A stretch of 62,561 nucleotides of DNA, filler included, from Dugesia japonica (lineage: Eukaryota): assembly GCA_001938525.1 (NCBI GenBank). It is 5 parts of 5 records of this genome, joined end to end, with 100 filler letters (N's around TTAATTAATTAA, not from the genome) between each part and the next. Parts side by side here need not be neighbours in the genome. Positions count along the whole stretch, not along the records: positions 22,499 to 37,330 come from MQRL01611074.1; 4 more parts are not named here. The stretch is one strand, 5' to 3'. Below, in pieces: positions 1 through 62,561 of the stretch. The position numbers were made by a program, and so were the translations under genes. Under the pieces are notes generated by a model. The model had not been told where the DNA came from. It saw only the letters and a list, made by a program, of their open reading frames with translations, and made no database searches. Within the stretch, counting starts at the first letter, position 1. Each line of letters begins with the position of its first letter.

Positions 1-245
1 CGGTAAACTATTTAAATAATTCAGTAAACTATTTAAATAATTCGGTAAACTATGCAAAAATACGAGCAAAAGTTTTGTAATACACATAAATTTACTTGCC
101 CATTAAAAATCCGATAATTCGGCAAACTAATAAAAAGTACTAGCAAAAGTTACGTAATACACATAATTTTACTCGTTTATTAAAAACCCGATAATTCGGT
201 AAAACTTTTAAAATAAATACGAGAACCAATTACGTAATACACACT
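1..245. repeat. degenerate tandem repeat (21-bp units followed by ~77-bp units)
   Basis: CGGTAAACTATTTAAATAATT-like units at 1-50; the block ...GTAATACACATAA...TTAAAAA(T/C)CCGATAATTCGG recurs about every 77 bp. Confidence 0.75.
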
Positions 246-300
246 AATGTGTGTCTTCGGGTATTTACATTGAAAAAGTTATGTAATAAATTTTTACACA

Positions 301-358
301 CGGGGGGGGGGTTCGCTGAATGTGTGCTGGCTACGACTCCTACTATCCATCTACTACT
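301..358 (+). repeat. dispersed repeat after a G-rich tract (possible LTR start)
   Basis: GGGGTTCGCTGAATGTGTGCTGGCTA...TACTATCCATCTACT matches GGGGTTTACTGAATGTGTGCTGGCTA...TACTATCCGTCTACT at ~35617-35665. Confidence 0.55.
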
Positions 359-960
359 TCTTACAAAAATTAACCAATCAAATTCTAACCCTTAAAATAA
401 AATATCAAAGCACATTTGACATACAAAATCTTTTCCATCACATTACCTTTCTAACAAACTATCAACCACAAACTTCCATCAACCCACTGCAAACCTAGAA
501 CCTCCTAAAAATACACCCCGCGATAGTTCATACGACTATTTCTTGGCCCTACCACACTTCTAGGACAAACCATCCATCCAATCTTATAAGTCCTTTAGAC
601 AATATATAGACCAAATCTTTGTCCAACAACAACCAAATCTTAAAAAGTACAAAAAATTATTTCCGTGATCTCCAGCTACCACTCGAATTCAAAAACTTAT
701 TTTACACACACACAACCACACACACAAACTAAACTTGATCTACTTTTTAAAAACCACCTTAGCAACCTAGATACACACAAATTTAAAAATTTTAAAATAC
801 ACACACATAAGCCCAGGATCAAAAAGAAATTTGATCCCATCAAAATATTTTTGATCCAAAAAATCTTAGAAAAAAAATAACCAAAAAGTCTTATGACAAA
901 AATCTTAGCACACTCGTAATGTCCCTTAAAATGTCCTTGTTTTTTTGCGCTACTATTCCA

Positions 961-1330
961 CTACTTTGGTGCTCCAAATCTCAGGATCCATTTTTCCATC
1001 ATCACGTTTTTAATTGTCTCTTGCTTGCTTATTGCCTTTAGGCTTACGTATCGACTGTATTGGTCTATTATTCCACATATATATTTTCTTCTGTTCACAG
1101 TCTCTTGAAAAGGCTCACATATGTCCATATATATCTTTTCAAATGGACAGTTTGCGCTTAATTTTACTGTTGTCTCTTTTGTTGCCACCGTAATTACTTT
1201 ATTCTTTGGCAGGCTTTACACTGTCTTATTACTTCTGTGATTGTCTTCTTCAGTTCTTCCATGTCGTAGTTGTAGATTATTTAGCTGCTACGGAACTCCT
1301 CAGTGAATAAGCATCTTTTGTATCTTGAGA
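961..1330 (-). mobile_element. Ty3/Gypsy integrase fragment (degenerate)
   Basis: CKAC (frameshifted end of the zinc-binding region) precedes PFEKIYMDICEPF...KYICGIIDQYSRYVSLKAI...WILRFGAPK, the start of the rve catalytic core. Confidence 0.9.
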
Positions 1331-2163
1331 AAACCTTATGAAAATGAATCTGTGTGAGTAAATTTGTGAGTGAAATAACAAAAAAGAAAACATGTATCTG
1401 GAGCTTGTGTGGGAGTTCGGGTTACTATGAAAATGGCCTCACGAAATATTTCTATTGAAATTTTGTTGAATTTTATTTTGTTTTCATTGGAGTGATCATA
1501 GTGTATCAATTTTGTGCTAAATTCGGAATAAAAGTTTTATGGCCTTATTTATTAATATATTTTTTATATTTTGACTTATTTATTAAAATGAGCAAAATTC
1601 GAGTTCAATGTTGATATTTTATATATGATCATATTTTTGATATTATCGGATAAGGAAATCTTACGAGGACTTGATCCAGGCGAGAACGAAAAAAGATGGT
1701 GGTTTCATATCGCCATCTTCTTTGGTTTGCTTCTGAGGAGGAGGGAGAAGAATAGATAGGCCGTAGTTCGAAAGTATGTGTCGCAATGACAAGATCCCTA
1801 ATTGGATAATTTATTGATATTTCTAAAATTTAATGGATACATTTTAAATTAGAATAATTTAGCAGTTAAATGACATTTATATTAAAGACGTTCTACAAAC
1901 TAGTTATTGAGTACTGAGCAAAGTGTTGAGTCCACGGTTCAGAGGAGATTATTTTCAAGATGCAATACCACATAGTCGTGCTAAACCCCTGGAAAGGGAG
2001 GCATGGTACATACGTACCCTAAATCCTTGTGGTTTTTAGGTATGCCCTAGACATGAATTTATTCAATAAATGCAGAATCCAGTAGATGAGAGGGAAAGTT
2101 AAACTAAATATTCAACATCAAAATCCTAAAAACCCAACATCTTTATAAAACAAATAATTTAAA

Positions 2164-2525
2164 ATGGCAGGAAATATTACAGCAAAGTCTGTAAAAAAGA
2201 TTTCCAAAGATGTCAAGTCAGATAAAAAGAAAAAAATTCACAAACGTAAAGAAAGTTAAGGTATTTATATATTCAAGGTGTTAAGACAGGTTCATCGTGA
2301 TACTGGAATTTCTGGTAAATCCATGTCAATTATGAAATGTTTTGTCAATAATGTATTTAAAAGAATCGCTATTGAAGCTGACACATAAGCAGCTACAATA
2401 CAAAATCAACGATTGCAAGCAGAGAGATTCAAACTGCTGTTAAATTGGTTTTACCAGGAGAATTAGCAAAACATGTCGTAAGTGCAGTAACAAAATCAAT
2501 CACTAAATATACTGGATCATAGTAA
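2164..2525 (+). pseudogene. H2B: histone H2B pseudogene
   Basis: MAGNITAKSVKK...[30 protein letters not shown]...F then a frameshift into [38 protein letters not shown]. In-frame TAA at 2257 replaces the conserved Tyr. Confidence 0.95.
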
Positions 2526-2554
2526 AAATCTTTGATGATCTGAGAACAAATAAC

Positions 2555-2570
2555 GGTCCTCTTTAAGATC
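2555..2570 (+). promoter_or_regulatory. degenerate histone 3' stem-loop
   Basis: GGTCCT-CTTT-AAGATC preceded by AAC, ~30 nt after the H2B stop; fits the 6-bp stem / 4-nt loop with one mismatch and one G-U pair. Confidence 0.7.
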
Positions 2571-3278
2571 ATAAATAATAAATATATTTATTTAGTTGTT
2601 TGTATTAGTTTTGTGATTATGTAATATTTAAATATGTATCAGTTTTTCAATCTCGAAATGAAAATATTGTATATTTTTATAGATTTATTTATGATTATTT
2701 AATTTTTTGAAATAATATTTAATGTTACAAATTCAATATATGTTGAACANNNNNNNNNNNNNNNNNNNNNNNNNNNNNNNNNNNNNNNNNNNNNNNNNNN
2801 NNNNNNNNNNNNNNNNNNNNNNNNNNNNNNNNNNNNNNNNNNNNNNNNNNNNNNNNNNNNNNNNNNNNNNNNNNNNNNNNNNNNNNNAATCACTACAAGA
2901 CTTTCAACTATAAATTCTATTGAAATCTGTATCAGTTAAACCTCTAGTTAAATGTATCTATGTATTAAGCTTTATACTTCGAGAATACAGAATAACTGTT
3001 TATTGTTAGATGCTTGTTAAGATTCTTTACAAGACTTCTTTACCCTAATCAGATTGTAAATTGTTTTGATGTTCTTCAATGGATATTGATTTGAATTTAG
3101 CTCCCATTTCACTAGCAGATATTGACTTATAAATAGTATAAATAGCTATTGCAGACTAACTGAATACATCAACAAGTCAAAATTTACATAAACCCTTTTT
3201 TATTTCTTGGAATCATCACATCAAATAAATTTACTATAAGTCGTTTATACTATTTTCCATAGTAACCAGACAATTAAA

Positions 3279-3328
3279 CACACAGACAAATCGACACACG
3301 AACAAATCGACACATAGACAAATCGTGT
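3279..3328. repeat. 16-bp tandem repeat running into a gap
   Basis: ACAAATCGACACA(C/T) units, three copies. Confidence 0.7.
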
Positions 3329-4414
3329 NNNNNNNNNNNNNNNNNNNNNNNNNNNNNNNNNNNNNNNNNNNNNNNNNNNNNNNNNNNNNNNNNNNNNNNN
3401 NNTTTCATTCTAAAGCATTTGGATAAATTTTTGAATATGTTCAAGTGATTTCTCTTTGATTGATTCTTAAGTTTCTTCTTTATTTTTTTCTTAATCTTTT
3501 TTTCGAATCTGTTTTAAAAATTTTATTTTTATGTTACTTAATTCTTATTTTGTTAATCCATGCTCTTTATCAGCACTTTTATGACAGTATTTTCCTTAAA
3601 TATTAATTTAAATAAATTTGATTTCAATAACTGATATACAAACAATGATTTACTACTACCGTTAGTACTAATAATTTTATATACAGTATCATTTCTTAAT
3701 TTTTCATTCTATTTTATATGCATCATTTATTGCCTTGTTTATAAAGTTCAAACGAATAAACAATCTATGTTGTATTATTTACCTACTCTTAAATATATGT
3801 TTAGTTGATAGCTCATTATAAACACAACACAGAAAATGAATTGATGCGCCACTAGCATTTGCGATGAGAATTAAGCATGTTTTTATAGTAGTCCTTTAGG
3901 TAATGTAAAACAGTTTGAGGCTTATCCGAATGGAATAAAAATCCTTTAAGAAATATTAATACTTATAAATATAAATACAATTATAATTTATCTCATGGTA
4001 GAAATATTTTTCGATAGATGTTCTTTAAGTAATGTATAAGAAGTATTTTATAATAACCAAATTTCAATAAAATAATATCAATTTTATACTAAACTCGTTA
4101 AATCATATAAATATAAACAATTTTAATTAAATATACAATTTATTGAGAATTATACATAAATTTATGTTTTAGGTCAATCGGAAAATTATGGTGGATTTCG
4201 AATCCAAATTTTAAACTATCATAGCTAAGTCCGTTTCTATTGACTAAAGCCGGTTGTTTTACACCAATTTATTGTGCATTTCCTCAAAATGCTTTGAGTA
4301 CCGTGAGATTATCATGGATTTCAAATATCTGAGATTTTTAATTTTTATATATAATATTAAAATTGGTTTTTTAAAATACAAATTAATTGGATAAATTCTA
4401 TATATTATATTATG

Positions 4415-4770
4415 CAAAATTATAAAATTATAAAAATTATTTTGTAAACTTATGTTTAAAAATAATTAAATATATCTGTAAAATAAAAGTATTTTTAAAT
4501 TAAAGTCGATATTTTATATTATGTTAAATTATAAAATTATAAAAATTATTTTATAAAATTAGATTTAAAAATAATTAAAGAGACAGGTAAAATAAAAGTA
4601 TTTTGGAATTTAAAAAATCAATATTTTTGAAAAATATTTTATTAAGATTTCTTAGATTATTTGTTGAATATTGTGCATTGTGCTTTATCATTTTTAATTT
4701 TAATAAAAAAATTGTAATAATCAATAAGCAATTTATGGAGATTTGTGAGACTTTGAATTTAAGTAATAAG
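4415..4770 (+). repeat. AT-rich dispersed repeat with internal duplication
   Basis: 4600-4768 matches the reverse complement of ~57830-58000; AATTATAAAATTATAAAAATTATTTT...AAAATAAAAGTATTTT occurs twice. Confidence 0.75.
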
Positions 4771-5971
4771 TACGATATCACATGGATTGTTTCGCCAGGC
4801 TGATTGTAAGAAAAGTGAATAATATAATATATAATGTAATAGCACAGGTATATGCACATATAAACTATCAAATTTTTGTTATACAATAAGCATATTGAAA
4901 ATTTTCAAGATATTCAATTTCAAATAGTAAATTGTTCAACAAAATCGAAAAGCGTTCAGATAGACTACACAGTTTGTAAAGAAAATCTGGATACCACACA
5001 AATAAGCTGTTAGAGTTTTCGTTTGTATTCGATTATAGACTATGTTCGCTTTTCCAGAATATCATTTAAAGAAGGTTGATTTCTACCCAAAAATCCATTA
5101 ATAATTGGTAAATTTTCATCGGATCTGTCGATACAAACTTTATTTATCTCCTAATTATTTTTAAAAAAGTATTTACAGGATTAAAAATTCAATGAAAATA
5201 TAAATATTGAAAATCTAAAAAAANNNNNNNNNNNNNNNNNNNNNNNNNNNNNNNNNNNNNNNNNNNNNNNNNNAAAAAAATTCTCAAAGTCTAGATCAAT
5301 ATTTTTCAACTTATTGTCCGCAATAAAAGTTTAGTCATCTGTGAACTTTTTTATATTTATTACATAATTTTATAACCTGTTAATGTATTATTATTCATTT
5401 TGAGTCGGAATAATAATGCATACAATTGAGAAAACTGATCACTTACTTACAGAACAAAGTCGTATGTATTCGTCTCCTACAACTGCGAGTTAAATTTTGG
5501 CAACACTGCAAATCGTATGAAATTGGGGTTTTGTTATCATGCACCTAAAATTAAGGTAATTAATCTAAAAAATATCAACACTTTCTAAAATTCTTTTATG
5601 AAATTGTCTATTTAGTGTGCAATACAAGCTTAACATTTTTATTGGTCCGCAGTAGCAGTTGTTTTGAAAAACACTGGTTAAGATAAAATTATTTAATAAC
5701 GAATCATAAATTAATCTTTTAATTTAATTTTCATTTAATTTTATTAATTTTATAAATATATCAATATATTCATTGATATTAATATTAAATAGTCAATATT
5801 AATTATAGAAATAATTTATAAGTATTTTTATAATATTTATAACAAAATAAATGATTTATTTTTTCTGAAAAAAAACCGAAAATCAAATTACGTAATCCCC
5901 TTTCGAATTGATTTTATTTGAATAAAATAATTGATAATTTATTATTAAAAAATTATGTTGAATTTGTCAAT

Positions 5972-7489
5972 ATGAAAAAGAGTATGAATAGAAAAAATCA
6001 TTCTAAATCAAAAAGATCATTGAGAACAAATAATGGTAAAAATAAATCGAAATACAATTTTTTTCAAACTGAAAACGGAAATGATAGCAAAATTCTAGCT
6101 CAAATCAAAGATAAATATATCAAGAAATTACGAGATTATTTTTTATTTTCAGAATCTATGTTTTATAATCGAGAATATCTAGCATGGTATTTTTCAATAA
6201 AATCCAATAATGAAGAATCTGTTAAAATTTCTTTACATATTAAAATGCCATCGATGATTTCATGGAAACAATTCAATTATCATAAATTAATTGGTCAAGG
6301 CAGTTTTGGTAAAGGGTTTATTGCTTCTATTCGATATAGTGTTGAAGATGAAAATAAAAAAAGAATAAAAATTTGTTTAATAAAAATGATTGGAGCTCGT
6401 AAAGGAGATGATTTACAGAATCACTATTCTCAACTAATCAATGAAAGAGACAGTTTAATTCGTTTGTCTGGAATTTGGACTCCGAAACTTTTTGCTTGCT
6501 TTATTGAAAGGAAATTGGCGGCAATTTTCGTTCAGGAATTCATTGATGGAGAAACAATAACATACATAAAGAAATTAATTAAAATAGATAATGGAATGGA
6601 TTTATATCCTTTATTAATATCGTCTATCATGAATGAAGAAACAGTTATTGATATTCCTTTTCTTACTCAGCGTCAATTTGAAATTGTACAATTCTATATA
6701 GCTGAATTATTGGGAGCTCTAAAATTTATACATGAACAAGGAGTATTACATAGAGATTTAAAGGAAAATAATATTTTGCTTACTTGTTCCGGTCATTTGA
6801 AATTAATAGATTTCGGCTTAGCAAAACGAAAATGTTCGTTGTATGAATTTAAAGAGAAATGTTCCTATTCCTCTGATTGTTCAACGGCCCATTTACTGGA
6901 GCCATACTTATCTACTCCGCGTAGAATGTGGGGCAACAGATATTATGCAGCTCCGGAATATATAAACAACGAAAAAGAAGAGTTTGATGATAAAGGCGAC
7001 TATTGGGCTGTCGGTGTGATATTTTTCCATTTGATATTTGGATGTCGTCCATATCAGCATATTATTTCTGACAAAGTAAAAGAATTGTCAGATTTTATTT
7101 CCAATTGGAAAACGAAAAGTTTCATGAAAAAATCGATTTTCAAACAACGTTGTAAAAAATATCCGGAACTTATTACAGCGTTTTTCTACTTGATCAGTGA
7201 TGAAAATACACGTTTACATGATACAATGGTTGATTCCAATCAAAAATGGCATCCGCAAAATTGGTCACTATTTAAAAAGTTCAATTTATTAAAGATGTTT
7301 GATTATCAACCTCCTGTAAAAATTCCATCAAATAAAAAAATGTATTCACTTAATAATCATATTTCACTTTCGGTTATAGCAAAATCGTTTACTAAAGAGA
7401 AATATACAGAGCATTTAGACTGTCCCTATTTCAATTTTGTCACTCCGGTCAACAATGAATTGCTTGATGATGTGACAATTTCGAAATAA
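5972..7489 (+). CDS. intronless Ser/Thr protein kinase, AGC-like
   Basis: IGQGSFGKG, CLIKMI, alphaC Glu (NERDSL), HRDLKENN, DFG, YAAPE, DYWAVG; C-tail PPVKIP and YFNFV resemble the AGC PxxP and hydrophobic motifs. First ATG at 5972 (ORF open from 5918). Confidence 0.92.
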   Translation: MKKSMNRKNHSKSKRSLRTNNGKNKSKYNFFQTENGNDSKILAQIKDKYIKKLRDYFLFSESMFYNREYLAWYFSIKSNNEESVKISLHIKMPSMISWKQFNYHKLIGQGSFGKGFIASIRYSVEDENKKRIKICLIKMIGARKGDDLQNHYSQLINERDSLIRLSGIWTPKLFACFIERKLAAIFVQEFIDGETITYIKKLIKIDNGMDLYPLLISSIMNEETVIDIPFLTQRQFEIVQFYIAELLGALKFIHEQGVLHRDLKENNILLTCSGHLKLIDFGLAKRKCSLYEFKEKCSYSSDCSTAHLLEPYLSTPRRMWGNRYYAAPEYINNEKEEFDDKGDYWAVGVIFFHLIFGCRPYQHIISDKVKELSDFISNWKTKSFMKKSIFKQRCKKYPELITAFFYLISDENTRLHDTMVDSNQKWHPQNWSLFKKFNLLKMFDYQPPVKIPSNKKMYSLNNHISLSVIAKSFTKEKYTEHLDCPYFNFVTPVNNELLDDVTISK

Positions 7490-10400
7490 TTGTTTGTCAA
7501 CATTTATATTTTGTTGTTCAATTATTTGACAGCAAAGTCGAGTTTCTTTTAGAAATTTTTTTCAGATTTATTTTTTTAGAATTAAATTGAAACCGGACAT
7601 ATTTGGCCACAAATTCTCAAATTGATTAACAAACAAACAAACTTAAAAATGTGAAAAGAATTTTAAAGTAAAAAAATGATTGTTATGCTCAATGTGTTGT
7701 TTCATCTCTATCATAAATTGTAATTTTTGTATCGTGTTGTAGTTTCGAACACAAGACTCGTTAAAAATATTATTTACTCTTAATTGGATTTACAAAAATA
7801 AATATTTATTCCGATCACAGACAGGGCCGTCTTAAGAAATTTGTTGCCCGTGGCCTACTAAAAATAATGCGCTCCTAAATAACTAATAATAACAAAAATA
7901 TATATTGCAAGAAAAAATTTCCACCCTAAAAGGCTTGCGCCCTAGGTTTCACAAGCTTAATCTACCAACAGTTACAAATTGGTTTATGAGAATTAAAAAA
8001 AGTCAAACAAATGATTTTAAAGAATTTTTAAGGAAAAAATCCAAAAGGAATAAATCGAGTTCAAATTAATATCAAGTTACAAGCTCGAGCAATTGCTCTA
8101 AGACAGCAACATGAGTGCCAAATCGAAAGAGATCCAAATAATTTAAGTAATTTATTAACGCATTTTAATATTATAATTGCAGTTACATAATGTCCAACAA
8201 ATAAATTAATGGGTCAACAGATACAATGGAACTGAAACATTAATAAATTTATTTTTGTGTTTTACTATCTATTTTTACTATTAAACATGTTTTATATAAA
8301 AGTAATAATACAACTAAAGTAATAAAAAGACAAGTAGTGTATAACAAATAAGGCAAGTTGATAATAAAAATTTACTTTATAAAGTTTTGACATTTTTTTA
8401 GTTTTCAAATAAATGAGTCTGAGAATATTTTCTAGTGTCTTGTAACCAATAATTTCAACGGAGATCTTACATAAGTCATCAATATTATAGACATAGTTAC
8501 TATTTTCTTTGAACTTATAAAACAAACATCTATTTGCATTAAATCATCGATTCTTGCAAATAGAATATTCAAAGTTTGAGTATTATTTAGTTCTATTTAC
8601 GAAACCAACACGCTATTGGCACTTCTCTTTAGCTTGATTGATTCTTAAATCATATTAATATTATTTAATGATAAAATAATACATGAAAAGTGTATATCAA
8701 TAACTTCTTGAAGAACACTATTTTATACTTGTNNNNNNNNNNNNNTATTCAACATTTGGTATCAACTACTAAAACATTTTCTTTTGGAAGAGTTGCTTAT
8801 ATTGTAAAATAGTGAATATGACTAAAATTTTAGATTTTTATGTTTCAAAAACATGTGTGCACTCAAATTGATATTAATACAGTAAAATAATTGATTTATT
8901 CTAGAACATTCGAATTATTAATTAAATAAATTAAAATGAATTATTAATTTTCTTTGTCAATGCGACTATTCAAAAATGTTTCTAGAAGGGTTCTAATATC
9001 TCTCAAGCAATGGTAATATTAATATCTGTAGGCAGTCTTTAAAAAACAATAAAAATAATATTATTTAGTAAAAATTTGTCACATTTGGCATATATTTCTG
9101 ACTCCATTTTTTCTTTTATGTCTCTCAAGCCTGTTATATGTTTGTGATCTATAATCATTGCTGATAGTTTCTTATAAATAATATAGCCTACCATGATTTT
9201 TCTATGGATTATCTCTCTTGCCTTTGTTACAACGCCATAAAATTTGTTCTTAGTATTGATTGTTCGGAAATGCCGGTGACTTCTTTCCGAAAGTGTAATT
9301 TTCTGAATCTTGGACACACTTTTTCATCCATTAAAACGTTATCTTTTATATCTATTATAGTGATTTTGTTTTTATAAAAATCATATTAATATTACTGCAC
9401 TTTGTTAATGTTCTATTTACATTAGTATGTACATCATAGTAATATAAAAATCTAGTTTGATATGGTTAATAATCATTTTGAGCATAATTAACTATTACTT
9501 TTAATTTTTATGTTACTTAAAAAAGTTATCATTTTTTACATTTTTATTGCTTAATCCTTATTAATACTACAATCTGACATTATACCTCTTTAATTGATCT
9601 ATGAACATTTTTATGTTCATGGTTATTTATATTACATGATATTTTCCATATAATTAATATTTTTACTTAATTAATTATTTGCCATAATATAAAATATTTA
9701 ATTTTACTTTTCAATGATTTTCTTAATATTTACTCCATGTAAACCAAAAAAAGATTTTCTTGTTTATCATGTCAGATGGAGATTAATTTAATTTTCGAAT
9801 TTCCATCATGTCGCTTGCTGGACGTTGATAATGCACTGACCCTTCAGTTTACTCATGTCAACCTGTCAACCTTATAAATTATCGATTGATTTTCAGAGGG
9901 TATAAATAGCTGTTCATTTTCATTTTGGTGGGCGCCACGCTTGTCAATTATTCAGGTATTATTTTGATTTTATTTTCTATCTTTTTATTAATTATTTTAA
10001 TTAAATTTTATTTATACAATTCACCACAACAGTATTTTAAATATTTTTTAATCTAAATTTGAAAATAATTTTTTTTATTTATATTGACAGTAAAAAAAAC
10101 TATACTTACAACTTAAGCCCGGTGAATTACAAGATGAAATATTAAAATTAAGAATATTAATATTAAAATTTAATATTTTCATTAAAAACAATTTTATAAC
10201 TTTTAAATTAAAAATAATTATTAAAATATCAATTATTTAAATTTTTCCATTTTGAAATTNAAAGCAGAAATTAATNGAAATAGAGAACAAATAAATCAAA
10301 ATTAAAAATTATATTATATTAATTAATTAATTAAATTATGAAATATCACATGATTCGCAAAGGTATATTCGACAAGATAAGCATATAAAATAATGTTTAA

Positions 10401-11095
10401 AAAAAAATTATTAAGAGACAAATTTATTGAGTTAATAATTATTAATCGAAAGTAAAACAAATTGGACTGTAAATAAACACTAATGTAATGAAAACAGTTG
10501 ACTACAGTAGGTTAAAAAATCTAATATCAAAGTAACAGCCGTAAATCAAATGCTGTAAAATTCTTCTAATAAGTTAAAGTGCTGAAAAGGAAAAAAATTT
10601 GCAGTGATCAAATTTAAAAAATAATAAAATAAATTATAAAATATTTTGTAATCAAATTATATGACGGTGGTTGAAAATTTTTTTACTAAAAATAATTGAA
10701 GTATTGAAATAAATTGAGTAAACAAAATATTTGGATTGTGATTATATTATAAAAAATGTATAATTTGTTATATAACCTAACATATAATATTATTAAATAT
10801 ATGTTCGCGTAATATTAAATTTACTATAATAATTTGACAATGGTTCTATTTCATTGTGTAGAGAATGTTATAGAAATCATTTTAACTGCACTACTGTTTT
10901 ATTGAATTTAAGTTACAACTAACAAACTCTTTTCGATAACCCTGTATAACTCTAATAAGATGTAGAATGTTTATGCAAAAAAATATGAAATAATATAATA
11001 ATAAAACTTTTAGTTTATAAATTATTTATAATAAACTCTATCAAAAAATGTTATTAAAAAATTTTGAATAACAAACCGTCGATTTATTCTGTTTT

Positions 11096-11097
<2 letters not shown>

Positions 11098-11163
<66 letters not shown>

Positions 11164-11289
11164 NNNNNNNNNNNNNNNNNNNNNNNNNNNNNNNNNNNNN
11201 NNNNNNNNNNNNNNNNNNNNNNNNNNNNNNNNNNNNNNNNNNNNNNNNNNNNNNNNNNNNNNNNNNNNNNNNNNNNNNNNNNNNNNNNN

Positions 11290-11343
<54 letters not shown>
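11098..11343. repeat. (AAT)n microsatellite spanning a gap
   Basis: Pure AAT run on both sides of the N stretch. Confidence 0.97.
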
Positions 11344-11344
<1 letters not shown>

Positions 11345-11439
11345 TTGATTATAATAATAAACCAAAAATAAACATAGATATAATAAACAAATATGTATAA
11401 TTTTCATAATTTAAGTTCAAAATTATATCTCAGTTGAGT

Positions 11440-12222
11440 TTATTTAACACGATTTCTAATTTGAAAATCATTTTTCCAAGATTTCTCCCAAATCATAAAA
11501 TGATATGATGGTTTAATATTATGCCGTTTAAAATGATTTGAAAATGTTGATTTTCCATTGTTATCATTAATAAAATCGAGAATATCTAAAGCATTTTGTA
11601 AACGATAAGAAGTACAAATCTGTTGAATTGGATTTGGAAAGGTTAATGAATCGTTTCCTTTGTGATTTGATCTATATGAATTGAAACCAGTTTGATTGTT
11701 TTTTATTTTCAAAGTTGGCTCAAAATGTAAACATTTATCATCAATAATTTTCGGTAAAGTTGCAGCTAATTTTTTCGAATCGATTTCTGGCAGTTTTGTT
11801 TGATTTAAATTTTTTAATATCAAATCTTGATAACCTTTCAAGTATGAATATTGTGCCTCGTAAGACATTGTAGCAGGGAAACGCGGATGAATCGGTATGT
11901 CGGTTTCATCAATTTTATTAATGAAATCGTAATCAGTACTGTCTCGACTTTCATGTTTATCTTCTATTAGAGCAGGTGGTTTAGATTTACCTTTAATGAT
12001 GTTAGTAACATTAATTAAACTGATAACTTTTTTTCCGAATTGAGCAAATTTATTATTTTTTTTTTGCACAAATTTTATGTCCAATGATGATTGACTTGAT
12101 CTACTTTTTGTTGATAATAACGACAATCGTCTAAGAGAATTCGAATGTATTAAAGTTCGAGTGGATATTTTCGGATCGGATTTATTAGTTTGTATGGAAT
12201 CAATAGATTTATCATCGGACAT
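11440..12222 (-). CDS. hypothetical 260-aa protein, single ORF
   Basis: ATG-initiated 783-nt ORF in DNA otherwise full of stops; Ser/Lys-rich N-terminus; no motif recognised. Confidence 0.75.
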   Translation of the reverse strand: MSDDKSIDSIQTNKSDPKISTRTLIHSNSLRRLSLLSTKSRSSQSSLDIKFVQKKNNKFAQFGKKVISLINVTNIIKGKSKPPALIEDKHESRDSTDYDFINKIDETDIPIHPRFPATMSYEAQYSYLKGYQDLILKNLNQTKLPEIDSKKLAATLPKIIDDKCLHFEPTLKIKNNQTGFNSYRSNHKGNDSLTFPNPIQQICTSYRLQNALDILDFINDNNGKSTFSNHFKRHNIKPSYHFMIWEKSWKNDFQIRNRVK

Positions 12223-13573
12223 TTCTAAAACGAAATCAAAATATACGGTATTTTAAAAAATATTTTATAAATTAAAAACAGTTTGACTTGTTTTAATGGA
12301 GTGTTTGTTTTCTATACTGTATGCTGATTGGTGATAAGTAATATCGAACAAATAATTCACTAATTTAATATTAACATTCTCATCTTAACTGTTTGAAAGT
12401 TAAATAAGTGAATATTATTTACTCAGTAGCTGAAGGTTTTCAAATGTCATAAAAAATTTATTATCAGAATATTGTGAGATGTACGATCGTATTTCAAATT
12501 TGTGAGCAGATAAATTATGAGATTTTATTAAACTTTACACTGTTTATTTATCATGTGAAACCATAAAGAGCATTATTATGATATCCAACTTTACTTAAAC
12601 TTTTTTATAGTTTCAGTTTCATTTATGTAACCGATGAATACTTTTATTTCTCTTCTGGAATTATAGATTCAAGAACACTGACTCTCTGATCAACTAGGAA
12701 CTTCTGTTTTTGTTGTTTTTCTAAGACTTGTTTTACGATCAACAAAAATCTATATTTATTTTAACATTGATATGCATTGTTAGAGTTTAACGTTTGGGTT
12801 TTAAGTCTGAACCATGCAACCATATTTAGCCATCAATAATTGTTGCGCTTGTATTTATCATTATAAGCTCATCGTTTTCACAATAATGTTGAGGTAAAAC
12901 ACTTGATATATGAAGATAATAATAGCGATAGGTAGAGACAAAATCGGAGAGAATGATTTAAGGAAGAAAAATAAAGAAACCAGAAAATATGAAGTCAAAG
13001 ATCATTTAAAGAAATAAGTAATGAAAGAAAACCAAGATTTAGGAATTAAACCATGCAATAACCAGTAAAACCTTGAAACAAAAAGGGAAACAACTTGGAA
13101 ATGAGGAAANCAAAGAATAAAAAAATGATAGAAGCAGACTGAGAAGATAAAGAAAAACGGCTAATAATAACTGCAGCAAATATTTCATTAAGAAGAATAA
13201 AGAAAATTGATTTTTGATTTTGTTTTGATCGAAGCTTTATCTTATTTTAATGAAAAGAAAATTGAATTAAATTAATAATTAAAGAGGGAATAAATAATTT
13301 AAATGAATTATTTATCGAATTAAAATAAATTTCAGCTTGGAAACGAATAATGCCAATTTAATTAACAAATTAATTGAAAAGAATGTTGGGACAGAACCCA
13401 ACCACATCTGATTATCTTTACGGAATAGTGAGCAATTAAATCTATAATTGGCGGTAAAAGATAAATATTTCGTCATTAAAACAATTATTTATTAAATAAA
13501 ACGTTTCATCGACACAAAACCCACAATCTNNNNNNNNNNNNNNNNNNNNNNNNNNNNNNNNNNNNNNNNNNNN

Positions 13574-13585
13574 TTAATTAATTAA
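13574..13585. other. artificial scaffold-joining linker TTAATTAATTAA (also 22443, 37375, 50252)
   Basis: The same 12-mer with stops in all six frames is flanked by N runs at four places. Confidence 0.9.
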
Positions 13586-13923
13586 NNNNNNNNNNNNNNN
13601 NNNNNNNNNNNNNNNNNNNNNNNNNNNNNTGATAAACATTAAAATACTTGATAATTTTGACGATATTATTTATTACGATATCTATAAATAGGGATATGGA
13701 TATTTTATATTTAACAAAGGAGTTAATCAAGAAATAAAATAATTTCTGTTCTTTTAACAAATGAAGAAATTTCTGATGAATTTGAATTTATTACTTATCA
13801 GACATAAAAAATCTGATTTATGAGTTAAAAATTGCCTGACATAATTATTGACAAACCAAAATATTGAAATATCATATTGCATAATATGTGAACATTATTT
13901 ATATTAATCATTTATATTTTTAG

Positions 13924-15027
13924 GCCAAGAAAGAAGAAGTAGTTCATTTAAAAACTCTAACAAATATATTGAATGAACCAAAGTCTTCAGAATACAGTTG
14001 CCCTCAGTGTAACAAGGGCTATACATTTAAAAAAGCTCTTGTGAATCATTTATATATATGTGATCCAAAATATCAAGAACCGCTTCATTATATTCCTTGT
14101 AACTGTCCAATCCAGAATATTCATTCACTTTGTTCTCTTGATCAACATATTAGTAGTGTCCATGCTGACCAATATCACTATATATGTGGCATTTGTTTCG
14201 TAGAATTGTCTAAATCTGCTGAGTTATTTGAACATTTGTTTTTAAAACATGATTACTTATGGGACACATATAATGAATCTCCAATGGTTAAATTAAAAGA
14301 TGAAAATATTAATTTAAGTAACATGGGAGAAGATACAAATAAAGCTTCAGATTTCACAAGTAAGTATTCTGATGCTGGTGAATCTAGTAATAGTATTTTG
14401 GAAAATTGTCGTTTCGATTCTGAAAACGACGGAACTCCATTAAATCTTAAACCCAGTGTAAAACAAGCTTTCGTTAAATTAAACGATGAAAATATTAATT
14501 TAAGTAACATGGGAGAAGATACAAATAAAGCTTCAAGTGTCACGAGTAGATATTCTGATGCTGGTAATTCTAGTAATAGTAATTTGGAAAATTGTCGTTT
14601 CGATTCTGAAAACGACGGAACTCCATTAAATCTTAAACCCAGTGTAAAAGAAGCTTTCGTTAAATTAAAAGATGAAAATATTAATTTAAGTAACATGGGA
14701 GAAGATACAAATAAAGCTTCAAGTGTCACGAGTAGNTATTCTGATGCTGGTGATTCTAGTAAAAGTAATTTGGAAAATTGTCGTTTACATTCTGAAAACG
14801 ACGGAACTCCATTAAATATTAAGCCCGGTGTAAAACGAGCTTTTAAAGAAATTTCCCAAACAAAAACAAGTTCCTTTAAAAAGCCTAAGTTTGAAATGAC
14901 GAATTGTACTTCATCGAATTCTATCCCCATCGATCTCAACATGATTGTCATTTGTCCGGTTTGTGAAGGTCGGTATTTATCTGAAAAGGTTCTCAAAAGT
15001 CACATGGAGCGATATCATTCTCAATAG
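13924..15027 (+). CDS. C2H2 zinc-finger protein, terminal exon, with three 62-aa tandem repeats
   Basis: Acceptor tttttag|GCC in frame. Fingers CPQC..HLYIC, CNC..HISSVH, CGIC..HLFLKH and C-terminal CPVC..HMERYH. 5' exon not identified. Confidence 0.88.
   Translation, partial: AKKEEVVHLKTLTNILNEPKSSEYSCPQCNKGYTFKKALVNHLYICDPKYQEPLHYIPCNCPIQNIHSLCSLDQHISSVHADQYHYICGICFVELSKSAELFEHLFLKHDYLWDTYNESPMVKLKDENINLSNMGEDTNKASDFTSKYSDAGESSNSILENCRFDSENDGTPLNLKPSVKQAFVKLNDENINLSNMGEDTNKASSVTSRYSDAGNSSNSNLENCRFDSENDGTPLNLKPSVKEAFVKLKDENINLSNMGEDTNKASSVTSXYSDAGDSSKSNLENCRLHSENDGTPLNIKPGVKRAFKEISQTKTSSFKKPKFEMTNCTSSNSIPIDLNMIVICPVCEGRYLSEKVLKSHMERYHSQ
14287..14844 (+). repeat. 186-bp coding tandem repeat x3
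   Basis: GTTAAATTAAA(A/C)GATGAAAAT starts at 14287, 14473 and 14659. Confidence 0.95.
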
Positions 15028-15617
15028 ATCCATGGAAAAATTTTGAAATTGTATATTATTAGATATTTATTATTTTCAAATAGAAATACTAATTTGTTTT
15101 AGTTCTTTGTTACAAATTTAAATCACGTATTTTAGCTTTTGAAACTATCGTTTTATTGAAATTTTTTTGTTTTTATTCCTAATCAAATGTTATATCAATG
15201 TACCGCTTTTTTATTTATAAGTATCATTTTCCCTTCCATTACTGCACGAAGAAATATTATTACACTGTTTTACATTTTCATTTTATTACTAAATAATTCT
15301 ACAATCATTCCTCCATCACGTTACAAGGGAATATGAAAAAATAAAATATTTATTCCTAAACTGACAGTTTATATTATTGGTAAGAGGAATGTTTAGTTGA
15401 TGATGAAAGGGGTCCGCAGTGTGGGTGTGTGTATGAATTTTTAAAAATCATGGTATGGGAGTTATAGACGAATGTTCGGACAGTCTTAATATTTTTTCAA
15501 GTTATTTTAAAATGAATATTACACACAAGTAGTTTTCGTTATATCCACATTTATATTTGTGCGTTGTGTGTTACCGTAAAATTGATGAAAAAGAGAAAAA
15601 CAGAAAAGATAGCCTGC

Positions 15618-16619
15618 TTTACCCATGAGTTGAGTAACAAATGATTTATGAGTAAAACATGGGTTAATCCCCTTATTTATATATATTGAATAGGTGGATA
15701 AAATATAAACACATATATGTATAACTATTTTATATCATATTTATAAGAAAAATACTAAACGCGAAAAAAATTTAGATCATTACAAGTTGCGAATAAATCT
15801 AATTAAGGGTCAAAGTAAAATAAAGAAGTCATAAATCAAGAGATTTAAATCGGTATTAATTATAACAAAATCACAAATCGTTCTATAATGACAAGAAGTC
15901 ATTCTAATGGATTATTTTGTGATTAACTATTATAAACGGAATTGGAGCGTTTAAATTTTAAAGAAATAATAAAATAATGTATCCAAACACTTTGGTGAAG
16001 GTTATAGACAAATGTCATTACCAATTTGAGTTATTATAAAGTCTCAAAGGTTTAAACCCGTACCTGACTGTAGGACTGAAAGTTAAGGAGTTAGTGTTCG
16101 ACCAATGAGAGATCAGTGTGACCAACTCATTGCTATTGGATATTAAAACTTGTAAATTTTAATTCTTGATGACATTTTATTTGATAAATATTTTTATTGG
16201 TTATTATGTAAAGAGCATATTGTGTATGTGTGTAATACTATTTAAACAATTGTAAATTATCATAAAATATGGTTAGAGTGCTGATACACCATAATCCTGT
16301 GAGATAAAATAAAGTTTTTGTCAAATTAATTAGTTTAGGTTGTTTGCATTATTATGCGATTTAGGAGATTATAAACCTCAGACAGAACTTTACCTGAGAG
16401 TCAACAGATTTGTTTAAAAGTTAGAAATAATTTGATAAATAAACGAGCCTAAGAGTTGGAAATCCTAACAATATAAATTACTCATAACTAGCTATTTTTA
16501 TACCCCACATCCATATATGTATGTTGTTTTTATTTTACCCACCTACTCACTGTATATAAATAGGGGGTATTAACTCGTATGTTACTCATAATTCATTTGT
16601 TACTCAACTCATGAGTAAA
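15618..16619. mobile_element. ~1-kb element with ~100-bp terminal inverted repeats (non-autonomous DNA transposon/MITE)
   Basis: TTTACCCATGAGTTGAGTAACAAATGATTTATGAGTAA... at 15618 is the reverse complement of ...TTACTCATAATTCATTTGTTACTCAACTCATGAGTAAA ending at 16619. No TSD seen. Confidence 0.7.
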
Positions 16620-17059
16620 TTTAAATTTTATCAAAATTTCATTGGTTTATTTTTTTAAAATTTAATGATTTTAATTTTTTATTTTTAAATCAANNNNNNN
16701 NNNNNNNNNNNNNNNNNNNNNNNNNNNNNNNNNNNNNNNNNNNNNNNNNNNNNNNNNNNNNNNNNNNNNNNNNNNNNNNNNNNNNNNNNNNNNNNNNNNN
16801 NNNNNNNNNNNNNNNNNNNNNNNNNNNNNNNNNNNNNNNNNNNNNNNNNNNNNNNNNNNNNNNNNNNNNNNNNNNNNNNNNNNNNNNNNNNNNNNNNNNN
16901 NNNNNNNNNNNNNNNNNNNNNNNNNNNNNNNNNNNNNNNNNNNNNNTTTATTTAAATTTTTCATCAATAATTTAATTTCTCTTTTAGACAGAAAATTTTA
17001 AAAAAATAAGATCACCAATCGCACAAAAATTTCAACTTGCTTTTCAAAACTGCTCACAA

Positions 17060-17200
17060 CAATTATTGTGAGAACAATTGTTGGACAGTTAACCATTGAT
17101 CGCATTTGAGATTTCATTAAAATAAAGAATAAGCTTCGATCAAAATAAAATGTATTTGTAAAGAAATTCAAATTTTCGACAATAGTCTTCTTCCGGAACA
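17060..17200 (+). repeat. dispersed repeat family (AGCTTCGATCAAAA core)
   Basis: Related copies at ~13215-13255 (-), 47825-47905, 58900-59060 and 61675-61885. Confidence 0.8.
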
Positions 17201-17609
17201 TGACGAATTTTTGATAAATTCAACGAAAAAGATCTTTGTTACTCAATTCTTAAGATTTTATCGAAATTTTATTGGTTTATTTTAATTATGAATTTTAATT
17301 TTTATTTTTAAATTAAGTCTCAAAATTTTTAAATTAAATAGTAAAGTTTTTAAATATTTAATTTTTAGTTGTGTTTTGATATAATTTTCATATATTAGAG
17401 ATTTTTTAAAGTTTTTTTTTCTCATAAATTTTTATATATTAGTGATTTTTAAAAATTTATTCAATGATAATTTTTATATTTTAGGAATTTTGAAATTATT
17501 TTACAATTATTATATTATAATTAAAATTTTTAAATTTTTTTGTATTTTATTTTGTAAATTTTGAAAATTTATTTTGTGTTTTTTTAATTATTTACTATAT
17601 ATATACAAA

Positions 17610-17742
17610 GTGTTAGTTAAACATGGAGCAAAAATTTATGGTTAGATGTAAAATTAAAAAGTAAGATAGGAATGTCTCATGAACTTGTATCCTAAAATGC
17701 TTCCTTCCAGTTGAAAAATGGGAACAAAAGAATTTAGTATTT
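17610..17742 (+). repeat. dispersed repeat family (GTATCCTAAAATGCTTCCTT core)
   Basis: Near-identical inverted copy at ~60650-60778; more diverged copies at 39145-39250 (+) and 40132-40230 (-). Confidence 0.85.
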
Positions 17743-20700
17743 CTACGACTTATATGTATTTTTAAAATTTTTTCCATTGGTTTACATTGAAATTTGAAAA
17801 TTTTCCTTTGTTTAGTGTTTTATTTATGTTATATTAAAAAGGCAATATTTTTAAAAAAATTTTAAAATCAATTAAAAAATTATTTTTATATTAAAATTAA
17901 TTTTTAAAAAAATAACATTTAAAAATTTCTTTTAAATTCGTATTAAAAATTTTTTTTATTTTTTTAATATTTTTTAGTTTTTTTTATAAAAATTTATTTA
18001 TTTTAAACATATTATTTATTGATATTGATATAAACTTTTTTTTGTTCAGTGAAAATTTTCATTTAAAATTTAAAAACAAATATTCTTTATTTTAAATTTT
18101 TTTTGTGAAATAAAGATTTTTTAAAAAAAATAATGACCAATCACACAAAAATTTCAACTCGCTTTTCAAAACACACTCACAATCTCATGAAAAGCTTTAC
18201 CAAAACTTTTACAAGTGTTGTGTTATTACTTCCACATAGCTTTCCCAAGCTTCTAGCTTTCTTTGAGTAATTATCGATAAACCGTCTATAGTAAGTTCTT
18301 CACACGTTTTGATCTTCAATTTTTGTTGGATCAGTTCCAACTCCATTCTTGTCTTTTACATGTCCTAAACTTTTAACTTATGCTCGCAAAAAATGACATT
18401 TTTCCGAATTAATTCTCAATTCTGATTTTTGGATTCTATTAAATGTATACCATCATTCCTCTCAATCTTCATAAACCTTTTGTCATGAATTCTCGAAACC
18501 TTGTTATCTATTGGTTCCGTACTGGAACTACCGAGAACTTGCAAACAAATTCGGTTCCACTCACGGCACCATCGAAAGCCACTTGCATGAAATTGGAAAA
18601 GTAAATTGAAGCAGAAATTGGGCCTCCACTAACTAGGCAACCACAAAATGATGCGAGTCTCCAATGGTTCTTCCTTGATTCTTGATTCGATAAAAAATAG
18701 ATGTCACAATAATACTACAAAAAACGNNNNNNNNNNNNNNNNNNNNNNNNNNNNTAACCAATTCTAAAGCTAGAAATTCATGGAAAGAAGATTACGCTTT
18801 GTGTATGGAGCAATATTAGGTAACCAAGAAAGTTCATTTGGTTCATTTCTCGAGAGACAAAGAAAATTAGCAAAAATCAAAATTATTTTAAAAAATAATT
18901 GTTTATTAAAATTGAGAAAAGTATTTTTGTTTTTCATTCTCTCACTGCACACCGGGACACCTAAAATTACGTATTTAGTAGGTTACTGATGAACAATTTG
19001 AAACCAGCTCTCGAGAACCAAAGCCATCTACATCTTCTATTTAAATGATACCAAAACAAGTCCCCCTGGCAGATAATACACGGATATGCCCAAAATATGT
19101 TCACCTGTAATGTGTTAAAGCTAAACAGTAATCTATAAGGTCAGTGACCTATATATGGTTGTTATGACAACGCATACCCCCATTTACTCGAGAAACATTA
19201 AAATTAAATTTTATTTAACATTTATACAAAATAAAAAAAATTATGAAAATAAAGATGTACAAAGAACCCCTTGATTTCATTGACATAACTAATGGATAGC
19301 TCCCTTTTAAGCAATACGTTAAGTAACTAAAATTCAAAATATGTAAATAAAAATAATTATTCCCAATAATTATTAGGAACCACCAAATATTTTTCAAGAG
19401 AAAAAATAATTACAGTAATTATGCAATGTTATGTAAAATAATGCAAAAATAAAATAATTAAAATAATTAATTGATCAAATAATATTAAAAATTTAAAATT
19501 ACAAAAAATAAATTCTTACATAAACAAAAACCTTGTTTAAAATATTCCTCACATTTAGAATGTTGCTTAGTAGAATTGTGAAATTCTCTTTTTCAAAAAT
19601 TCTTCATAAGATAAATATTATTTGAAAGCCTCTTTTCCAACAAAAATTTTAGTATTGTAGTCTATTTTATAGATCATCTTTGTGAAGAAACCAAGGATAT
19701 TTAATAAATATATTTTGTCAATATTCACCAATCCAATGTGCAGATTTTATTTGTAATTCAACATTCAATTCATCTAATTCCAAATGAAATTTTTCATTTC
19801 GATTTCCTTCCTCTTGTTAAATTCATTGTTTTATTTAAATTATTTATTTAAAAAATTTAATATTTGGAAAAGTCAGAGAATTAAATTGTTCATCATGATT
19901 GGAAACCGAATCTTGAAAAATCGCGTCCGTTTTTAATTATCCTTTTGATCAGAATTAGAAATTTCATCTGATATACTTTGGTTAAAATGTTTATCAATCC
20001 AACAAACTAAAGATTTATTAATAATAGATGCCATTTAAAAATATATTCAATGCAAATTAAAAACTTAGAAAAACTCATGTTTAATATATTATTCAAACAA
20101 ATATTCATAAAGTTAAAATAAAATGTAATAAAATTTGTTTTCTTTAATTGGGTATTAATATTAGCTATTTCTACTCAAAATTTAAATAAATTGCAAATAG
20201 TATTTATTAAATATTTTACTGTTTTACATAATGTATTTTTTATGAATTTTCAAATAGTTATAAGCCAATAAAATATTATTTTTCGAAAATTCTTAATTTT
20301 TTTACAAGAAAAAAGTAAGGTATATTATTACCATTCTCATTATTGAACAAAATTTGACGGAGGAGAGTCCACTGACATATTTTGGCGTAGTTCCGTTCAA
20401 CGATAAACTCCTGCAACAACTTATGGCAGTGACGAATGTTGTTGGGAAGGAGAACTCCAGGCCCTAAAATGTTGTGGAAAGCTATAGACATACACACATA
20501 TACATAAACAAGCATAGCAAACAAAATACTCATAATACATCTAGAAATATTAAACAACAATCAAAAAATAATTCATTAACCAATTCAAATCAACTCAAAC
20601 TTCAATAAGATCAAGATCGATTAAGATTATTCATCTTACTCTACAATAATTTGACTATTTATTTGATTCTGATCCTACAATAATTTGACAATTTATTTTA

Positions 20701-21394
20701 TGTAAGTTAGATGAGTTTTCAGAACTCAGATTATCAACATCAAAATTCNACTCCATAAAATTTATTTTAAAATAAAACTATACACATAAATCTGTTTTCA
20801 AAACCAATTAAATAATTCATATTTAAAAACAGAAAATATTTAATTCTTAAATTGTATTAATATCTAATTTTAAAACACTAAAATAAGTATATTCCATTCA
20901 ATTAAATTATATTTTATTTTATTTTATATTTTATTTTGATTTTTTAAATATATTAATATTTAATTTCAAAACACTAAAATAAGCATATTTTATTCATTTA
21001 ATTTTTATTTTATTTAAAAATCTTTTACTTTTAGTAATTTTTTTTATAAATTATTGTTCTGCTACAAATTTAAATATATTTTTGATTTTAATAGATTACT
21101 TTTTAAAAATACCAAAAAATTAAAATCTGTTTTTAAAAAAAACTACCTTATAATGTATATAATCTGACAATTTATTTTGAACTTTATTTTTCGTCTGACA
21201 GTTCATTGTATACTGTATATAAACTTAGATTTCATTTTAATTGTTTATAATAATTCTGATGAATTATTCGATTTGGATCCAATTTATTGATTTGGAGAGA
21301 ATATGGATATTAGCGCACGGGCCATATATTTTGCATGATATAATTTGCAAATATAATTAAAAAATCGAAACTGAAACACAACCCAAGAATTATA

Positions 21395-21466
21395 TTTAAA
21401 ACGCAAGCACCTTTAGGTATCCAATCACAGAAACCAAGACAAAATGTTTGTGGTCCCAAATGCATT
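21395..21466. repeat. dispersed repeat fragment
   Basis: Reverse complement of 50308-50379 (AATGCATTTGGGACCACAAA...AAAGGTGCTTGCGTTTTAAA). Confidence 0.8.
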
Positions 21467-22653
21467 TGTGATGGTAGAAATTTTGAGGTTCTACCCTTTT
21501 TAATTTGATGATTTATGTGATTAAATCTAGGGGGTCGATCTTTATATAAAATCAAGTCTAGGGTCATTGATCTGGTAANNNNNNNNNNNNNNNNNNNNNN
21601 NNNNNNNNNNNNNNNNNNNNNNNNNNNNNNNNNNNNNNNNNNNNNNNNNNNNNNNNNNNNNNNNNNNNNNNNNNNNNNNNNNNNNNNNNNNNNNNNNNNN
21701 NNNNNNNNNNNNNNNNNNNNNNNNNNNNNNNNNNNNNNNNTTCCGTTACTCTATAATTAATTAAAATCCTAATAACTATTTAACAATTGGAAAAACAAAA
21801 GAATTTGTAAGTGAGAAATATATTATGATTTAAATTTCACTTGTGATACCATAATTTAACAATTAACATAATTAACACAACTAACGTGAATAGCATTTAT
21901 GTTCAATAGTGACTTCTGCGGTCCTCCATAATGATTATTCATAATAATCCAGTCGGAAATCGCCGCATCATTTATTCCATTTGTATCAATACTTACTCTT
22001 TGGGCCAGTTCGTTTTAGTTTTCCGTATTAAATTGTAATAATTCCGTATTAAAATTTGCTGATTTTGGTGAAAATCACATCGGTATTTATACCAGTTTTT
22101 TCTACGCCCCCGTTTATTTTATTGACGAAAATAAATTCTCGACGTTTTTATTGGCCATATGGTCACATGCTTTCTTCTTATTGTGGTTATTTTTGGATTT
22201 CGAAATTATTGGCCAACCTTCAAACCCTCATAACTTTTCCCCCTTTTTTGCCATGATTTTCCAACTTTAATTTTCGAATTCAGCGATTTTTTCTCGATCA
22301 GAAGTTTTTAAATTGATGATATTCGCACCACTAGAAGTCCTAATTTTCTTAGTTTTTGTAAAAAATTTAATTTTCTTTTTAAAATAAATCAATTTAATNN
22401 NNNNNNNNNNNNNNNNNNNNNNNNNNNNNNNNNNNNNNNNNNTTAATTAATTAANNNNNNNNNNNNNNNNNNNNNNNNNNNNNNNNNNNNNNNNNNNNCT
22501 GTCTATTTAATTTACCTCACAATGTTGATTGGTCAAATCATAATTGCATATATCTTTATTCCTCCTTTTTAGATTTTCATATTAATAAATATTATGGTTA
22601 TGAAACAGACGTATAACAAATACAAATATCACAATTCAACATAACAAACTCAC

Positions 22654-24691
22654 CTCCTCACAATTTCAATGATAAATTCATCATCAAATTTGTCTTCATC
22701 ATTTGGTTTGTGTTCTCCTCCTGGATTGATGCAATGCAAATATTCCATATCAATACTGAAAACTTTTGCAATTGATTGTTTTGCTGCGATTATTGTTTCT
22801 GGTTTGAATGAAATAAAAAAAATTAAATCTTTCCAGTTTCTTCTTATTTTGATTGGATATTTATTGATTACACTAAATATAACAATTAATCATAAATCTA
22901 TCCAATCAAAATCACTGTTCATCAATCCATTTATTCATCTCAGAATCACTGCAAGATCTCAATAAATATTGATTCATCCATCTAAATGAAAATATTCATC
23001 ATTGGAATATCTCATAATTGCAGCTCACAATCTCAGCCAATATCGCCAATCATTGCGAGAATCATTCAAATATTTCACAAAATAATCCAAACTATCGATT
23101 CTATCAAACAATATCAAATAAATTTATCAATAAATCATTTTATTTTACATGATGTCGCTCACTGATTTAATTGGTTCTATTTTTTTATTTTGTCTGAGAT
23201 TGAAAAGCTTCCATAAAGCTTCTAGAGCTCGCCTGAATCAATCAATATAAAAATAATTTATCAATAAATCATTTCATTTTACACGATGTCGTCCATTGAT
23301 TTATTTATTAATTTTTGTCTGAGATTGCAATATTTCCACAATGAAATTTGTCTGAATCAAATAAATCAATATAAAAAATTTGATTGATATATTCAATAAT
23401 CAATATGAAATGAGGGAGGCCAATCATGACACCAAATATCATTTGATAAATAATATATTGATTCCAATGACCATTATGATTTCTCATATCACCATATTTG
23501 AATGTGATCAATATTGATCTGGGTTGATCACAAATATTAATATTCCAATGATTTGTGCCATCATAATGCCATCCATCATTCATTCAATCAAACTTACATA
23601 GCAAATAGGAAATATTGATCAAATATCCTCACAAAACTAAATGATCAATCAATAACAAATCAATTGTGTCACACACAAATATCAATCTCACTCATTCCCA
23701 TATTGATACCTCAAAGATCTCAAATAATCATTACAAATATCAAAAATGCGATCTGTCATATCGATGCAAAATAGATTTGTCGAATTGATAAATGATGAGG
23801 ACAAATCTGACAAATTTAGATTCAATCTGTCATCAATTATATCATTTGATGAGATAAATAGTCTGCAATAAATTATTATTGATTAATTGTGAAATATTTC
23901 CATCAATCAATCACTTGATTTCATCAATAAGATTTATCAATATTGTTCTTGTTGATTCATTTTTATTATCATCACGAATCTGATCCCAACTATATTTGTA
24001 AAAAACAATCAATAATCACGATATAATCAATGCTAACAACAAATATTGATCCACTCTCCATCTGTCATGCAAATAGCAGCATTCATCAAATGTATTATTT
24101 CTCTCATTTCCTTTTCCATCATCACATCTAATCAAAAATTCAATTAATCAATTAATCCATATTCAAATCCACCTAATAATCAATTTGTAATTCTCATTTG
24201 CGTCAATCTTGGTGACAATTTGATCATTTTTCATTTGTTTGCCATCTGCATTCCAAATATTGATTATTTCAGAATGAATCCTTTCTATTATTGATCTGAT
24301 TGTTGAAATGGTATCATTCATTTTCACAATTAAGTATTCACCACCAAAATTGTGTTCATAATATAACACATCCACAATGACATCATCTTTTCTATAAATA
24401 AAGTCAATCACAAATATTCCATTTACATCAATTAATTTACTTTCTCAAATAATTATCAATTTTACCAAACCAAATTTCATCATTTTCACATATTTTGTAA
24501 TTTTTTATCAAAACATTATTAAATAAAATAATATTTTTATGAATTAATCTGAAATAATATTTTGTAAATTTTCCATTTCTATGAAGAATCTCATCTAATT
24601 TATATTTTATATCTTCCACCATCAAAGATTCATTGATATGAATATCTATTTTTTCATTATTATTTTCTCCATTTATAATAAATAATTTCAT
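22654..24691 (-). CDS. multi-exon gene (possibly disrupted) with two to three ubiquitin-like domains
   Basis: Exon 1 MKLFI..KIDIHINESLMVEDIKYKL..FRLIHKNIIL..IKNYKICENDEIW fits the Ubl pattern. A 49-nt GT-AG intron (24392-24440) joins in frame to ..IVKMNDTISTIRSIIE..DGKQMKNDQIV. More short GT-AG introns with open exons follow. Exon 22654-22872 reads IKIRRNWKDLIFFISFKPETIIAAKQSIAKVFSIDMEYLHCINPGG and ends at gtgagt. Confidence 0.65.
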
Positions 24692-26076
24692 TAATCAATA
24701 ATAAATAATCTTAAAGAAACAATCACAATCAAATTTTCATTTTTAATAAAATATTAATTTAATTAATTTGAATAATTGAATTATGAAAAATTCATTTCCA
24801 ACAGATTTCATACAACTGATAACAACAATTATTAAAATATGAAATATCTAGATTTATACAATTTCTTATAAAATTATTTAATTATACTCAATATTAAAAA
24901 TTCTTTGCTATTATCAAAATTCTTTTAAAATTTATTGATAAAATTGATTCATTATAANNNNNNNNNNNNNNNNNNNNNNNNNNNNNNNNNNNNNNNNNNN
25001 NNNNNNNNNNNNNNNNNNNNNNNNNNNNNNNNNNNNNNNNNNNNNNNNNNNNNNNNNNNNNNNNNNNNNNNNNNNNNNNNNNNNNNNNNNNNNNNNNNNN
25101 NNNNNNNNNNNTAATTTCCTGATTTTAAATAAATTTTTGATTGTTATTGCTATAATTTAACATTTTGAAGATTGGAATATTTTTAATCAATTTGAAATTT
25201 TTTAATTTCAATCAAAATAAATTACAAAATAGAGAAAGGATAAAAGAATATAGAATGTAACTGCCATTTATTATGATTATTAAATGGAGGTGTATACATT
25301 TAAATAAAAATGAACCATTTTTTAGTTACACATTCGTATTTACTCTATTTTTTAGTAATTCTTTATTACATTTCTTGCATTTTACTGTTTTATTTCTAGA
25401 GTTGGAAACCCTTTAGTACAAATATATTAATGTTGAAAACCAATTAAGTAGTTTTGACAATTATTGTTTCCTTATAAAAATATTGAAATAATAGGTAGAT
25501 AGTGGCGCACTGGATCACTTCCACCCGTTTGTAAAAGTTACTACGTAAGTGATTTAGAACTTTTCAGGCTTTTTAAGTGAGACATACAACTATGTGCATT
25601 ACATAATTGGATTAATTTCGTCGGCGACATTAAAGCATAAGTGATTCAGAAAATCACAATGTAAAAAGGCGACGAGCAAAATTTATTTGCGATTAGATAA
25701 CTTTTGCTCTAATTTTTTCTATTTTACCGAATTATTTTCAAATTTTTACCTTTTCAAGTGACAATATTTTTCAAGATTTTTCTAGGCTTTCAGTATTTCA
25801 GTGTTTAATACTTGTACAATAGTTCAACTTTCTGATTTCTTAAACCTTTCAAAAAATCTTGAATCATTATTTTCTCTTTATTTTTATTGATACTCATGGT
25901 TTAATGAATTCGACGTTCACATACTCAATTGATATTTTTTGGTTATCAAAATCAGGCTAAGACTTGACTTCTTTAACTAAATCCCTTCAAAAAATATTTG
26001 AAAAAATTTTACATTTGACTTCTTCAATTAAGTATCGAATTAATTGTTGAAATATTGCTGTTGGGATGAAACACAC

Positions 26077-26444
26077 CACTAAAGAGAAGGCAAAGCCACC
26101 ACAAATTATAAAATGTTAAAAGAAATAAAAGAATCAAAGATTCAGATGAAAAATACACCAAAGATGGTTAAAAGAAAAAGAAGAATAAAACCTGGTTTGG
26201 AATCAATTAGTGGATGCATAAAAATACGAAAAACCAGTGAAAATAAAACCGGATAATCAAAATCAACATCCATCCATTTAAATCAATTAGAAGAAATTAT
26301 AAATTAATATAATTAGAAGAAAAGAAAATATCTAATAAAACATTTAATTATGAGAAAAATATTAATTAATTAAGTGTTAAAATAAATGAAAATTAAATCC
26401 AAATCCGTTTTTTCTAAATATCTTTGCTGTAAAAAATCCGAGGA
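26077..26444 (+). repeat. ~365-bp direct repeat of 26890-27258
   Basis: Near-identical, about 8 substitutions by eye; the copies diverge after AAAAAATCCGAGGA. Confidence 0.95.
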
Positions 26445-26469
26445 AGTAGTAGGAAAGGAGGACACGAGG

Positions 26470-26594
26470 ACAAAGTAGGTCAAAGGGGGACATATCCCCC
26501 GTTGCCATGGCAACCGTCCTTAGCAACGGAAACTAGGTCAGGGTCGTTTTCATAGCAACCAAAAAGTAGGTCCAGGTCATTGGTTACTATAAAT
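26470..26594 (+). promoter_or_regulatory. cluster of RFX X-boxes, AAA(G/C)TAGGTCA nuclear-receptor half-sites and a TATA box
   Basis: GTTGCCATGGCAAC (26501-26514, perfect palindrome), GTCCTTAGCAAC (26516-26527), GTTTTCATAGCAAC (26546-26559); AAAGTAGGTCA (26472), AAACTAGGTCA (26530), AAAGTAGGTCCAGGTCA (26563); TATAAAT (26588). Confidence 0.7.
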
Positions 26595-28113
26595 TGTTTT
26601 GAACTTTAATTAATTTCAATTTACAGAGATTTCACTGCTTTCGACGAGTTCTCGTGACTCCGTCAATGACAAATTTATCTCAAATTTTAAAGCGAAAAAC
26701 TTGTTACCCCTGATAGATGAAACTGAGAAGAACAGTTCTTACACCTTCTATTATAGCTAGACAGCTATAACAGATTAATTATTAATTATTAATTATTAAA
26801 CATATATTAAAATTTACGTTTTAGTTAATGTCTGCGACANNNNNNNNNNNNNNNNNNNNNNNNNNNNNNNNNNNNNNNNNNNNNNNNNNCCACTAAAGAG
26901 AAGGCAAAGCCGCCACAAATTATAAAATGTTAAAAGAAAGAAAAGAATCAAAGATACAGATGAAAAATACACCAAAGATGGTTAAAAGAAGAAGAAGAAT
27001 AAAACCTGGTTGGGAATCAATTAGTGGATGCATAAAAATACGAAAAACCAGTGAAAATAAAACCGGATAATCAAAACCAACATCCATCCATTTAAATCAA
27101 TTAGAAGAAATTATAAATTATTATAATTAGAAGAAAATAAAATATCTAATAAAACATTTAATTATGAGAAAAATATTAATTAATTAAGTGTTAAAATAAA
27201 TGAAAATTAAATCCAAATCCGTTTTTTCTAAATATCTTTGCTGTAAAAAATCCGAGGAGTTCAGCTTAAGGAAATTTCGGAAGGATTCGGAAGGGGTCAT
27301 CATCCAGAATATTCAGGGAGGATCTTGAAAACTGGACCAATGAAATACCTGAAAAATAAATAAAACAAAGGCACAATTATTATGTGCCGTTCCAAAAATA
27401 ACTGCCAATTGAAACTCCAAAACTCTGAAAATATTTCAGAAAATTGGCAATAGGACCAATAAGAAGCGGTGAACTCTAAACTAAAAATAATTAGCAAATA
27501 CGAACAAAGTTAGGGTGCGAAGAAAACCGTATAAAAGAACTCCAAAAATTATTAAAACACAACTACCAAAATTTTCAACTTCAATTTTACAACAACTATT
27601 TTTCGGAAGTTACCATTTTTCAAAGGCAACAGAAGTGTCCACTGAAATCAACCATTTTTCAAATACAACCAAATTATCAACTGTAAACTTTATCAGTAGA
27701 AAATGATTAATAAAAAAGCGAATTCTTGATTGAAAAAGGAGTTTTGATTACTATCCTACTTATCAAAATAAAGCGTAACCCGTTGTCGTGCAACTAGTTA
27801 CCTACTACGACATTAACAAATAAAATTATATTTTTGGATTGTGGTTTAGTCGATAATTTTCCTTGAAAATAGAAATTATCCATATCGTCGAGGAGTATTG
27901 ATTTTATTCGAAAAATTCAATAAACCATTGAAGAATTTCCTGTGAAAATTATTATTAGTAAGTAGTATGTTTAAATTATGATTATCTACATATTAGTATA
28001 AATTAATAAATGTTTCTGATTTTATTTTGGTTAATCGCTGATAAAATTTTTGTATATTTAATAATTAATTAATGTCCTTATACAGTTTACTCAGGATATA
28101 AGCAGGATCTATA

Positions 28114-28330
28114 ATGGGTGTTATTGATAAAATTGATTAAAACATTCATGGAGTATATGTTGCCATGGAAGTGAAAATTTTGCTAACTAGCATTTTAAAT
28201 CAACAATATATTGGGTCAAGCACTTAATTGAGATAATCGTATGCGGTTGATAAACACACCCAGCAGATTAAGTGTGTATTACGATTTTTCAGCACTGAAA
28301 AAATTTACATCATCCATAAGAAGACGAGTA
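28114..28330 (+). pseudogene. cassette copy 1, ORF0 remnant
   Basis: VKIL...(frameshift)YWVKH...RFFS parallels VKILAIQGEMQSHYWVCH...VRFFS in ORF 52983-53252. Confidence 0.4.
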
Positions 28331-28491
28331 TTTTCCTACTATTTTAAAAAATATTTTTAAATTTTTTTCTTGCATTACAATAACCCAGTTCAGTATTACA
28401 AATTTTTCAGGGTTAATGTGAATGTAGCGGAATAAGATAATCTGTTACAAATTCATTCCCATAAATTATATTAAAATTTACGTTTTAGTTA

Positions 28492-28686
28492 ATGTCTGCG
28501 ACATTAAGGAGTACTCTATATTGGATCAAGAAACAACAAGGAAAGGCTTGTCTAAAGCAAAACTTTGCGCACATATTGTCGCGGGGAATAGTGGAGCATT
28601 CGGACGAAACGGATTTGGCCTGTTTCGCCGAGATGTTTCCCGTGCCAGCAAATATGGATTTAGATGCAAAAAAGGGGTTACATTAA
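28492..28686 (+). CDS. cassette copy 1, ORF1 (64 aa, unknown)
   Basis: HILSRGIVEHSDETDLACFAEMFP aligns with HILFNGIIEHPDETDLRCFAEMYP at 54041-54229; preceded by ttttag. Confidence 0.75.
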   Translation: MSATLRSTLYWIKKQQGKACLKQNFAHILSRGIVEHSDETDLACFAEMFPVPANMDLDAKKGLH

Positions 28687-28825
28687 TTATTGCCGAATTA
28701 AATAAAACTTTCTGTCTTGGGTTTTAGTGATCAGGGAGTAATTGTTCTCGAAAATTTTATAAAAAAAAATATATATATTCGTTTCTTTTATTTGTTGTAT
28801 TAAACTAATTTCTATAACTATAGGA

Positions 28826-29203
28826 ATGAAATCCATTTGGGAGCGAATAGTCGATCGGCGAACGCGACGCATCATCTTTCGATGTCATCATAACCCGCAT
28901 AACCGCGATGCAGGTATCTTGGTAGAACGAACTAACCTGCCTCCTGTAGATGCCGTGGTAGCTCGCATTCAGAGCTTCGGGGAAAGATTGGACTACCAAC
29001 AATGGAATGGCCCAACGCGAAATCACACTACCCCTTTTCATTATCAGGCTCCGGCCCCTCTCCCAGTGGTGCAAGCGTTTATCAATAACTTGCTCTGGGT
29101 GTTAGGGAACTCTCGGGGGTTGAGGACACGGAAAACACGGTCCCTGCTACGGACACAGCCTCTAACTTATAGTGCCTATCTTAATTGTCATAAAAATTTA
29201 TAA
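28826..29203 (+). CDS. cassette copy 1, ORF2 (~115-125 aa, unknown)
   Basis: HNPHNRDA, WNGP and AF.NN.LW..NS blocks shared with 54396-54816. A likely late frameshift in the G-run near 29115 restores ENTVPATDTASNL, matching ENTATPSSNS in copy 2. Confidence 0.75.
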   Translation: MKSIWERIVDRRTRRIIFRCHHNPHNRDAGILVERTNLPPVDAVVARIQSFGERLDYQQWNGPTRNHTTPFHYQAPAPLPVVQAFINNLLWVLGNSRGLRTRKTRSLLRTQPLTYSAYLNCHKNL

Positions 29204-29382
29204 ATAAATATGTGTTTCTATTTAATAGTAATCTAATTCATTCTGTTCATTATTTTATTGAGGAAACAAAATTTTTCTTTTGTTTGTTTTTTGTTGTTAA
29301 TAATAATAAAATTGCGGTCTGCTACTAAGGAAACAAGAGTCTCGAGTACTTTCTTAACGTAGTTAATGTATACTCTTTTGCA

Positions 29383-29766
29383 GTGCATTCGTCGCTGAAC
29401 CGCTCTACAGCTCACACCAAAAATATGAGGGATACCAGCGAGGACCAAGAGATGACTTGGGACCTCTACCGGCTTGCGAAGCGACGCTGGGAAGCAGAAA
29501 TAGCCGCCGCGAATAGTAAGGTATCTCGGTACAAGAAAAAGTGTATCGTCTTTAAAAAGGAAGCCGAGGCCTCCTACTTGCAGGAGGGAGCATGGAAAAA
29601 ACAGGTCGAGTCCTTTGCGGAAATCATCCGGTCCAGCCATGGCCGAGAGAATAAACTGGTTGATGATGTCTTACATCTCAGAGAAATGATACCTCTCGAG
29701 CATTTGATGATCATAACCCCGCATGTGTTCTTAAATAAATGTATCACGAATTTGACATTGTTTTAG
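29383..29766 (+). CDS. cassette copy 1, ORF3 (charged, predicted coiled-coil; begins at a splice acceptor)
   Basis: ttttgcag|TG CAT. VHSSL...QEMTWDLY..KRRWEA...SKV.RYK.KC.VFKKE.EAS is shared with 54982-55324. Confidence 0.75.
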   Translation: MHSSLNRSTAHTKNMRDTSEDQEMTWDLYRLAKRRWEAEIAAANSKVSRYKKKCIVFKKEAEASYLQEGAWKKQVESFAEIIRSSHGRENKLVDDVLHLREMIPLEHLMIITPHVFLNKCITNLTLF

Positions 29767-29816
29767 TATCTGATACTTCTGATTAAACTATCTGTTCATT
29801 AATTTAATTTCTTTTA

Positions 29817-30152
29817 GTGCCCCGCATCAACTTTCCCAATAGTATTCGTAGATGTCATCGCATAATGCGCCGTCTGCTTCTAGAGCGCCACTTAAAGCAG
29901 AAAGCTGATAGGGCATTGATTAAACATCTTGACCAGCGAGATCGTCTGATCAAAAAACTTGATCAGATTGTGAAAATGCAGCATGACCTGGCAGTGCAAG
30001 CCAAAGCATTTGAAGATGAAAATAAATTGTTGCTTCAGAGGAAAGTTGATTTTCTTAAGCAATATATATCCGACCTCTCCCGTCAATTTGGAAACCCTAC
30101 TGGGTCCAATGGGACGACAACGACGATGTCGCCGCCTTCAATTTCTTGGTAA
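29817..30152 (+). CDS. cassette copy 1, ORF4 (basic N-terminus, predicted coiled-coil; begins at a splice acceptor)
   Basis: cttttag|TG CCC. VPRI...HRI...LLLERH.K....RAL..HL is shared with 55488-55605. Confidence 0.72.
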   Translation: MPRINFPNSIRRCHRIMRRLLLERHLKQKADRALIKHLDQRDRLIKKLDQIVKMQHDLAVQAKAFEDENKLLLQRKVDFLKQYISDLSRQFGNPTGSNGTTTTMSPPSISW

Positions 30153-30439
30153 CCGACCCAGATCAGTGGTTAGATCCTAGCGCGTTGGGAGAGATGTAAT
30201 TGTTATGATAATAGAACTTTTTGACTAGTTTTCTTTGCATCGTATGTACAAGTTAAGGGAAAGATATGGACCCAAACTATAGGTGTACGGGTGTGCACCT
30301 CTCATAAAGTAAGAGGTCAACCCCCCTACACTGAAAGCCTAAATAAGGGACTTTAGGTTAAATTCTTGAAGGGGTCCTCTGAGGGCTGTTTTTCCCCAGC
30401 CTCAAGTTTTCATCACTCAACTCAGGTGGAACCCCAACA

Positions 30440-31925
30440 TTGCGAATAAAGTTGCTATTGAATCGATTGAATGTGAAGATTGTGTGGTGGAAGAAATATA
30501 AGATGAAAACATTATATAATGAAGTAATGCACTCTATGAGAATGGAGATAGAGATTATGTATATAATAATCAGAGTTACAAATGACAATATAAACATAAA
30601 TATAAAGAAGGATTTAAAGGTTTCAAATCTAATGGAGTTGGATACATTGCAAAATTCTGTAAAATTAATAAGTTTTTCAACAATGGAGAAAATCATTTAA
30701 TAAAATTTAGGGAAAACAAAAACTTTCAGTATTGTTAAACAGAAGACGATGGAAATATCTCAAATATACAATGTAGAAGAAAATACTTCAAAAGATTTAA
30801 TATTCAATATTTTTAATGAAATTATTAGCTCGAAAACGATTCAAAAGACTTCAGATTATTTGTAAGATTATTCATCAGGAAAACCTCAATTAAACATGCG
30901 TGGTCATCAAATAGAACCAAAAGACTTTAGCGGGTTTTCCAGAAAAGACAGATGTATTGGATAATTATGTAAGTTATATTAATGAACACGGTGTAAAGCC
31001 CAAATCAATAATTAGAAAATATGAACCTAATTTGATTTCAATGTCAAGAAAGGAAGTTACAAGAATTAAACGCATTGTTGAATGTCAACTAAAAGAAGAG
31101 GAAATCCGAATAATGTTCGATATTTGTGCTGATCTCAATGTAATCAACGAAACATTAGCAAAAAGATTAGTGAAACAAAATTATGATCTGAAAATTCAAA
31201 ATTCGACAACTAGAGTGACTTGTGAGAATGGAAACTTAGTAAATTGTTTAGAAAAACTAACTCTAAAAGAGACTTATTAATAAGTGTCAGTTTGGTGAAG
31301 AGTTATTCTAGATATATTCTTATCAGAATATACATACTCAATGGAGGATCTAAAACCTTGTATACAGAAACAACTTTAGGTTGTGTGGAACGATTGGAAG
31401 AAAATATAACAAAAGAAGATTTATACCTCAGAAATTTATCGAATTATCAAATCAAGGTTGATAATTCAGATACTGCCAGAATTTTGAATGATATTGAATT
31501 GCAACTGAAAAATGAAAGAAAAGAATCGAAAATTATGGCACTAATGAGAATAATTGTATGATAATTTAAATGTTTTCAGTAAGCATAAAATGAATATTTA
31601 AAGAACAAATGCCATTTAATATGCTTTAGAAACAAAGAATGATTTTTTCATAGTATTTAAACCCCAAAAAAAACCAAAATGTGTAGAAAATAAAGTTTGA
31701 AAAAAATTAAAGAACTTTAAGAAAACGATAATATAAGAGAAAGTACTCCACTTAGTTTCCCACCTGTGTTTGTTAGAAAAAGGAATGAAGAAATAAGAAT
31801 GTGCGTTGATTATAAGTCTTAAAATGCAAAAATATCTTGACCAATTTTTACCATTCCATCTGCTAATGAATTATTTGATACAGTTTCTGATTCAATTTAT
31901 TCCGCAAGTCTAGATAAGGAATCTG
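30440..31925 (+). mobile_element. degenerate Ty3/Gypsy (gag?)-protease-RT fragment
   Basis: Retropepsin-like EIRIMFDICADLNVINETLA; RT start IRESTP..PPVFVRKRNEEIRMCVDYK..F.IPSANELFD....SLD, with stops and frameshifts. The gag assignment for 30440-30950 is positional only. Confidence 0.85.
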
Positions 31926-34899
31926 ATAAGGAATTTGAATGCATAACATTGCGCGGCTTTACTTTGCGTGTCTATTGATACCAAATTTGTGACTGTTTAA
32001 TAAGAATTGTAGATATGTTGGGTTGCCAGGCTTTTGATGTTGATTTATACTCGATCTCCTGAGTTTTATTACCATTCTTCTGATCACCATTTTCGTTTTC
32101 ATAGATATAATTTCTGTCTGGGGATGATACCCAGCAACCACAGAAATTTGTGTTACTCTTTCTAATAACACGATCCCCCATTTCCCGGATTCAGCGGGAC
32201 TATGCTGTATCCCGTCTTAGGTTCCAATTTCTATCCGGCTCTCGTTTTATAATTAAACGTCATTAGCCATTATTAACTCCTGCTATAATCAAAAATTGAG
32301 AAATACAATCTGTACAAAATTTTATTCGTATCCATATTTATNNNNNNNNNNNNNNNNNNNNNNNNNNNNNNNNNNNNNNNNNNNNNNNNNNAAATACAAT
32401 CTGTACAAAATTTTATTCGTATCCATATTTATCACCCGTCCAATGTTTCTCATGCATCCAATTCAGTGACTTCCTGAACTGCTCCCTTTGAGATTCCATT
32501 CTCCGACTTCGAAACTTGTGCTATGTCGTGTATTTTATTGCGAGACATCCATCCTTCTCCGAATAACGACTGATCCATTAGCCAGCTTCGCTATCAATGA
32601 TATAAACATTTTAAATATTCGTATCATAATTTCTCTAGAATAATAAATAAATAACGATTGATAATAAAATGAGTAATATTTTCATAAACATTCACAATAT
32701 ACGTAATATAATAATTAACATAAGCAGTTTAATAAATATTTCATCAGAGTCAAGATTAATAAGAGTCAGAATCCAATTAATCAGTTAGGATTCAACCACC
32801 CCACCACTCGTAGTCATAGACATTCAACTTTCATATTTTATAACCATTTATACACACTGATAGTTTTATTTGTTTTCTTCTTCATTTAAATCAACTAAAA
32901 CATGACTTTTAATTCAATACTTTATTTCAATTACAATTAATTCTTTTTTGAAATTCTTCTTTCCTTTTGAACGCTTCTTTCAAAACTTGCCTTTCTAAAT
33001 TTATATTTTTGAATAAATAATAAATTTAAATAAATTTATTATATTTATTAAAAATATATTTTTTAAATCTAAAACTTCGAATTTACACTAATTTAAAAAA
33101 TAAAGCAATAAATTTTAATTATTAAAATTTTTTATAATTATTTACATTAAAAAATTTAAGCTAATAACATTGCATTAAATTTTTAAATATTTGCAAATTT
33201 TTAAAATTACCTAACACACACTATCATTCGTTCATAATTCATCTCTCATATCCTTTTAGATAATCACTTCATTTTACTTCTCGAACCATAATACAACATC
33301 TTTCATCTTTCATCTCTCACAACTCGCAGTCTTTCATAAACATCTTTCAGAAATCTCTCTCAACTTTTTATAAATACCTTTCTCAGCTTTTATAATCTTT
33401 AACATCTTTTATCCCTCATAATATAATGGTGGATGATCTCCCCAGGAAGTAGCTGATAAGATGGACCGTCAGAGATAGCAGAACTACCCTCAGACTATCC
33501 ATCCTTCAGTGTCTTCCAAATAAAACCAGTTAAAAATAACATAACATAAAAATAAAAAGAATCCTTACTTCTTCTTCGGCTAGTTGTTCCAATTAAATTG
33601 CTAATGGTGTTTCAATGGAAATTTTTAAGAGTGTTTTTCTAATGATTTTGATTTCCTTTTTTTCCTCACTCTATCGTCAAATTTTGACTGATACAGTTGG
33701 CGTCCACTTCAGATTTCTGTTAATACAAGAAATCGTACGTTGTTCACCCGTAGCTTCTACAGAGATGTCTAAATATGGGCGTGATTATTTTTATTTTTTT
33801 TTAATTCTGTAGTGGATTATGTGCTCACAGATGTTCTATGTGTTTTTCCTCAAGTGGAGAGGCTTAAAAAAAAATTTCTGAAACTTGTAAGTGTTTTAGA
33901 AATAGCGATAACTCCACAATCACATACAAATATAAACATATCAATCCTATATTCTCACAAAAAATCATCATATCTTCTACATATAAGTTTCGGTTATAAT
34001 TCTTCCGGGTTCATTATAAATAATAATATTTATTGAATAATAATAATTTTAATTATATTTATCGATAATAATAATAATTTCTCATTTTATATTTTTTATA
34101 AAATTATAATAATAATGTTATTCTTGTACTTAAACCTGACTCATAATCTATTATTTTATTATTTATAACGATCATGATAATTTATTCTGTTTTTCCTCCT
34201 ATAATTTCTCTCTAAAATATCAAAATATTTTAATATAATTATTTGTTTTAATCTTTCTTTTTCTCTCATCAATATACTTTTATTTTTAACACATGGATAC
34301 TTTCAACACATTTATACAAATTATAAATAATAATAGATATTCCTTCTTGTATTACCATTCTTCTTTTCGATCCCTTTGACTTATTTTCTGAGCACATTTT
34401 ACCTTAGCCATCTAATTATTGATTATCTTCANNNNNNNNNNNNNNNNNNNNNNNNNNNNNNNNNNNNNNNNNNNNNNNNNNNNNNNNNNNNNNNNNNNNN
34501 NNNNNNNNNNNNNNNTAGATTTTGTTTGATATTTCTTACACTTTTTAACTTCAGTTATTATTATTTAATAATCGTTTCCTTATTATTTCATAGGTCAATA
34601 TTTCTTTTATTTCTCATTATTTATTTATTTATTATTTTTTTAATTCATTTTCTTATTACTCTTTAATTTATTTCCTTCTATAATTTTCATATTTTACAAA
34701 AGGCTGTTTAAGCCCAACAGATAATACAAACGAAAAACAAAAAAAATTGATGACCTTGAAAAAATTTTCCCTAGGGAGGGAGGTGCGGTTGAAAAAATAA
34801 AAGTATAATTATTTTAAATAAAATTCTATGACCTTGAAAAAAAATTTTAAAAAATAAAAAAATTTCAAAAATAAAAAAAAATCCCCTAATTTTTTTAGC

Positions 34900-34950
34900 A
34901 ACGAAGGGGGAGTGCAGTAATGCTGACATTTCTCATTACTTATTATTGAA
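34900..34950 (+). mobile_element. polypurine tract plus LTR start
   Basis: GAAGGGGGAG-TGCAGTAATGCTGACATTTCTCATTACTTT matches AGGGGGGGGGAT-TGTGGCATGCTGACATTTCTCACTACTTT at 43796-43836. Confidence 0.6.
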
Positions 34951-35514
34951 CTTATTAATTAAAGACGATATTTTAACTTTACACAGTCACTTTTTCCTCC
35001 TGAGTAAAATGATATCAAATTTGAGTCGATAGCAGTTATCTGTACACAGGGATCTGAGCGCTTAACTCTGAAATTTGAAATTTTTTCACAAGAAAAACCC
35101 ATCTATTTCCTCGAATATTAACTTTGATGATTTTAGGTTAACATATTTGGAATTAGCGAAAACTTCTCTATCGAATAGACACTTTCTTAAGCTATTTTGA
35201 GAAGAAAATATTTTCGAAAAATTTTCATTTGTGAAAATCGATTGCCGTAAAATTCTTAGCAGTTTGATATCAAAATCTTTGAAATCTGAAATATAGAACA
35301 TATTTTTTCAAAAATGTAGACTGTTCACTCAAATTCCCATAAATATTTCATTGAAAAAATTTTAAATTTTCAAATAATTTAAACCACATTTACGGTTTAA
35401 CTGAATTCCTATAAAAAAAATTTCCCACCTAAAAAAGCCAAAATAATTTTCCTAACTAAATACACAGGGGAAAATCAAACCAAATTACCACTTAATAAGC
35501 CTAAAAATTTTACG

Positions 35515-35600
35515 AAATAAATCCATAGGAAAATACATAGCCACTTAATCCCATTTCGTGATATCACATAATATGATGTCATTTTTTAAGTTTCATTACA
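35515..35600 (-). repeat. LTR-like dispersed repeat
   Basis: Reverse complement matches 44983-45090 (TGTAA...AAATGACATCATATTA...ACGAAATGGGATTAA). Confidence 0.6.
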
Positions 35601-37589
35601 TCACTAATCAGTCGGGCGGGGTTTACTGAATGTGTGCTGGCTATATACACTACTATCCGTCTACTGCCCTCAACTCAAATACGTCAAATTAATACTTCTT
35701 CGGTTTCTTTCAACTCATAAACTTTAAATAACTTTTCTGGAGTTTCTTTCAACTAGTATCGTTATTAAAATGATTTTATTTTATCAGAACTGTGGTAAGA
35801 AAATGTAGCAGGATTTTACTTAAAGTGTAATACCAAACTTAAAATAACGAATGATTCAAAACTTTAACAAGAGATTATCAACTCAAAATCTAATTATATT
35901 TGGTCTGAAAACCCGCTTGATTTTAAACTGATTTAATAGGTTTTATTATTTTGATTCCACTTGATTTGCGGCACCAAATTTCTTTCGTATTTAAACTTAA
36001 AATTATTTTAAAATTTTTTCGAAAAAATTTTGTCAATCAATATTAATTTTATCTGTTGTAATTCAGTATTTATTGTTATTAGCTATTTGTATAAAAGTAT
36101 TTCGCTTTATAATTAAAATGTGTGGCTACGATAATATGTTAAATTATAGGTGATTTAGATACAGTTATAATTGTAGGTTTTATAGAAAATAATGAACAAT
36201 TACTTTATAAAAACTTTATTTTTAAAAATCGGCGTTACAGTAGTTATAATTTTATTTTCAAGCTGCTCGTCAAAGGAGTTAGTTGTAAAATTATAAAAAA
36301 TTTTAAGCGTAATTTTCTACAAGATTGTAACACTCATACACTATTTGTAATTGATCAAAAATTTTCGACAATATTATGTACATTTACAAAAAATCAATTT
36401 TTCTTTGCAAATAAATAACTCTTTTTTTTGATTAATAACAACTGGTTTTTTTGATACAATTCGTTTAAATATAATTTCTTTAGTTTTTCAGTTCTTTCTT
36501 TTATTTTATCGTTGACTGCATTGCCCTCACTAAATTTCTCTCCAGTTGATTTTTCTGCATTCAGTATGTTCCATTTTTACCTTTATTCATATTAATATTC
36601 TCACTTTATTTAACTTTTCTCCGTTGTTGGTCCAATAAATTTTCTATAATTTACTTATTCTTTATTTTTTAATTTATTTCTTTTCATTTCTTGTCCCTTC
36701 TTCCTTCTCTATCTACTTTGTTTACTCGTGACGATAATTTATATTTGTTATAGCCCAACACTTAGATTTTTAAAAATATTTTTATTATCACTGTTGATGT
36801 AAATTGACATCACAATTGTTAACAAGTCATGCCTTCCCAATTTAAATGAATTAAATTACCTGTCTTTTGGTGAAAGTAAATAACAAGAAAACTACAAATA
36901 AAAACATGATATAGCGAGGCCATATCAGTTACTTACCTGCCTTCATTTATTTCTTTCCTTAATTATGTCTACTTATCTTCTGCTTTTCTGTTTCCTACTG
37001 CGTTTTTATTTGTGTATTTTGTTAAATATAATCTTCTCATTAGAATTTAAATCCTTTTTTTGTTGTATAAATTAAATATTTAAATTCAATTATTTGTCCT
37101 GAGACTTTATGATCTATTTGTTTAGGTATCTTTGATAAAAATTAAATATTTTTATATTAAAAAAAGTGGAAAAATTAATATGTATAATTATCAGTTTGAA
37201 CATTTCTACACGTGAATATTTATCCGTGTTGACTTTTATCACAAATCGATTGAAAATTATTACTTTATTATATTCTAAACAACAAAATGAATTTCTATTT
37301 TTTATTTATTTGTCTTGATTAAATTTAATTNNNNNNNNNNNNNNNNNNNNNNNNNNNNNNNNNNNNNNNNNNNNTTAATTAATTAANNNNNNNNNNNNNN
37401 NNNNNNNNNNNNNNNNNNNNNNNNNNNNNNATAATAATAATAGCAATAATAATAATAATTATAACGATTCTCTGGATAATATTTCTGGCCCAGTTCATCA
37501 ATTTTGTGTCGATTATTTACTATTCTATCCGTTTTCATTATTCTCTATTTCTTTATTACCTTGAGTAATTTTGGTGTTCCAGCCCAACA

Positions 37590-38767
37590 ATTCTAAGTCC
37601 ATTGGTTTCCTATAAGGTTTAACATTGATTGGTTCACCACTTGTTATTATTATGTGTCTTGCTAGAATTGTGCGTCCTACATCCCATTTATCTGCCATAA
37701 AAGCATATTTTCGACTTTCAATTATTTTCAATAACCGTTGATCGTTTTTATTCTTCAAAGCATTTAAGGCTCTTGTCAATAGCTCTCCTTTTTTAATTTT
37801 TCTTCAAAATATCGTTTTAATATTGCAAATGTAATTTTCAACTTTTTTATCCGCTTTTCAATCAACCTTTTGCTTAAGCTGATATCGAAAGATTTTATGC
37901 ATATCTATTCCTTCTATCAGATCTGGTGTCACTCTTTCAGCAACTAAGAAAGTAATCTCTTTGCAAACTTCATCAATTATCACTCCAGTTCTAACTTTCC
38001 TAACAATTTCAAGTGTACTTTTATTTGCACAACTCAATCTTTCATCACTCATTTCGAAATGTACTTTTCATAATTTATTAAAAATACTCAAATTCATCAC
38101 ATTAATTCGAGCCACTGTATCTAATAGACATTTGACTTTATTTTCTTGAATTGATACCGTAAAGCTTGGTCTGCCTTGCAATTTATGGTACGAAATATTT
38201 GTTTTCTGTTTTGATTCAACTGTTTCAACATATTCTACTTTTCTATCATCCACAAAAAGTTTCCCTCTTTATGAACCTTAATACTTTTTCTGTAGCTTTA
38301 CCGATATCATAACAATTTTCAACACCTTGAGGATAATTACTGACTTTATTTAACAATATAGATGGCTTCAACCAACTCCCCTACTAATAAAACCTTCTAA
38401 TATAGCCAACTTTTCAGCAACCAACAAATTTTGTTGGTTTTTTATTTAGACAATCTCGACTTATATGTCCTTTTTATGACAAGTCCACACTCTACTACTT
38501 TTTTTAGTCAAACAATTTACTTTAGTGCGACCAGTCTGATAACAAAACCAACATTTGATATTTTGTTTTTCCTTTCTTTGACCCACATATCAATTTACTG
38601 TAAAATCTTAAACTTTCTGATAACTTTGACTTGTAACTCTTGCGTAACTACTAACTGCATCAACTTGAACTCTGTTTTCTCTACTCGATTTACAAACACC
38701 ATCGTTTTTTCAATTTCTTCTATATTTTGTTGTTTCCACAAAGTAACTTCTTCCTCAACTTTTTGTA
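37590..38767 (-). mobile_element. degenerate Ty3/Gypsy gag-protease-RT start
   Basis: Two CCHC-like knuckles (KCWFCYQTGRTKVNC; frameshifted ECWTCHKKGHISRDC), protease KVKCLLDTVARINVM, RT lead-in DVGRTILARHIIITSGEPINVKPYRKP. Confidence 0.9.
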
Positions 38768-40131
38768 GTCTTCCCCAATAAAATCGCGTTTAAAAATTTA
38801 ATTATTTTTGATTACTTAATCGACTATGGAATAATTTCATTGATTACGTAATCAATTTCATAAATTTACCAGTTTTATGATTCTCCTTTGCACAATATTC
38901 GTCCTATAAAAACACTATTGTTATCAATAGACGCGCAATGTTATGCATTTAAAATTTTAGTTGGATGGGAGGGGGATAAAAAGTTATTAAAGATACAAAT
39001 TTAAAAACACCACTATTTTGAAAGATTTCAGTTAGAGATTTTTACCAATCTTCCTAAAATAAAAAACTACCTGAAAAATAAACTAAATACTTGTGTCAAA
39101 AAATGCTCCGGTTCAGCACAAACGGTATGTTAGTATGATATCACCCCTGGTGACAACCGATTTGGATGAAAATTTATGGTTAGATAAAAATTAAAAAGGA
39201 AGATAGGAATATATTATAAAATCGTATCCTAAAATGCTTCCTTTCCACAGAATAAGGTTTTTTGTTTATATATTCAAGAAGATACATGATATCGCACAGC
39301 ACTTGATTTTGCAAGACGCGCAAAACATTGGCGGACAAATTTGCGTATGAAAATTCTCATGTGACATAATCATAAAAAGTTATTAAAAAAAGAAATTTTA
39401 AAAGGAGCACACAGCCGTCATTTTTAATTTTTACTCTTGTAAAATTTGATAAAGAATTAAAAACAATCTATACATTACATTAAAGACTACTATCGTAAAG
39501 TTGTTTGTTTCGATAAAATTTAGTTATCAAAAGCATAAAGTAGAACAAAAAGTTTTTTTATTTGAAATTTTTTTTATTTGAAATATTTTTGATACACTAC
39601 TAAAGATAAAAAATAAAGTCTGTTTAAATTAAAATTTATTTATTGACATAAATTTGATAGATAGTGGCATGTTGTAACAGACTTTTTAAAATGTATGCTA
39701 TGATGACAAACTTGATATCATTGAAATTGTAATTAGATGACGGACAGCACTGTTATCTCAGAATTTCAATCTGACCTATTGGTAAGGCGTTATTAAAGAT
39801 TTNAAAATTTTAAAACTATGTACAGACACGAAACCATAATATATTTGAGAATAATGTGATACTAATCGATAGAGAACCAAAAACTACCTATGTATTGTCT
39901 AAAAAAGCCCATATCGAAAAATGCATGCTTTACAAGAAAATCAATACACAAAGAACTTTTATATTTTTTAAAAGTTTTTTTGTTATCATTTCACTATCAA
40001 ACAACTTTCGCTTGTATACAAGGCCCATTTGCTTTTGGTTACAAGGCCATTTTGTTTTCTTGTATGAAGTTCTAATAGATTACGTAATAAAAAATAATTA
40101 AGTTTTTAAACGCGATTTTATTGGGGAAGGA
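38768..40131. mobile_element. non-autonomous DNA transposon with ~50-bp TIRs, possible TA target duplication
   Basis: CTTCCCCAATAAAATCGCGTTTAAAAA at 38770 is inverted at 40103-40129; TA lies just outside both ends. Confidence 0.7.
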
Positions 40132-40767
40132 TACATTTTAAGATACAAATTTATGAGACATTCCTTTCTTATTTTTTTGTTTTCTACATAACCTGAAAGT
40201 TTTATTGCGATTGGTTGTCACTAGGGGAAGGGGTGAAGTCATACTGACATACCATTTGTGGTGAATTGAAGCCTTCGACACAAGTACTTTGTGTAATGTA
40301 TGGGTAGATTTTAACTTTACGACGAATGACACAAATTTTGATGCGATATCTTTCAAAATGGTGGTGTTTTTAAATTTAAATCTTTATTAACGTTTTAATG
40401 GCCCGCGTGACAAAACTGTTAAATCCATAATTATGCAAGTTCATTCTTTAGACACACGGTGAATCCGAACTCATAAAAAAACAGATTTTAATTCATATTG
40501 GTTAAAAACATTTATTGTAGAATTATAATAGATTCCTCAATCTTTGGATGTTAGTTTTATCGATTTGACATACTTGACCACAAGGCTAATTTTGTATACT
40601 AGATTATTCGTGAAAAATGTTCTTCTTTTGTTCTAATTTATTGTTGTACATAATAATTTTCTGTATTTTTTACCGGATAATATTTTGATTTTAATAAATT
40701 TAACAAAAACCTTTAAGAACTATAAAAAATTATAATAAATATAACAAAATTTGATTTGTTTACTTAC

Positions 40768-40989
40768 ACATGACGTAAAGATCATTCCATAATTGCAAAC
40801 AAAATATTCCATTCCAAATAGTTTTGCACAAATCGATGGAAAAACGGAAAAATACCCACCAATTAAGAAATTAATTATAGAAAACCATGCAGCAGCAAAA
40901 TATATTTTAAAATTATCAGGCAGATAATATAAGGCTGGTATCGTTCCAATGAAAATCGCATTTGTCAAGGTCATAATAATCATTATTTT
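40768..40989 (-). CDS. MFS transporter exon (oxalate:formate antiporter-like)
   Basis: ttctag|KIMIIMTLTNAIFIGTIPAL...FLIGGYFSVFPSICAKLFGMEYFVCNYGMIFTSC|gtaagt. Confidence 0.88.
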
Positions 40990-41037
40990 CTAGAAATATA
41001 TTGATAGATTTAGATAAATTTAGAAGAAATGTGTTAC

Positions 41038-41157
41038 TTTAAATTGAATTTTGTCAAATAAATTTCCCCAAAATATTCTCCCAAGGCAGTTGAAAACTGA
41101 CGTAATAATTGAAATAATCGTTAAATTATTTTTGAAAGGTATTTTGGTTATATAATT
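41038..41157 (-). CDS. MFS transporter exon
   Basis: tttcag|NYITK...SVFNCLGRIFWGNLFDKIQFK|gtaaca (MFS G-x3-D-K loop motif); 48-nt intron to the next exon, phase 0. Confidence 0.88.
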
Positions 41158-41362
41158 CTGAAAACACATTTATACTGAATGATAGCATAGAATCAAATAT
41201 ATATTTTAGTTTAACAATGAACAAATCAGTTTGAATAAGACATGTTTTTTAGAAATACTTTATGGTTAATATAAAAAGTTATATCAGTTATAAATTGATA
41301 TTTAAACGTTGTTTAAATATTATCAGTTTTGGCAATTTTTGAATTTTAATAAATGAATATTT

Positions 41363-43840
41363 ATGGCAACCACGTTACAGTAAATACGATGGCAAAGAAA
41401 GAAAAGATATGAAAGACAAAAATATTTTTCGAAATTACTGTCTTAAACTCAAGAGTTATTAATTCCAAAGCCGATTTTCTTTGATGGATCATCAGATACA
41501 GCTAAAGAGTGGCTTCAAACAACAAAAAAGTTAGCGCCGTTCAATCAGATGGATTTATTATTTGCTTTTGATATACTAATGCTCGACGATGTTAAGTAAT
41601 TGTGGTTGGAAAAAACAAAAGAAGTTGAGAAATTATCTAATGAAATTTGTGAATGTTGGTTTCAAGAATCATTTGTAATTTAGGAAATATTTGTTGATAA
41701 AGCGTCGACCTTGTCAAAAATAATGCAGAAACCAAAATAAAAATATCGAAATTTTGAAATTAGAGTTAGAATGTTAGTAATGAAGTATTTTGAAGTAAGA
41801 AGTCATTAGATGAAACAGCTACACGGTTTATAACTAATGGCATACGTATCGAAAAGTTGGAGGAATTATTTATCCTCCAACCAGAGATAACAGATATCCA
41901 ACGAAGAGAATTGGATAACTAAATTTAAAAACCTGATACCTAACTTTCTGTAAGTATGGTGAAAGAGAGTTATGCTGATTCATTAAAAAAAAATATATCC
42001 ACCCAAATTTGGAAACAATCACCCGAAGATAAGTGTTTAAAGGGACACAAATATTAGAGACCGGCAAAATCTACATTTCAAACAAAGCAAGCCCACATAT
42101 ATATACAAGGCCAGTACAATAATTTCACGCAGTATTCTTTGAAACGTTTAGCAAACAAACTATATTGTAAGGCTAAAGGGAAGATACCGCCGCGAAACAA
42201 ATTCCTAAAGACGAGCATGTTTTTGCTGTAGAAAAAGTAGCCATAAAAGGATGAATTACCCATTAAAAGAAAAATGCTTAGTTTGTGGAAAGGAAGGTCA
42301 TAGATTTTTGGATTGTTTATTAAATCGAGTAAAAGATTTTTCGGTGTCTAAAGTTTTGTGTATTGCAGAAGAGGATGATAATTGGTCCTGTACAAGGGAA
42401 TTGATAGATTATATACATGATGTCCATACAGACGATGGTGATATCAAAAATACGATTGACAACTCACTGCAATAATCGATAGTAAAACTAGAATTGTAAA
42501 AATAATTTTTGACAAAAAAAGTTATTTCAAAAAAAGATGGAGGTGCAGCACACGGGGATGCTGACAAACTTTTAAGAATAAGCAAAAGTTGGTGTTCACA
42601 ATGTCAGACGTCACATCAAGATGCCAAGGGAGAACGAGCTCGGGTTACAAAAAATCAATGCATTAGATAAAATATTTTTGAGAAATGTCGTATCAAATAA
42701 ATACGAAGAAATGATTTGGTACTAGAGAAATGATTGAATATTTATAAAACCGAAAAGGTGATAGTAAGCTATGGTGACGAAAAGTAACTGCTTTTCAAAA
42801 ATGAATAAATTTGAGATGAATAATGAGCTGTGAAAATAATAAAATAACAAAAAGAAAATAGGATTTGCAGGGCAATCGATACTCGAACTTTATAATTTTA
42901 TTCACGCGGAATTATATCACGAGGGAAGTCAAAATCTGACAGAATATTTAAATGTTTGTTATTTTTGGCCAAATATGAAACAGATTGTAGAACACCAATT
43001 AAAAAGATTTATGATAGAAAGACATGCACTGGTAGAATGAAAGAGTGTCTGATTCCAAGAACAGAGTTTGGGCCTTTAGAACAGGTTGTGATTGATATTG
43101 CTCATTTTTCTGAAGCACAAACTAAGAGAAAGTATCTTCTCGTGATGTTTGACAGATTTGGTAAGTTAGTTTGTTTTGCAGCATTGAATAAACAGAATGA
43201 AAAGTAAGTTGTTGATGAGATACAATGAACAAGGGATATGTCGATTTGGGAAACAAAAGTTATTTTTAACTGATAGAGGAAAGATTTATGAAGGAAATTT
43301 AATGTAATCACTTGTGGATAAATTTGAGATAAAACAAGAGTTTACATTCTCATATCAACATCAATGAAATGGCTTATCAGAAAGAAGCATCAGAACTTTG
43401 AGAAATAAGATGGTAATAACGATAAAAATGGATGCTCGGAAGCAAGCTGGGACAAATTATTACCAAGAATACAATTTGCTATGGATGTGACGCAACATGA
43501 ATCAACTGGATTATCTCCTTTTGAAATCATTCCTGGAAGGTGATGTAATGGTAGTTTTTAATTTTAAGATGAGTGGTATAAATTTCGAACCGACATCGTT
43601 TAAAATGGCACCAATTTTAAATTTAAATCTTTAATACTTTTTAATTCTCTATCCGATGTTGTTAATCATGACCTTAAAAAAAGAAAGAAAATATCGATAT
43701 CGTTGGGAAAAAATCGATGATCTCCAAAACAAATTTGATAAAATATCAAAAATAAAAATAACGGGAAACCATCGACTCAAAAAATTTTTCTCGACAGGGG
43801 GGGGGATTGTGGCATGCTGACATTTCTCACTACTTTAGAT
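41363..43840 (+). mobile_element. internally deleted Ty3/Gypsy element in the MFS intron
   Basis: gag knuckle CLVCGKEGHRFLDC; RNase H end HGDADKL; integrase GPLEQVVIDIAHF..YLLVMFDRFGK, NGLSERSIRTL, WDKLLPRIQFA...HESTGLSPFEI; PPT at 43796 followed by TG. Confidence 0.9.
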
Positions 43841-44339
43841 GATTTTGGAGTACTTATCGATGCAATTAAAAAATCAACACTTTCAATTTCCAAAATTTAT
43901 TCAATTACAAGACAAACCAAAACACCGGAATATAATAATATCTTTTTCAAACAAATTTTAATTTATATTCAAAACGGAAATTTAAAAAAATACCAGTTTA
44001 TTTAAAAATCTCATTAATTCAGTTTTATTTTAAATTTTAATAAATAAAGTAAAAAATAAAATTAAAAATAAAATTTCAAATAAAAACAAAAGTTTAATAA
44101 TTTTACACATAACATTAAAATTATAAAAATTATAAAATGCTAATATACATTGTAAAATACAAATTTTTTATTTAATATAAATTATAAATTTAAGTTTGCT
44201 TTCTATAAATAAAATAAATTTTAAAATTCGTTTGGATTAAACTGTTAATTACATAAAAGTTTAAAATTTATTTTACAATTAATTTAATGTTTTAAATTAA
44301 TATTTAACAAATCTGATTTTGATAAATTCCGTTTCAAAA

Positions 44340-44830
44340 TTTAAAAAATTCAAATCTTCTTTTGAAAACAATCTTACATCTCTCTCTTTAAGAATTATTT
44401 TGATCTGCTCTAAGTTCCTTTTGAAATTTCTTTCGCTTGTGCCTTTTACAATGTACCATGTCTTCCATTATGTTTTCAGAAAATAACTCTTTATCTTTAC
44501 ATGTTACACGATTGTGATGTGTTTTTTATTCTGAATCTAATATTTTCTTAGCAGGCCTCTTACAAAATTCTGTTTTCTATTTTTCTGTCTCTTTTTCCGC
44601 TCTATATTCAGGTTTCTTTCATCTATCACATACAATTTCCATGCACAACCTTATGATGTCACCAAATGTACTGCAACTGAAACATTTTAGCGGTTTTCTA
44701 TCTGGGCAGTTTCTACTTGTATGTCCTTTCTCTGGGCAAGTCCAAAATTCTATCTAAGCATTCTTTGGAAACTCGTTTTTATAGGACCATAACTCTGGGT
44801 TATCCAGCAATTATATCTTATTCTTTTAGT
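44340..44830 (-). mobile_element. Gypsy gag remnant
   Basis: Decayed knuckles (WTCPEKGHTSRNCP; CFSCSTFGDI). Confidence 0.6.
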
Positions 44831-45601
44831 TACTTCCAGGAATTTGTCCCCCTGTGTACGGCTCCTTCTTCATATGCGACTCCCTTGTAACTCTTTATTA
44901 CTTTAATAGTTTCTCTTATTTCTAGTAGAGGGATACTGGCGCACTGTACTAACACACAAACAACCCCCTTAAGGATAAGTAATGTAACAAAACTTAATGC
45001 ATGTGTTTTTGTTAGGAATTTAGAAAATGACATCATATTAGGTAATATTACGAAATGGGATTAATTGGTGTAGAACCTTTCCTATGTTTATAGTTGGGAA
45101 AATATTTTGCACAAAAATTATGTTATTAGATTAATTTCATCCTAAAATTTCAAATAAACACTTGCAATTCAAAAACTTCTTTAAAATTGTAGTTGACTCT
45201 CTGATTGTTTGCTTCCAAAATTGCTCTATGCAATTTTTTTTTCATGTTATTAATTTAAACCAATTATTATATTTATTAAAAAACTATTTTACAATATTTT
45301 TAATTATTTCAAATAAAAAATTTCCTCAATTAAATTTATATTTAGATTGTAGAAATTTTCAAATTAAAAATTTGTATTAAAACGTTTTACTCTAAACATT
45401 TACATTTAAAACCTTTTGTAATTAAACATGTTATTTTAAAAATCTCTACAATTAAAATTTACATTTACATTTATAAAATTATTTTTATAAACATTGAATT
45501 TAATAAAAACCTTTACAATTATAATTTTTGAAATATATTAAAACATTAAAAAATTTACTCTTTTCTAAAAATACCTAATAGAAATAACGTTTATTTTTAC
45601 T

Positions 45602-46079
45602 CAGGGCTTTGGAGCAGTCCAATTTTCATGGTGCTCCGCTCCAGCCTCACTCCGGCACTACACTCCTGCTCCAGCTCCACTCCATGCTACAAGGAAAATT
45701 TATAAAAATTACAAAGCTTCAAAAGTTGAAAGAAAAGAAAGTTTTTTTACTGTAAATTAACTAAATAAACTTTATTTCTAGTTGTTACATAGCTTTAGCT
45801 TTCAAATTTTGCGATGAACTTAGTAAAACCCTATACCGTGTATCGAAATAAACTCCAGCAAGAAATGCATGTATATGTATGTATGACATACATTGTATGT
45901 ACTAATTTAGTATATATACTTTAGTACGTTTAGTAAGTTTATTACATAATGTATTTTTTCATAGACTGTAGCAGTGGAGCAATCATTAGTATTGTGCTCC
46001 GATCTCCGCTCCAGCTCCGGCCAAAACCTTGTGCTCTGAAACTCTGCGTTCCAGCTCCGGGGTCCGCTCCAAAGCCCTG
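45602..46079. mobile_element. hAT-type MITE with 8-bp TSD
   Basis: TIR CAGGGCTTTGGAGC / GCTCCAAAGCCCTG; TTTTTACT on both flanks (45594-45601, 46080-46087); subterminal GCTCC repeats. Confidence 0.92.
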
Positions 46080-46498
46080 TTTTTACTATTAAAATTAATA
46101 AAAATTAAAATTAGTATTAACATTTATAACTTGGGTGCTACAAAATAAAACAAATGAAATAAATTATGATATGTATGTATAACATTGAGATATGAACAAC
46201 TGTAAAAATGAAAATTTTGATTACTTGTTTAAATGTATAATAATTTTCTTGTGGATTCACTGTCCGATCAGACACTGATTATATGAAAATAACATTAAAC
46301 TTTATTATTAAATGAAGTTTTTATTCATTTTTCACATAATTATTAATAAATAAAAATAATCGCATTGATAATACTATAAACTATTTAAAATTTGTTTATT
46401 ATTTTACCTATAATTTAACAAAAGATAACGAGCGAACCGAATTTAAAACAAAAAAACCAAATAAATAAATAATAGAATTTAGAAAAGCACTTACTTAC

Positions 46499-46604
46499 AT
46501 TATATAATGATGCTATAATAGTATCGTCCGCACTGTTCAAAAACATGAGAAACCACAAATTCCAAAAGTCATATTCAAATATTAATTGATGTGGTTTAAA
46601 TTGC
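46499..46604 (-). CDS. MFS transporter exon (upstream)
   Basis: caaag|..QFKPHQLIFEYDFWNLWFLMFLNSADDTIIASLYN|gtaagt; the phase-0 end fits exon 41038-41157; resembles the start of the second MFS half. Confidence 0.75.
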
Positions 46605-49129
46605 CTTTGATGAAAAAAAATAGAAAAACAATTCAATAATTAATTAAAGTTTTGAAATATAAATGATTTATTTTATAAAAATAAAATAATAACTCTATGA
46701 AATCTGTGATGATGAGTACATTAGAGAGTTGAAAGTAACTGTGCACACATACACAAAATTATTGTTTCACCTAGTCAAAATAGTTGATCACCTTGAAGAA
46801 TTTAATATAGTGTCGCTAATCTAACTGTTCGGGAAAGAGCCGGTGAAGTTGAAATTCGTAATCTGAGTGCACTCTGGTTTTCTTTTAGTTAAGGTTTACT
46901 TTGTAATTCGTCAAAACACACACTTCCATGCATCAGTGACTCATTTACAAATGAAGATGGTTCTAAATCGATTCTGTAATATTTTTTATATCCATTTATT
47001 TGTTGTTGTATTTAATAAGGTCTTTATTATACATCATGTGCAGTTTGTACAACAACCTGGCCATTCATGCTAATAAAATCAAGTTTCTCACATGTTGAAA
47101 TTTAGAACCGTGAATCTAAGACACCAGTATTTAGTTTTGGATTATTAATGATTAAACATTTTAATTAATTCAAATCAAATGTTAAAAAAAACATAAATCA
47201 CATCAAGTTAAATACTTCAACATTTACATTAATTTTATTTATTTTATATAAATATTGTGTCGAACTGTTGTTTTTAACAATACATAAAATATTGTAAAAA
47301 TAACAAAATCTAACCTTGACTGTTTATAAAACACATTATCGTGGTTTTCTGAATTGAATGAAAAATAATTTACTGGAGATTCCTCTGATTCTAGCAACTA
47401 AATATTTATTAGTAATTAGTGAATTCAATAAAATTGGTAATTTAAAAATATTAATTAAATAAATTAGAATTTGAAAATTAAATTAATAGCCAGGTTCTTT
47501 ATCTAATCTTAAAATAAGAATATTTATTTGAGTAAACACTTAAACTTGTTGCAATGTGAAATATATTGATGATATAATGTGTTTGGTTGGTTAAATAATT
47601 ATAAAATATTTTTCATTCGAGTTCATATGGGTTTATCATAATGGTACTCTATTACTCATAAAATCCGCAAATTGTTCACTCAGTCAAGCCAAATAATTTA
47701 GTCCATTATTCACATTAATCAACTTAAATAAAAATCCTTCAAAACTAGAAATTCTAATTTTAAAACAAGTAATTAACCTGTTCATCTGACTACATAATCC
47801 ATTCACTTTATACATTTGACTACTCATTTTAATAAATATGAAGAAAAAGCTTCGATCAAAATAAAATGTATTTGTAAAGAAATTCAAAAAGTCTTCTTCA
47901 GGAACGTGTATGCACTAAGTTCCATAAATTTTATTGGATTTTCATAAACCATCCTATTGAAACATTAAATATCATGAATTAGGCTCCTGATTTTATGAAA
48001 CATGTTAATATGATGAACAAGGACTCTAATTATTCAAATTATGCTCCAAAATTTTGAATTAATTGACAAATTTATTGAAACCAGGTAGGGTTTGTCGATT
48101 TTATTTGATGTTCACTTTTTATTTAAATAATTATTTTTAATAATGTATGGTTTTTCTATAATTTAACTTGTGAAATTTGAATTTAATTGACTTAAATTAT
48201 GATTTTGTTGCTTCACTTACGAATAATTTGCCGAATTTTACTTAATGTTAAATGAAATTTAGTATGATTAATTCAATATATACGGTTAATTTATTACAGT
48301 TTTAATGTTTTGAATTTAAATTTCATATGATGACTTATAAAATTATGTGTTGACTTTAAACCTTTGTTCTCTGAGAAGCGATTTATATTAATCACCTGTT
48401 TTACTATTTATTTTAACAGGGATAAGGTTTGAAAATTTTTAACAGTGTTTTTCATACTCGTAAAATTCTCTATTAAATATATATTTTGATGGTAAAAATC
48501 AAATATCAAATATAAAACCAATTAAAATATATCTTGGTCTATAAGCTAAATTTGCTAAATTTAACAGTATAGGTTGATCTTTAACCCATATAAATAACAG
48601 AACAAATTCTATTTAAATAATTTGCATATATAGATTTATTTGTATTTAATCTTTCTAATAGACTTACTTCTGATCTTGGATTAAGCATCCCCTCATGTAT
48701 ATGTAATTCTATCGTTGTTAACTTTAATTTTGCTGTTAATTTGTCTGCTCCATATAAAAGAAGTTTGTCTTCTACTTGTCTNNNNNNNNNNNNNNNNNNN
48801 NNNNNNNNNNNNNNNNNNNNNNNNNNNNNNNTTGTCTTCTACTTGTCTATTGCATATTAATTCGATAAATACATTATGTATAACTCTATCATAATTCTGT
48901 AGAAATCCAAATATATATATCACTGGACTATATATCCAATAAAAATATTTCAAATATAATTATTAACGTTAGGTAATTCTTCAATTGATAATTTATCTTC
49001 AAAATCAGAGAAATTAATTTCAGACATTTAATTTCAAAATCACAAAGAAATATTTTAAATATATATAAAATAGAAACTAAAAAATCATTTAACTTAATTT
49101 CAACAAATTCTATTGGTTGAAATTTTTTA

Positions 49130-50205
49130 CTTATTTTTTAATATTTCTTTATATCCTCCTTCTTAATAACTTTCTAAGCTTTCTTATTTCTCTGTAATCT
49201 CTTGCCATTTTCTCATTGCACTGCATACCGTCTTTCGTGAATTTTCTCAATTATTCGATAAGGGCTTTCACATTTGTCTTTGCTTTTATTTCTTGTTTCT
49301 ATCTTAATGAGAACATAATCTGCTACTTTGAAATCTCCATTTGTAGTCACTTTTGTTTTCTTAAGTGATTCCTAACTTTCTATGCTAATTTTCTTTCAAA
49401 TTAAAATCTCAACGGGCTCTTTTCAGTTGTCTTCTGCTTTGTTTTGTTCATTGTCAATTCAATTTTCTACTAAAAATGTCTGCCTAATCTATTGTTTTAA
49501 TCTCCTGAAGTGTTACATTAATTAAATCTTTAATTGTCCTGAACTATCTATTTATTTTTTCGTTTGTAGTTTAATGATATGGACTCGAAAAGTACGGCTA
49601 AATGTCTAACTTCTGTACCAACTTTCTCATAAGTCTGGATTCAAAGGCTTTGCAACAATCTAGCCTTATTTCTCTTGAACATCCAAATCTCAATATCTAA
49701 CATATCTGCATTACCATGTTGAATTCGTTTTCTATATTCTAAAACCATGTCTTAACTACTCAGATAATTAATCCATTTCCGGAATTGTGACGCAATTGGT
49801 TTCGTCGTCGTCATCACGAAAGTGCATCTTTCTACAACCAAAACTTTTTGTTGTTTTCTATCTAGACAAACTTAACTTATATGTCCTTTTTATAATAATT
49901 CCAATATTCTACTACTTTTTTTGTTGGACAATTTGCTTTAGTATGACCAATCTTATGGAATAGCTAATATTCAATATTTCACTTTTCTTTTATTTGGTCT
50001 GTACTGTATGATTTACAGGTTTCTGATAATTTCGACATGTAACTCTCGCGTTACGTCTAACTGCACCAACTTCCGACATTTTTCTCGTTTTCTTTACGCA
50101 ATCTACTAACACTATTGTTTCTTCATTATCGTCTATATTCTGCTCTTTCCAAAAGTTCACTTCTTATTCAACTTTTTTGCTATCTGAACAATATACTAGC
50201 ATCTT
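49130..50205 (-). mobile_element. degenerate Gypsy element (gag joined to the end of RNase H)
   Basis: 49830-50175 is homologous to gag at 38410-38765; PIASQFRKWINYLSS*DMVLEYRKRIQHGNADML marks the RNase H end. Confidence 0.8.
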
Positions 50206-50599
50206 TGNNNNNNNNNNNNNNNNNNNNNNNNNNNNNNNNNNNNNNNNNNNNTTAATTAATTAANNNNNNNNNNNNNNNNNNNNNNNNNNNNNNNNNNNNN
50301 NNNNNNNAATGCATTTGGGACCACAAAAACTTTGTCTTAGTTTCTGTAATTGGATGCCCAAAGGTGCTTGCGTTTTAAATAAATGTTTTACATGGTTTCA
50401 TAGTACTTTAACATGATTTTCTATTATTTTCAATGGTTCCTATAAATATTCGTCTTGAAATGTTGAATAATAATTATAATAATATTACTCATGTAAATTA
50501 AAATAATAATTTTAATAATATTATTGATGTATTCATTAATTATTCGATAAAGTCCTTAAAGCCAGTATAAAGTCCCAATAAAACAATTTTGAACATATT

Positions 50600-51080
50600 A
50601 TAACATCATATAAAATACCATTATAAAACCCTTATAAATCTCTTATAAAACCACAATAAATCCTCTGAAAATCATAAAAACACCATAAGTCATAAAAATT
50701 GCCGAAAAATCACAATAAAATTCATGAAACATCCATGAATCTTTACATTATATGAAACCCCATAAACCCCTAAAAATTCCATGAAATCTCTATGAATCCT
50801 TAAATTTCATGAAGACCCAGAATAGCCTTCAAATCCACGAAAGACCTCATAATTTCCTTCAGAATTACCAAAAAATATCAATAAATCACATAAAAATCTC
50901 CATGATTACTTAAATTTCATGAAAACTCTCATTAACCCTTAATTTTCATTAAAAACCCACAAATCTCTGAAAATTAACAAAATCCCCAAAACCACTAAAA
51001 ATTGTCGAAAATCACATATACCCATTAAAATTCACAAAATCCCCTTAAATTTCATGAAAACCATGTATCAAACCATTAAA
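50600..51080. repeat. degenerate low-complexity tandem array
   Basis: Recurring TTAAATTTCATGAAA.CCC / AAATC.CA.TAAA units. Confidence 0.6.
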
Positions 51081-51259
51081 ATTATTTCAAGGCGTAATTA
51101 TTTCCAGGGGAAATTATGTCTGCACCCCATTATGTTCATTAAAAAATCGTTCTCTAAATTGCCTTAAATAATGATCATGAGCCCTTACTAGCTTATCAGA
51201 TTCAAATTCTTTTTCACAATAACATTCTGATTTTTCTTCTGTTAAAGGAGGGACTAATT

Positions 51260-52080
51260 TTACAATAAATGGATTGTTTGTTTTAAGAACTTCTGATACT
51301 TTTTTTCTAATTTAAAAAGTAGTTCTACAAAATTCTTACTTGCTTCTTCACTAGAATATCTCAAGTATTCAGATATTATTAAATTTTCATAGATATTTAT
51401 AATATATGTGTTGAAGTGAAACACCTGAACGATATAGAAGAGAAAAGCCAAGGGCGCCAAGAACGTAAAATCAGGAAGAAAGGAGTCATAAAGATAGTCA
51501 ATTAAGAAGAAGTAAATGAAGCAAAAAGTACAGTATTTTTCTGATAAAAAAATGAGTGAAACAATTACAAATGATTAAAAATATAGCAAATGAAAAAGAA
51601 AAAGAGATACTAGTTGGTAGATGAACTAAATTAACCCTCTCCAGTGCTAATGATTAAAGAAAAATATTAAATTAATATTAAAATAGGAAAAATGATTATT
51701 GGAAAAATGTTTAATTATCAAAAAAATATTAATTATTTTGGAACAAAAATGAATTTAAATTAGGCCAAAATTGGTTATTCAAGAATATCTCCACTCAGAA
51801 GAATCACACGGACTCATAACAAGAAAATCTAAAAAGAAAAGGTTAAGAAGCATAAAGATTTCGCAATAAGAAAATTCTGTCACCATCAAAAGGACCACCA
51901 CAAGAGTTAAAAAAATGGGCCAATAACAGTTCAAGAAATAAAAATAAAACAAAGAACAACAGATCACATGGTGACTTAAAAATAGTTACCAATGTAAACC
52001 CTCAAAACTGTCAAAATTATCTAAAATTTGGCACAAACACCAACCAAGAACAAGAATTTCAAATTAAAAATAGCAGCCAA
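51260..52080 (-). pseudogene. cassette copy 2: degenerate hydrophobic antisense ORF
   Basis: WCLCQILDNFDSFEGLHW*LFLSHHVICCSLFYFYF, INIFLIIK, LYDSFL and YLRYSSEE align with copy 1. Confidence 0.55.
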
Positions 52081-52851
52081 TAGCATTGGTGTCAAGATGC
52101 AACGAAGACGCTCCGAATTTTAGAGGAACAAACAACTTAAAAACTGATATTACTCAATATAAACCACGTTATAAAACAATAACTCAAATTAGTGAGATAC
52201 CAGTGAAATAAATCAGTATATCACCCTCGAAATTTGTGAGAATTAAAGTTATTAAACAGTGTACTATTAATCGTCAGTGGAAACAATTTGTGTGAAAACT
52301 CTCAGCAACATATTACTAGAGAAAAGCGTAAGACAGAAATCATCATCAATTATTTTTAGTTGAAATAACTCTGTGATTGTAGAAGAAAATTCTCAGTCAG
52401 TGAAACAGCAGAATTTAATTAAAGCTAAATATACGACTATCTCGTAATTCAGTGGAAATCGATTCATAATTGTTCAACTCGTTGCAGAAAATATTTATAA
52501 AGAAGTGAGTAGTGATTTTAAATTGGTTATTTCTGTCAATGTTATATTATGCGTTAATAAAAATTTATTCTATGTAAACTGTCTATTTTTTAAAATGTGT
52601 AATAAATCATTTATTTATAGTAAATTAATGCCAATATCCAATGTCAACCCGTTGAGATACATACCAACTTGTATTTACCAACCTCACCAATGATTTTCCG
52701 AATTGACTTGATATAATGTTTACTCAGCAGGTGATCAATGTACTTATCTATTCACGAACCCTGTACATTAGTAGCAAAAAAACCATCTATTCCATACCGC
52801 AACCGAGTTGCATCACACATGAAGTAACAACGCCGATAATTCATTTCGACC

Positions 52852-52852
<1 letters not shown>

Positions 52853-52882
<30 letters not shown>
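52853..52882. repeat. (TA)n microsatellite
   Basis: About 15 TA units. Confidence 0.95.
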
Positions 52883-52885
<3 letters not shown>

Positions 52886-52982
52886 CACTCTATCAATCGT
52901 AAGCCATATCAAGTCCAGGAAATTACCATTTAAATGAATACACACCTCACTTCAGACACTGACAATTTATGAATCACCTAGG

Positions 52983-53252
52983 GTGCTACATACCAACAAT
53001 AATTCCTCAGTAAAAATACTTGCAATACAAGGAGAGATGCAATCACATTATTGGGTGTGTCACTTTCACCATGACATCTGTTCGCCGTTAATGTTCTACA
53101 CGAATATTGTTATTCAACACGTACGGTTCTTTTCTGAATTATCGGCATCACTATCACTAAAAAAATTTGTTAATAACATTAGTAGTGATCAATTGAGACG
53201 TGTTTCAGTAGTGTATTGTCCTGACTATTATAGAAATAACCCTCTCGGGTGA
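52983..53252 (+). CDS. cassette copy 2, ORF0 (unknown; start uncertain)
   Basis: 89-codon open frame, weakly homologous to 28114-28330. Confidence 0.4.
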   Translation: MLHTNNNSSVKILAIQGEMQSHYWVCHFHHDICSPLMFYTNIVIQHVRFFSELSASLSLKKFVNNISSDQLRRVSVVYCPDYYRNNPLG

Positions 53253-54040
53253 ATTCATGCATCGATATTCCCTTATTTAGACGATCGACAAAACATACAT
53301 TGGCAATTCAATCACTGAGATGAATATGACTTTTACCTATATCATGATTTAAGATCATCAAAATAAGTACGAGTATCTATCATCTGTTATCGACATTATT
53401 ACTTTATTAAATATTAACCTTAAAATGATTTCGACCAATATCCATGAGTCAAACTGGATTAGTAGCATTACTAAGAAAAGATTCCGTGCGAAAAAACATG
53501 ATAATCTGCCGTGATTTCAGATAGTAGAATCATCTCAATTAAATATAATGAAATTTTCCACCAAGTTATAATTATTAGTATTATTTATTAATATTATTAG
53601 TAATCTTATTATTATTATTCTTAATATTATCCTTAGAATTATTATATTGATTAACAACATAATTATTAGCATTATTATCACGCTATATTTGTATCATTAT
53701 TATGGGATGCGGTTCCAATTTTTAATAAAAAGGATGATATGATCGTTATGCGTATCTGGCCGATCGATGATCGAGCCGCCCCTCTCAGTAAAATCAAGGG
53801 AACCAGTATGGCTTTTACTGTTAATATTGCTACTAAAATACCGTTACTGAGGGCCACTGGCAACGTTAGACTATTCTCAATGTAAACTCTGAATGACACA
53901 ATATAAGAACTTTTATCAGTAATGCTTTTAGAACCAAAAAACAAACACAACGAGAAATTACTTTTAAACCATCGATGTCGAATAAAATGAACTCTTTAAA
54001 AATTTATTTTATTATTATATTTGTTAGGTAATCAAGCGGT

Positions 54041-54229
54041 ATGTCCAAACTCTTTTTAAAAACGTTAAGGTTGATCGGAGCCGAAAGACGTAAACCTCGG
54101 AGGAAGCAACTTTTACCCCACATCCTATTTAATGGCATAATTGAACATCCCGACGAAACAGATCTGCGGTGTTTCGCCGAGATGTACCCCTTAAACTTTA
54201 ATATTGACATCGATGATGAGGGAGACTAA
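54041..54229 (+). CDS. cassette copy 2, ORF1 (62 aa)
   Basis: Intact homolog of 28492-28686. Confidence 0.75.
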   Translation: MSKLFLKTLRLIGAERRKPRRKQLLPHILFNGIIEHPDETDLRCFAEMYPLNFNIDIDDEGD

Positions 54230-54395
54230 TTATCTGATAGGTTGTAACTGATTACTATCGAATCTTTTATGAAATAAATGTGAATTAAATTATTGGTTCT
54301 AATTAGTATCTAATGCTCTTGTGAGTCATTTTGTTCTATTATTAATTTCGATTGGTATATATCGATTCGTTATCAATTTAGGTCGTTAAGTAATT

Positions 54396-54816
54396 ATGGA
54401 ATTTAAATGGGAGATAGTTTTGGACCGAATTTTTAGGCGGACCATTTTTAAACATTAACATAACCCGCACAACCGTGATGCTAGGGTGTTGGCCGACTAC
54501 TCAAACCTATCGCAGGAGGGTGCAGAAAATGAGATAGTGAAACGCTGCTGAGCGTCATTATTTTTACATGTGGAACGGTCCCGATCGTACAAGGGCCATA
54601 TACCATGCGGTTCCAATTGCAACCGTAAATCGAGATGGCGTACCCCAGATTATTCGCGAATGGCACGAAGGACCCGCGATCGTAATGGTCACAACAAATC
54701 ATCTTCCACCAGCATATAACCTTGCAGCATTCGTCCATAATAATTTGTGGACTATAAGGAATTCGTCCGAAAGTATTAATGATGAGAATACTGCCACCCC
54801 TTCAAGTAACTCGTGA
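54396..54816 (+). pseudogene. cassette copy 2, ORF2 (stops and frameshift)
   Basis: MEFKWEIVLDRIFRRTIFKH*HNPHNRDA...WNGPDR...AFVHNNLWTIRNS. Confidence 0.75.
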
Positions 54817-54981
54817 ATGTTCGTTTTTATCTGCGCATACAATTAAATAAACGTTTTATCACGTTAAAATCAATTTAATTTTCGTATTTGCCTTGCGCTT
54901 GTTTGTTTACTGAACTAAAAAATTAACTTCGATTCATTATCTTTATTGTTTAAATTTAGTTAAATTGAATTTTCTTTTGTA

Positions 54982-55324
54982 GTGCATTCCTCACTCATCC
55001 GTGCTATGGCTCCCACTAAGAAAATACGTGAAGACAACGAGAACCAAGAGATGACTTAGGACCTGTACTGTCTAGTAAAAAGACGATGGGAAGCAAACGT
55101 CGCCAATTCCGCTAGTAAAGTGAAAAGATATAAGACCAAGTGCCTCGTTTTTAAAAAGGAAGTCGAAGCCTCAATTACCAAAGGGCGGGTGTGGAGAAGA
55201 CAGGTAGAGTCCTTCGCACCATGACCGAGAGAATAAACTGGTCAGCGACATTCTACATCTCAAAGAAAAAACGCCTCTTGAACCCCTAATGGTTGATAAG
55301 AGTACTCAAACTACGCGAACGTAA
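54982..55324 (+). pseudogene. cassette copy 2, ORF3 (premature stop, small deletion)
   Basis: ttttgtag|VHSSLIRAMAPTKKIREDNENQEMT*DLYCLVKRRWEA...QVESFA; TGG>TAG at 55057. Confidence 0.8.
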
Positions 55325-55487
55325 TCACTATTGTGTGGTTCGTCTCTGTAAATAAAGGCTCTTCGTGTAAATAAAACTTGTTTCATTCATCGATTTCATT
55401 TCATTTTATTGATAATAATTATTTGTTCTGTAAACTTTAAGGCTATTGTGGTCTTTTGAATTGATATTTAATATCTGAATTATTTTA

Positions 55488-55605
55488 GTGCCACGAATCC
55501 AATTAATCCGTAGTTTAAGACAAAGTCATCGTATAATTCAGAAGTTGCTGCTCGAAAGGCACATTAAACGACAAACAAAGCGTGCCCTATAACGTCACTT
55601 AACTG
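55488..55605 (+). pseudogene. cassette copy 2, ORF4 (truncated)
   Basis: attttag|VPRIQLIRSLRQSHRIIQKLLLERHIKRQTKRAL*RHL. Confidence 0.75.
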
Positions 55606-55609
55606 TCTA

Positions 55610-56714
55610 AAAAAAATCTATATAGTGAGCTTTTTGAAATAAAACTATTCAAACACGAGAATAATTTATGTTGAATTTTATTTACAAAAGTACTTATATT
55701 AATGCACAAAACACAATGAAATTAAGTTGTGTTTTCATCCTCCTAATAAAATATATTCGTCTAATGAATTTCATCATGTGTAAATTATATTTCGCTTATA
55801 ATTGATTTGATTGTTTCAAACTTATCTACAGAAAACGGATTTACTTAAATGTTTTCAGTTTCTGTTAAATATTTCAATATAATCCAATAAAATAGGATAA
55901 TTAATTAATTTATCATTTAATAAATCATATTAATTCACTGTTTTCTGTTACTTTAGCAGATTTTAAGAAAGACCAAAAGAAACATTATCCTCATTNNNNN
56001 NNNNNNNNNNNNNNTTACTTTAAAAGAGTAATTTTTTAAAATGACCCATCTGTTAAATTAATATATTCAAATACAAAATTGAAATCTGTTTACATTTAAT
56101 AAAATTAATCCAGACTCGTGTCCTTTGGCTACTCTCATTCTTTCATCTAAAAAAATTATAAAATCTTTCTAATAATTTATCAATTTCAAATAAAACTTCA
56201 GTTTCCGTTTTAAAATATGTCTCTACTGACATATCTCTATTTGGATTTGTGTAAAAACATTTTATTCAATACAAATTTAAAATGTTCTTAATGCTGGGCT
56301 TTGAATTTCTGAAAAATCTTCATATTTTGTGATTTTTGCAATTTTATATTTATTAAATATAAATAATTATTTATTTCTTCAAAATTTAATTCAATTAATT
56401 GTTTATATAAAGGTTTTTTTAACTTATTTTTACTTACTTTTGAATATTTTATCACATATATCTTGAACATTTTAGGTGACAATTTTTTTTTAACATGCTT
56501 TCAATGCATTATCGTTTTTGAGCTTTTAATGTAGTTAGTTTTCTTCCATAAATCTTTCCATGTAAATTTTTTAGAAAATAAATTTTCAATACATTTTTAG
56601 ATCCAGTAAGAGTTTTGGGGCTGCTAGTGTTTTGAATATCATTCCACAATCAGGACATATTAATTGTTCTTCTTCACATTTCTCACATTTATATTCCATA
56701 TTCACAGTAACCAT
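55610..56714 (-). mobile_element. degenerate N-terminal region of a Maverick/Polinton-type DNA polymerase B ORF
   Basis: Ordered remnants CEKC..LICPDCG, KGHESGLIL (cf. GSGW.L), YINLTDGSF (cf. YNPL.GSSY), NEDN.C..WSFL, and FHCVLCIN..KLFSCLNSFIS. No catalytic motifs are present. Confidence 0.55.
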
Positions 56715-57188
56715 TTTATGTATAAATTATTTACCTATTACTATTTTTTTCCTAATGTATTAGGACGAATTGAATTACACAGTTTAGTAACAAAAATTTT
56801 TGAATTCAAAATTCATTAATTAATAATTTGAAATCACAATTTTTTTAATGATTTTTCGTGTTATTTAGTGAAAAATGTCTATTTAGGAGATTTTTTTTAC
56901 GTAAATGGTAGTAAATTTTAGTGGTGCCTCTTTGTTACGATTACTATTGTTAAATTTTACCAGCTTTTCCAAAAAGTAAATTCAATCTAAGAGTTTGGGC
57001 AAAAATGTAAAAATATTGAAATTGGAAATTTTATCCATCACCAAAATTATTTGATTGGAGAATTTTTTCGATTAATCTCGTGTTAATTTTACAGAGGAAA
57101 TAATAACTCGTTATCGTCAAATCAAAATTAATGAGATTAAATTAAAGTTTCGAAAGAAAATTAAATATGTAAACACACTCATCAATCA

Positions 57189-57464
57189 TTACTGCAAAAC
57201 GACCACATCCAGCAAACAAAACACCGATCTACAAGTAGGACATGAGGCCTTTTGACTCATCCATACACCAGGGTCCTTTCTAGCAACTAACTGCCGAGAA
57301 GCGAACCATCTACCAAGACATTCTACACACCACATTGGTCGACAATAACATTTTTCACACCGAGGAGTAGTTTCCTCATTGTTTGGAGAAACACTTTCCG
57401 AGCACGATTGTATTAATTTAACGTTGGCCAATGTTTGAGAACATCCAATACAAGTTTCCGCCAA
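57189..57464 (-). CDS. TMEM129: E3 ubiquitin ligase TMEM129, last exon (C4C4 RING)
   Basis: ttcag|LAETCIGCSQTLANVKL..C...CEKCYCRPMWCVECLGRWFASRQ...WMSQKASCPTCRSVFCLLDV matches the TMEM129 signature. Confidence 0.93.
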   Translation of the reverse strand: MAETCIGCSQTLANVKLIQSCSESVSPNNEETTPRCEKCYCRPMWCVECLGRWFASRQLVARKDPGVWMSQKASCPTCRSVFCLLDVVVLQ

Positions 57465-57524
57465 CTGAATAACATATGGAAATGAATAATAAATTACTAA
57501 ACAAGCAAACAGTTCAATTTTTGG

Positions 57525-57730
57525 CAAAAAAAAAGAGGGTAAACTACCATTCCTAGATGTTCTTGTATGTAGGGTTGTATAGAGTTGTTGCTATATTACG
57601 GCACTCTATAAAACAAACTGTAAGCCACTCCTAAAGATTTGTGTGATCATCGATTTAAAAATAGATTAATAAAAGATATGGTTCGTAGAGCTTTGAGATT
57701 GCTGATAGTCTTAGCAGATTGGGTAGTCTA
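57525..57730 (+). mobile_element. Penelope-like RT C-terminal fragment
   Basis: EGKLPFLDVLV..TALYK..MVRRALR. Confidence 0.7.
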
Positions 57731-58254
57731 AGAGCTAATGGATAGGACCAAAAACAAACTGTGCACAGATTTAAATTATGAAAGAAAAAATAACTAAACT
57801 TAAAATTGTCGGAAAGAGCTAAATTATTGATATTAGTTAAATTTAAAGTCTCAAAAGTCTCCATAAATTGTTTATTGATTATTACAAGTATTTTCTTAAA
57901 AAATAAAAATATGAAATAACAATTCACAAATTTCAAACAAATAATCTGAGAAATCTTAATAAAATATTTTTCAAAAATATTGGTTTTTTTAATTCCAAAA
58001 TAATTATTTTTAAAAACTCATTTTAGAAAATAATTTTATAATTTAACACTATGTAAAATTTTAACTTTAATTTAAAATATCTTTGTTTTANNNNNNNNNN
58101 NNNNNNNNNNNNNNNNNNNNNNNNNNNNNNNNNNNNNNNNNNNNNNNNNNNNNNNNNNNNNNNNNNNNNNNNNNNNNNNNNNNNNNNNNNNNNNNNNNNN
58201 NNNNNNNNNNNNNNNNNNNNNNNNNNNNNNNNNNNNNNNNNNTATGTTTATGAT

Positions 58255-58560
58255 TCATTTTTACTTCAAAAAATCCCTCCAGTTATTTAAGCAACAAATC
58301 TACTACACCAAAGGCTATGCTCGCTAACCTAGTTTATCAAATTTATTGTAGCGGGTATGATGCCACGTACATTGGAGAGAGACAAAACATATTCGCACAC
58401 GTGTTAGATCATGCATGTTGCGGCAAAAATAGAAAAGGCAAAATAGGATTTGATGAGTTTACTGTATCGAACAGCGGTTTTGGTTAATACTTCGAAAGAG
58501 TTGTGTGCGAAGCTTTGAGAATTGAGTCAAATAACCCTGTGAGGGTTCGTGTGAATCCTA
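58255..58560 (+). mobile_element. Penelope-like GIY-YIG endonuclease fragment
   Basis: NKSTTPKAMLANLVYQIYCSGYDATYIGE...FERVVCEALRI; the 3' part is repeated at 59563-59680. Confidence 0.8.
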
Positions 58561-58901
58561 TCCCNNNNNNNNNNNNNNNNNNNNNNNNNNNNNNNNNNNN
58601 NNNNNNNNNNNNNNNNNNNNNNNNNNNNNNNNNNNNNNNNNNNNNNNNNNNNNNNNNNNNNNNNNNNNNNNNNNNNNNNNNNNNNNNNNNNNNNNNNNNN
58701 NNNNNNNNNNNNNNNNNNNNNNNNNNNNNNNNNNNNNNNNNNNNNNNNNNNNNNNNNNNNNNNNNNNNNNNNNNNNNNNNNNAGATAATAAACAATAGTA
58801 TTAATATAATAATTAATGGAAAAATAATAATAATAATAGAGTTAATAATTTAGAATGAAATAATAATTATATTAAGTATAATATTAAACTATAACAGAAA
58901 A

Positions 58902-59003
58902 TTTCATTAAAATAAGATAAAGCTTCGATCAAAACAAAATTTATTTGTAAAAAAGTTCAAATAAATTTTGTTTTGATCGAAGCTTTATCAAATTTTAATG
59001 AAA
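58902..59003. repeat. long palindrome (~45-bp arms)
   Basis: TTTCATTAAAAT..GATAAAGCTTCGATCAAAACAAAATTTATTTG / CAAATAAATTTTGTTTTGATCGAAGCTTTATC..ATTTTAATGAAA; a similar palindrome lies at 61790-61883. Confidence 0.85.
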
Positions 59004-61197
59004 TCTCAAATCCGATCAATGGTTAAGTCCAAAAATTATTCTCACAATAATGGTAATTATAAAATATAACAGAAAAATAATAATAATTTTTTAATTACGC
59101 TTTCTTCAAGCCAATTGATTATTTTCAAATGAATGGACTAATAAGTCACATGAAATTGTGAAATAAAGAAAATTACTAAAATTAGATAACAAACTATTTT
59201 TGGTAATTTATCTGATTGGTTGTGCAATTTAATATAAATTGCAACCACTCAACAGAAAGAGGACAATAAATTACGACACACAAAATTTTACGACATAAAT
59301 TTATTAGTGGTACTAAATTTGAATTGATTGATGAAGTTGTGAAAAGGTAAATTTAATTTTTGTTAAAATCAAAGTTTAATTTTAGTTATATTTCTAGCGT
59401 TGAGAGGCTAGTGAAATATAACGCCTCGATCTACAGTATCGAGTTAAGTTTAAATTAAAATCACGACTTAAAATCAATTGAATAAACGCAGGTTGATACA
59501 ATCTGGACGAATTGCTCTTTAATTAATAAAAACATCTTCACAGAAATTCATCTTTTTTATTAAGGCAAAATAGACTTTGATGAGTTTACTGTTTCGAACA
59601 GCGGTTTTGGTAAATATTTCGAAAGAGTTGTGTGCGAAGCTTTGAGAATTGAGTCAAATAACCCTGTGAGGGTTCGTGTGAGCCAACGTTTGTTTATTTT
59701 TGGTAAATTGATATCTTGTATACTCTGTTCTTTATAGGAAAACACCAAGTAACGGCTTGTAAATTTACATTAAAAAATTGTTCTATTTATAAAGTATTTG
59801 TGTTGTGATAATTGGTAATGAATTATTGAATCTTATTGTTTTTGTTTTCAAGTTTTTATATTATTTGATAATAATAATTCAAATATTACAGTTCTGTTCA
59901 GAACTTACAAAGCACAGATTGAAGTAAAATATTTACATAATTATCGATTCCTTCCAAACTCATTTAATTTACCGCAACCGGAAATTAACTGATTTTGGAC
60001 TCAGAAGCCTAAAATCATATTTACATTTTTAAAAATACAAAAAACGCAACGGAGCACATTTTTGAACCTCACAACCCTATTATTCTTAATACTCAGTTTG
60101 AAGCGCATTCACTTTTAATCATATTTTATTCGATTGATTACGTAACAGATTTTATTGGCCAGTATATAAACATTTTCCTCTTTTATTTTACAACAGTAAC
60201 TGATGATGGACATAGATTTGTTGGAAAAGTGTCTTGTAGATAAAAATCATAAAAAATTGCGTTTCTTTATTTTATTTAAATCGAAACAATTTGCACAATA
60301 TGTTTTTGAATTTAATTTTTGTTTAAATTCAACAAAATATCAATAAATTACGAAATGAAAATGAAAATGCTTAACTTGTCTATTTTAAAAGTCCCTTGTT
60401 CTTTCTTATGTGATTTACTCGTAAAGTATACATTTTCGCACACTTTACCAAATTGTACAAGAAACAATTTTAAAAAATTCAAAATGGCGGCTTTTTATCC
60501 ACTTTTAAAGATTTCTTTGTTTAATAACTTTTTAGAATTACGTCACTAGAACTTTTTCCATGCACCAATTTGTCCATCGTGTAATTGCGCATCCAACGAT
60601 GTAAAGTTCGGCGCAATATCCTGTTTCTACTTGACTCTGTCTTCAAAATATTAATATCCTTTGTTCCTATTTTTCGACCGGAAGGAAGCATTTTAGGATA
60701 CAAGTTCATGAGACATTCCTATCTTACTTTTTAATTTTACATCTAACCATAAATTTTTGCCCNATGTTTAACTAACACCCTNTATATTCAGTTTTCTATC
60801 CTCAATAGGAAAATATTACGTTGGTAAGCAAAAAATGTGGTTTTAGCCTCTATTTTTAGCATCAAATAAGTTATATCAAAAGAATATTTATTAACAAATT
60901 GACTACTGTGGGAGTCACTGGTGATCGATAATACAACAGTTTGCAGAAATTAATGCCATATAGAACAAATAAAAATATTTTTTCTGAGAATAATTCATAG
61001 ATATCTGGGAGAATTTTTTTAATTTAATTTAAATAATTTGGTATATATTATATTGTATTAAATGAGAAATTATAAAATTAATTTGAAGGATTATTGAAAT
61101 GTATATTATTAGAAATATCGAATATGTTTATTTATTTTTAAAAATCGATAGTTTTAAATATAAATAACTTAACACGTCATTTAATTAAATATTTATT

Positions 61198-61243
61198 TAT
61201 TACAACGAGTTCCGACAGTTTATATCTGTCATCTTCAGGCAAA
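61198..61243 (-). ncRNA. minimal type-I hammerhead-like ribozyme (Penelope pLTR)
   Basis: TTGC-CTGAAGA-T-GACAG atataaa CTGTC-GGAAC-TC-GTT-GTAA; GAAA is mutated to GGAA in this copy. Confidence 0.6.
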
Positions 61244-61299
61244 CTGTTTACAAATTGTTCTCTAAAATATTCAGTAAATCTTACACATTTTAAGATTGT

Positions 61300-61660
61300 G
61301 TCTCGCATTCTTTTAAAATTTCAAATGTGTTCAGTAATAAGTCTAAGACTCCTTATGGATTGGTTTCTAATCTTATTTATAAATATGAGTGTAATTGGTG
61401 TAATGCTACATACATTAGAGAGATTTCCCGCCATCTTTGTGAAAGAATTCAGGAACATAGTCGGTTAGGAAGTCGCAGTAATATTGCAGATCATGATAAT
61501 ATTCAGTGTAAATCAGTTATAAATATTAATAATTTNNNNNNNNNNNNNNNNNNNNNNNNNNNNNATTGGGAAAGAATCATGTGCGAAGCAGCATTGATGA
61601 TTAGATCAATTGATCTAAATATTAATGTGCAAACTGGTGTTTCTAAATTTTTATTGAATG
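61300..61660 (+). mobile_element. Penelope-like GIY-YIG endonuclease fragment
   Basis: SNLIYKYECNWCNATYIREISRHLCERIQEH...IADH...C...ERIMCEA...NINVQ. Confidence 0.88.
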
Positions 61661-61969
61661 TATTAATTTTTTATAATTACAATTATTATGAGAATAATTG
61701 TTGGACTTAACCATTGATCGCATTTGAGATTTCATTAAANNNNNNNNNNNNNNNNNNNNNNNNNNNNNNNNNNNNNNNNNNNNNNNNNNAAATAAGAAAA
61801 GGCTTCGATCAAAATAAAATTTATTTGAACCTTTTTACAAATAAATTTTATTTTGATTGAAGCATTTTCTTATTTTAATGAAGTCTTAATTTTTATTGAG
61901 ACTATTACATAATCGATTGCATAATGCGAAACTTTAGTATATATATACTCCATTCTTACTTTTAAACAG

Positions 61970-62015
61970 TTTTCCTGAAAATTACAGATATAAACTGTCG
62001 AAACTTGTTGTGATA
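61970..62015 (+). ncRNA. second hammerhead-like copy within an 88-bp inverted repeat of 61163-61250
   Basis: CTGAAAA-TTACAG atataaa CTGTC-GAAAC-TT-GTT-GTGA; GAAA is intact and the CUGANGA box is mutated. Confidence 0.55.
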
Positions 62016-62274
62016 AATAAATATTTAATTAAATGGCGTGTTAAATTATTTATTTATTAAATATAAATTTATTACTTTCAGAAATGAATTATTTGTTAAT
62101 TAAACAATTGTGATATTGGATAAAATTTATGGATAATTGTGGAATTCTCTGGATTCTAGAACAATGCGGCGCGGACAATTCGAGAAAATATTTTATTTTT
62201 ATTTCAAATTTCGTATGTTTTGTTAAGACATAATAACTCAGTGTTTACCAACGTGGGGCGTACGCTTCACAGGT

Positions 62275-62561
62275 GGAGGGTAATTCGATTATTCAGAGTG
62301 GATTCGAATGTTCAGGAAGTAATTCGATTGTAGGAGGGTAATTTGATTGTTTAGGGGGGTAATTCGATTGTTCAGGAAGTAATTCTATTGTAGGAGGGTA
62401 ATTTGATTATTCAGGAAGTAATTCGATTGTAGGAGGTTAATTTGATTGTTCAGGAAGTATTTCGATTGTAGGAGGATAATTTGATTATTCAGGAAGTAAT
62501 TCGATTGTAGGAGGGTAATTTGATTGTTTAGGGGGGTAATTCGATTGTTCAGGAAGTAATT
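62275..62561. repeat. minisatellite of alternating ~19-22-bp units
   Basis: AGGAGGGTAATTTGATT(G/A)TTC and AGGAAGTAATTCGATTGT alternate up to the window end. Confidence 0.92.

Follow-up and report, generated by a model that had tools for sequence, protein, structure and literature searches.

What kind of genetic unit is the cassette of small open reading frames (ORFs) that recurs in this DNA of Dugesia japonica? The stretch analysed (the window) comprises 62,561 nucleotides in five joined parts; it is 73% AT and Gypsy-rich. In an earlier note, two diverged, collinear copies of the cassette had been described on different scaffolds and ascribed to a mobile element or endogenous virus, as a dispersed module that was once under selection.

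Collinear copies and the selection acting on them

ORF1-ORF4 were found in the same order and on the same strand on two scaffolds, with amino-acid identities of 48-67%, and tblastn of copy against copy matched each of them in its place (E 9e-16 for ORF1, 4e-9 for ORF2, 6e-32 for ORF3 and 2e-10 for ORF4). All four peptide motifs quoted previously are present, and linkers of the form N44-TTAATTAATTAA-N44 at 37375 and 50252 lie between the copies, which confirms that these are on different scaffolds. The cassette assigned to 25900-30152 is real, but it is not one single copy, as 25112-26839 is a separate partial copy (1a), in which 26076-26444 repeats 26890-27258 of the next copy (1b) at 97.8%. 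Copy 1a contains the decayed 3' part of an antisense hydrophobic ORF (25926-26444, minus strand) and terminates, at a contig end, in the acceptor (AG 26823-26824) and first codons (ATG 26828) of ORF1 (26801-26839, plus strand), identical to those of copy 1b.

In copy 1b, the plus strand bears an open ORF1 of 64 aa (28492-28686), ORF2 for the HNPHNRDA/WNGP/NNLW protein (28826-29203), the ORF3 exon for the QEMTWDLY protein (29384-29766) and the ORF4 exon for a basic helical protein (29818-30152), the C-terminus of which is uncertain owing to an overlapping GC-rich frame at 30059-30199. ORF2 of this copy is probably frameshifted near 29115, with a second frame, ending at 29172, that resembles the copy 2 tail. 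Copy 2, also on the plus strand, has an open ORF1 of 62 aa (54041-54229), an ORF2 interrupted by an early stop and a frameshift near 54540 (54396-54816), an ORF3 exon with a stop and a frameshift near 55215 (54983-55324) and an ORF4 exon (55489-55604), within which the copy is broken off, homology stopping near 55604. Stops or frameshifts are thus present in both copies. A third, distant ORF4-like exon was detected on another scaffold (20276-20463, minus strand; tblastn E 9e-5, 27% over 37 aa; also seen by tblastx), and with copy 1a it adds two partial copies to the pair known before.

The antisense region is homologous between the copies in three blocks, each with 0/200 shuffles as good. It occupies 26890-27615 in copy 1b, where it is decayed, and 51263-52072 in copy 2 (both minus strand); in the latter, one minus frame of about 270 codons has 7 stops, against 16-26 in the other five frames, and 8 of 1000 shuffles were as low. 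The antisense hydrophobic ORF proposed earlier can thus be retained as a decayed ORF, although its hydrophobicity is partly compositional, since its number of TM-like segments was equalled in 65 of 300 shuffles. A sense ORF0 had also been proposed, and is not supported: its homology block (27328-27615 in copy 1b, 51911-52202 in copy 2) gave alignment scores of 98 and 81 in the minus frame and at most 59 in any plus frame. This stretch would therefore probably be a part of the antisense ORF.

When ORF1-ORF4 were pooled and compared between the copies, pN/pS was 0.36 (95% CI 0.30-0.44), with pS of 0.77, indicating saturated synonymous sites, and pN of 0.28 over 268 aligned codons. Identity at codon positions 1, 2 and 3 was 0.65, 0.76 and 0.44 (268 codons; Fisher p=6e-13). 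All four spacers (before ORF1 and between ORFs 1-2, 2-3 and 3-4) fell in the shuffle range, their real scores being reached by 48-98 of 200 shuffles. Peptides have been kept while third codon positions and spacers diverged, as had been claimed, and a ratio near 1 with equally conserved spacers was not seen. Judged from this comparison, ORF1-ORF4 are kept by purifying selection. It is hardly credible that the cassette represents plain decay of a non-coding repeat or an ordinary host gene family, as might be supposed from its broken and scarcely transcribed copies. The low pN/pS, taken with the saturation of synonymous sites and with spacers that cannot be aligned, refutes neutral decay; the high abundance and the many breaks speak against a host gene, and no host gene family matched the ORFs in protein collections that probably lack this host.

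No homologues of the cassette proteins were found in these collections either; a host kinase was likewise without a match at E<=1e-40, so that missing homologues are weak evidence. The predicted structure of ORF1 is helical, at low confidence (pLDDT 55). The cassette genes had been considered richer in both GC and CpG than host genes. This holds for GC, 43-49% in ORF1-ORF4 (GC3 0.44-0.59) against 28-31% in three host ORFs, with a TMEM129-like host exon also at 43%; it does not hold for CpG, the observed/expected ratio being 0.93-1.15 against 0.95 in the window and 1.14 in the host kinase.

Acceptors, poly(A) signals and start codons

We consider it moderately probable that this selected array, four sense genes and one antisense, lies in the long terminal repeat (LTR) of a giant Gypsy-like element and is expressed as alternative terminal exons. 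Each of ORF1-ORF4 is preceded by a T-rich AG (at 28487, 28822, 29382-29383 and 29816-29817 in copy 1b; at 54026, 54981-54982 and 55487-55488 before ORF1, ORF3 and ORF4 of copy 2). Under the strict acceptor rule, 3 of 8 sites pass (background 0.3%), and under a rule relaxed after the data had been seen, 9 of 10 (background 0.7%). AATAAA occurs 15-44 nt past the stop in five of six ORF1-ORF3 cases, one of them via an alternative ORF2 stop, against a window background of 3.6 per kb; in copy 1b it lies 15 nt past the ORF1 stop and at 29203 for ORF2. This architecture, like the right end of the cassette, had been missed in the earlier note.

In ORF3 and ORF4, homology begins exactly at the AG in 5/5 exons, all in phase 1, including the third ORF4-like exon (AG 20465-20464). 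No in-frame ATG upstream was present in the four exons checked, ORF3 of copy 1b among them, and no conserved ATG of their own was found near the start. In all four ORF3 and ORF4 exons of copies 1b and 2, TG directly follows the AG. One plausible mechanism would involve a shared leader, with A as its last base, joined by splicing to each acceptor; this A would complete the ATG of ORF3 and ORF4, while ORF1 and ORF2 would start at their own ATG. Each message would stop at its own poly(A) site, with the genes expressed separately. A candidate leader donor is the A/GTAAGA with GT at 30309, seen in one copy only and with no transcription start mapped upstream; a full element would have it in the 5' LTR. 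The third ORF4-like exon, which starts with GG and would not yield ATG, counts against the proposed mechanism.

That exon, which retains the phase, fits better with a different start in the same element, in which ORF3 and ORF4 are alternative last exons behind a phase-1 intron and a shared short coding first exon that supplies the ATG. Other subclades of insect ERVs join env by splicing to a Gag peptide or to a short peptide upstream, according to the available part of the source (bioRxiv 10.1101/2023.08.03.551782). This arrangement differs from the preferred one in mechanism only, overlaps with it otherwise and is a real possibility, although we lean against it: TG after AG is kept in 4/4 exons of two lineages with saturated synonymous sites, while the third exon is a single copy that may or may not be intact.

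An acceptor and a poly(A) signal for each ORF would equally suit an operon, that is, a polycistronic unit resolved by spliced-leader trans-splicing, with the start taken from the terminal AUG of the leader. Flatworm leaders ending in ATG have been described (PMC12582326, in the part available). However, such a leader joins at phase 0, off the selected frame in all five ORF3 and ORF4 exons, and these exons have no conserved own ATG to fall back on; for ORF3 and ORF4 we therefore disfavour this solution, which is very improbable.

Element ends, abundance and neighbouring Gypsy remnant

To the right of the cassette, a decayed Gypsy gag (zinc-knuckle remnant), a protease and the start of RT occupy 30440-31900 on the plus strand, and are separate from it according to motifs, lower depth and Pfam (Asp_protease_2, E 0.002, under the curated cut-off). 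A single 269-nt contig of this gag aligns only from 30439 and is preceded by 74 other letters. The terminal segment of the cassette (30200-30439, plus strand), which includes the donor-like sequence, ends at this apparent insertion junction in CA (...AACA), as seen in one contig and one copy. Thus, the cassette appears to have its right end at 30439, as an inserted LTR would, and the element appears to be inserted into an unrelated, decayed gag. The cassette would then be a multi-kilobase LTR of a giant Gypsy-like retrotransposon and, since it ends within an older gag, an LTR of about 4-5 kb that is either solo or 3'. It weighs against this reading that one contig and a CA dinucleotide are what the right end is based on. 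At the candidate left ends (25256 and 51118) the alignment is near chance (12/200 shuffles as good), and the purine run before 51118 falls inside a 16-bp tandem repeat. Neither a 5' LTR end nor a target-site duplication could be shown in the window, nor could paired LTRs or a gag-pol linked to the cassette, and no single copy there has both ends.

The terminal segment also contains, at 30426-30436, a match to the final 12 nt of tRNA-Gln as given in PMC13524379 (supplement 1), minus one base; it is the only such match on either strand of the window, one tRNA type having been scanned. This could indicate that the cassette belongs to the internal region of a giant LTR retroelement rather than to its LTR. 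In one version, the element runs on the minus strand from a primer-binding site at 30436-30426, which would turn ORF1-ORF4 into accessory genes lying antisense within the 5' leader, with the hydrophobic ORF in sense. There are precedents, in the parts of the sources available, in the accessory ORFs of the 25-kb internal region of Burro (PMC6431247) and in the antisense extra ORFs common in plant LTR elements (PMC7264820). Nevertheless, we find an internal location unlikely, because with one tRNA type scanned a near-match to some tRNA end is not rare, there is no LTR to the right, where an unrelated gag starts 3 nt on, and the piece would need a chance break at CA.

In DNA run X1, 5663 contigs align to 26890-32341, neighbouring repeats counted in. 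Summed contig depth, which is not copy number, was 11,276 over ORF1, 5,383-31,458 over ORF3 and 24,741 at 30348-30529; the adjacent Gypsy remnant had 49-525, and the single long contigs that were listed had 5-13. Among three RNA runs, 57 of 13,591,480, 7 of 11,583,297 and 2 of 10,544,396 records matched, counted without a host-gene control; the 66 records contained no spliced joint, and none matched at >=99% identity. Very abundant in DNA, the family hardly appears in the three RNA runs; the element may be silenced in normal tissue. Of the origin proposed at the outset, the dispersed, once-selected mobile-element module is supported by selection, unalignable spacers, DNA abundance, decay and apparent insertion into the Gypsy remnant.

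It is decidedly improbable that a non-LTR mobile element or an endogenous DNA virus (Polinton, Helitron or other) carries the cassette as cargo or as an accessory region, and that the CA end is a coincidence. Such an origin would agree with the GC contrast to host genes and with the lack of a retroelement enzyme gene linked to the cassette. On the other hand, no relatives were found in viral contigs (ORF3 and ORF1) or PHROGs (0/6), Pfam revealed no transposase, polymerase or capsid family in 54 window ORFs, and the neighbouring debris is Gypsy-type.

Comparison with known elements and the promoter-like block

In the available part of its description, the planarian element Burro/GYPSM1 has thousands of copies of more than 30 kb with LTRs, and accessory ORFs upstream of a 4,873-aa gag-env-pol polyprotein with BIR, BCL2, MATH and ankyrin domains (PMC6431247). 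By description, the cassette element resembles it in high copy number, accessory ORFs, an AT-rich host and common decayed copies; high copy number is seen qualitatively, as a depth (not copy number) of 1e4-3e4 over conserved patches against 5-13. That same part, on which the comparison rests, describes no micro-gene array in the LTR, and none of the four domains was found by Pfam in the 54 and 11 window ORFs, which come from short scaffolds and cut copies.

The following likenesses also draw on the available parts of the sources. A protein-coding ORF (Sag/Naf) lies within the LTR of MMTV, with its own promoter inside U3 (PMC9412291); the likeness is one of layout, MMTV being a vertebrate retrovirus with one ORF region and the cassette having four sense genes and one antisense. 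In the springer subclade of Drosophila errantiviruses, splicing to an LTR-proximal exon upstream completes the start codon of env (bioRxiv 10.1101/2023.08.03.551782), although there it is AU/G, in one env gene and mapped in RNA, whereas A/TG in two small non-env genes is proposed here from DNA. Small selected accessory proteins of LTR retrotransposons are known from the MDG1 group (sORF1 and sORF2, with alternative polyadenylation after sORF1; PMC11952523) and from Cer1, whose CERV is made from a spliced mRNA (PMC10309623). These elements have one or two such genes, not an array, and are likened without homology; the MDG1 sORFs precede gag and are not spliced. The plant elements Grande, RIRE2 and Retand share conserved opposite-strand ORFs of obscure origin, but theirs lie between pol and the 3' LTR and are usually one or few (PMC7264820).

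Accessory genes of LTR retrotransposons (CERV, sORF2) were recently found to control RNA export and cell-to-cell spread, and the cassette proteins may be regulatory or accessory factors of their own element, like CERV, the MDG1 sORFs or MMTV Sag. The cassette yields five protein families with no known relatives. Were a single very abundant element to carry an array of five selected genes unrelated to one another, its accessory repertoire would be one of the most complex outside the complex retroviruses of vertebrates. Should the array lie in the LTR, any solo LTR that remains in the genome could potentially serve as an expression unit. Its biology, known here from DNA alone, is likely limited to one lineage.

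A separate problem is whether the LTR works as a miniature gene cluster. It would encode four micro-proteins and an antisense membrane protein, using one leader, alternative 3' splice and poly(A) sites, two splice-assembled starts and, in one subfamily, a swappable internal RFX X-box promoter module that would retarget expression to ciliated or sperm-forming cells. In its entirety this is rather doubtful; if true, every solo LTR would act as a scattered unit able to express these proteins by itself. A promoter-like block aligning to neither copy 1b nor copy 2 occurs in copy 1a only (26445-26640, plus strand), with TATAAA at 26588-26593 and X-box motifs, called with the consensus of PMC4168999, at 26501-26514, 26516-26527 and 26546-26559, the first of which is a perfect palindrome.

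Collinear copies and their coding signal

Six-frame comparison of the parts at 22499-37330 and 50308-62561 paired ORF1-4, the sense ORFs of the cassette, on the same strand and in the same order (E-values 9e-16, 4e-9, 6e-32 and 2e-10, respectively), and gave a minus-strand match upstream of them between both scaffolds (E 9e-7). The two diverged, collinear copies proposed in the earlier note are thus confirmed, these genes being matched in order on two scaffolds. The interval 25900..30152, taken there for a single copy, proved to comprise two, copy 1a (25112-26839) and copy 1b (26890-30439), with an assembly gap between them; the other scaffold carries copy 2 (51100-55604). Copy 1a has 369 bp in common with copy 1b (97.8% identity), continues into a different block of about 350 bp which aligns with neither copy 1b nor copy 2, and terminates in the ORF1 acceptor and start. 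A distant ORF4-like exon on another scaffold (20463-20276; 27% identity, E 9e-5) represents a third lineage. No ORF1 paralogues were found within the window, which is eukaryotic and 73% AT in composition, with scaffold linkers (N44-TTAATTAATTAA-N44) at 13574, 22443, 37375 and 50252. Its AT content and Gypsy remnants would fit a flatworm host.

Over the 268 codons of ORF1-4 aligned between copies 1b and 2, identity at the three codon positions was 0.65, 0.76 and 0.44, pS was saturated at 0.77 and pN amounted to 0.28. The pooled pN/pS ratio was 0.36 (bootstrap 0.30-0.44), and two ORF3 blocks with finite dS gave 0.14 and 0.06. The estimate was obtained from local alignments, which favour conserved blocks; this bias does not account for the codon-position pattern. 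All four spacers tested between the copies scored at shuffle level (200 shuffles). With this ratio, saturated pS and shuffle-level spacers, the earlier suggestion of a once-selected mobile-element module holds: the cassette is genuine, a module of several genes that belongs to a very abundant mobile element and was once under selection.

In the antisense region three blocks scored above all 200 shuffles. One minus frame of copy 2 contains 7 stops in 270 codons, a number as low in 8 of 1000 shuffles (32 of 1000 when the frame is extended to 313 codons). The hydrophobicity of the antisense ORF was equalled by 65 of 300 shuffles, and is therefore partly a consequence of T-richness. The additional plus-strand gene ORF0, postulated previously, lost its support because the minus frame gives the better alignment of its block. 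The description of ORF1-4 as GC- and CpG-rich was correct for GC, while CpG was not enriched beyond what GC content provides.

The middle regions (27600-28470 versus 52200-54030) aligned at shuffle level, and their homology was rejected on that score. Ahead of ORF1, copy 2 is longer than copy 1b by about 1 kb (52640-53900). This stretch includes several islands richer in GC, and short ORFs at 52938-53252 and 53670-53885; these may be further decayed micro-genes, and have no homologue within the window. A 74-bp piece is common to 21393-21466 and 50308-50381 (92% identity), the former some 900 bp ahead of the third ORF4 exon and the latter equally far ahead of copy 2; the peptide translated from it contains Cys and Trp and matched nothing in Pfam.

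Splice signals, start codons and a putative promoter block

A T-rich YAG precedes each ORF. A strict acceptor rule was passed by 3 of 8 sites (background 0.3%), and the rule relaxed afterwards by 9 of 10 (background 0.7%). ORF1 and ORF2 each contain an ATG, 2-17 nt past the AG. Protein conservation in ORF3 and ORF4 starts exactly at the AG, in phase 1, in all five exons, and an in-frame ATG upstream was absent in the four exons checked. AATAAA follows the stop by 15-44 nt in five of six ORF1-3 cases, one of them via an alternative ORF2 stop. Assembly of ORF1-4 as exons of one protein was rejected: every ORF ends in a stop of its own, most are followed by a separate AATAAA, and inspection revealed no phase-1 donor shared by them.

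In the simplest model, one leader ending in A would be cis-spliced to alternative terminal exons; the region 30150-30445 contains a single canonical A/GTAAG donor, with its GT at 30309. Four of the ORF3/ORF4 exons begin with TG, and such a leader would complete their start codon. The distant third ORF4 exon begins with GG, which is the main result against the split-ATG model and favours a shared coding first exon joined to the ORF3 and ORF4 exons. A start codon supplied by a spliced leader is a further alternative, the flatworm leader ending in ATG (PMC12582326); such an ATG would be out of frame with the phase-1 exons. Splitting of the ORF3/ORF4 start codon by splicing stands about evenly balanced between true and false.

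The block of about 350 bp in copy 1a contains a TATA box (26588) and, before it, X-box motifs at positions 26501, 26516 and 26546. The X-boxes, one of them a perfect palindrome equal to an RFX motif quoted in PMC4168999, lie with the TATA box at 26501-26593 (+), some 240-330 bp ahead of ORF1; only copy 1a has this arrangement. The window contains 8 matches to the pattern versus 2.5 expected, a count in which the palindrome figures once per strand. In copy 1b, an X-box with two mismatches (28159) stands about as far from ORF1. From these motifs, a swappable promoter block is predicted.

Ends of the element and its abundance

The cassette is followed on its right by a decayed gag-protease-RT region in the same orientation (Asp_protease_2 E 0.002, and motifs). 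One contig of this neighbouring element from X1, the DNA run used for abundance, aligns from 30439 on and is preceded by 74 other letters; the cassette side ends ...CCAACA at 30439. On the basis of this one contig, we read 30439 as the 3' end of an LTR inserted into an older element. The left-end candidates, 25256 and 51118, align near chance level; with the former, the lineage-1 element would measure about 4.4 kb. The cassette end could also be read as a primer-binding site on the minus strand, a possibility kept alive by the 11-mer at 30426-30436, which is the tRNA-Gln 3' 12-mer (PMC13524379 supplement 1) minus one base. Three motifs had no match in two of the three files of the planarian tRNA supplement PMC7962491, no tRNA genes were found, and all four Rfam matches in 25112-32341 were sub-threshold. 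An LTR start at 30196, after GGGAGAGA, was rejected, as this stretch is the end of a GC-rich open frame (30059-30199) and nothing else supports it; so was the idea that AATAAA at 30445 serves the element as poly(A) signal, since it sits in the neighbouring gag. The segment 26643-26777 (-), just upstream of the ORF1 acceptor of copy 1a, weakly resembles U2 snRNA in its 5' half (23.9 bits, E 0.12, gathering score 46), which may be due to chance or to a captured fragment.

In run X1, 5663 contigs fell on 26890-32341, neighbouring repeats included: 553 at no less than 99% identity, 1345 at 95-99%, 2863 at 90-95% and 902 below 90%. Summed depth, which is not copy number, was 11,276 in the ORF1 bin and 5,383 and 31,458 in the bins of ORF3. 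At ORF4 and past it the values were 1,416-2,971, and at 30348-30529 the depth was 24,741. The stretch 27436-28527 had 74-506 and the neighbouring Gypsy remnant 49-525, compared with 5-13 for single long contigs. The cassette family is very abundant and comprises many lineages. Matching RNA records numbered 57 of 13,591,480, 7 of 11,583,297 and 2 of 10,544,396 in three runs (about 25%, 25% and 6% of each being scanned). None of them reached 99% identity, nearly all being partial fits, and no RNA joints occurred among them. No RNA run was named among the indexed runs that contain the sequence, which speaks neither for nor against its transcription.

At 31975-32600 (-) lies what we take, from motifs read by eye, to be an integrase-like remnant; it gave no Pfam match. 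Its segment 31986-32341 showed an X1 summed depth of 49,000-56,000 and most of the few RNA reads. This remnant belongs to a very abundant element. Other decayed Gypsy-type gag, protease or integrase remnants occur at 37528-38789 (-), 42209-43500 (+), 964-1215 (-) and 49829-50177, on the evidence of below-cut-off Pfam matches (rve, Integrase_H2C2) and a repeat pair.

Encoded proteins, related systems and other features

No cassette ORF reached the curated Pfam cut-off, and none of six matched PHROGs. Among 5.8 billion proteins, restricted to near lengths, ORF2 matched 0 of 11 candidates and alignment of ORF4 0 of 4. An HMM of ORF3 found nothing among 1.84 billion representatives; viral contigs (ORF3, 0 of 9; ORF1, 0 of 55), metagenomes (ORF3, 0 of 185) and phage tblastn (ORF1) were equally blank, and in the ESM Atlas ORF2 scored at best 0.83, the chance level, and ORF4 had no match. 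As a control, a host kinase (5972-7486) was compared with 7998 candidates and likewise found nothing at E<=1e-40, so these blanks are weak evidence of novelty; the host's proteins are probably absent from the collection, and what the blanks chiefly reveal is a lack of this lineage in such collections. AlphaFold models were of low confidence (pLDDT 49.5 for ORF2, 54.6 for ORF1), and Foldseek of the ORF2 model against PDB returned nothing at E<=0.001. By analogy only, the small basic proteins might be nuclear regulators of the element's RNA, and the antisense protein might have a membrane role.

The cassette resembles the accessory genes of complex retroelements. U3 of MMTV contains an ORF together with a second promoter (PMC9412291), env of the springer subclade takes its start codon partly from an upstream exon (bioRxiv 10.1101/2023.08.03.551782), MDG1-group sORFs are under selection, with sORF1 separately polyadenylated (PMC11952523), CERV of Cer1 is produced from a spliced mRNA (PMC10309623), and plant elements bear antisense extra ORFs (PMC7264820). 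Burro elements, which like other Gypsy elements are de-repressed on PIWI loss, fit the cassette family in abundance and size (PMC6431247, PMC8532177); passages of PMC11410931 and PMC13238120 contained nothing further on Burro structure. No published description of the cassette ORFs was found in the paper listings and passages covered, and the ORFs may already be drawn in Repbase or in Grohme 2018 with its Extended Data. That the cassette belongs to an LTR retroelement, in some position, appears quite probable, and its placement inside the LTR with splice-resolved expression is slightly favoured.

The window also contains the intronless protein kinase ORF of 505 aa (5972-7489, +; Pfam Pkinase E 1e-29), a C2H2 zinc-finger ORF with three 186-bp (62-aa) tandem repeats (13924-15027, +), a TMEM129-like C-terminal exon (57192-57590, -; Pfam Tmpp129 E 1e-33) and an Asp/Ile/Asn-rich, decayed coding-like region (23000-24700, -), whose segment 24440-24694 gave a weak ubiquitin-like hit (E 0.022).

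Follow-up and report, generated by a model that had tools for sequence, protein, structure and literature searches.

A predicted RFX/nuclear-receptor-type motif module carried by a high-copy element in the planarian Dugesia japonica

The giant Ty3/gypsy elements of dugesiid planarians known as Burro resemble the element described here in their very high copy number, their accessory ORFs and the AT-rich host in which they reside, and they are marked by a length of over 30 kb and by a polyprotein of ~5,000 residues with MATH, BCL2, BIR and env domains (excerpts of PMC6431247). Expression of BURRO1 is tissue-restricted, the element being derepressed mainly in the intestine, and the tissue-specific expression of planarian transposons has been explained by regional opening of chromatin (excerpts of PMC8532177); the terms 'motif' and 'enhancer' are absent from the main text of that paper, and a term search of PMC6338049 returned no mention of planarians.

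Outside planarians, enhancer I of hepatitis B virus pairs an RFX1/EF-C X-box with nuclear-receptor half-site repeats (HNF4, RXR), as does the segment that we call B1, and there the pairing serves a liver programme and not cilia (excerpts of PMC7077322). In the Oikopleura Tor element, with its promoter Penv, and in complex retroviruses, a promoter outside the LTR drives extra downstream genes in particular tissues (excerpts of PMC4402516).

The window that we analysed is a stretch of 62,561 nucleotides of D. japonica DNA (filler included; assembly GCA_001938525.1), in which a sequence-only reading had described a compact promoter that alternates three X-boxes with ROR/Rev-erb-type AGGTCA sites before a TATA box. 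All of the strings that it listed are present where it had placed them, between 26472 and 26594, including TATAAAT at 26588-26594, as is an ATG at 26828, and the cluster is indeed part of a repeated element that has an ORF cassette (Table 1). The link between RFX and cilia on which that reading drew is reported for planarian genes: in S. mediterranea an RFX motif marks cilia gene modules, and a nuclear-receptor motif marks gut and parenchyma (excerpts of PMC12660999).

Table 1. Features of the locus and of related sites in the window
Feature	Position	Strand	Basis or remark
Flank A	26076-26444	strandless	97.8% identical to A' (26890-27258)
High-copy module B1 (358-bp segment) with the motif cluster, a TATA-like box and a short exon	26445-26802	+	self-BLAST, contig depth
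A/T-flanked nuclear-receptor half-site AAAGTAGGTCA (RORE-like, 0 mismatches)	26472-26482	+	pattern scan
Inverted repeat GGGGGA-CATA-TCCCCC, 6-bp arms, 4-base loop	26485-26500	strandless	
Perfect palindromic X-box GTTGCCATGGCAAC	26501-26514	strandless	fits RFX1 consensus quoted in excerpts of PMC7077322
X-box half-site only (TAGCAAC), GTCCTTAGCAAC	26516-26527	+	fails both full consensus patterns
RORE-like half-site AAACTAGGTCA (26530-26540, 0 mismatches), second half-site directly after, giving DR0 (26535-26546)	26530-26546	+	
Second X-box GTTTTCATAGCAAC, 2 mismatches	26546-26559	strandless	meets only looser pattern GTHNYYATRRNAAC
A/T-flanked DR0 (26568-26579) in AAAGTAGGTCCAGGTCA, RORE-like with 1 mismatch	26563-26579	+	
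X-box left half GTTACTA (26583) overlapping TATA-like TATAAAT (26588-26594)	26583-26594	+	
Initiator-like motif, A at 26618, 30 bases past TATA-like box	26616-26622	+	candidate start only
Coding stretch resembling an exon, lacking ATG; 44-codon frame 26626-26757 closed by TAG	26627-26760	+	behind acceptor-like TTTACAG
Flank C, 37 bp: acceptor and first 12 bases of ORF1, then 50-N gap	26803-26839	+	100% identical to C' (28467-28503)
Segment B2, 1,208 bp, alternative to B1 between A' and C'	27259-28466	strandless	self-BLAST, alignment, depth
Cassette ORF1, 64 aa, orphan	28492-28686	+	
Cassette ORF2, 125 aa, orphan	28826-29203	+	
Cassette ORF3 exon, orphan	29384-29766	+	starts at acceptor in phase 1
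Cassette ORF4 exon, orphan	29818-30152	+	starts at acceptor in phase 1
Possible polypurine tract (30187-30194, 8 bases), LTR-like TGTAA (30195), primer-site-like TGG (30427)	30187-30435	+	by eye
Broken Ty3/gypsy protease and reverse-transcriptase fragments, 0.8-1.8 kb past ORF4	30915-31930	+	
Second, diverged cassette copy; ORF blocks 48-67% amino-acid identity	51658-55601	+	B2-type spacer, no motif cluster
Second X-box and AGGTCA composite: X-box, 6 bases, TAGGTCA	19138-19171	-	B1 order kept, spacing 7 in B1

Sites in the cluster and their recurrence

X-boxes were scored against a strict and a looser consensus, the latter being the general pattern GTHNYYATRRNAAC, and RORE-like receptor sites were defined by an A/T-rich flank plus RGGTCA. 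Two of the three proposed X-boxes proved to be full sites, one with two mismatches and the other (26501) alone meeting the strict consensus GTNRCC(N0-3)RGYAAC (excerpts of PMC7077322); the third is a half-site. All three AGGTCA sites are present and A/T-flanked, with no mismatch to the receptor pattern at 26472 and 26530 and one at 26563. Direct repeats without a spacer (DR0) with at most one mismatch occur in the whole window only at 26535 and 26568, and a DR2 is seen only with two mismatches, at 26477; Rev-erb and ROR sites are lone half-sites, or DR2 in the case of Rev-erb dimers. The core of 112 bp is 50% G+C, the 1-kb bins of the window lying between 16 and 42%, and AAANTAGGTC occurs at three sites in the 62.5-kb window, all of them inside the cluster.

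With motif patterns picked post hoc, and with units that resemble tandem duplicates and hence are non-independent, the following figures all overstate the case: of 20,000 shuffles of 26445-26640 that kept dinucleotide composition, none held two X-box-consensus sites, none held three AAANTAGGTC, and 0.06% held three AGGTCA; and when the whole window was shuffled in 200-bp blocks, which includes the look-elsewhere effect, the five sites (two X-box, three RORE-like) of its best 130-bp stretch were reached in none of 200 shuffles and four sites in one of 200. The motif cluster is beyond chance despite this overstatement.

The pairing recurs at 19138-19171, and all three X-box-consensus sites of the window have an AGGTCA within 45 bases. 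After removal of B1, an X-box was present in 297 of 1,000 shuffles, nine of the 1,000 had an X-box with an AGGTCA within 45 bases, and the strict order, a post hoc pattern, appeared in none of 1,000. Outside the motifs this second site is no more like B1 than random DNA (rank 1,861 of 4,663 tiles), and no Pfam identity was found for the DNA around it. As far as motif order can tell, the second site favours a host binding grammar over a private accident of one element.

Motif order and spacing kept there without other similarity also bear on a structural explanation, by which the palindromes would act as RNA or DNA structure (signalling packaging, dimerization or recombination) or in splicing, and not as factor sites. 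In its favour, the predicted fold of B1 beats 100 of 100 shuffles (z -3.0), the AG/GT of a splice donor is part of AGGT, and RNA reads cross the cluster. However, the folding stems from the palindromes themselves, the hairpin loop is variable (one or four bases at 26492-26493 are often absent in other copies), and the AGGTCA direct repeats are non-palindromic; given the second site as well, we regard a structural role in place of factor binding as very unlikely.

Segments and copies of the locus

Self-BLAST of the window laid the locus out as flank A, segment B1 and flank C, separated by a 50-N gap from A', segment B2 and C'. Flank A has a hydrophobic minus-strand reading frame that is broken by stops, and the region of the second cassette that matches flank A has a 104-residue open stretch. 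The ATG at 26828, which had been taken for the beginning of ORF1, is followed by only 12 bases of that frame before the gap, and the whole of ORF1 lies at 28492-28686.

B2 has scattered X-box-like and AGTAGG motifs and no motif cluster. The sequence-only reading had seen near 27779 an adjacent variant with a decayed motif, and GTTGTCGTGCAAC is present at 27782, but the reading of this variant as a decayed copy of B1 finds no support, the alignment of B1 with B2 scoring 23 with a shuffle maximum of 33. The spacer of the second cassette scores 31 against B1 (shuffle maximum 32) and 63 against B2 (shuffle maximum 43), consistent with partial homology of B2 and that spacer, which also have in common an antisense stretch (27327-27458) that B1 lacks. 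Given that B1 aligns with neither B2 nor the spacer, while B2 aligns with the spacer, B1 appears to be a replacement module and not the intact form of B2.

The 50-N gaps at 32342 and 48782 have duplicated flanks, which argues that such gaps mark overlapping contigs, and B1 and B2 are probably two versions of one place, haplotypes or paralogues, that the assembler has set in tandem. Among the contigs aligned to 26445-30400 none joins A' to B1 or C to ORF1. That B1 ends at a 50-N gap, that the other gaps have duplicated flanks and that the tandem order A-B1-C/A'-B2-C' is probably an assembly artefact would all suit the view that the cluster is an assembler chimera, if not a product of chance. 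Nevertheless, two independent DNA data sets have the module in their contigs, RNA reads have it as well, and the cluster stands far past shuffle levels; only its placement is in doubt, and we consider chance or chimera scarcely credible as an explanation of the cluster.

Parts of 26890-30400 were found in 11 sequencing runs, each with at most 0.32 of the sampled words and ten of them from one organism; no RNA run was named among the holders, which is uninformative as to expression. We aligned four of the 24 listed runs, comprising DNA contigs (X1 and X2) and RNA reads (X12 and X13), to 26445-30400 at 90% likeness. Summed contig depth, which is no copy number and gives for B1 a contrast of two to three orders of magnitude, amounted over three B1 bins to 77,751, 213,296 and 107,416 in X1 and to 70,084, 176,556 and 89,124 in X2, with 891-1,954 over A', 17-264 over the inner B2 bins and 115-3,404 over the ORF bins, where peaks of 14,867-42,926 and, in a patch of ORF3 at 29642, of 161,409-171,060 were reached. 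From the high depth over both B1 and the ORF3 patch, one abundant family appears to hold both. Depth within B1 is patchy (467 at 26492, 972 at 26550), suggesting that the exact version present here is much rarer than its core. Contigs at least 99% alike to the window copy numbered 642 of 4,281 and 544 of 3,989, and the sequenced runs may come from another strain or a close species.

Joints of repeated units in other copies fall at 26515->26500 (X1, X13) and 26540->26499 (X13), the letters of the X-box and of GTAGGTC standing between them, and TAGGTCAAGG occurs in several loose ends, among the 20 of 610 that were listed. The B1 core belongs, as a module, to a mobile element of very high abundance, and its X-box and AGGTCA units are kept and reshuffled among copies. 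Absence of the motifs from other copies, which the sequence-only reading had named as refuting it, is thus not what the other copies show.

Differences from the family were listed for 40 of 179. At 26541 other copies have A (70,463 of a depth of 70,467 in X1, from 45 contigs; 68,333 of 68,366 in X2, from 42 contigs; 14 of 14 RNA reads in X13), which gives them a TCAAGGTC core at 26538-26545, and this core is the site of FTZ-F1/SF-1, ERR and GCNF receptors. Given such a core, the DR0 arrangement at two of the three AGGTCA sites and the reported absence of ROR and E75/Rev-erb from flatworms (excerpts of PMC8363021), the ROR/Rev-erb label is unsupported. The receptors that the same excerpts list for flatworms are FTZ-F1, HR39, HNF4, COUP-TF, TR4 and NR1b, the last being divergent and having a DNA-binding domain like that of HR3 (PMC8363021; table later corrected), and schistosome FTZ-F1 binds a human SF-1 element (excerpts of PMC8673669). 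Of the receptors that may act here, those of the FTZ-F1/HR39, HNF4/COUP-TF/TR4 and divergent NR1 types are likelier candidates than ROR and Rev-erb.

Candidate start site, exon and RNA reads

The spacing of 30 between the TATA-like box and the initiator-like motif (26588 to 26618) is found likewise at 11 of the 198 TATAAAW sites of the window. Eight bases past the candidate start at 26618, at 26625-26627, lies a splice acceptor and exon start, behind which the frame of 44 codons runs; three of the four listed family differences within it are synonymous third positions, RNA loose ends of other copies extend it in frame on both sides (by eye), and a Pfam search of 26627-26760 gave no match. Since an exon at 26627 that lacks an ATG needs an upstream exon, a start at 26618 does not fit. 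Two possibilities follow: transcription begins at a more distant upstream point, which would make the cluster an enhancer within an intron, or in this copy the exon is no more than a relic. A minus-strand reading of 26643-26777 as U2 snRNA or a U2-derived repeat was rejected (Rfam RF00004, 23.9 bits and E 0.1, against a gathering threshold of 46 bits), and it is further opposed by the fact that this stretch varies like plus-strand coding sequence.

Alignment of RNA reads gave 17 from 10.5 million in X12 (6% of the run) and 86 from 13.6 million in X13 (25% of the run), of which 17 of 17 and 78 of 86, respectively, aligned only in part, and none was at least 99% alike. The reads run across the cluster on both strands, the plus/minus ratios of first mates in X13 being 8.2/2.4, 12.5/2.5 and 8.5/5.0 in a library of which the strandedness is not established, and no pile-up of 5' ends was present at ~26620 among the 17 and 86 reads.

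These observations bear on the explanation first put forward for the cluster, namely a two-way TATA promoter starting near 26620 and driven by RFX and a ROR/Rev-erb-type receptor in ciliated cells or the male germline. The two perfect RORE-like sites and the third with one mismatch, the TATA-initiator spacing, the enrichment of the RFX motif in planarian cilia gene modules (excerpts of PMC12660999), the divergent flatworm NR1b with its HR3/ROR-like DNA-binding domain (excerpts of PMC8363021) and the X13 reads on both strands are all consistent with it. On the other hand, two of the three sites are DR0 and both ROR and E75/Rev-erb are reported missing from flatworms (excerpts of PMC8363021), the receptor motif is tied to gut and parenchyma (excerpts of PMC12660999), the reads carry no start-site signal, the acceptor follows the supposed start by 8 bases, and the antisense stretch common to B2 and the second cassette is missing from B1. 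We therefore judge this version unlikely.

The ORF cassette, its carrier and known systems

The second cassette has its ORF set at 54041-55601, and over 256 aligned codons of ORF1-4 the two cassettes differ with a pS of 0.75 and a pN of 0.28, third positions being the most often mismatched in five of five aligned ORF blocks. By this pattern of substitution, ORF1-4 are genes under coding constraint. The ORF copy in the window is drifting: of 13 listed ORF positions at which it departs from the family, ten alter the encoded amino acid. A splice-acceptor-like site stands just upstream of each ORF, and ORF3 and ORF4 are in phase 1 in both cassettes (by eye). Given that B2 and the second cassette lack the cluster, the ORFs can exist without it.

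Searches for relatives of the ORFs returned no homologue of ORF2 among 11 candidates and, for ORF3, one match to a low-complexity repeat protein and none in a second search. Exact look-ups of seven proteins matched none, a protein atlas gave for ORF2 and ORF3 only generic coiled-coil matches or matches below 0.9, and no match came from viral and metagenome contigs, which were scanned by pattern and by protein. The structure model of ORF2 has a pLDDT of 49.

Several other features of the window were recorded. The minus strand has, at a distance of 1.7 kb, a ubiquitin-like fragment (E 0.022), a further point of likeness to Burro elements. A TMEM129 gene is present, with a best match of 76%, and a kinase has matches of only ~30%. 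Readings of 22600-24900 as BCL2-like or Burro, and of 17900-18726 as a transposase, were dropped for want of Pfam support.

As to the carrier, the purine tract and TGTAA that directly follow ORF4, together with the gypsy remains (Ty3 reverse-transcriptase fragment, E 0.0004; Asp_protease_2 fragment, E 0.002, below cut-off), suggest an LTR element with accessory genes. Self-BLAST found no second copy of 30195-30430 in the window, and searches for a second LTR, an integrase and a primer tRNA were negative; the gypsy remains may be a separate insertion. Mavericks/Polintons are marked by PolB, integrase, ATPase, capsid and terminal inverted repeats, and a large DNA element of this type, or some other non-LTR carrier, might bear the same module with the gypsy remains as an unrelated neighbour. 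The LTR pair and integrase that were not seen and the many short spliced orphan ORFs on both strands would fit such a carrier, as would the expansion of Mavericks in Dugesia (excerpts of 10.64898/2025.12.11.693146) and their being piRNA targets in planarians (excerpts of PMC8532177). Against it are the position of the purine tract and TGTAA and the finding that polymerase, ATPase, integrase and capsid were absent beside the cassette among 23, 13, 11 and 9 translations scanned in a fragmented window, and a non-LTR carrier is in our view improbable.

We propose instead that B1 is a regulatory module of a very abundant element, most probably an LTR retroelement of the Ty3/gypsy class that carries accessory genes, and that in B1 a short unit of an X-box and an A/T-flanked AGGTCA direct repeat would have been duplicated and reshuffled among copies, as in viral and LTR enhancers. 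Joint binding of the tandem units by an RFX factor and a nuclear receptor of the host would make the element accessible in one cell type, and the orphan ORFs would then be made from spliced RNAs, each ORF having its own acceptor. This account is on balance probable; it builds on the observed motifs, their clustering, the abundance of the family, the units kept and reshuffled in other copies and the coding constraint on the ORFs, and its parts that we infer are the binding, the activation, the LTR class and the type of receptor. Given that the RFX motif goes with cilia, the receptor motif with gut and parenchyma and BURRO1 with the intestine, the motif pair does not point to one cell type.

A bolder proposal, which we make tentatively and hold to be doubtful, is that B1 is a swappable promoter cartridge on a fixed RFX and DR0 grammar, that the cassette acquires a different target cell type when B2 takes the place of B1, and that unrelated elements, such as that at 19138-19171, have converged on the same grammar. 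If true, it would supply an element-borne cause of the cell-type-specific transposon expression of planarians, so far put down to opened chromatin, and would expose an undescribed partnership of host RFX and nuclear receptor.

With a high-copy module of 125 bp one can ask directly if a transposon owes its tissue-specific expression to its own sequence or to its genomic position, and the pairing of X-box and DR0, which occurs two times in the window, hints at a partnership of RFX and a receptor in the host that merits a search. For an animal group in which, to our knowledge, compact cell-type promoters are scarce, such a promoter would be useful, and the cassette adds four constrained ORFs without known relatives.

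Compared with Burro, the giant polyprotein and the MATH, BIR, BCL2 and env domains were not found here in the frames of the fragmented window that were scanned with Pfam, and the cassette element may be part of a Burro element. Gypsy elements of a plant lineage, as described in excerpts, have an extended region that holds additional ORFs, frames in antisense and tandem repeats, as here, but also a TRP28 domain, to which the element here has no match. The internal promoter of Tor drives env, whereas the predicted module B1 precedes orphan ORFs with several acceptors. Hepatitis B virus is a vertebrate DNA virus with a single X-box, whereas the X-box/DR0 unit of B1 is tandem and sits in a genomic repeat of an invertebrate, and no homology is claimed. 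Searches of open-access full text turned up no invertebrate transposon described as having an RFX/nuclear-receptor module, and repeat libraries or supplements may already hold the element. The borrowing of host-factor sites by mobile elements is already well known, and the kind is not new; B1 appears from its motifs to be a real element-borne module of this known kind, with an unusual recurring grammar, and it is this recurring X-box/DR0 grammar, together with a seemingly swappable module, that sets the locus above the routine.

The U2-like match in the B1 exon

The exon-like coding stretch of B1, the segment with the X-box and AGGTCA cluster, is overlapped across its most conserved part by a weak minus-strand match to the Rfam U2 snRNA model (26643-26777; 23.9 bits, E 0.1). 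Given that the variation in this stretch resembles that of plus-strand coding sequence, the likeness to U2 probably arose by chance.

X-box and AGGTCA motifs outside B1

A second X-box and AGGTCA composite was found in the window; its two AGGTCA sites, separated by a single base, make up a perfect inverted repeat. The sequence-only reading had credited B2, the alternative to B1 between the same flanks, with a single decayed remnant near 27779; motifs are indeed present there, and B2 holds a further group, which brings its small motif groups to two.

Second cassette, other genes and mobile-element remains

The second copy of the four-ORF cassette has a longer spacer, and by eye we spotted a possible additional short ORF near 53750-53900. 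The run of broken frames could be a decayed gene or a fragment of an element polyprotein, and a homolog search with the kinase returned no relative above about 30% identity across most of the domain.

Features in the window
Feature	Position	Strand	Remarks
Protein kinase	5972-7489		intronless, 505 aa
C2H2 zinc-finger ORF	13924-15027		three in-frame 186-bp repeats
AGTAGGT/X-box-like overlap	18969-18994		looser; 150 bases from composite
X-box + AGGTCA composite	19138-19171		
Broken reading frames	22640-24694	minus	starts with ubiquitin-like piece (Pfam E 0.022)
B2 X-box-like + AGTAGG/GGGTCA groups	27755-27812, 28159-28220		
Degenerate tandem repeats	50617-50971		noted with second cassette
Second cassette	51658-55601		in-frame stops in ORF2-4
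TMEM129 E3 ligase gene, last exon	57192-57515	minus	Pfam E 1e-33
Additional gypsy-like fragments	961-1215, 37525-37803, 42209-43207		
Repeated fragments	58254-58554, 59562-59681, 61294-61710		
Scaffolding spacers	13530-13629, 22399-22498, 37331-37430, 50208-50307		paired 44-N runs flanking 12-base core

In the two spacers read, the core is TTAATTAATTAA (at 22443 and 50252); with such spacers between them, adjacent pieces are possibly non-contiguous in the genome. The gypsy-like (Ty3/gypsy) fragments include integrase core matches (E 5e-5 and 0.03). Among the repeated fragments, the single piece scanned had no Pfam match; we take the three to resemble the GIY-YIG endonuclease ends of Penelope-type elements.

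Follow-up and report, generated by a model that had tools for sequence, protein, structure and literature searches.

The retroviral genes MMTV sag and HIV nef lie in U3, and solo LTRs are usually regarded as regulatory leftovers. The env gene of springer-subclade errantiviruses in Drosophila has a start codon made by splicing (10.1101/2023.08.03.551782), the MDG1 group carries near its 5' end two small accessory ORFs (sORF1 and sORF2) separated by an alternative poly(A) site (PMC11952523), and the foamy virus genes tas and bet are accessory genes with an internal promoter and differential splicing (PMC3185757). The giant gypsy-like Burro elements of planarians and Ogre in plants occur in thousands of copies and combine multi-kilobase LTRs with accessory ORFs, the Ogre LTR measuring 1.9-6.5 kb and Burro exceeding 30 kb in total, with an internal region of up to 25 kb (PMC6431247). 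PMC8532177, PMC11410931 and PMC13465017 contributed nothing about LTR structure. A literature search whose scope excluded Repbase, subscription papers and supplements found no LTR with several acceptor-led ORFs, absence from it not being the same as unpublished, and the primary Burro papers may already describe the LTR discussed below.

The window considered here, meaning the whole 62,561-nucleotide stretch of Dugesia japonica DNA that was analysed, holds on its + strand four small ORFs within a high-copy repeat of ~3.6 kb (copy A; Table 1). At a probability that I would put at roughly 55%, these ORFs would be four alternative last exons sharing one non-coding leader, the final A of which would complete the start codon of ORF3 and ORF4 (A/TG, the slash marking the splice junction), and the container is likely a solo LTR.

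Table 1. Features of the repeat unit and its copies, in window coordinates.
Feature	Position	Strand	Remarks
Left target-site duplication TTGC	26055..26058	.	same 4-mer at 30440-30443
Unit left end TGTTGGG	26059..26065	+	7-bp inverted match to right end
Copy A first piece, short variant	26059..26839	+	ends at assembly gap 26840-26889
Alternative promoter/donor module of short variant	26445..26802	+	not homologous to long variant
Copy A main piece, long variant, LTR-like	26890..30439	+	~3,567 bp counting 17 bases lost in gap
Predicted promoter	27296..27560	+	block conserved with copy B (z 9.8)
Predicted non-coding leader exon	27561..27957	+	ATG-poor; putative start site
Predicted shared splice donor A/GTAAGTAGT	27957..27966	+	copy B: A/GTGAGTAGT at 52504
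ORF1	28492..28686	+	64 aa, own ATG, acceptor (last G) 28488, AATAAA 28701
ORF2	28826..29203	+	own ATG, acceptor 28823, AATAAA 29203
ORF3	29384..29766	+	phase 1 from acceptor 29383, begins TG, AATAAA 29734
ORF4	29818..30152	+	phase 1 from acceptor 29817, begins TG
GC-richer tail	30153..30439	+	AAA/GTAAGA donor-like at 30308, AATAAG at 30342, ends CCCAACA
Unit right end CCCAACA	last base 30439	+	
Right target-site duplication TTGC	30440..30443	.	
Copy B, diverged subfamily	51409..55601	+	part order as in copy A
Copy C, lone distant ORF4 relic	20351..20464	-	acceptor G at 20464

Copy A begins with TG and ends with CA, its ends form a short inverted match, and it is flanked by a target-site duplication of 4 bp, within the 4-6 bp range of LTR elements; the 11-mer joining CCCAACA to TTGC occurs once in the whole window. 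Together, these three features are hallmarks of retroviral-type integration. The unit is also dispersed and multi-copy, with three copies or relics in the window and 3,405 matching contigs in run X1 (its kind is not on record, and it behaves as DNA), 1,848 of them at 90-95% identity. Summed X1 depth, which is not a copy number, drops by about three orders at the right end, from 35,338 in the bin 30365-30479 to 49 and 24 beyond it. The first 242 bp and the last 291 bp of copy A share no similarity, the inverted match being just 7 bp, the frames of the unit have no integrase or transposase match in Pfam, and neither a primer-binding site nor a polypurine tract nor gag-pol could be linked to it. 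Evidence for a U3-R-U5 order consists of promoter-like motifs and hexamers, with no read starts or ends marking it in the sparse RNA (20 reads). Ginger-type TIR DNA transposons, which also make a 4-bp duplication, have terminal inverted repeats tens to hundreds of bases long as well as an integrase-like transposase, and were rejected on the 7-bp match and the missing integrase or transposase. Long inverted repeats and a transposase are both lacking, and a solo LTR of ~3.57 kb is the simplest interpretation; from these features I consider it quite probable that the unit is the LTR of an LTR retrotransposon, and copy A is most likely a solo LTR of ~3.6 kb.

Judged by the substitutions separating copies A and B, all four ORFs are under coding constraint, with pS of 0.55-0.86 against pN of 0.17-0.35 in all six segments tested, a pattern that is lost in the shifted-frame controls of ORF3 and ORF4. 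Apart from one relative of ORF1, the four proteins are orphans. This relative, found by an ORF1 profile search, is the 60-aa Logan protein P0001, which starts at the same Met as ORF1 and is the single one found for any of the four; homolog searches with ORF1, ORF3 and ORF4 returned no match, those with ORF2 returned no relative (best E 0.59 and 0.77), and Pfam searches of the frames of the unit gave just weak coiled-coil-type matches under the cut-off. An atlas search produced generic matches with low recognition for ORF3 and none for P0001, and a 24-base ORF1 pattern was absent from the metagenome contigs. Another candidate relative, L001, was discarded as a chance similarity, lying antisense to an NRPS-like gene. 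The predicted structure of ORF1 is a low-confidence arrangement of three helices (pLDDT 55.5), while ORF3 and ORF4 look coiled-coil-like by inspection; it is speculative to regard the proteins as accessory factors of the element, either regulators or counter-defence.

The original prediction placed a splice acceptor before each ORF in both copies, and all eight are present, their last G in copy B standing at 54027, 54381, 54982 and 55488 (ORF1-4). Its claim that ORF3 and ORF4 are conserved from the acceptor itself was borne out as well: A-B identity rises abruptly at both AGs, where of the 30 positions on either side 9 upstream and 22 downstream match at ORF3 (P=0.002), and 8 and 18 at ORF4 (P=0.02), and copy C keeps the ORF4 acceptor in the same register. 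The predicted acceptors of ORF3 and ORF4 exceed chance. Those of ORF1 and ORF2 are weak taken alone because an acceptor-like site stands within 15 nt of 123 of the 952 ATGs in the window, and the AG-free zones before the acceptors are not significantly long (P ~0.10). The AATAAA positions that had been listed proved right for the three of Table 1 and for 54273 and 54846, the last, given as 55352, really being 55351; a hexamer downstream of every ORF was found for ORF1-3 but not for ORF4, after whose stop the nearest approach to a poly(A) signal within the unit is the AATAAG of the tail. Five of the six hexamers lie 15-44 nt past the conserved-frame stop, which for ORF2 of copy A means the stop in the frame that corresponds to the tail of B (a frame change near 29090-29100 sets copy A apart from the C-terminus of B, and the present frame of A ends on the hexamer), and the sixth, at 29734, lies 32 nt before the present ORF3 stop of copy A, aligned with B's hexamer. 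The chance of an AATAAA is ~0.18 per site in AT-rich 50-nt windows and 0.03-0.07 in shuffled spacers (the starts of the A2 and A3 spacers were set by hand); the enrichment is modest but real.

Over the 22 codons of ORF3 that precede its first shared ATG, the differences between A and B fall 4/5/11 by codon position (P=0.04), and over the first 37 codons of ORF4, again without a shared ATG, they fall 18/7/25 (P=0.002). Being codon-conserved from the acceptor onwards without a shared ATG, both ORFs must therefore receive their start from upstream. No ATG occurs in the loose-end letters that X1 and X3 show at the N-terminal part of ORF3. TG directly follows all four ORF3 and ORF4 acceptors of copies A and B, as against 29 of 465 acceptor-like sites; copy C, with a 61-codon open frame that lacks an ATG, has GG there, leaving TG kept in two of three ORF4 copies and at four of five ORF3/ORF4 acceptors. 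The acceptors of ORF1 and ORF2 have no TG after them, and both of these ORFs possess their own ATG.

Upstream of ORF1, a donor with the consensus A/GTRAGTAGT is common to both copies, at 27957 and, colinearly, at 52504; this 10-mer was chosen after seeing both copies. GTRAGT occurs once in the unit of copy A (27958), twice in B and 17 times on the + strand of the window, and as background an A precedes 18 of 51 GTRAG sites. The 200 bp around the donor are conserved between A and B (1/300 shuffles as good), and no such conservation is seen in the leader or the far intron; homology of the donor rests on colinearity because the region is not the best local match in the middle of B or in the window. 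Before the donor there are no ATGs in 407 nt of copy B and one in 575 nt of copy A, where 6-7 would be expected (P 0.0002 and 0.009, or 0.009 and 0.035 with empirical window rates), and the stretches after the donor contain 11 and 10. The predicted promoter includes CCAAT boxes at 27337, 27405 and 27456, the first two aligned with those of B. Rfam and tRNA searches gave no matches, and the predicted folding of leader and tail does not surpass that of shuffled sequences (z -0.9 and -1.0). Counting against the main reading, the TATA box TATAAAAG at 27530 exists in copy A only, an assembly gap lies inside copy A, and B lacks a right end.

The 27957-type donor closes no ATG-led phase-1 frame (in-frame stops stand 11 and 1 codons upstream) and it ends in A, so that the upstream coding exon once thought necessary for ORF3 and ORF4 is probably not needed. 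Because the donors follow an A and the acceptors are followed by TG, splicing would create A/TG in frame, and the joined codon would have A at -3 with both donors. RNA would start from the CCAAT/TATA promoter near 27300-27560, the donor at 27957 would be joined to one of the four acceptors, and the transcript would be cleaved behind the selected ORF for ORF1-3 and within the tail for ORF4. Translation of ORF1 and ORF2 would begin at their own ATG, and ORF3 and ORF4 would be startable only after splicing. Since this start would exist only after splicing, unspliced or wrongly spliced RNA would make neither protein. Against this scheme, any full-length RNA must bypass the poly(A) signals inside the LTR. 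The earlier idea that one promoter yields several proteins thus survives in the form of alternative last exons, which fit the evidence, but not in its ORF2 donor and coding-exon parts, and no junction read was found. The TG...CA container with its target-site duplication had escaped that earlier account. Among 24 runs no RNA run was listed as a holder of the sequence, and four of them, X1 and three raw RNA runs, were aligned to it. The RNA runs X2, X3 and X6 (6-25% of each read) supplied 20 matching reads (2, 16 and 2), all <95% alike and from diverged copies; none is spliced, and they are too few for a test. X1 contains 10 joints, none with GT..AG ends, which look like deletions or divergence in DNA.

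The alternative that survives best, although I find it rather unlikely, accepts the unit as an LTR and takes the ORFs as U3 accessory genes of the 3' LTR, with the donor elsewhere, either at 30308 in the 5' LTR or as a leader/gag donor of the missing internal region, following the pattern of complex retroviruses. The AAA/GTAAGA at 30308 makes a good donor with a final A, 34 nt before the AATAAG near the right end, the tail (30153-30439) is among the most deeply covered parts of the unit in X1, and foamy viruses carry a donor in R as well as an ORF that extends into the 3' LTR (PMC3185757). However, the conserved promoter block, the ATG-poor leader and the donor upstream of ORF1 would be left unexplained, X3 reads cross 30250-30388 without a joint, and copy B is without the tail, so that A alone shows the site. 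A donor at 30308 can coexist with the leader-and-last-exon arrangement.

An operon is also an unlikely reading of the cassette; in that case a spliced leader would be trans-spliced to every acceptor, in step with cleavage of the RNA at the AATAAA before it, as the distance from AATAAA to the next acceptor (83-180 nt in six of six spacers) might suggest. Nematode operons have a similar hexamer-to-acceptor spacing. Spliced leaders ending in NUG can supply start codons (PMC9851317), and a leader ending in G would give an in-frame GUG here. Against this stand the conserved cis donor and the short frames that an AUG-ending leader would open, namely 4, 15, 23 and 5 codons at A3, A4, B3 and B4; this range of only 4-23 codons at ORF3 and ORF4 agrees with the preference of the original prediction for cis- over trans-splicing. 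In the 20 RNA reads, no acceptor carries a joint or loose end of the kind sought for a spliced leader.

ORF3 and ORF4 might instead be downstream exons of fusion proteins, entered in phase 1 from a donor in ORF2 (28913) or ORF3 (29515) with a split codon for Val or Gly, which I regard as quite unlikely. The donor GCAG/GTATCT that had been claimed in ORF2 does exist at 28913 in copy A, in frame with the ATG of ORF2, and the GG of copy C would be tolerated, but the aligned place in copy B reads GG, the N-terminal block of ORF2 has no GT common to A and B, and ORF2 is conserved beyond 28913 (WNGP and NNLW blocks). Inside ORF3 a weaker phase-1 GT is common to both copies (29515/55114), yet its conservation may stem only from a Ser-Lys pair kept in both copies, and ORF3 itself could not be started from it. 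Very unlikely, finally, is that the unit is not an LTR and instead represents a virus relic or a DNA element that is non-autonomous and mobilised by an integrase, or that its splice and poly(A) signals are chance products of AT-rich spacers (22-26% GC), for although no internal region is linked to the unit and the ORF1/ORF2 acceptors and AG-free zones are not significant, the inverted match spans 7 bp only, a transposase is lacking, and conservation begins sharply at the ORF3 and ORF4 acceptors in two and three copies.

The first piece of copy A runs from a 5' end (361 of 369 positions identical to 26890-27258) through its own 358-bp middle, in place of the 1,208 bp of the long variant, to the acceptor and start of ORF1. 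This module contains the perfect palindrome GTTGCCATGGCAAC at 26501 and two more RGCAAC half-sites, which we take to be an RFX X-box, and donor-like AAA/GTAGGT sites at 26474 and 26565 that both end in A; it may be a change of promoter in favour of ciliated cells, or a chimera created by the assembly. An extra acceptor in the short variant, at 26626, opens 43 codons in phase 1, beginning with AG, and the frame is not conserved. Two 5' ends with different middles flank a 50-N gap within one pair of target-site duplications (26059-26889), which at most hints at a direct-repeat pair and may represent a collapsed full-length element, tandem or nested LTRs, or misassembly. Copy B has a left end similar to that of A (TGTTG..TGAAACAC at 51409), contains stops and frame changes in ORF2 and ORF3, and is cut off 37 codons into ORF4, no matching right end or target-site duplication being found for this truncated copy. 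Its predicted first intron, with (TA)n and (ATT)n tracts, is 1,523 bp long (52505-54027), versus 531 bp in A. Copy A departs from the family majority by non-synonymous changes in 18 of 22 in-ORF differences (among the 40 of 180 differences listed), as expected for neutral decay after insertion; copies A, B and C are decaying relics.

The surroundings are those of a gapped draft sequence with retroelement relics and a GC content mostly of 17-33% per kb. To the right of the unit (30440-32000) lies a decayed Ty3/gypsy-like gag-protease-RT relic, with RT-like motifs recognized by eye and an Asp_protease_2 match below the cut-off (E 0.002), and to the left (25500-26058) a PBS-like TGGCGC at ~25505. 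Since the relic is outside the duplication and low-copy, it is probably the insertion target and not the body of the element, that is, an older element into which the unit inserted. Further integrase relics (rve and Integrase_H2C2, below cut-off) lie at 964-1215 (-) and 42843-43204 (+). The window also contains an intron-free 525-codon frame at 5912-7489 (+) with a protein kinase domain (PF00069, E 1e-29), a frame at 13924-15027 (+) that has C2H2 zinc fingers at either end and, between them, three tandem 186-bp repeats, a 270-codon open frame at 11440-12252 (-) with no Pfam match, and a TMEM129-like exon at 57192-57464 (-; PF10272, E 1e-33) in which TT follows a T-rich acceptor and which points to an animal-type host.

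A more tentative extension, which I hold to be possible and less probable than the main reading, is that every solo LTR of the family, which seems to be present in very many copies in this genome, would be a complete four-gene unit, consisting of a promoter, a leader, one donor and four last exons, with the AUG of two genes built by splicing and with promoter modules swapped (CCAAT/TATA versus RFX X-box) while the A-ending donor is kept. If the LTR itself encodes four orphan proteins, such relics would be protein-coding genes spread in high copy, and invisible to gene callers because two of them lack a genomic start codon. If true, this would extend a complex-retrovirus strategy to an invertebrate-type retrotransposon; without the splicing, what remains is an unusual ORF-bearing repeat.

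Returning to the described systems, springer env resembles the predicted arrangement in that a leader spliced to a downstream ORF completes a start codon in an LTR element. There, AU joins G for one gene between pol and the 3' LTR (10.1101/2023.08.03.551782), whereas here A is predicted to join TG in two out of four orphan ORFs that are all enclosed by the TG and CA ends. The MDG1 sORFs are two, lie upstream of gag and appear in long reads without splicing (PMC11952523), unlike the four acceptor-led ORFs here, a comparison made by description and not by sequence. The extra ORFs of Burro and Ogre are described as belonging to the internal region and not the LTR (PMC6431247), in contrast to those described here, which would be in the LTR; again the comparison is by description. 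Foamy viruses possess an internal promoter in env, and only one ORF enters the LTR (PMC3185757), whereas in the unit studied here a single LTR would contain the predicted promoter, the donor and all four ORFs, and these would persist in solo LTRs.
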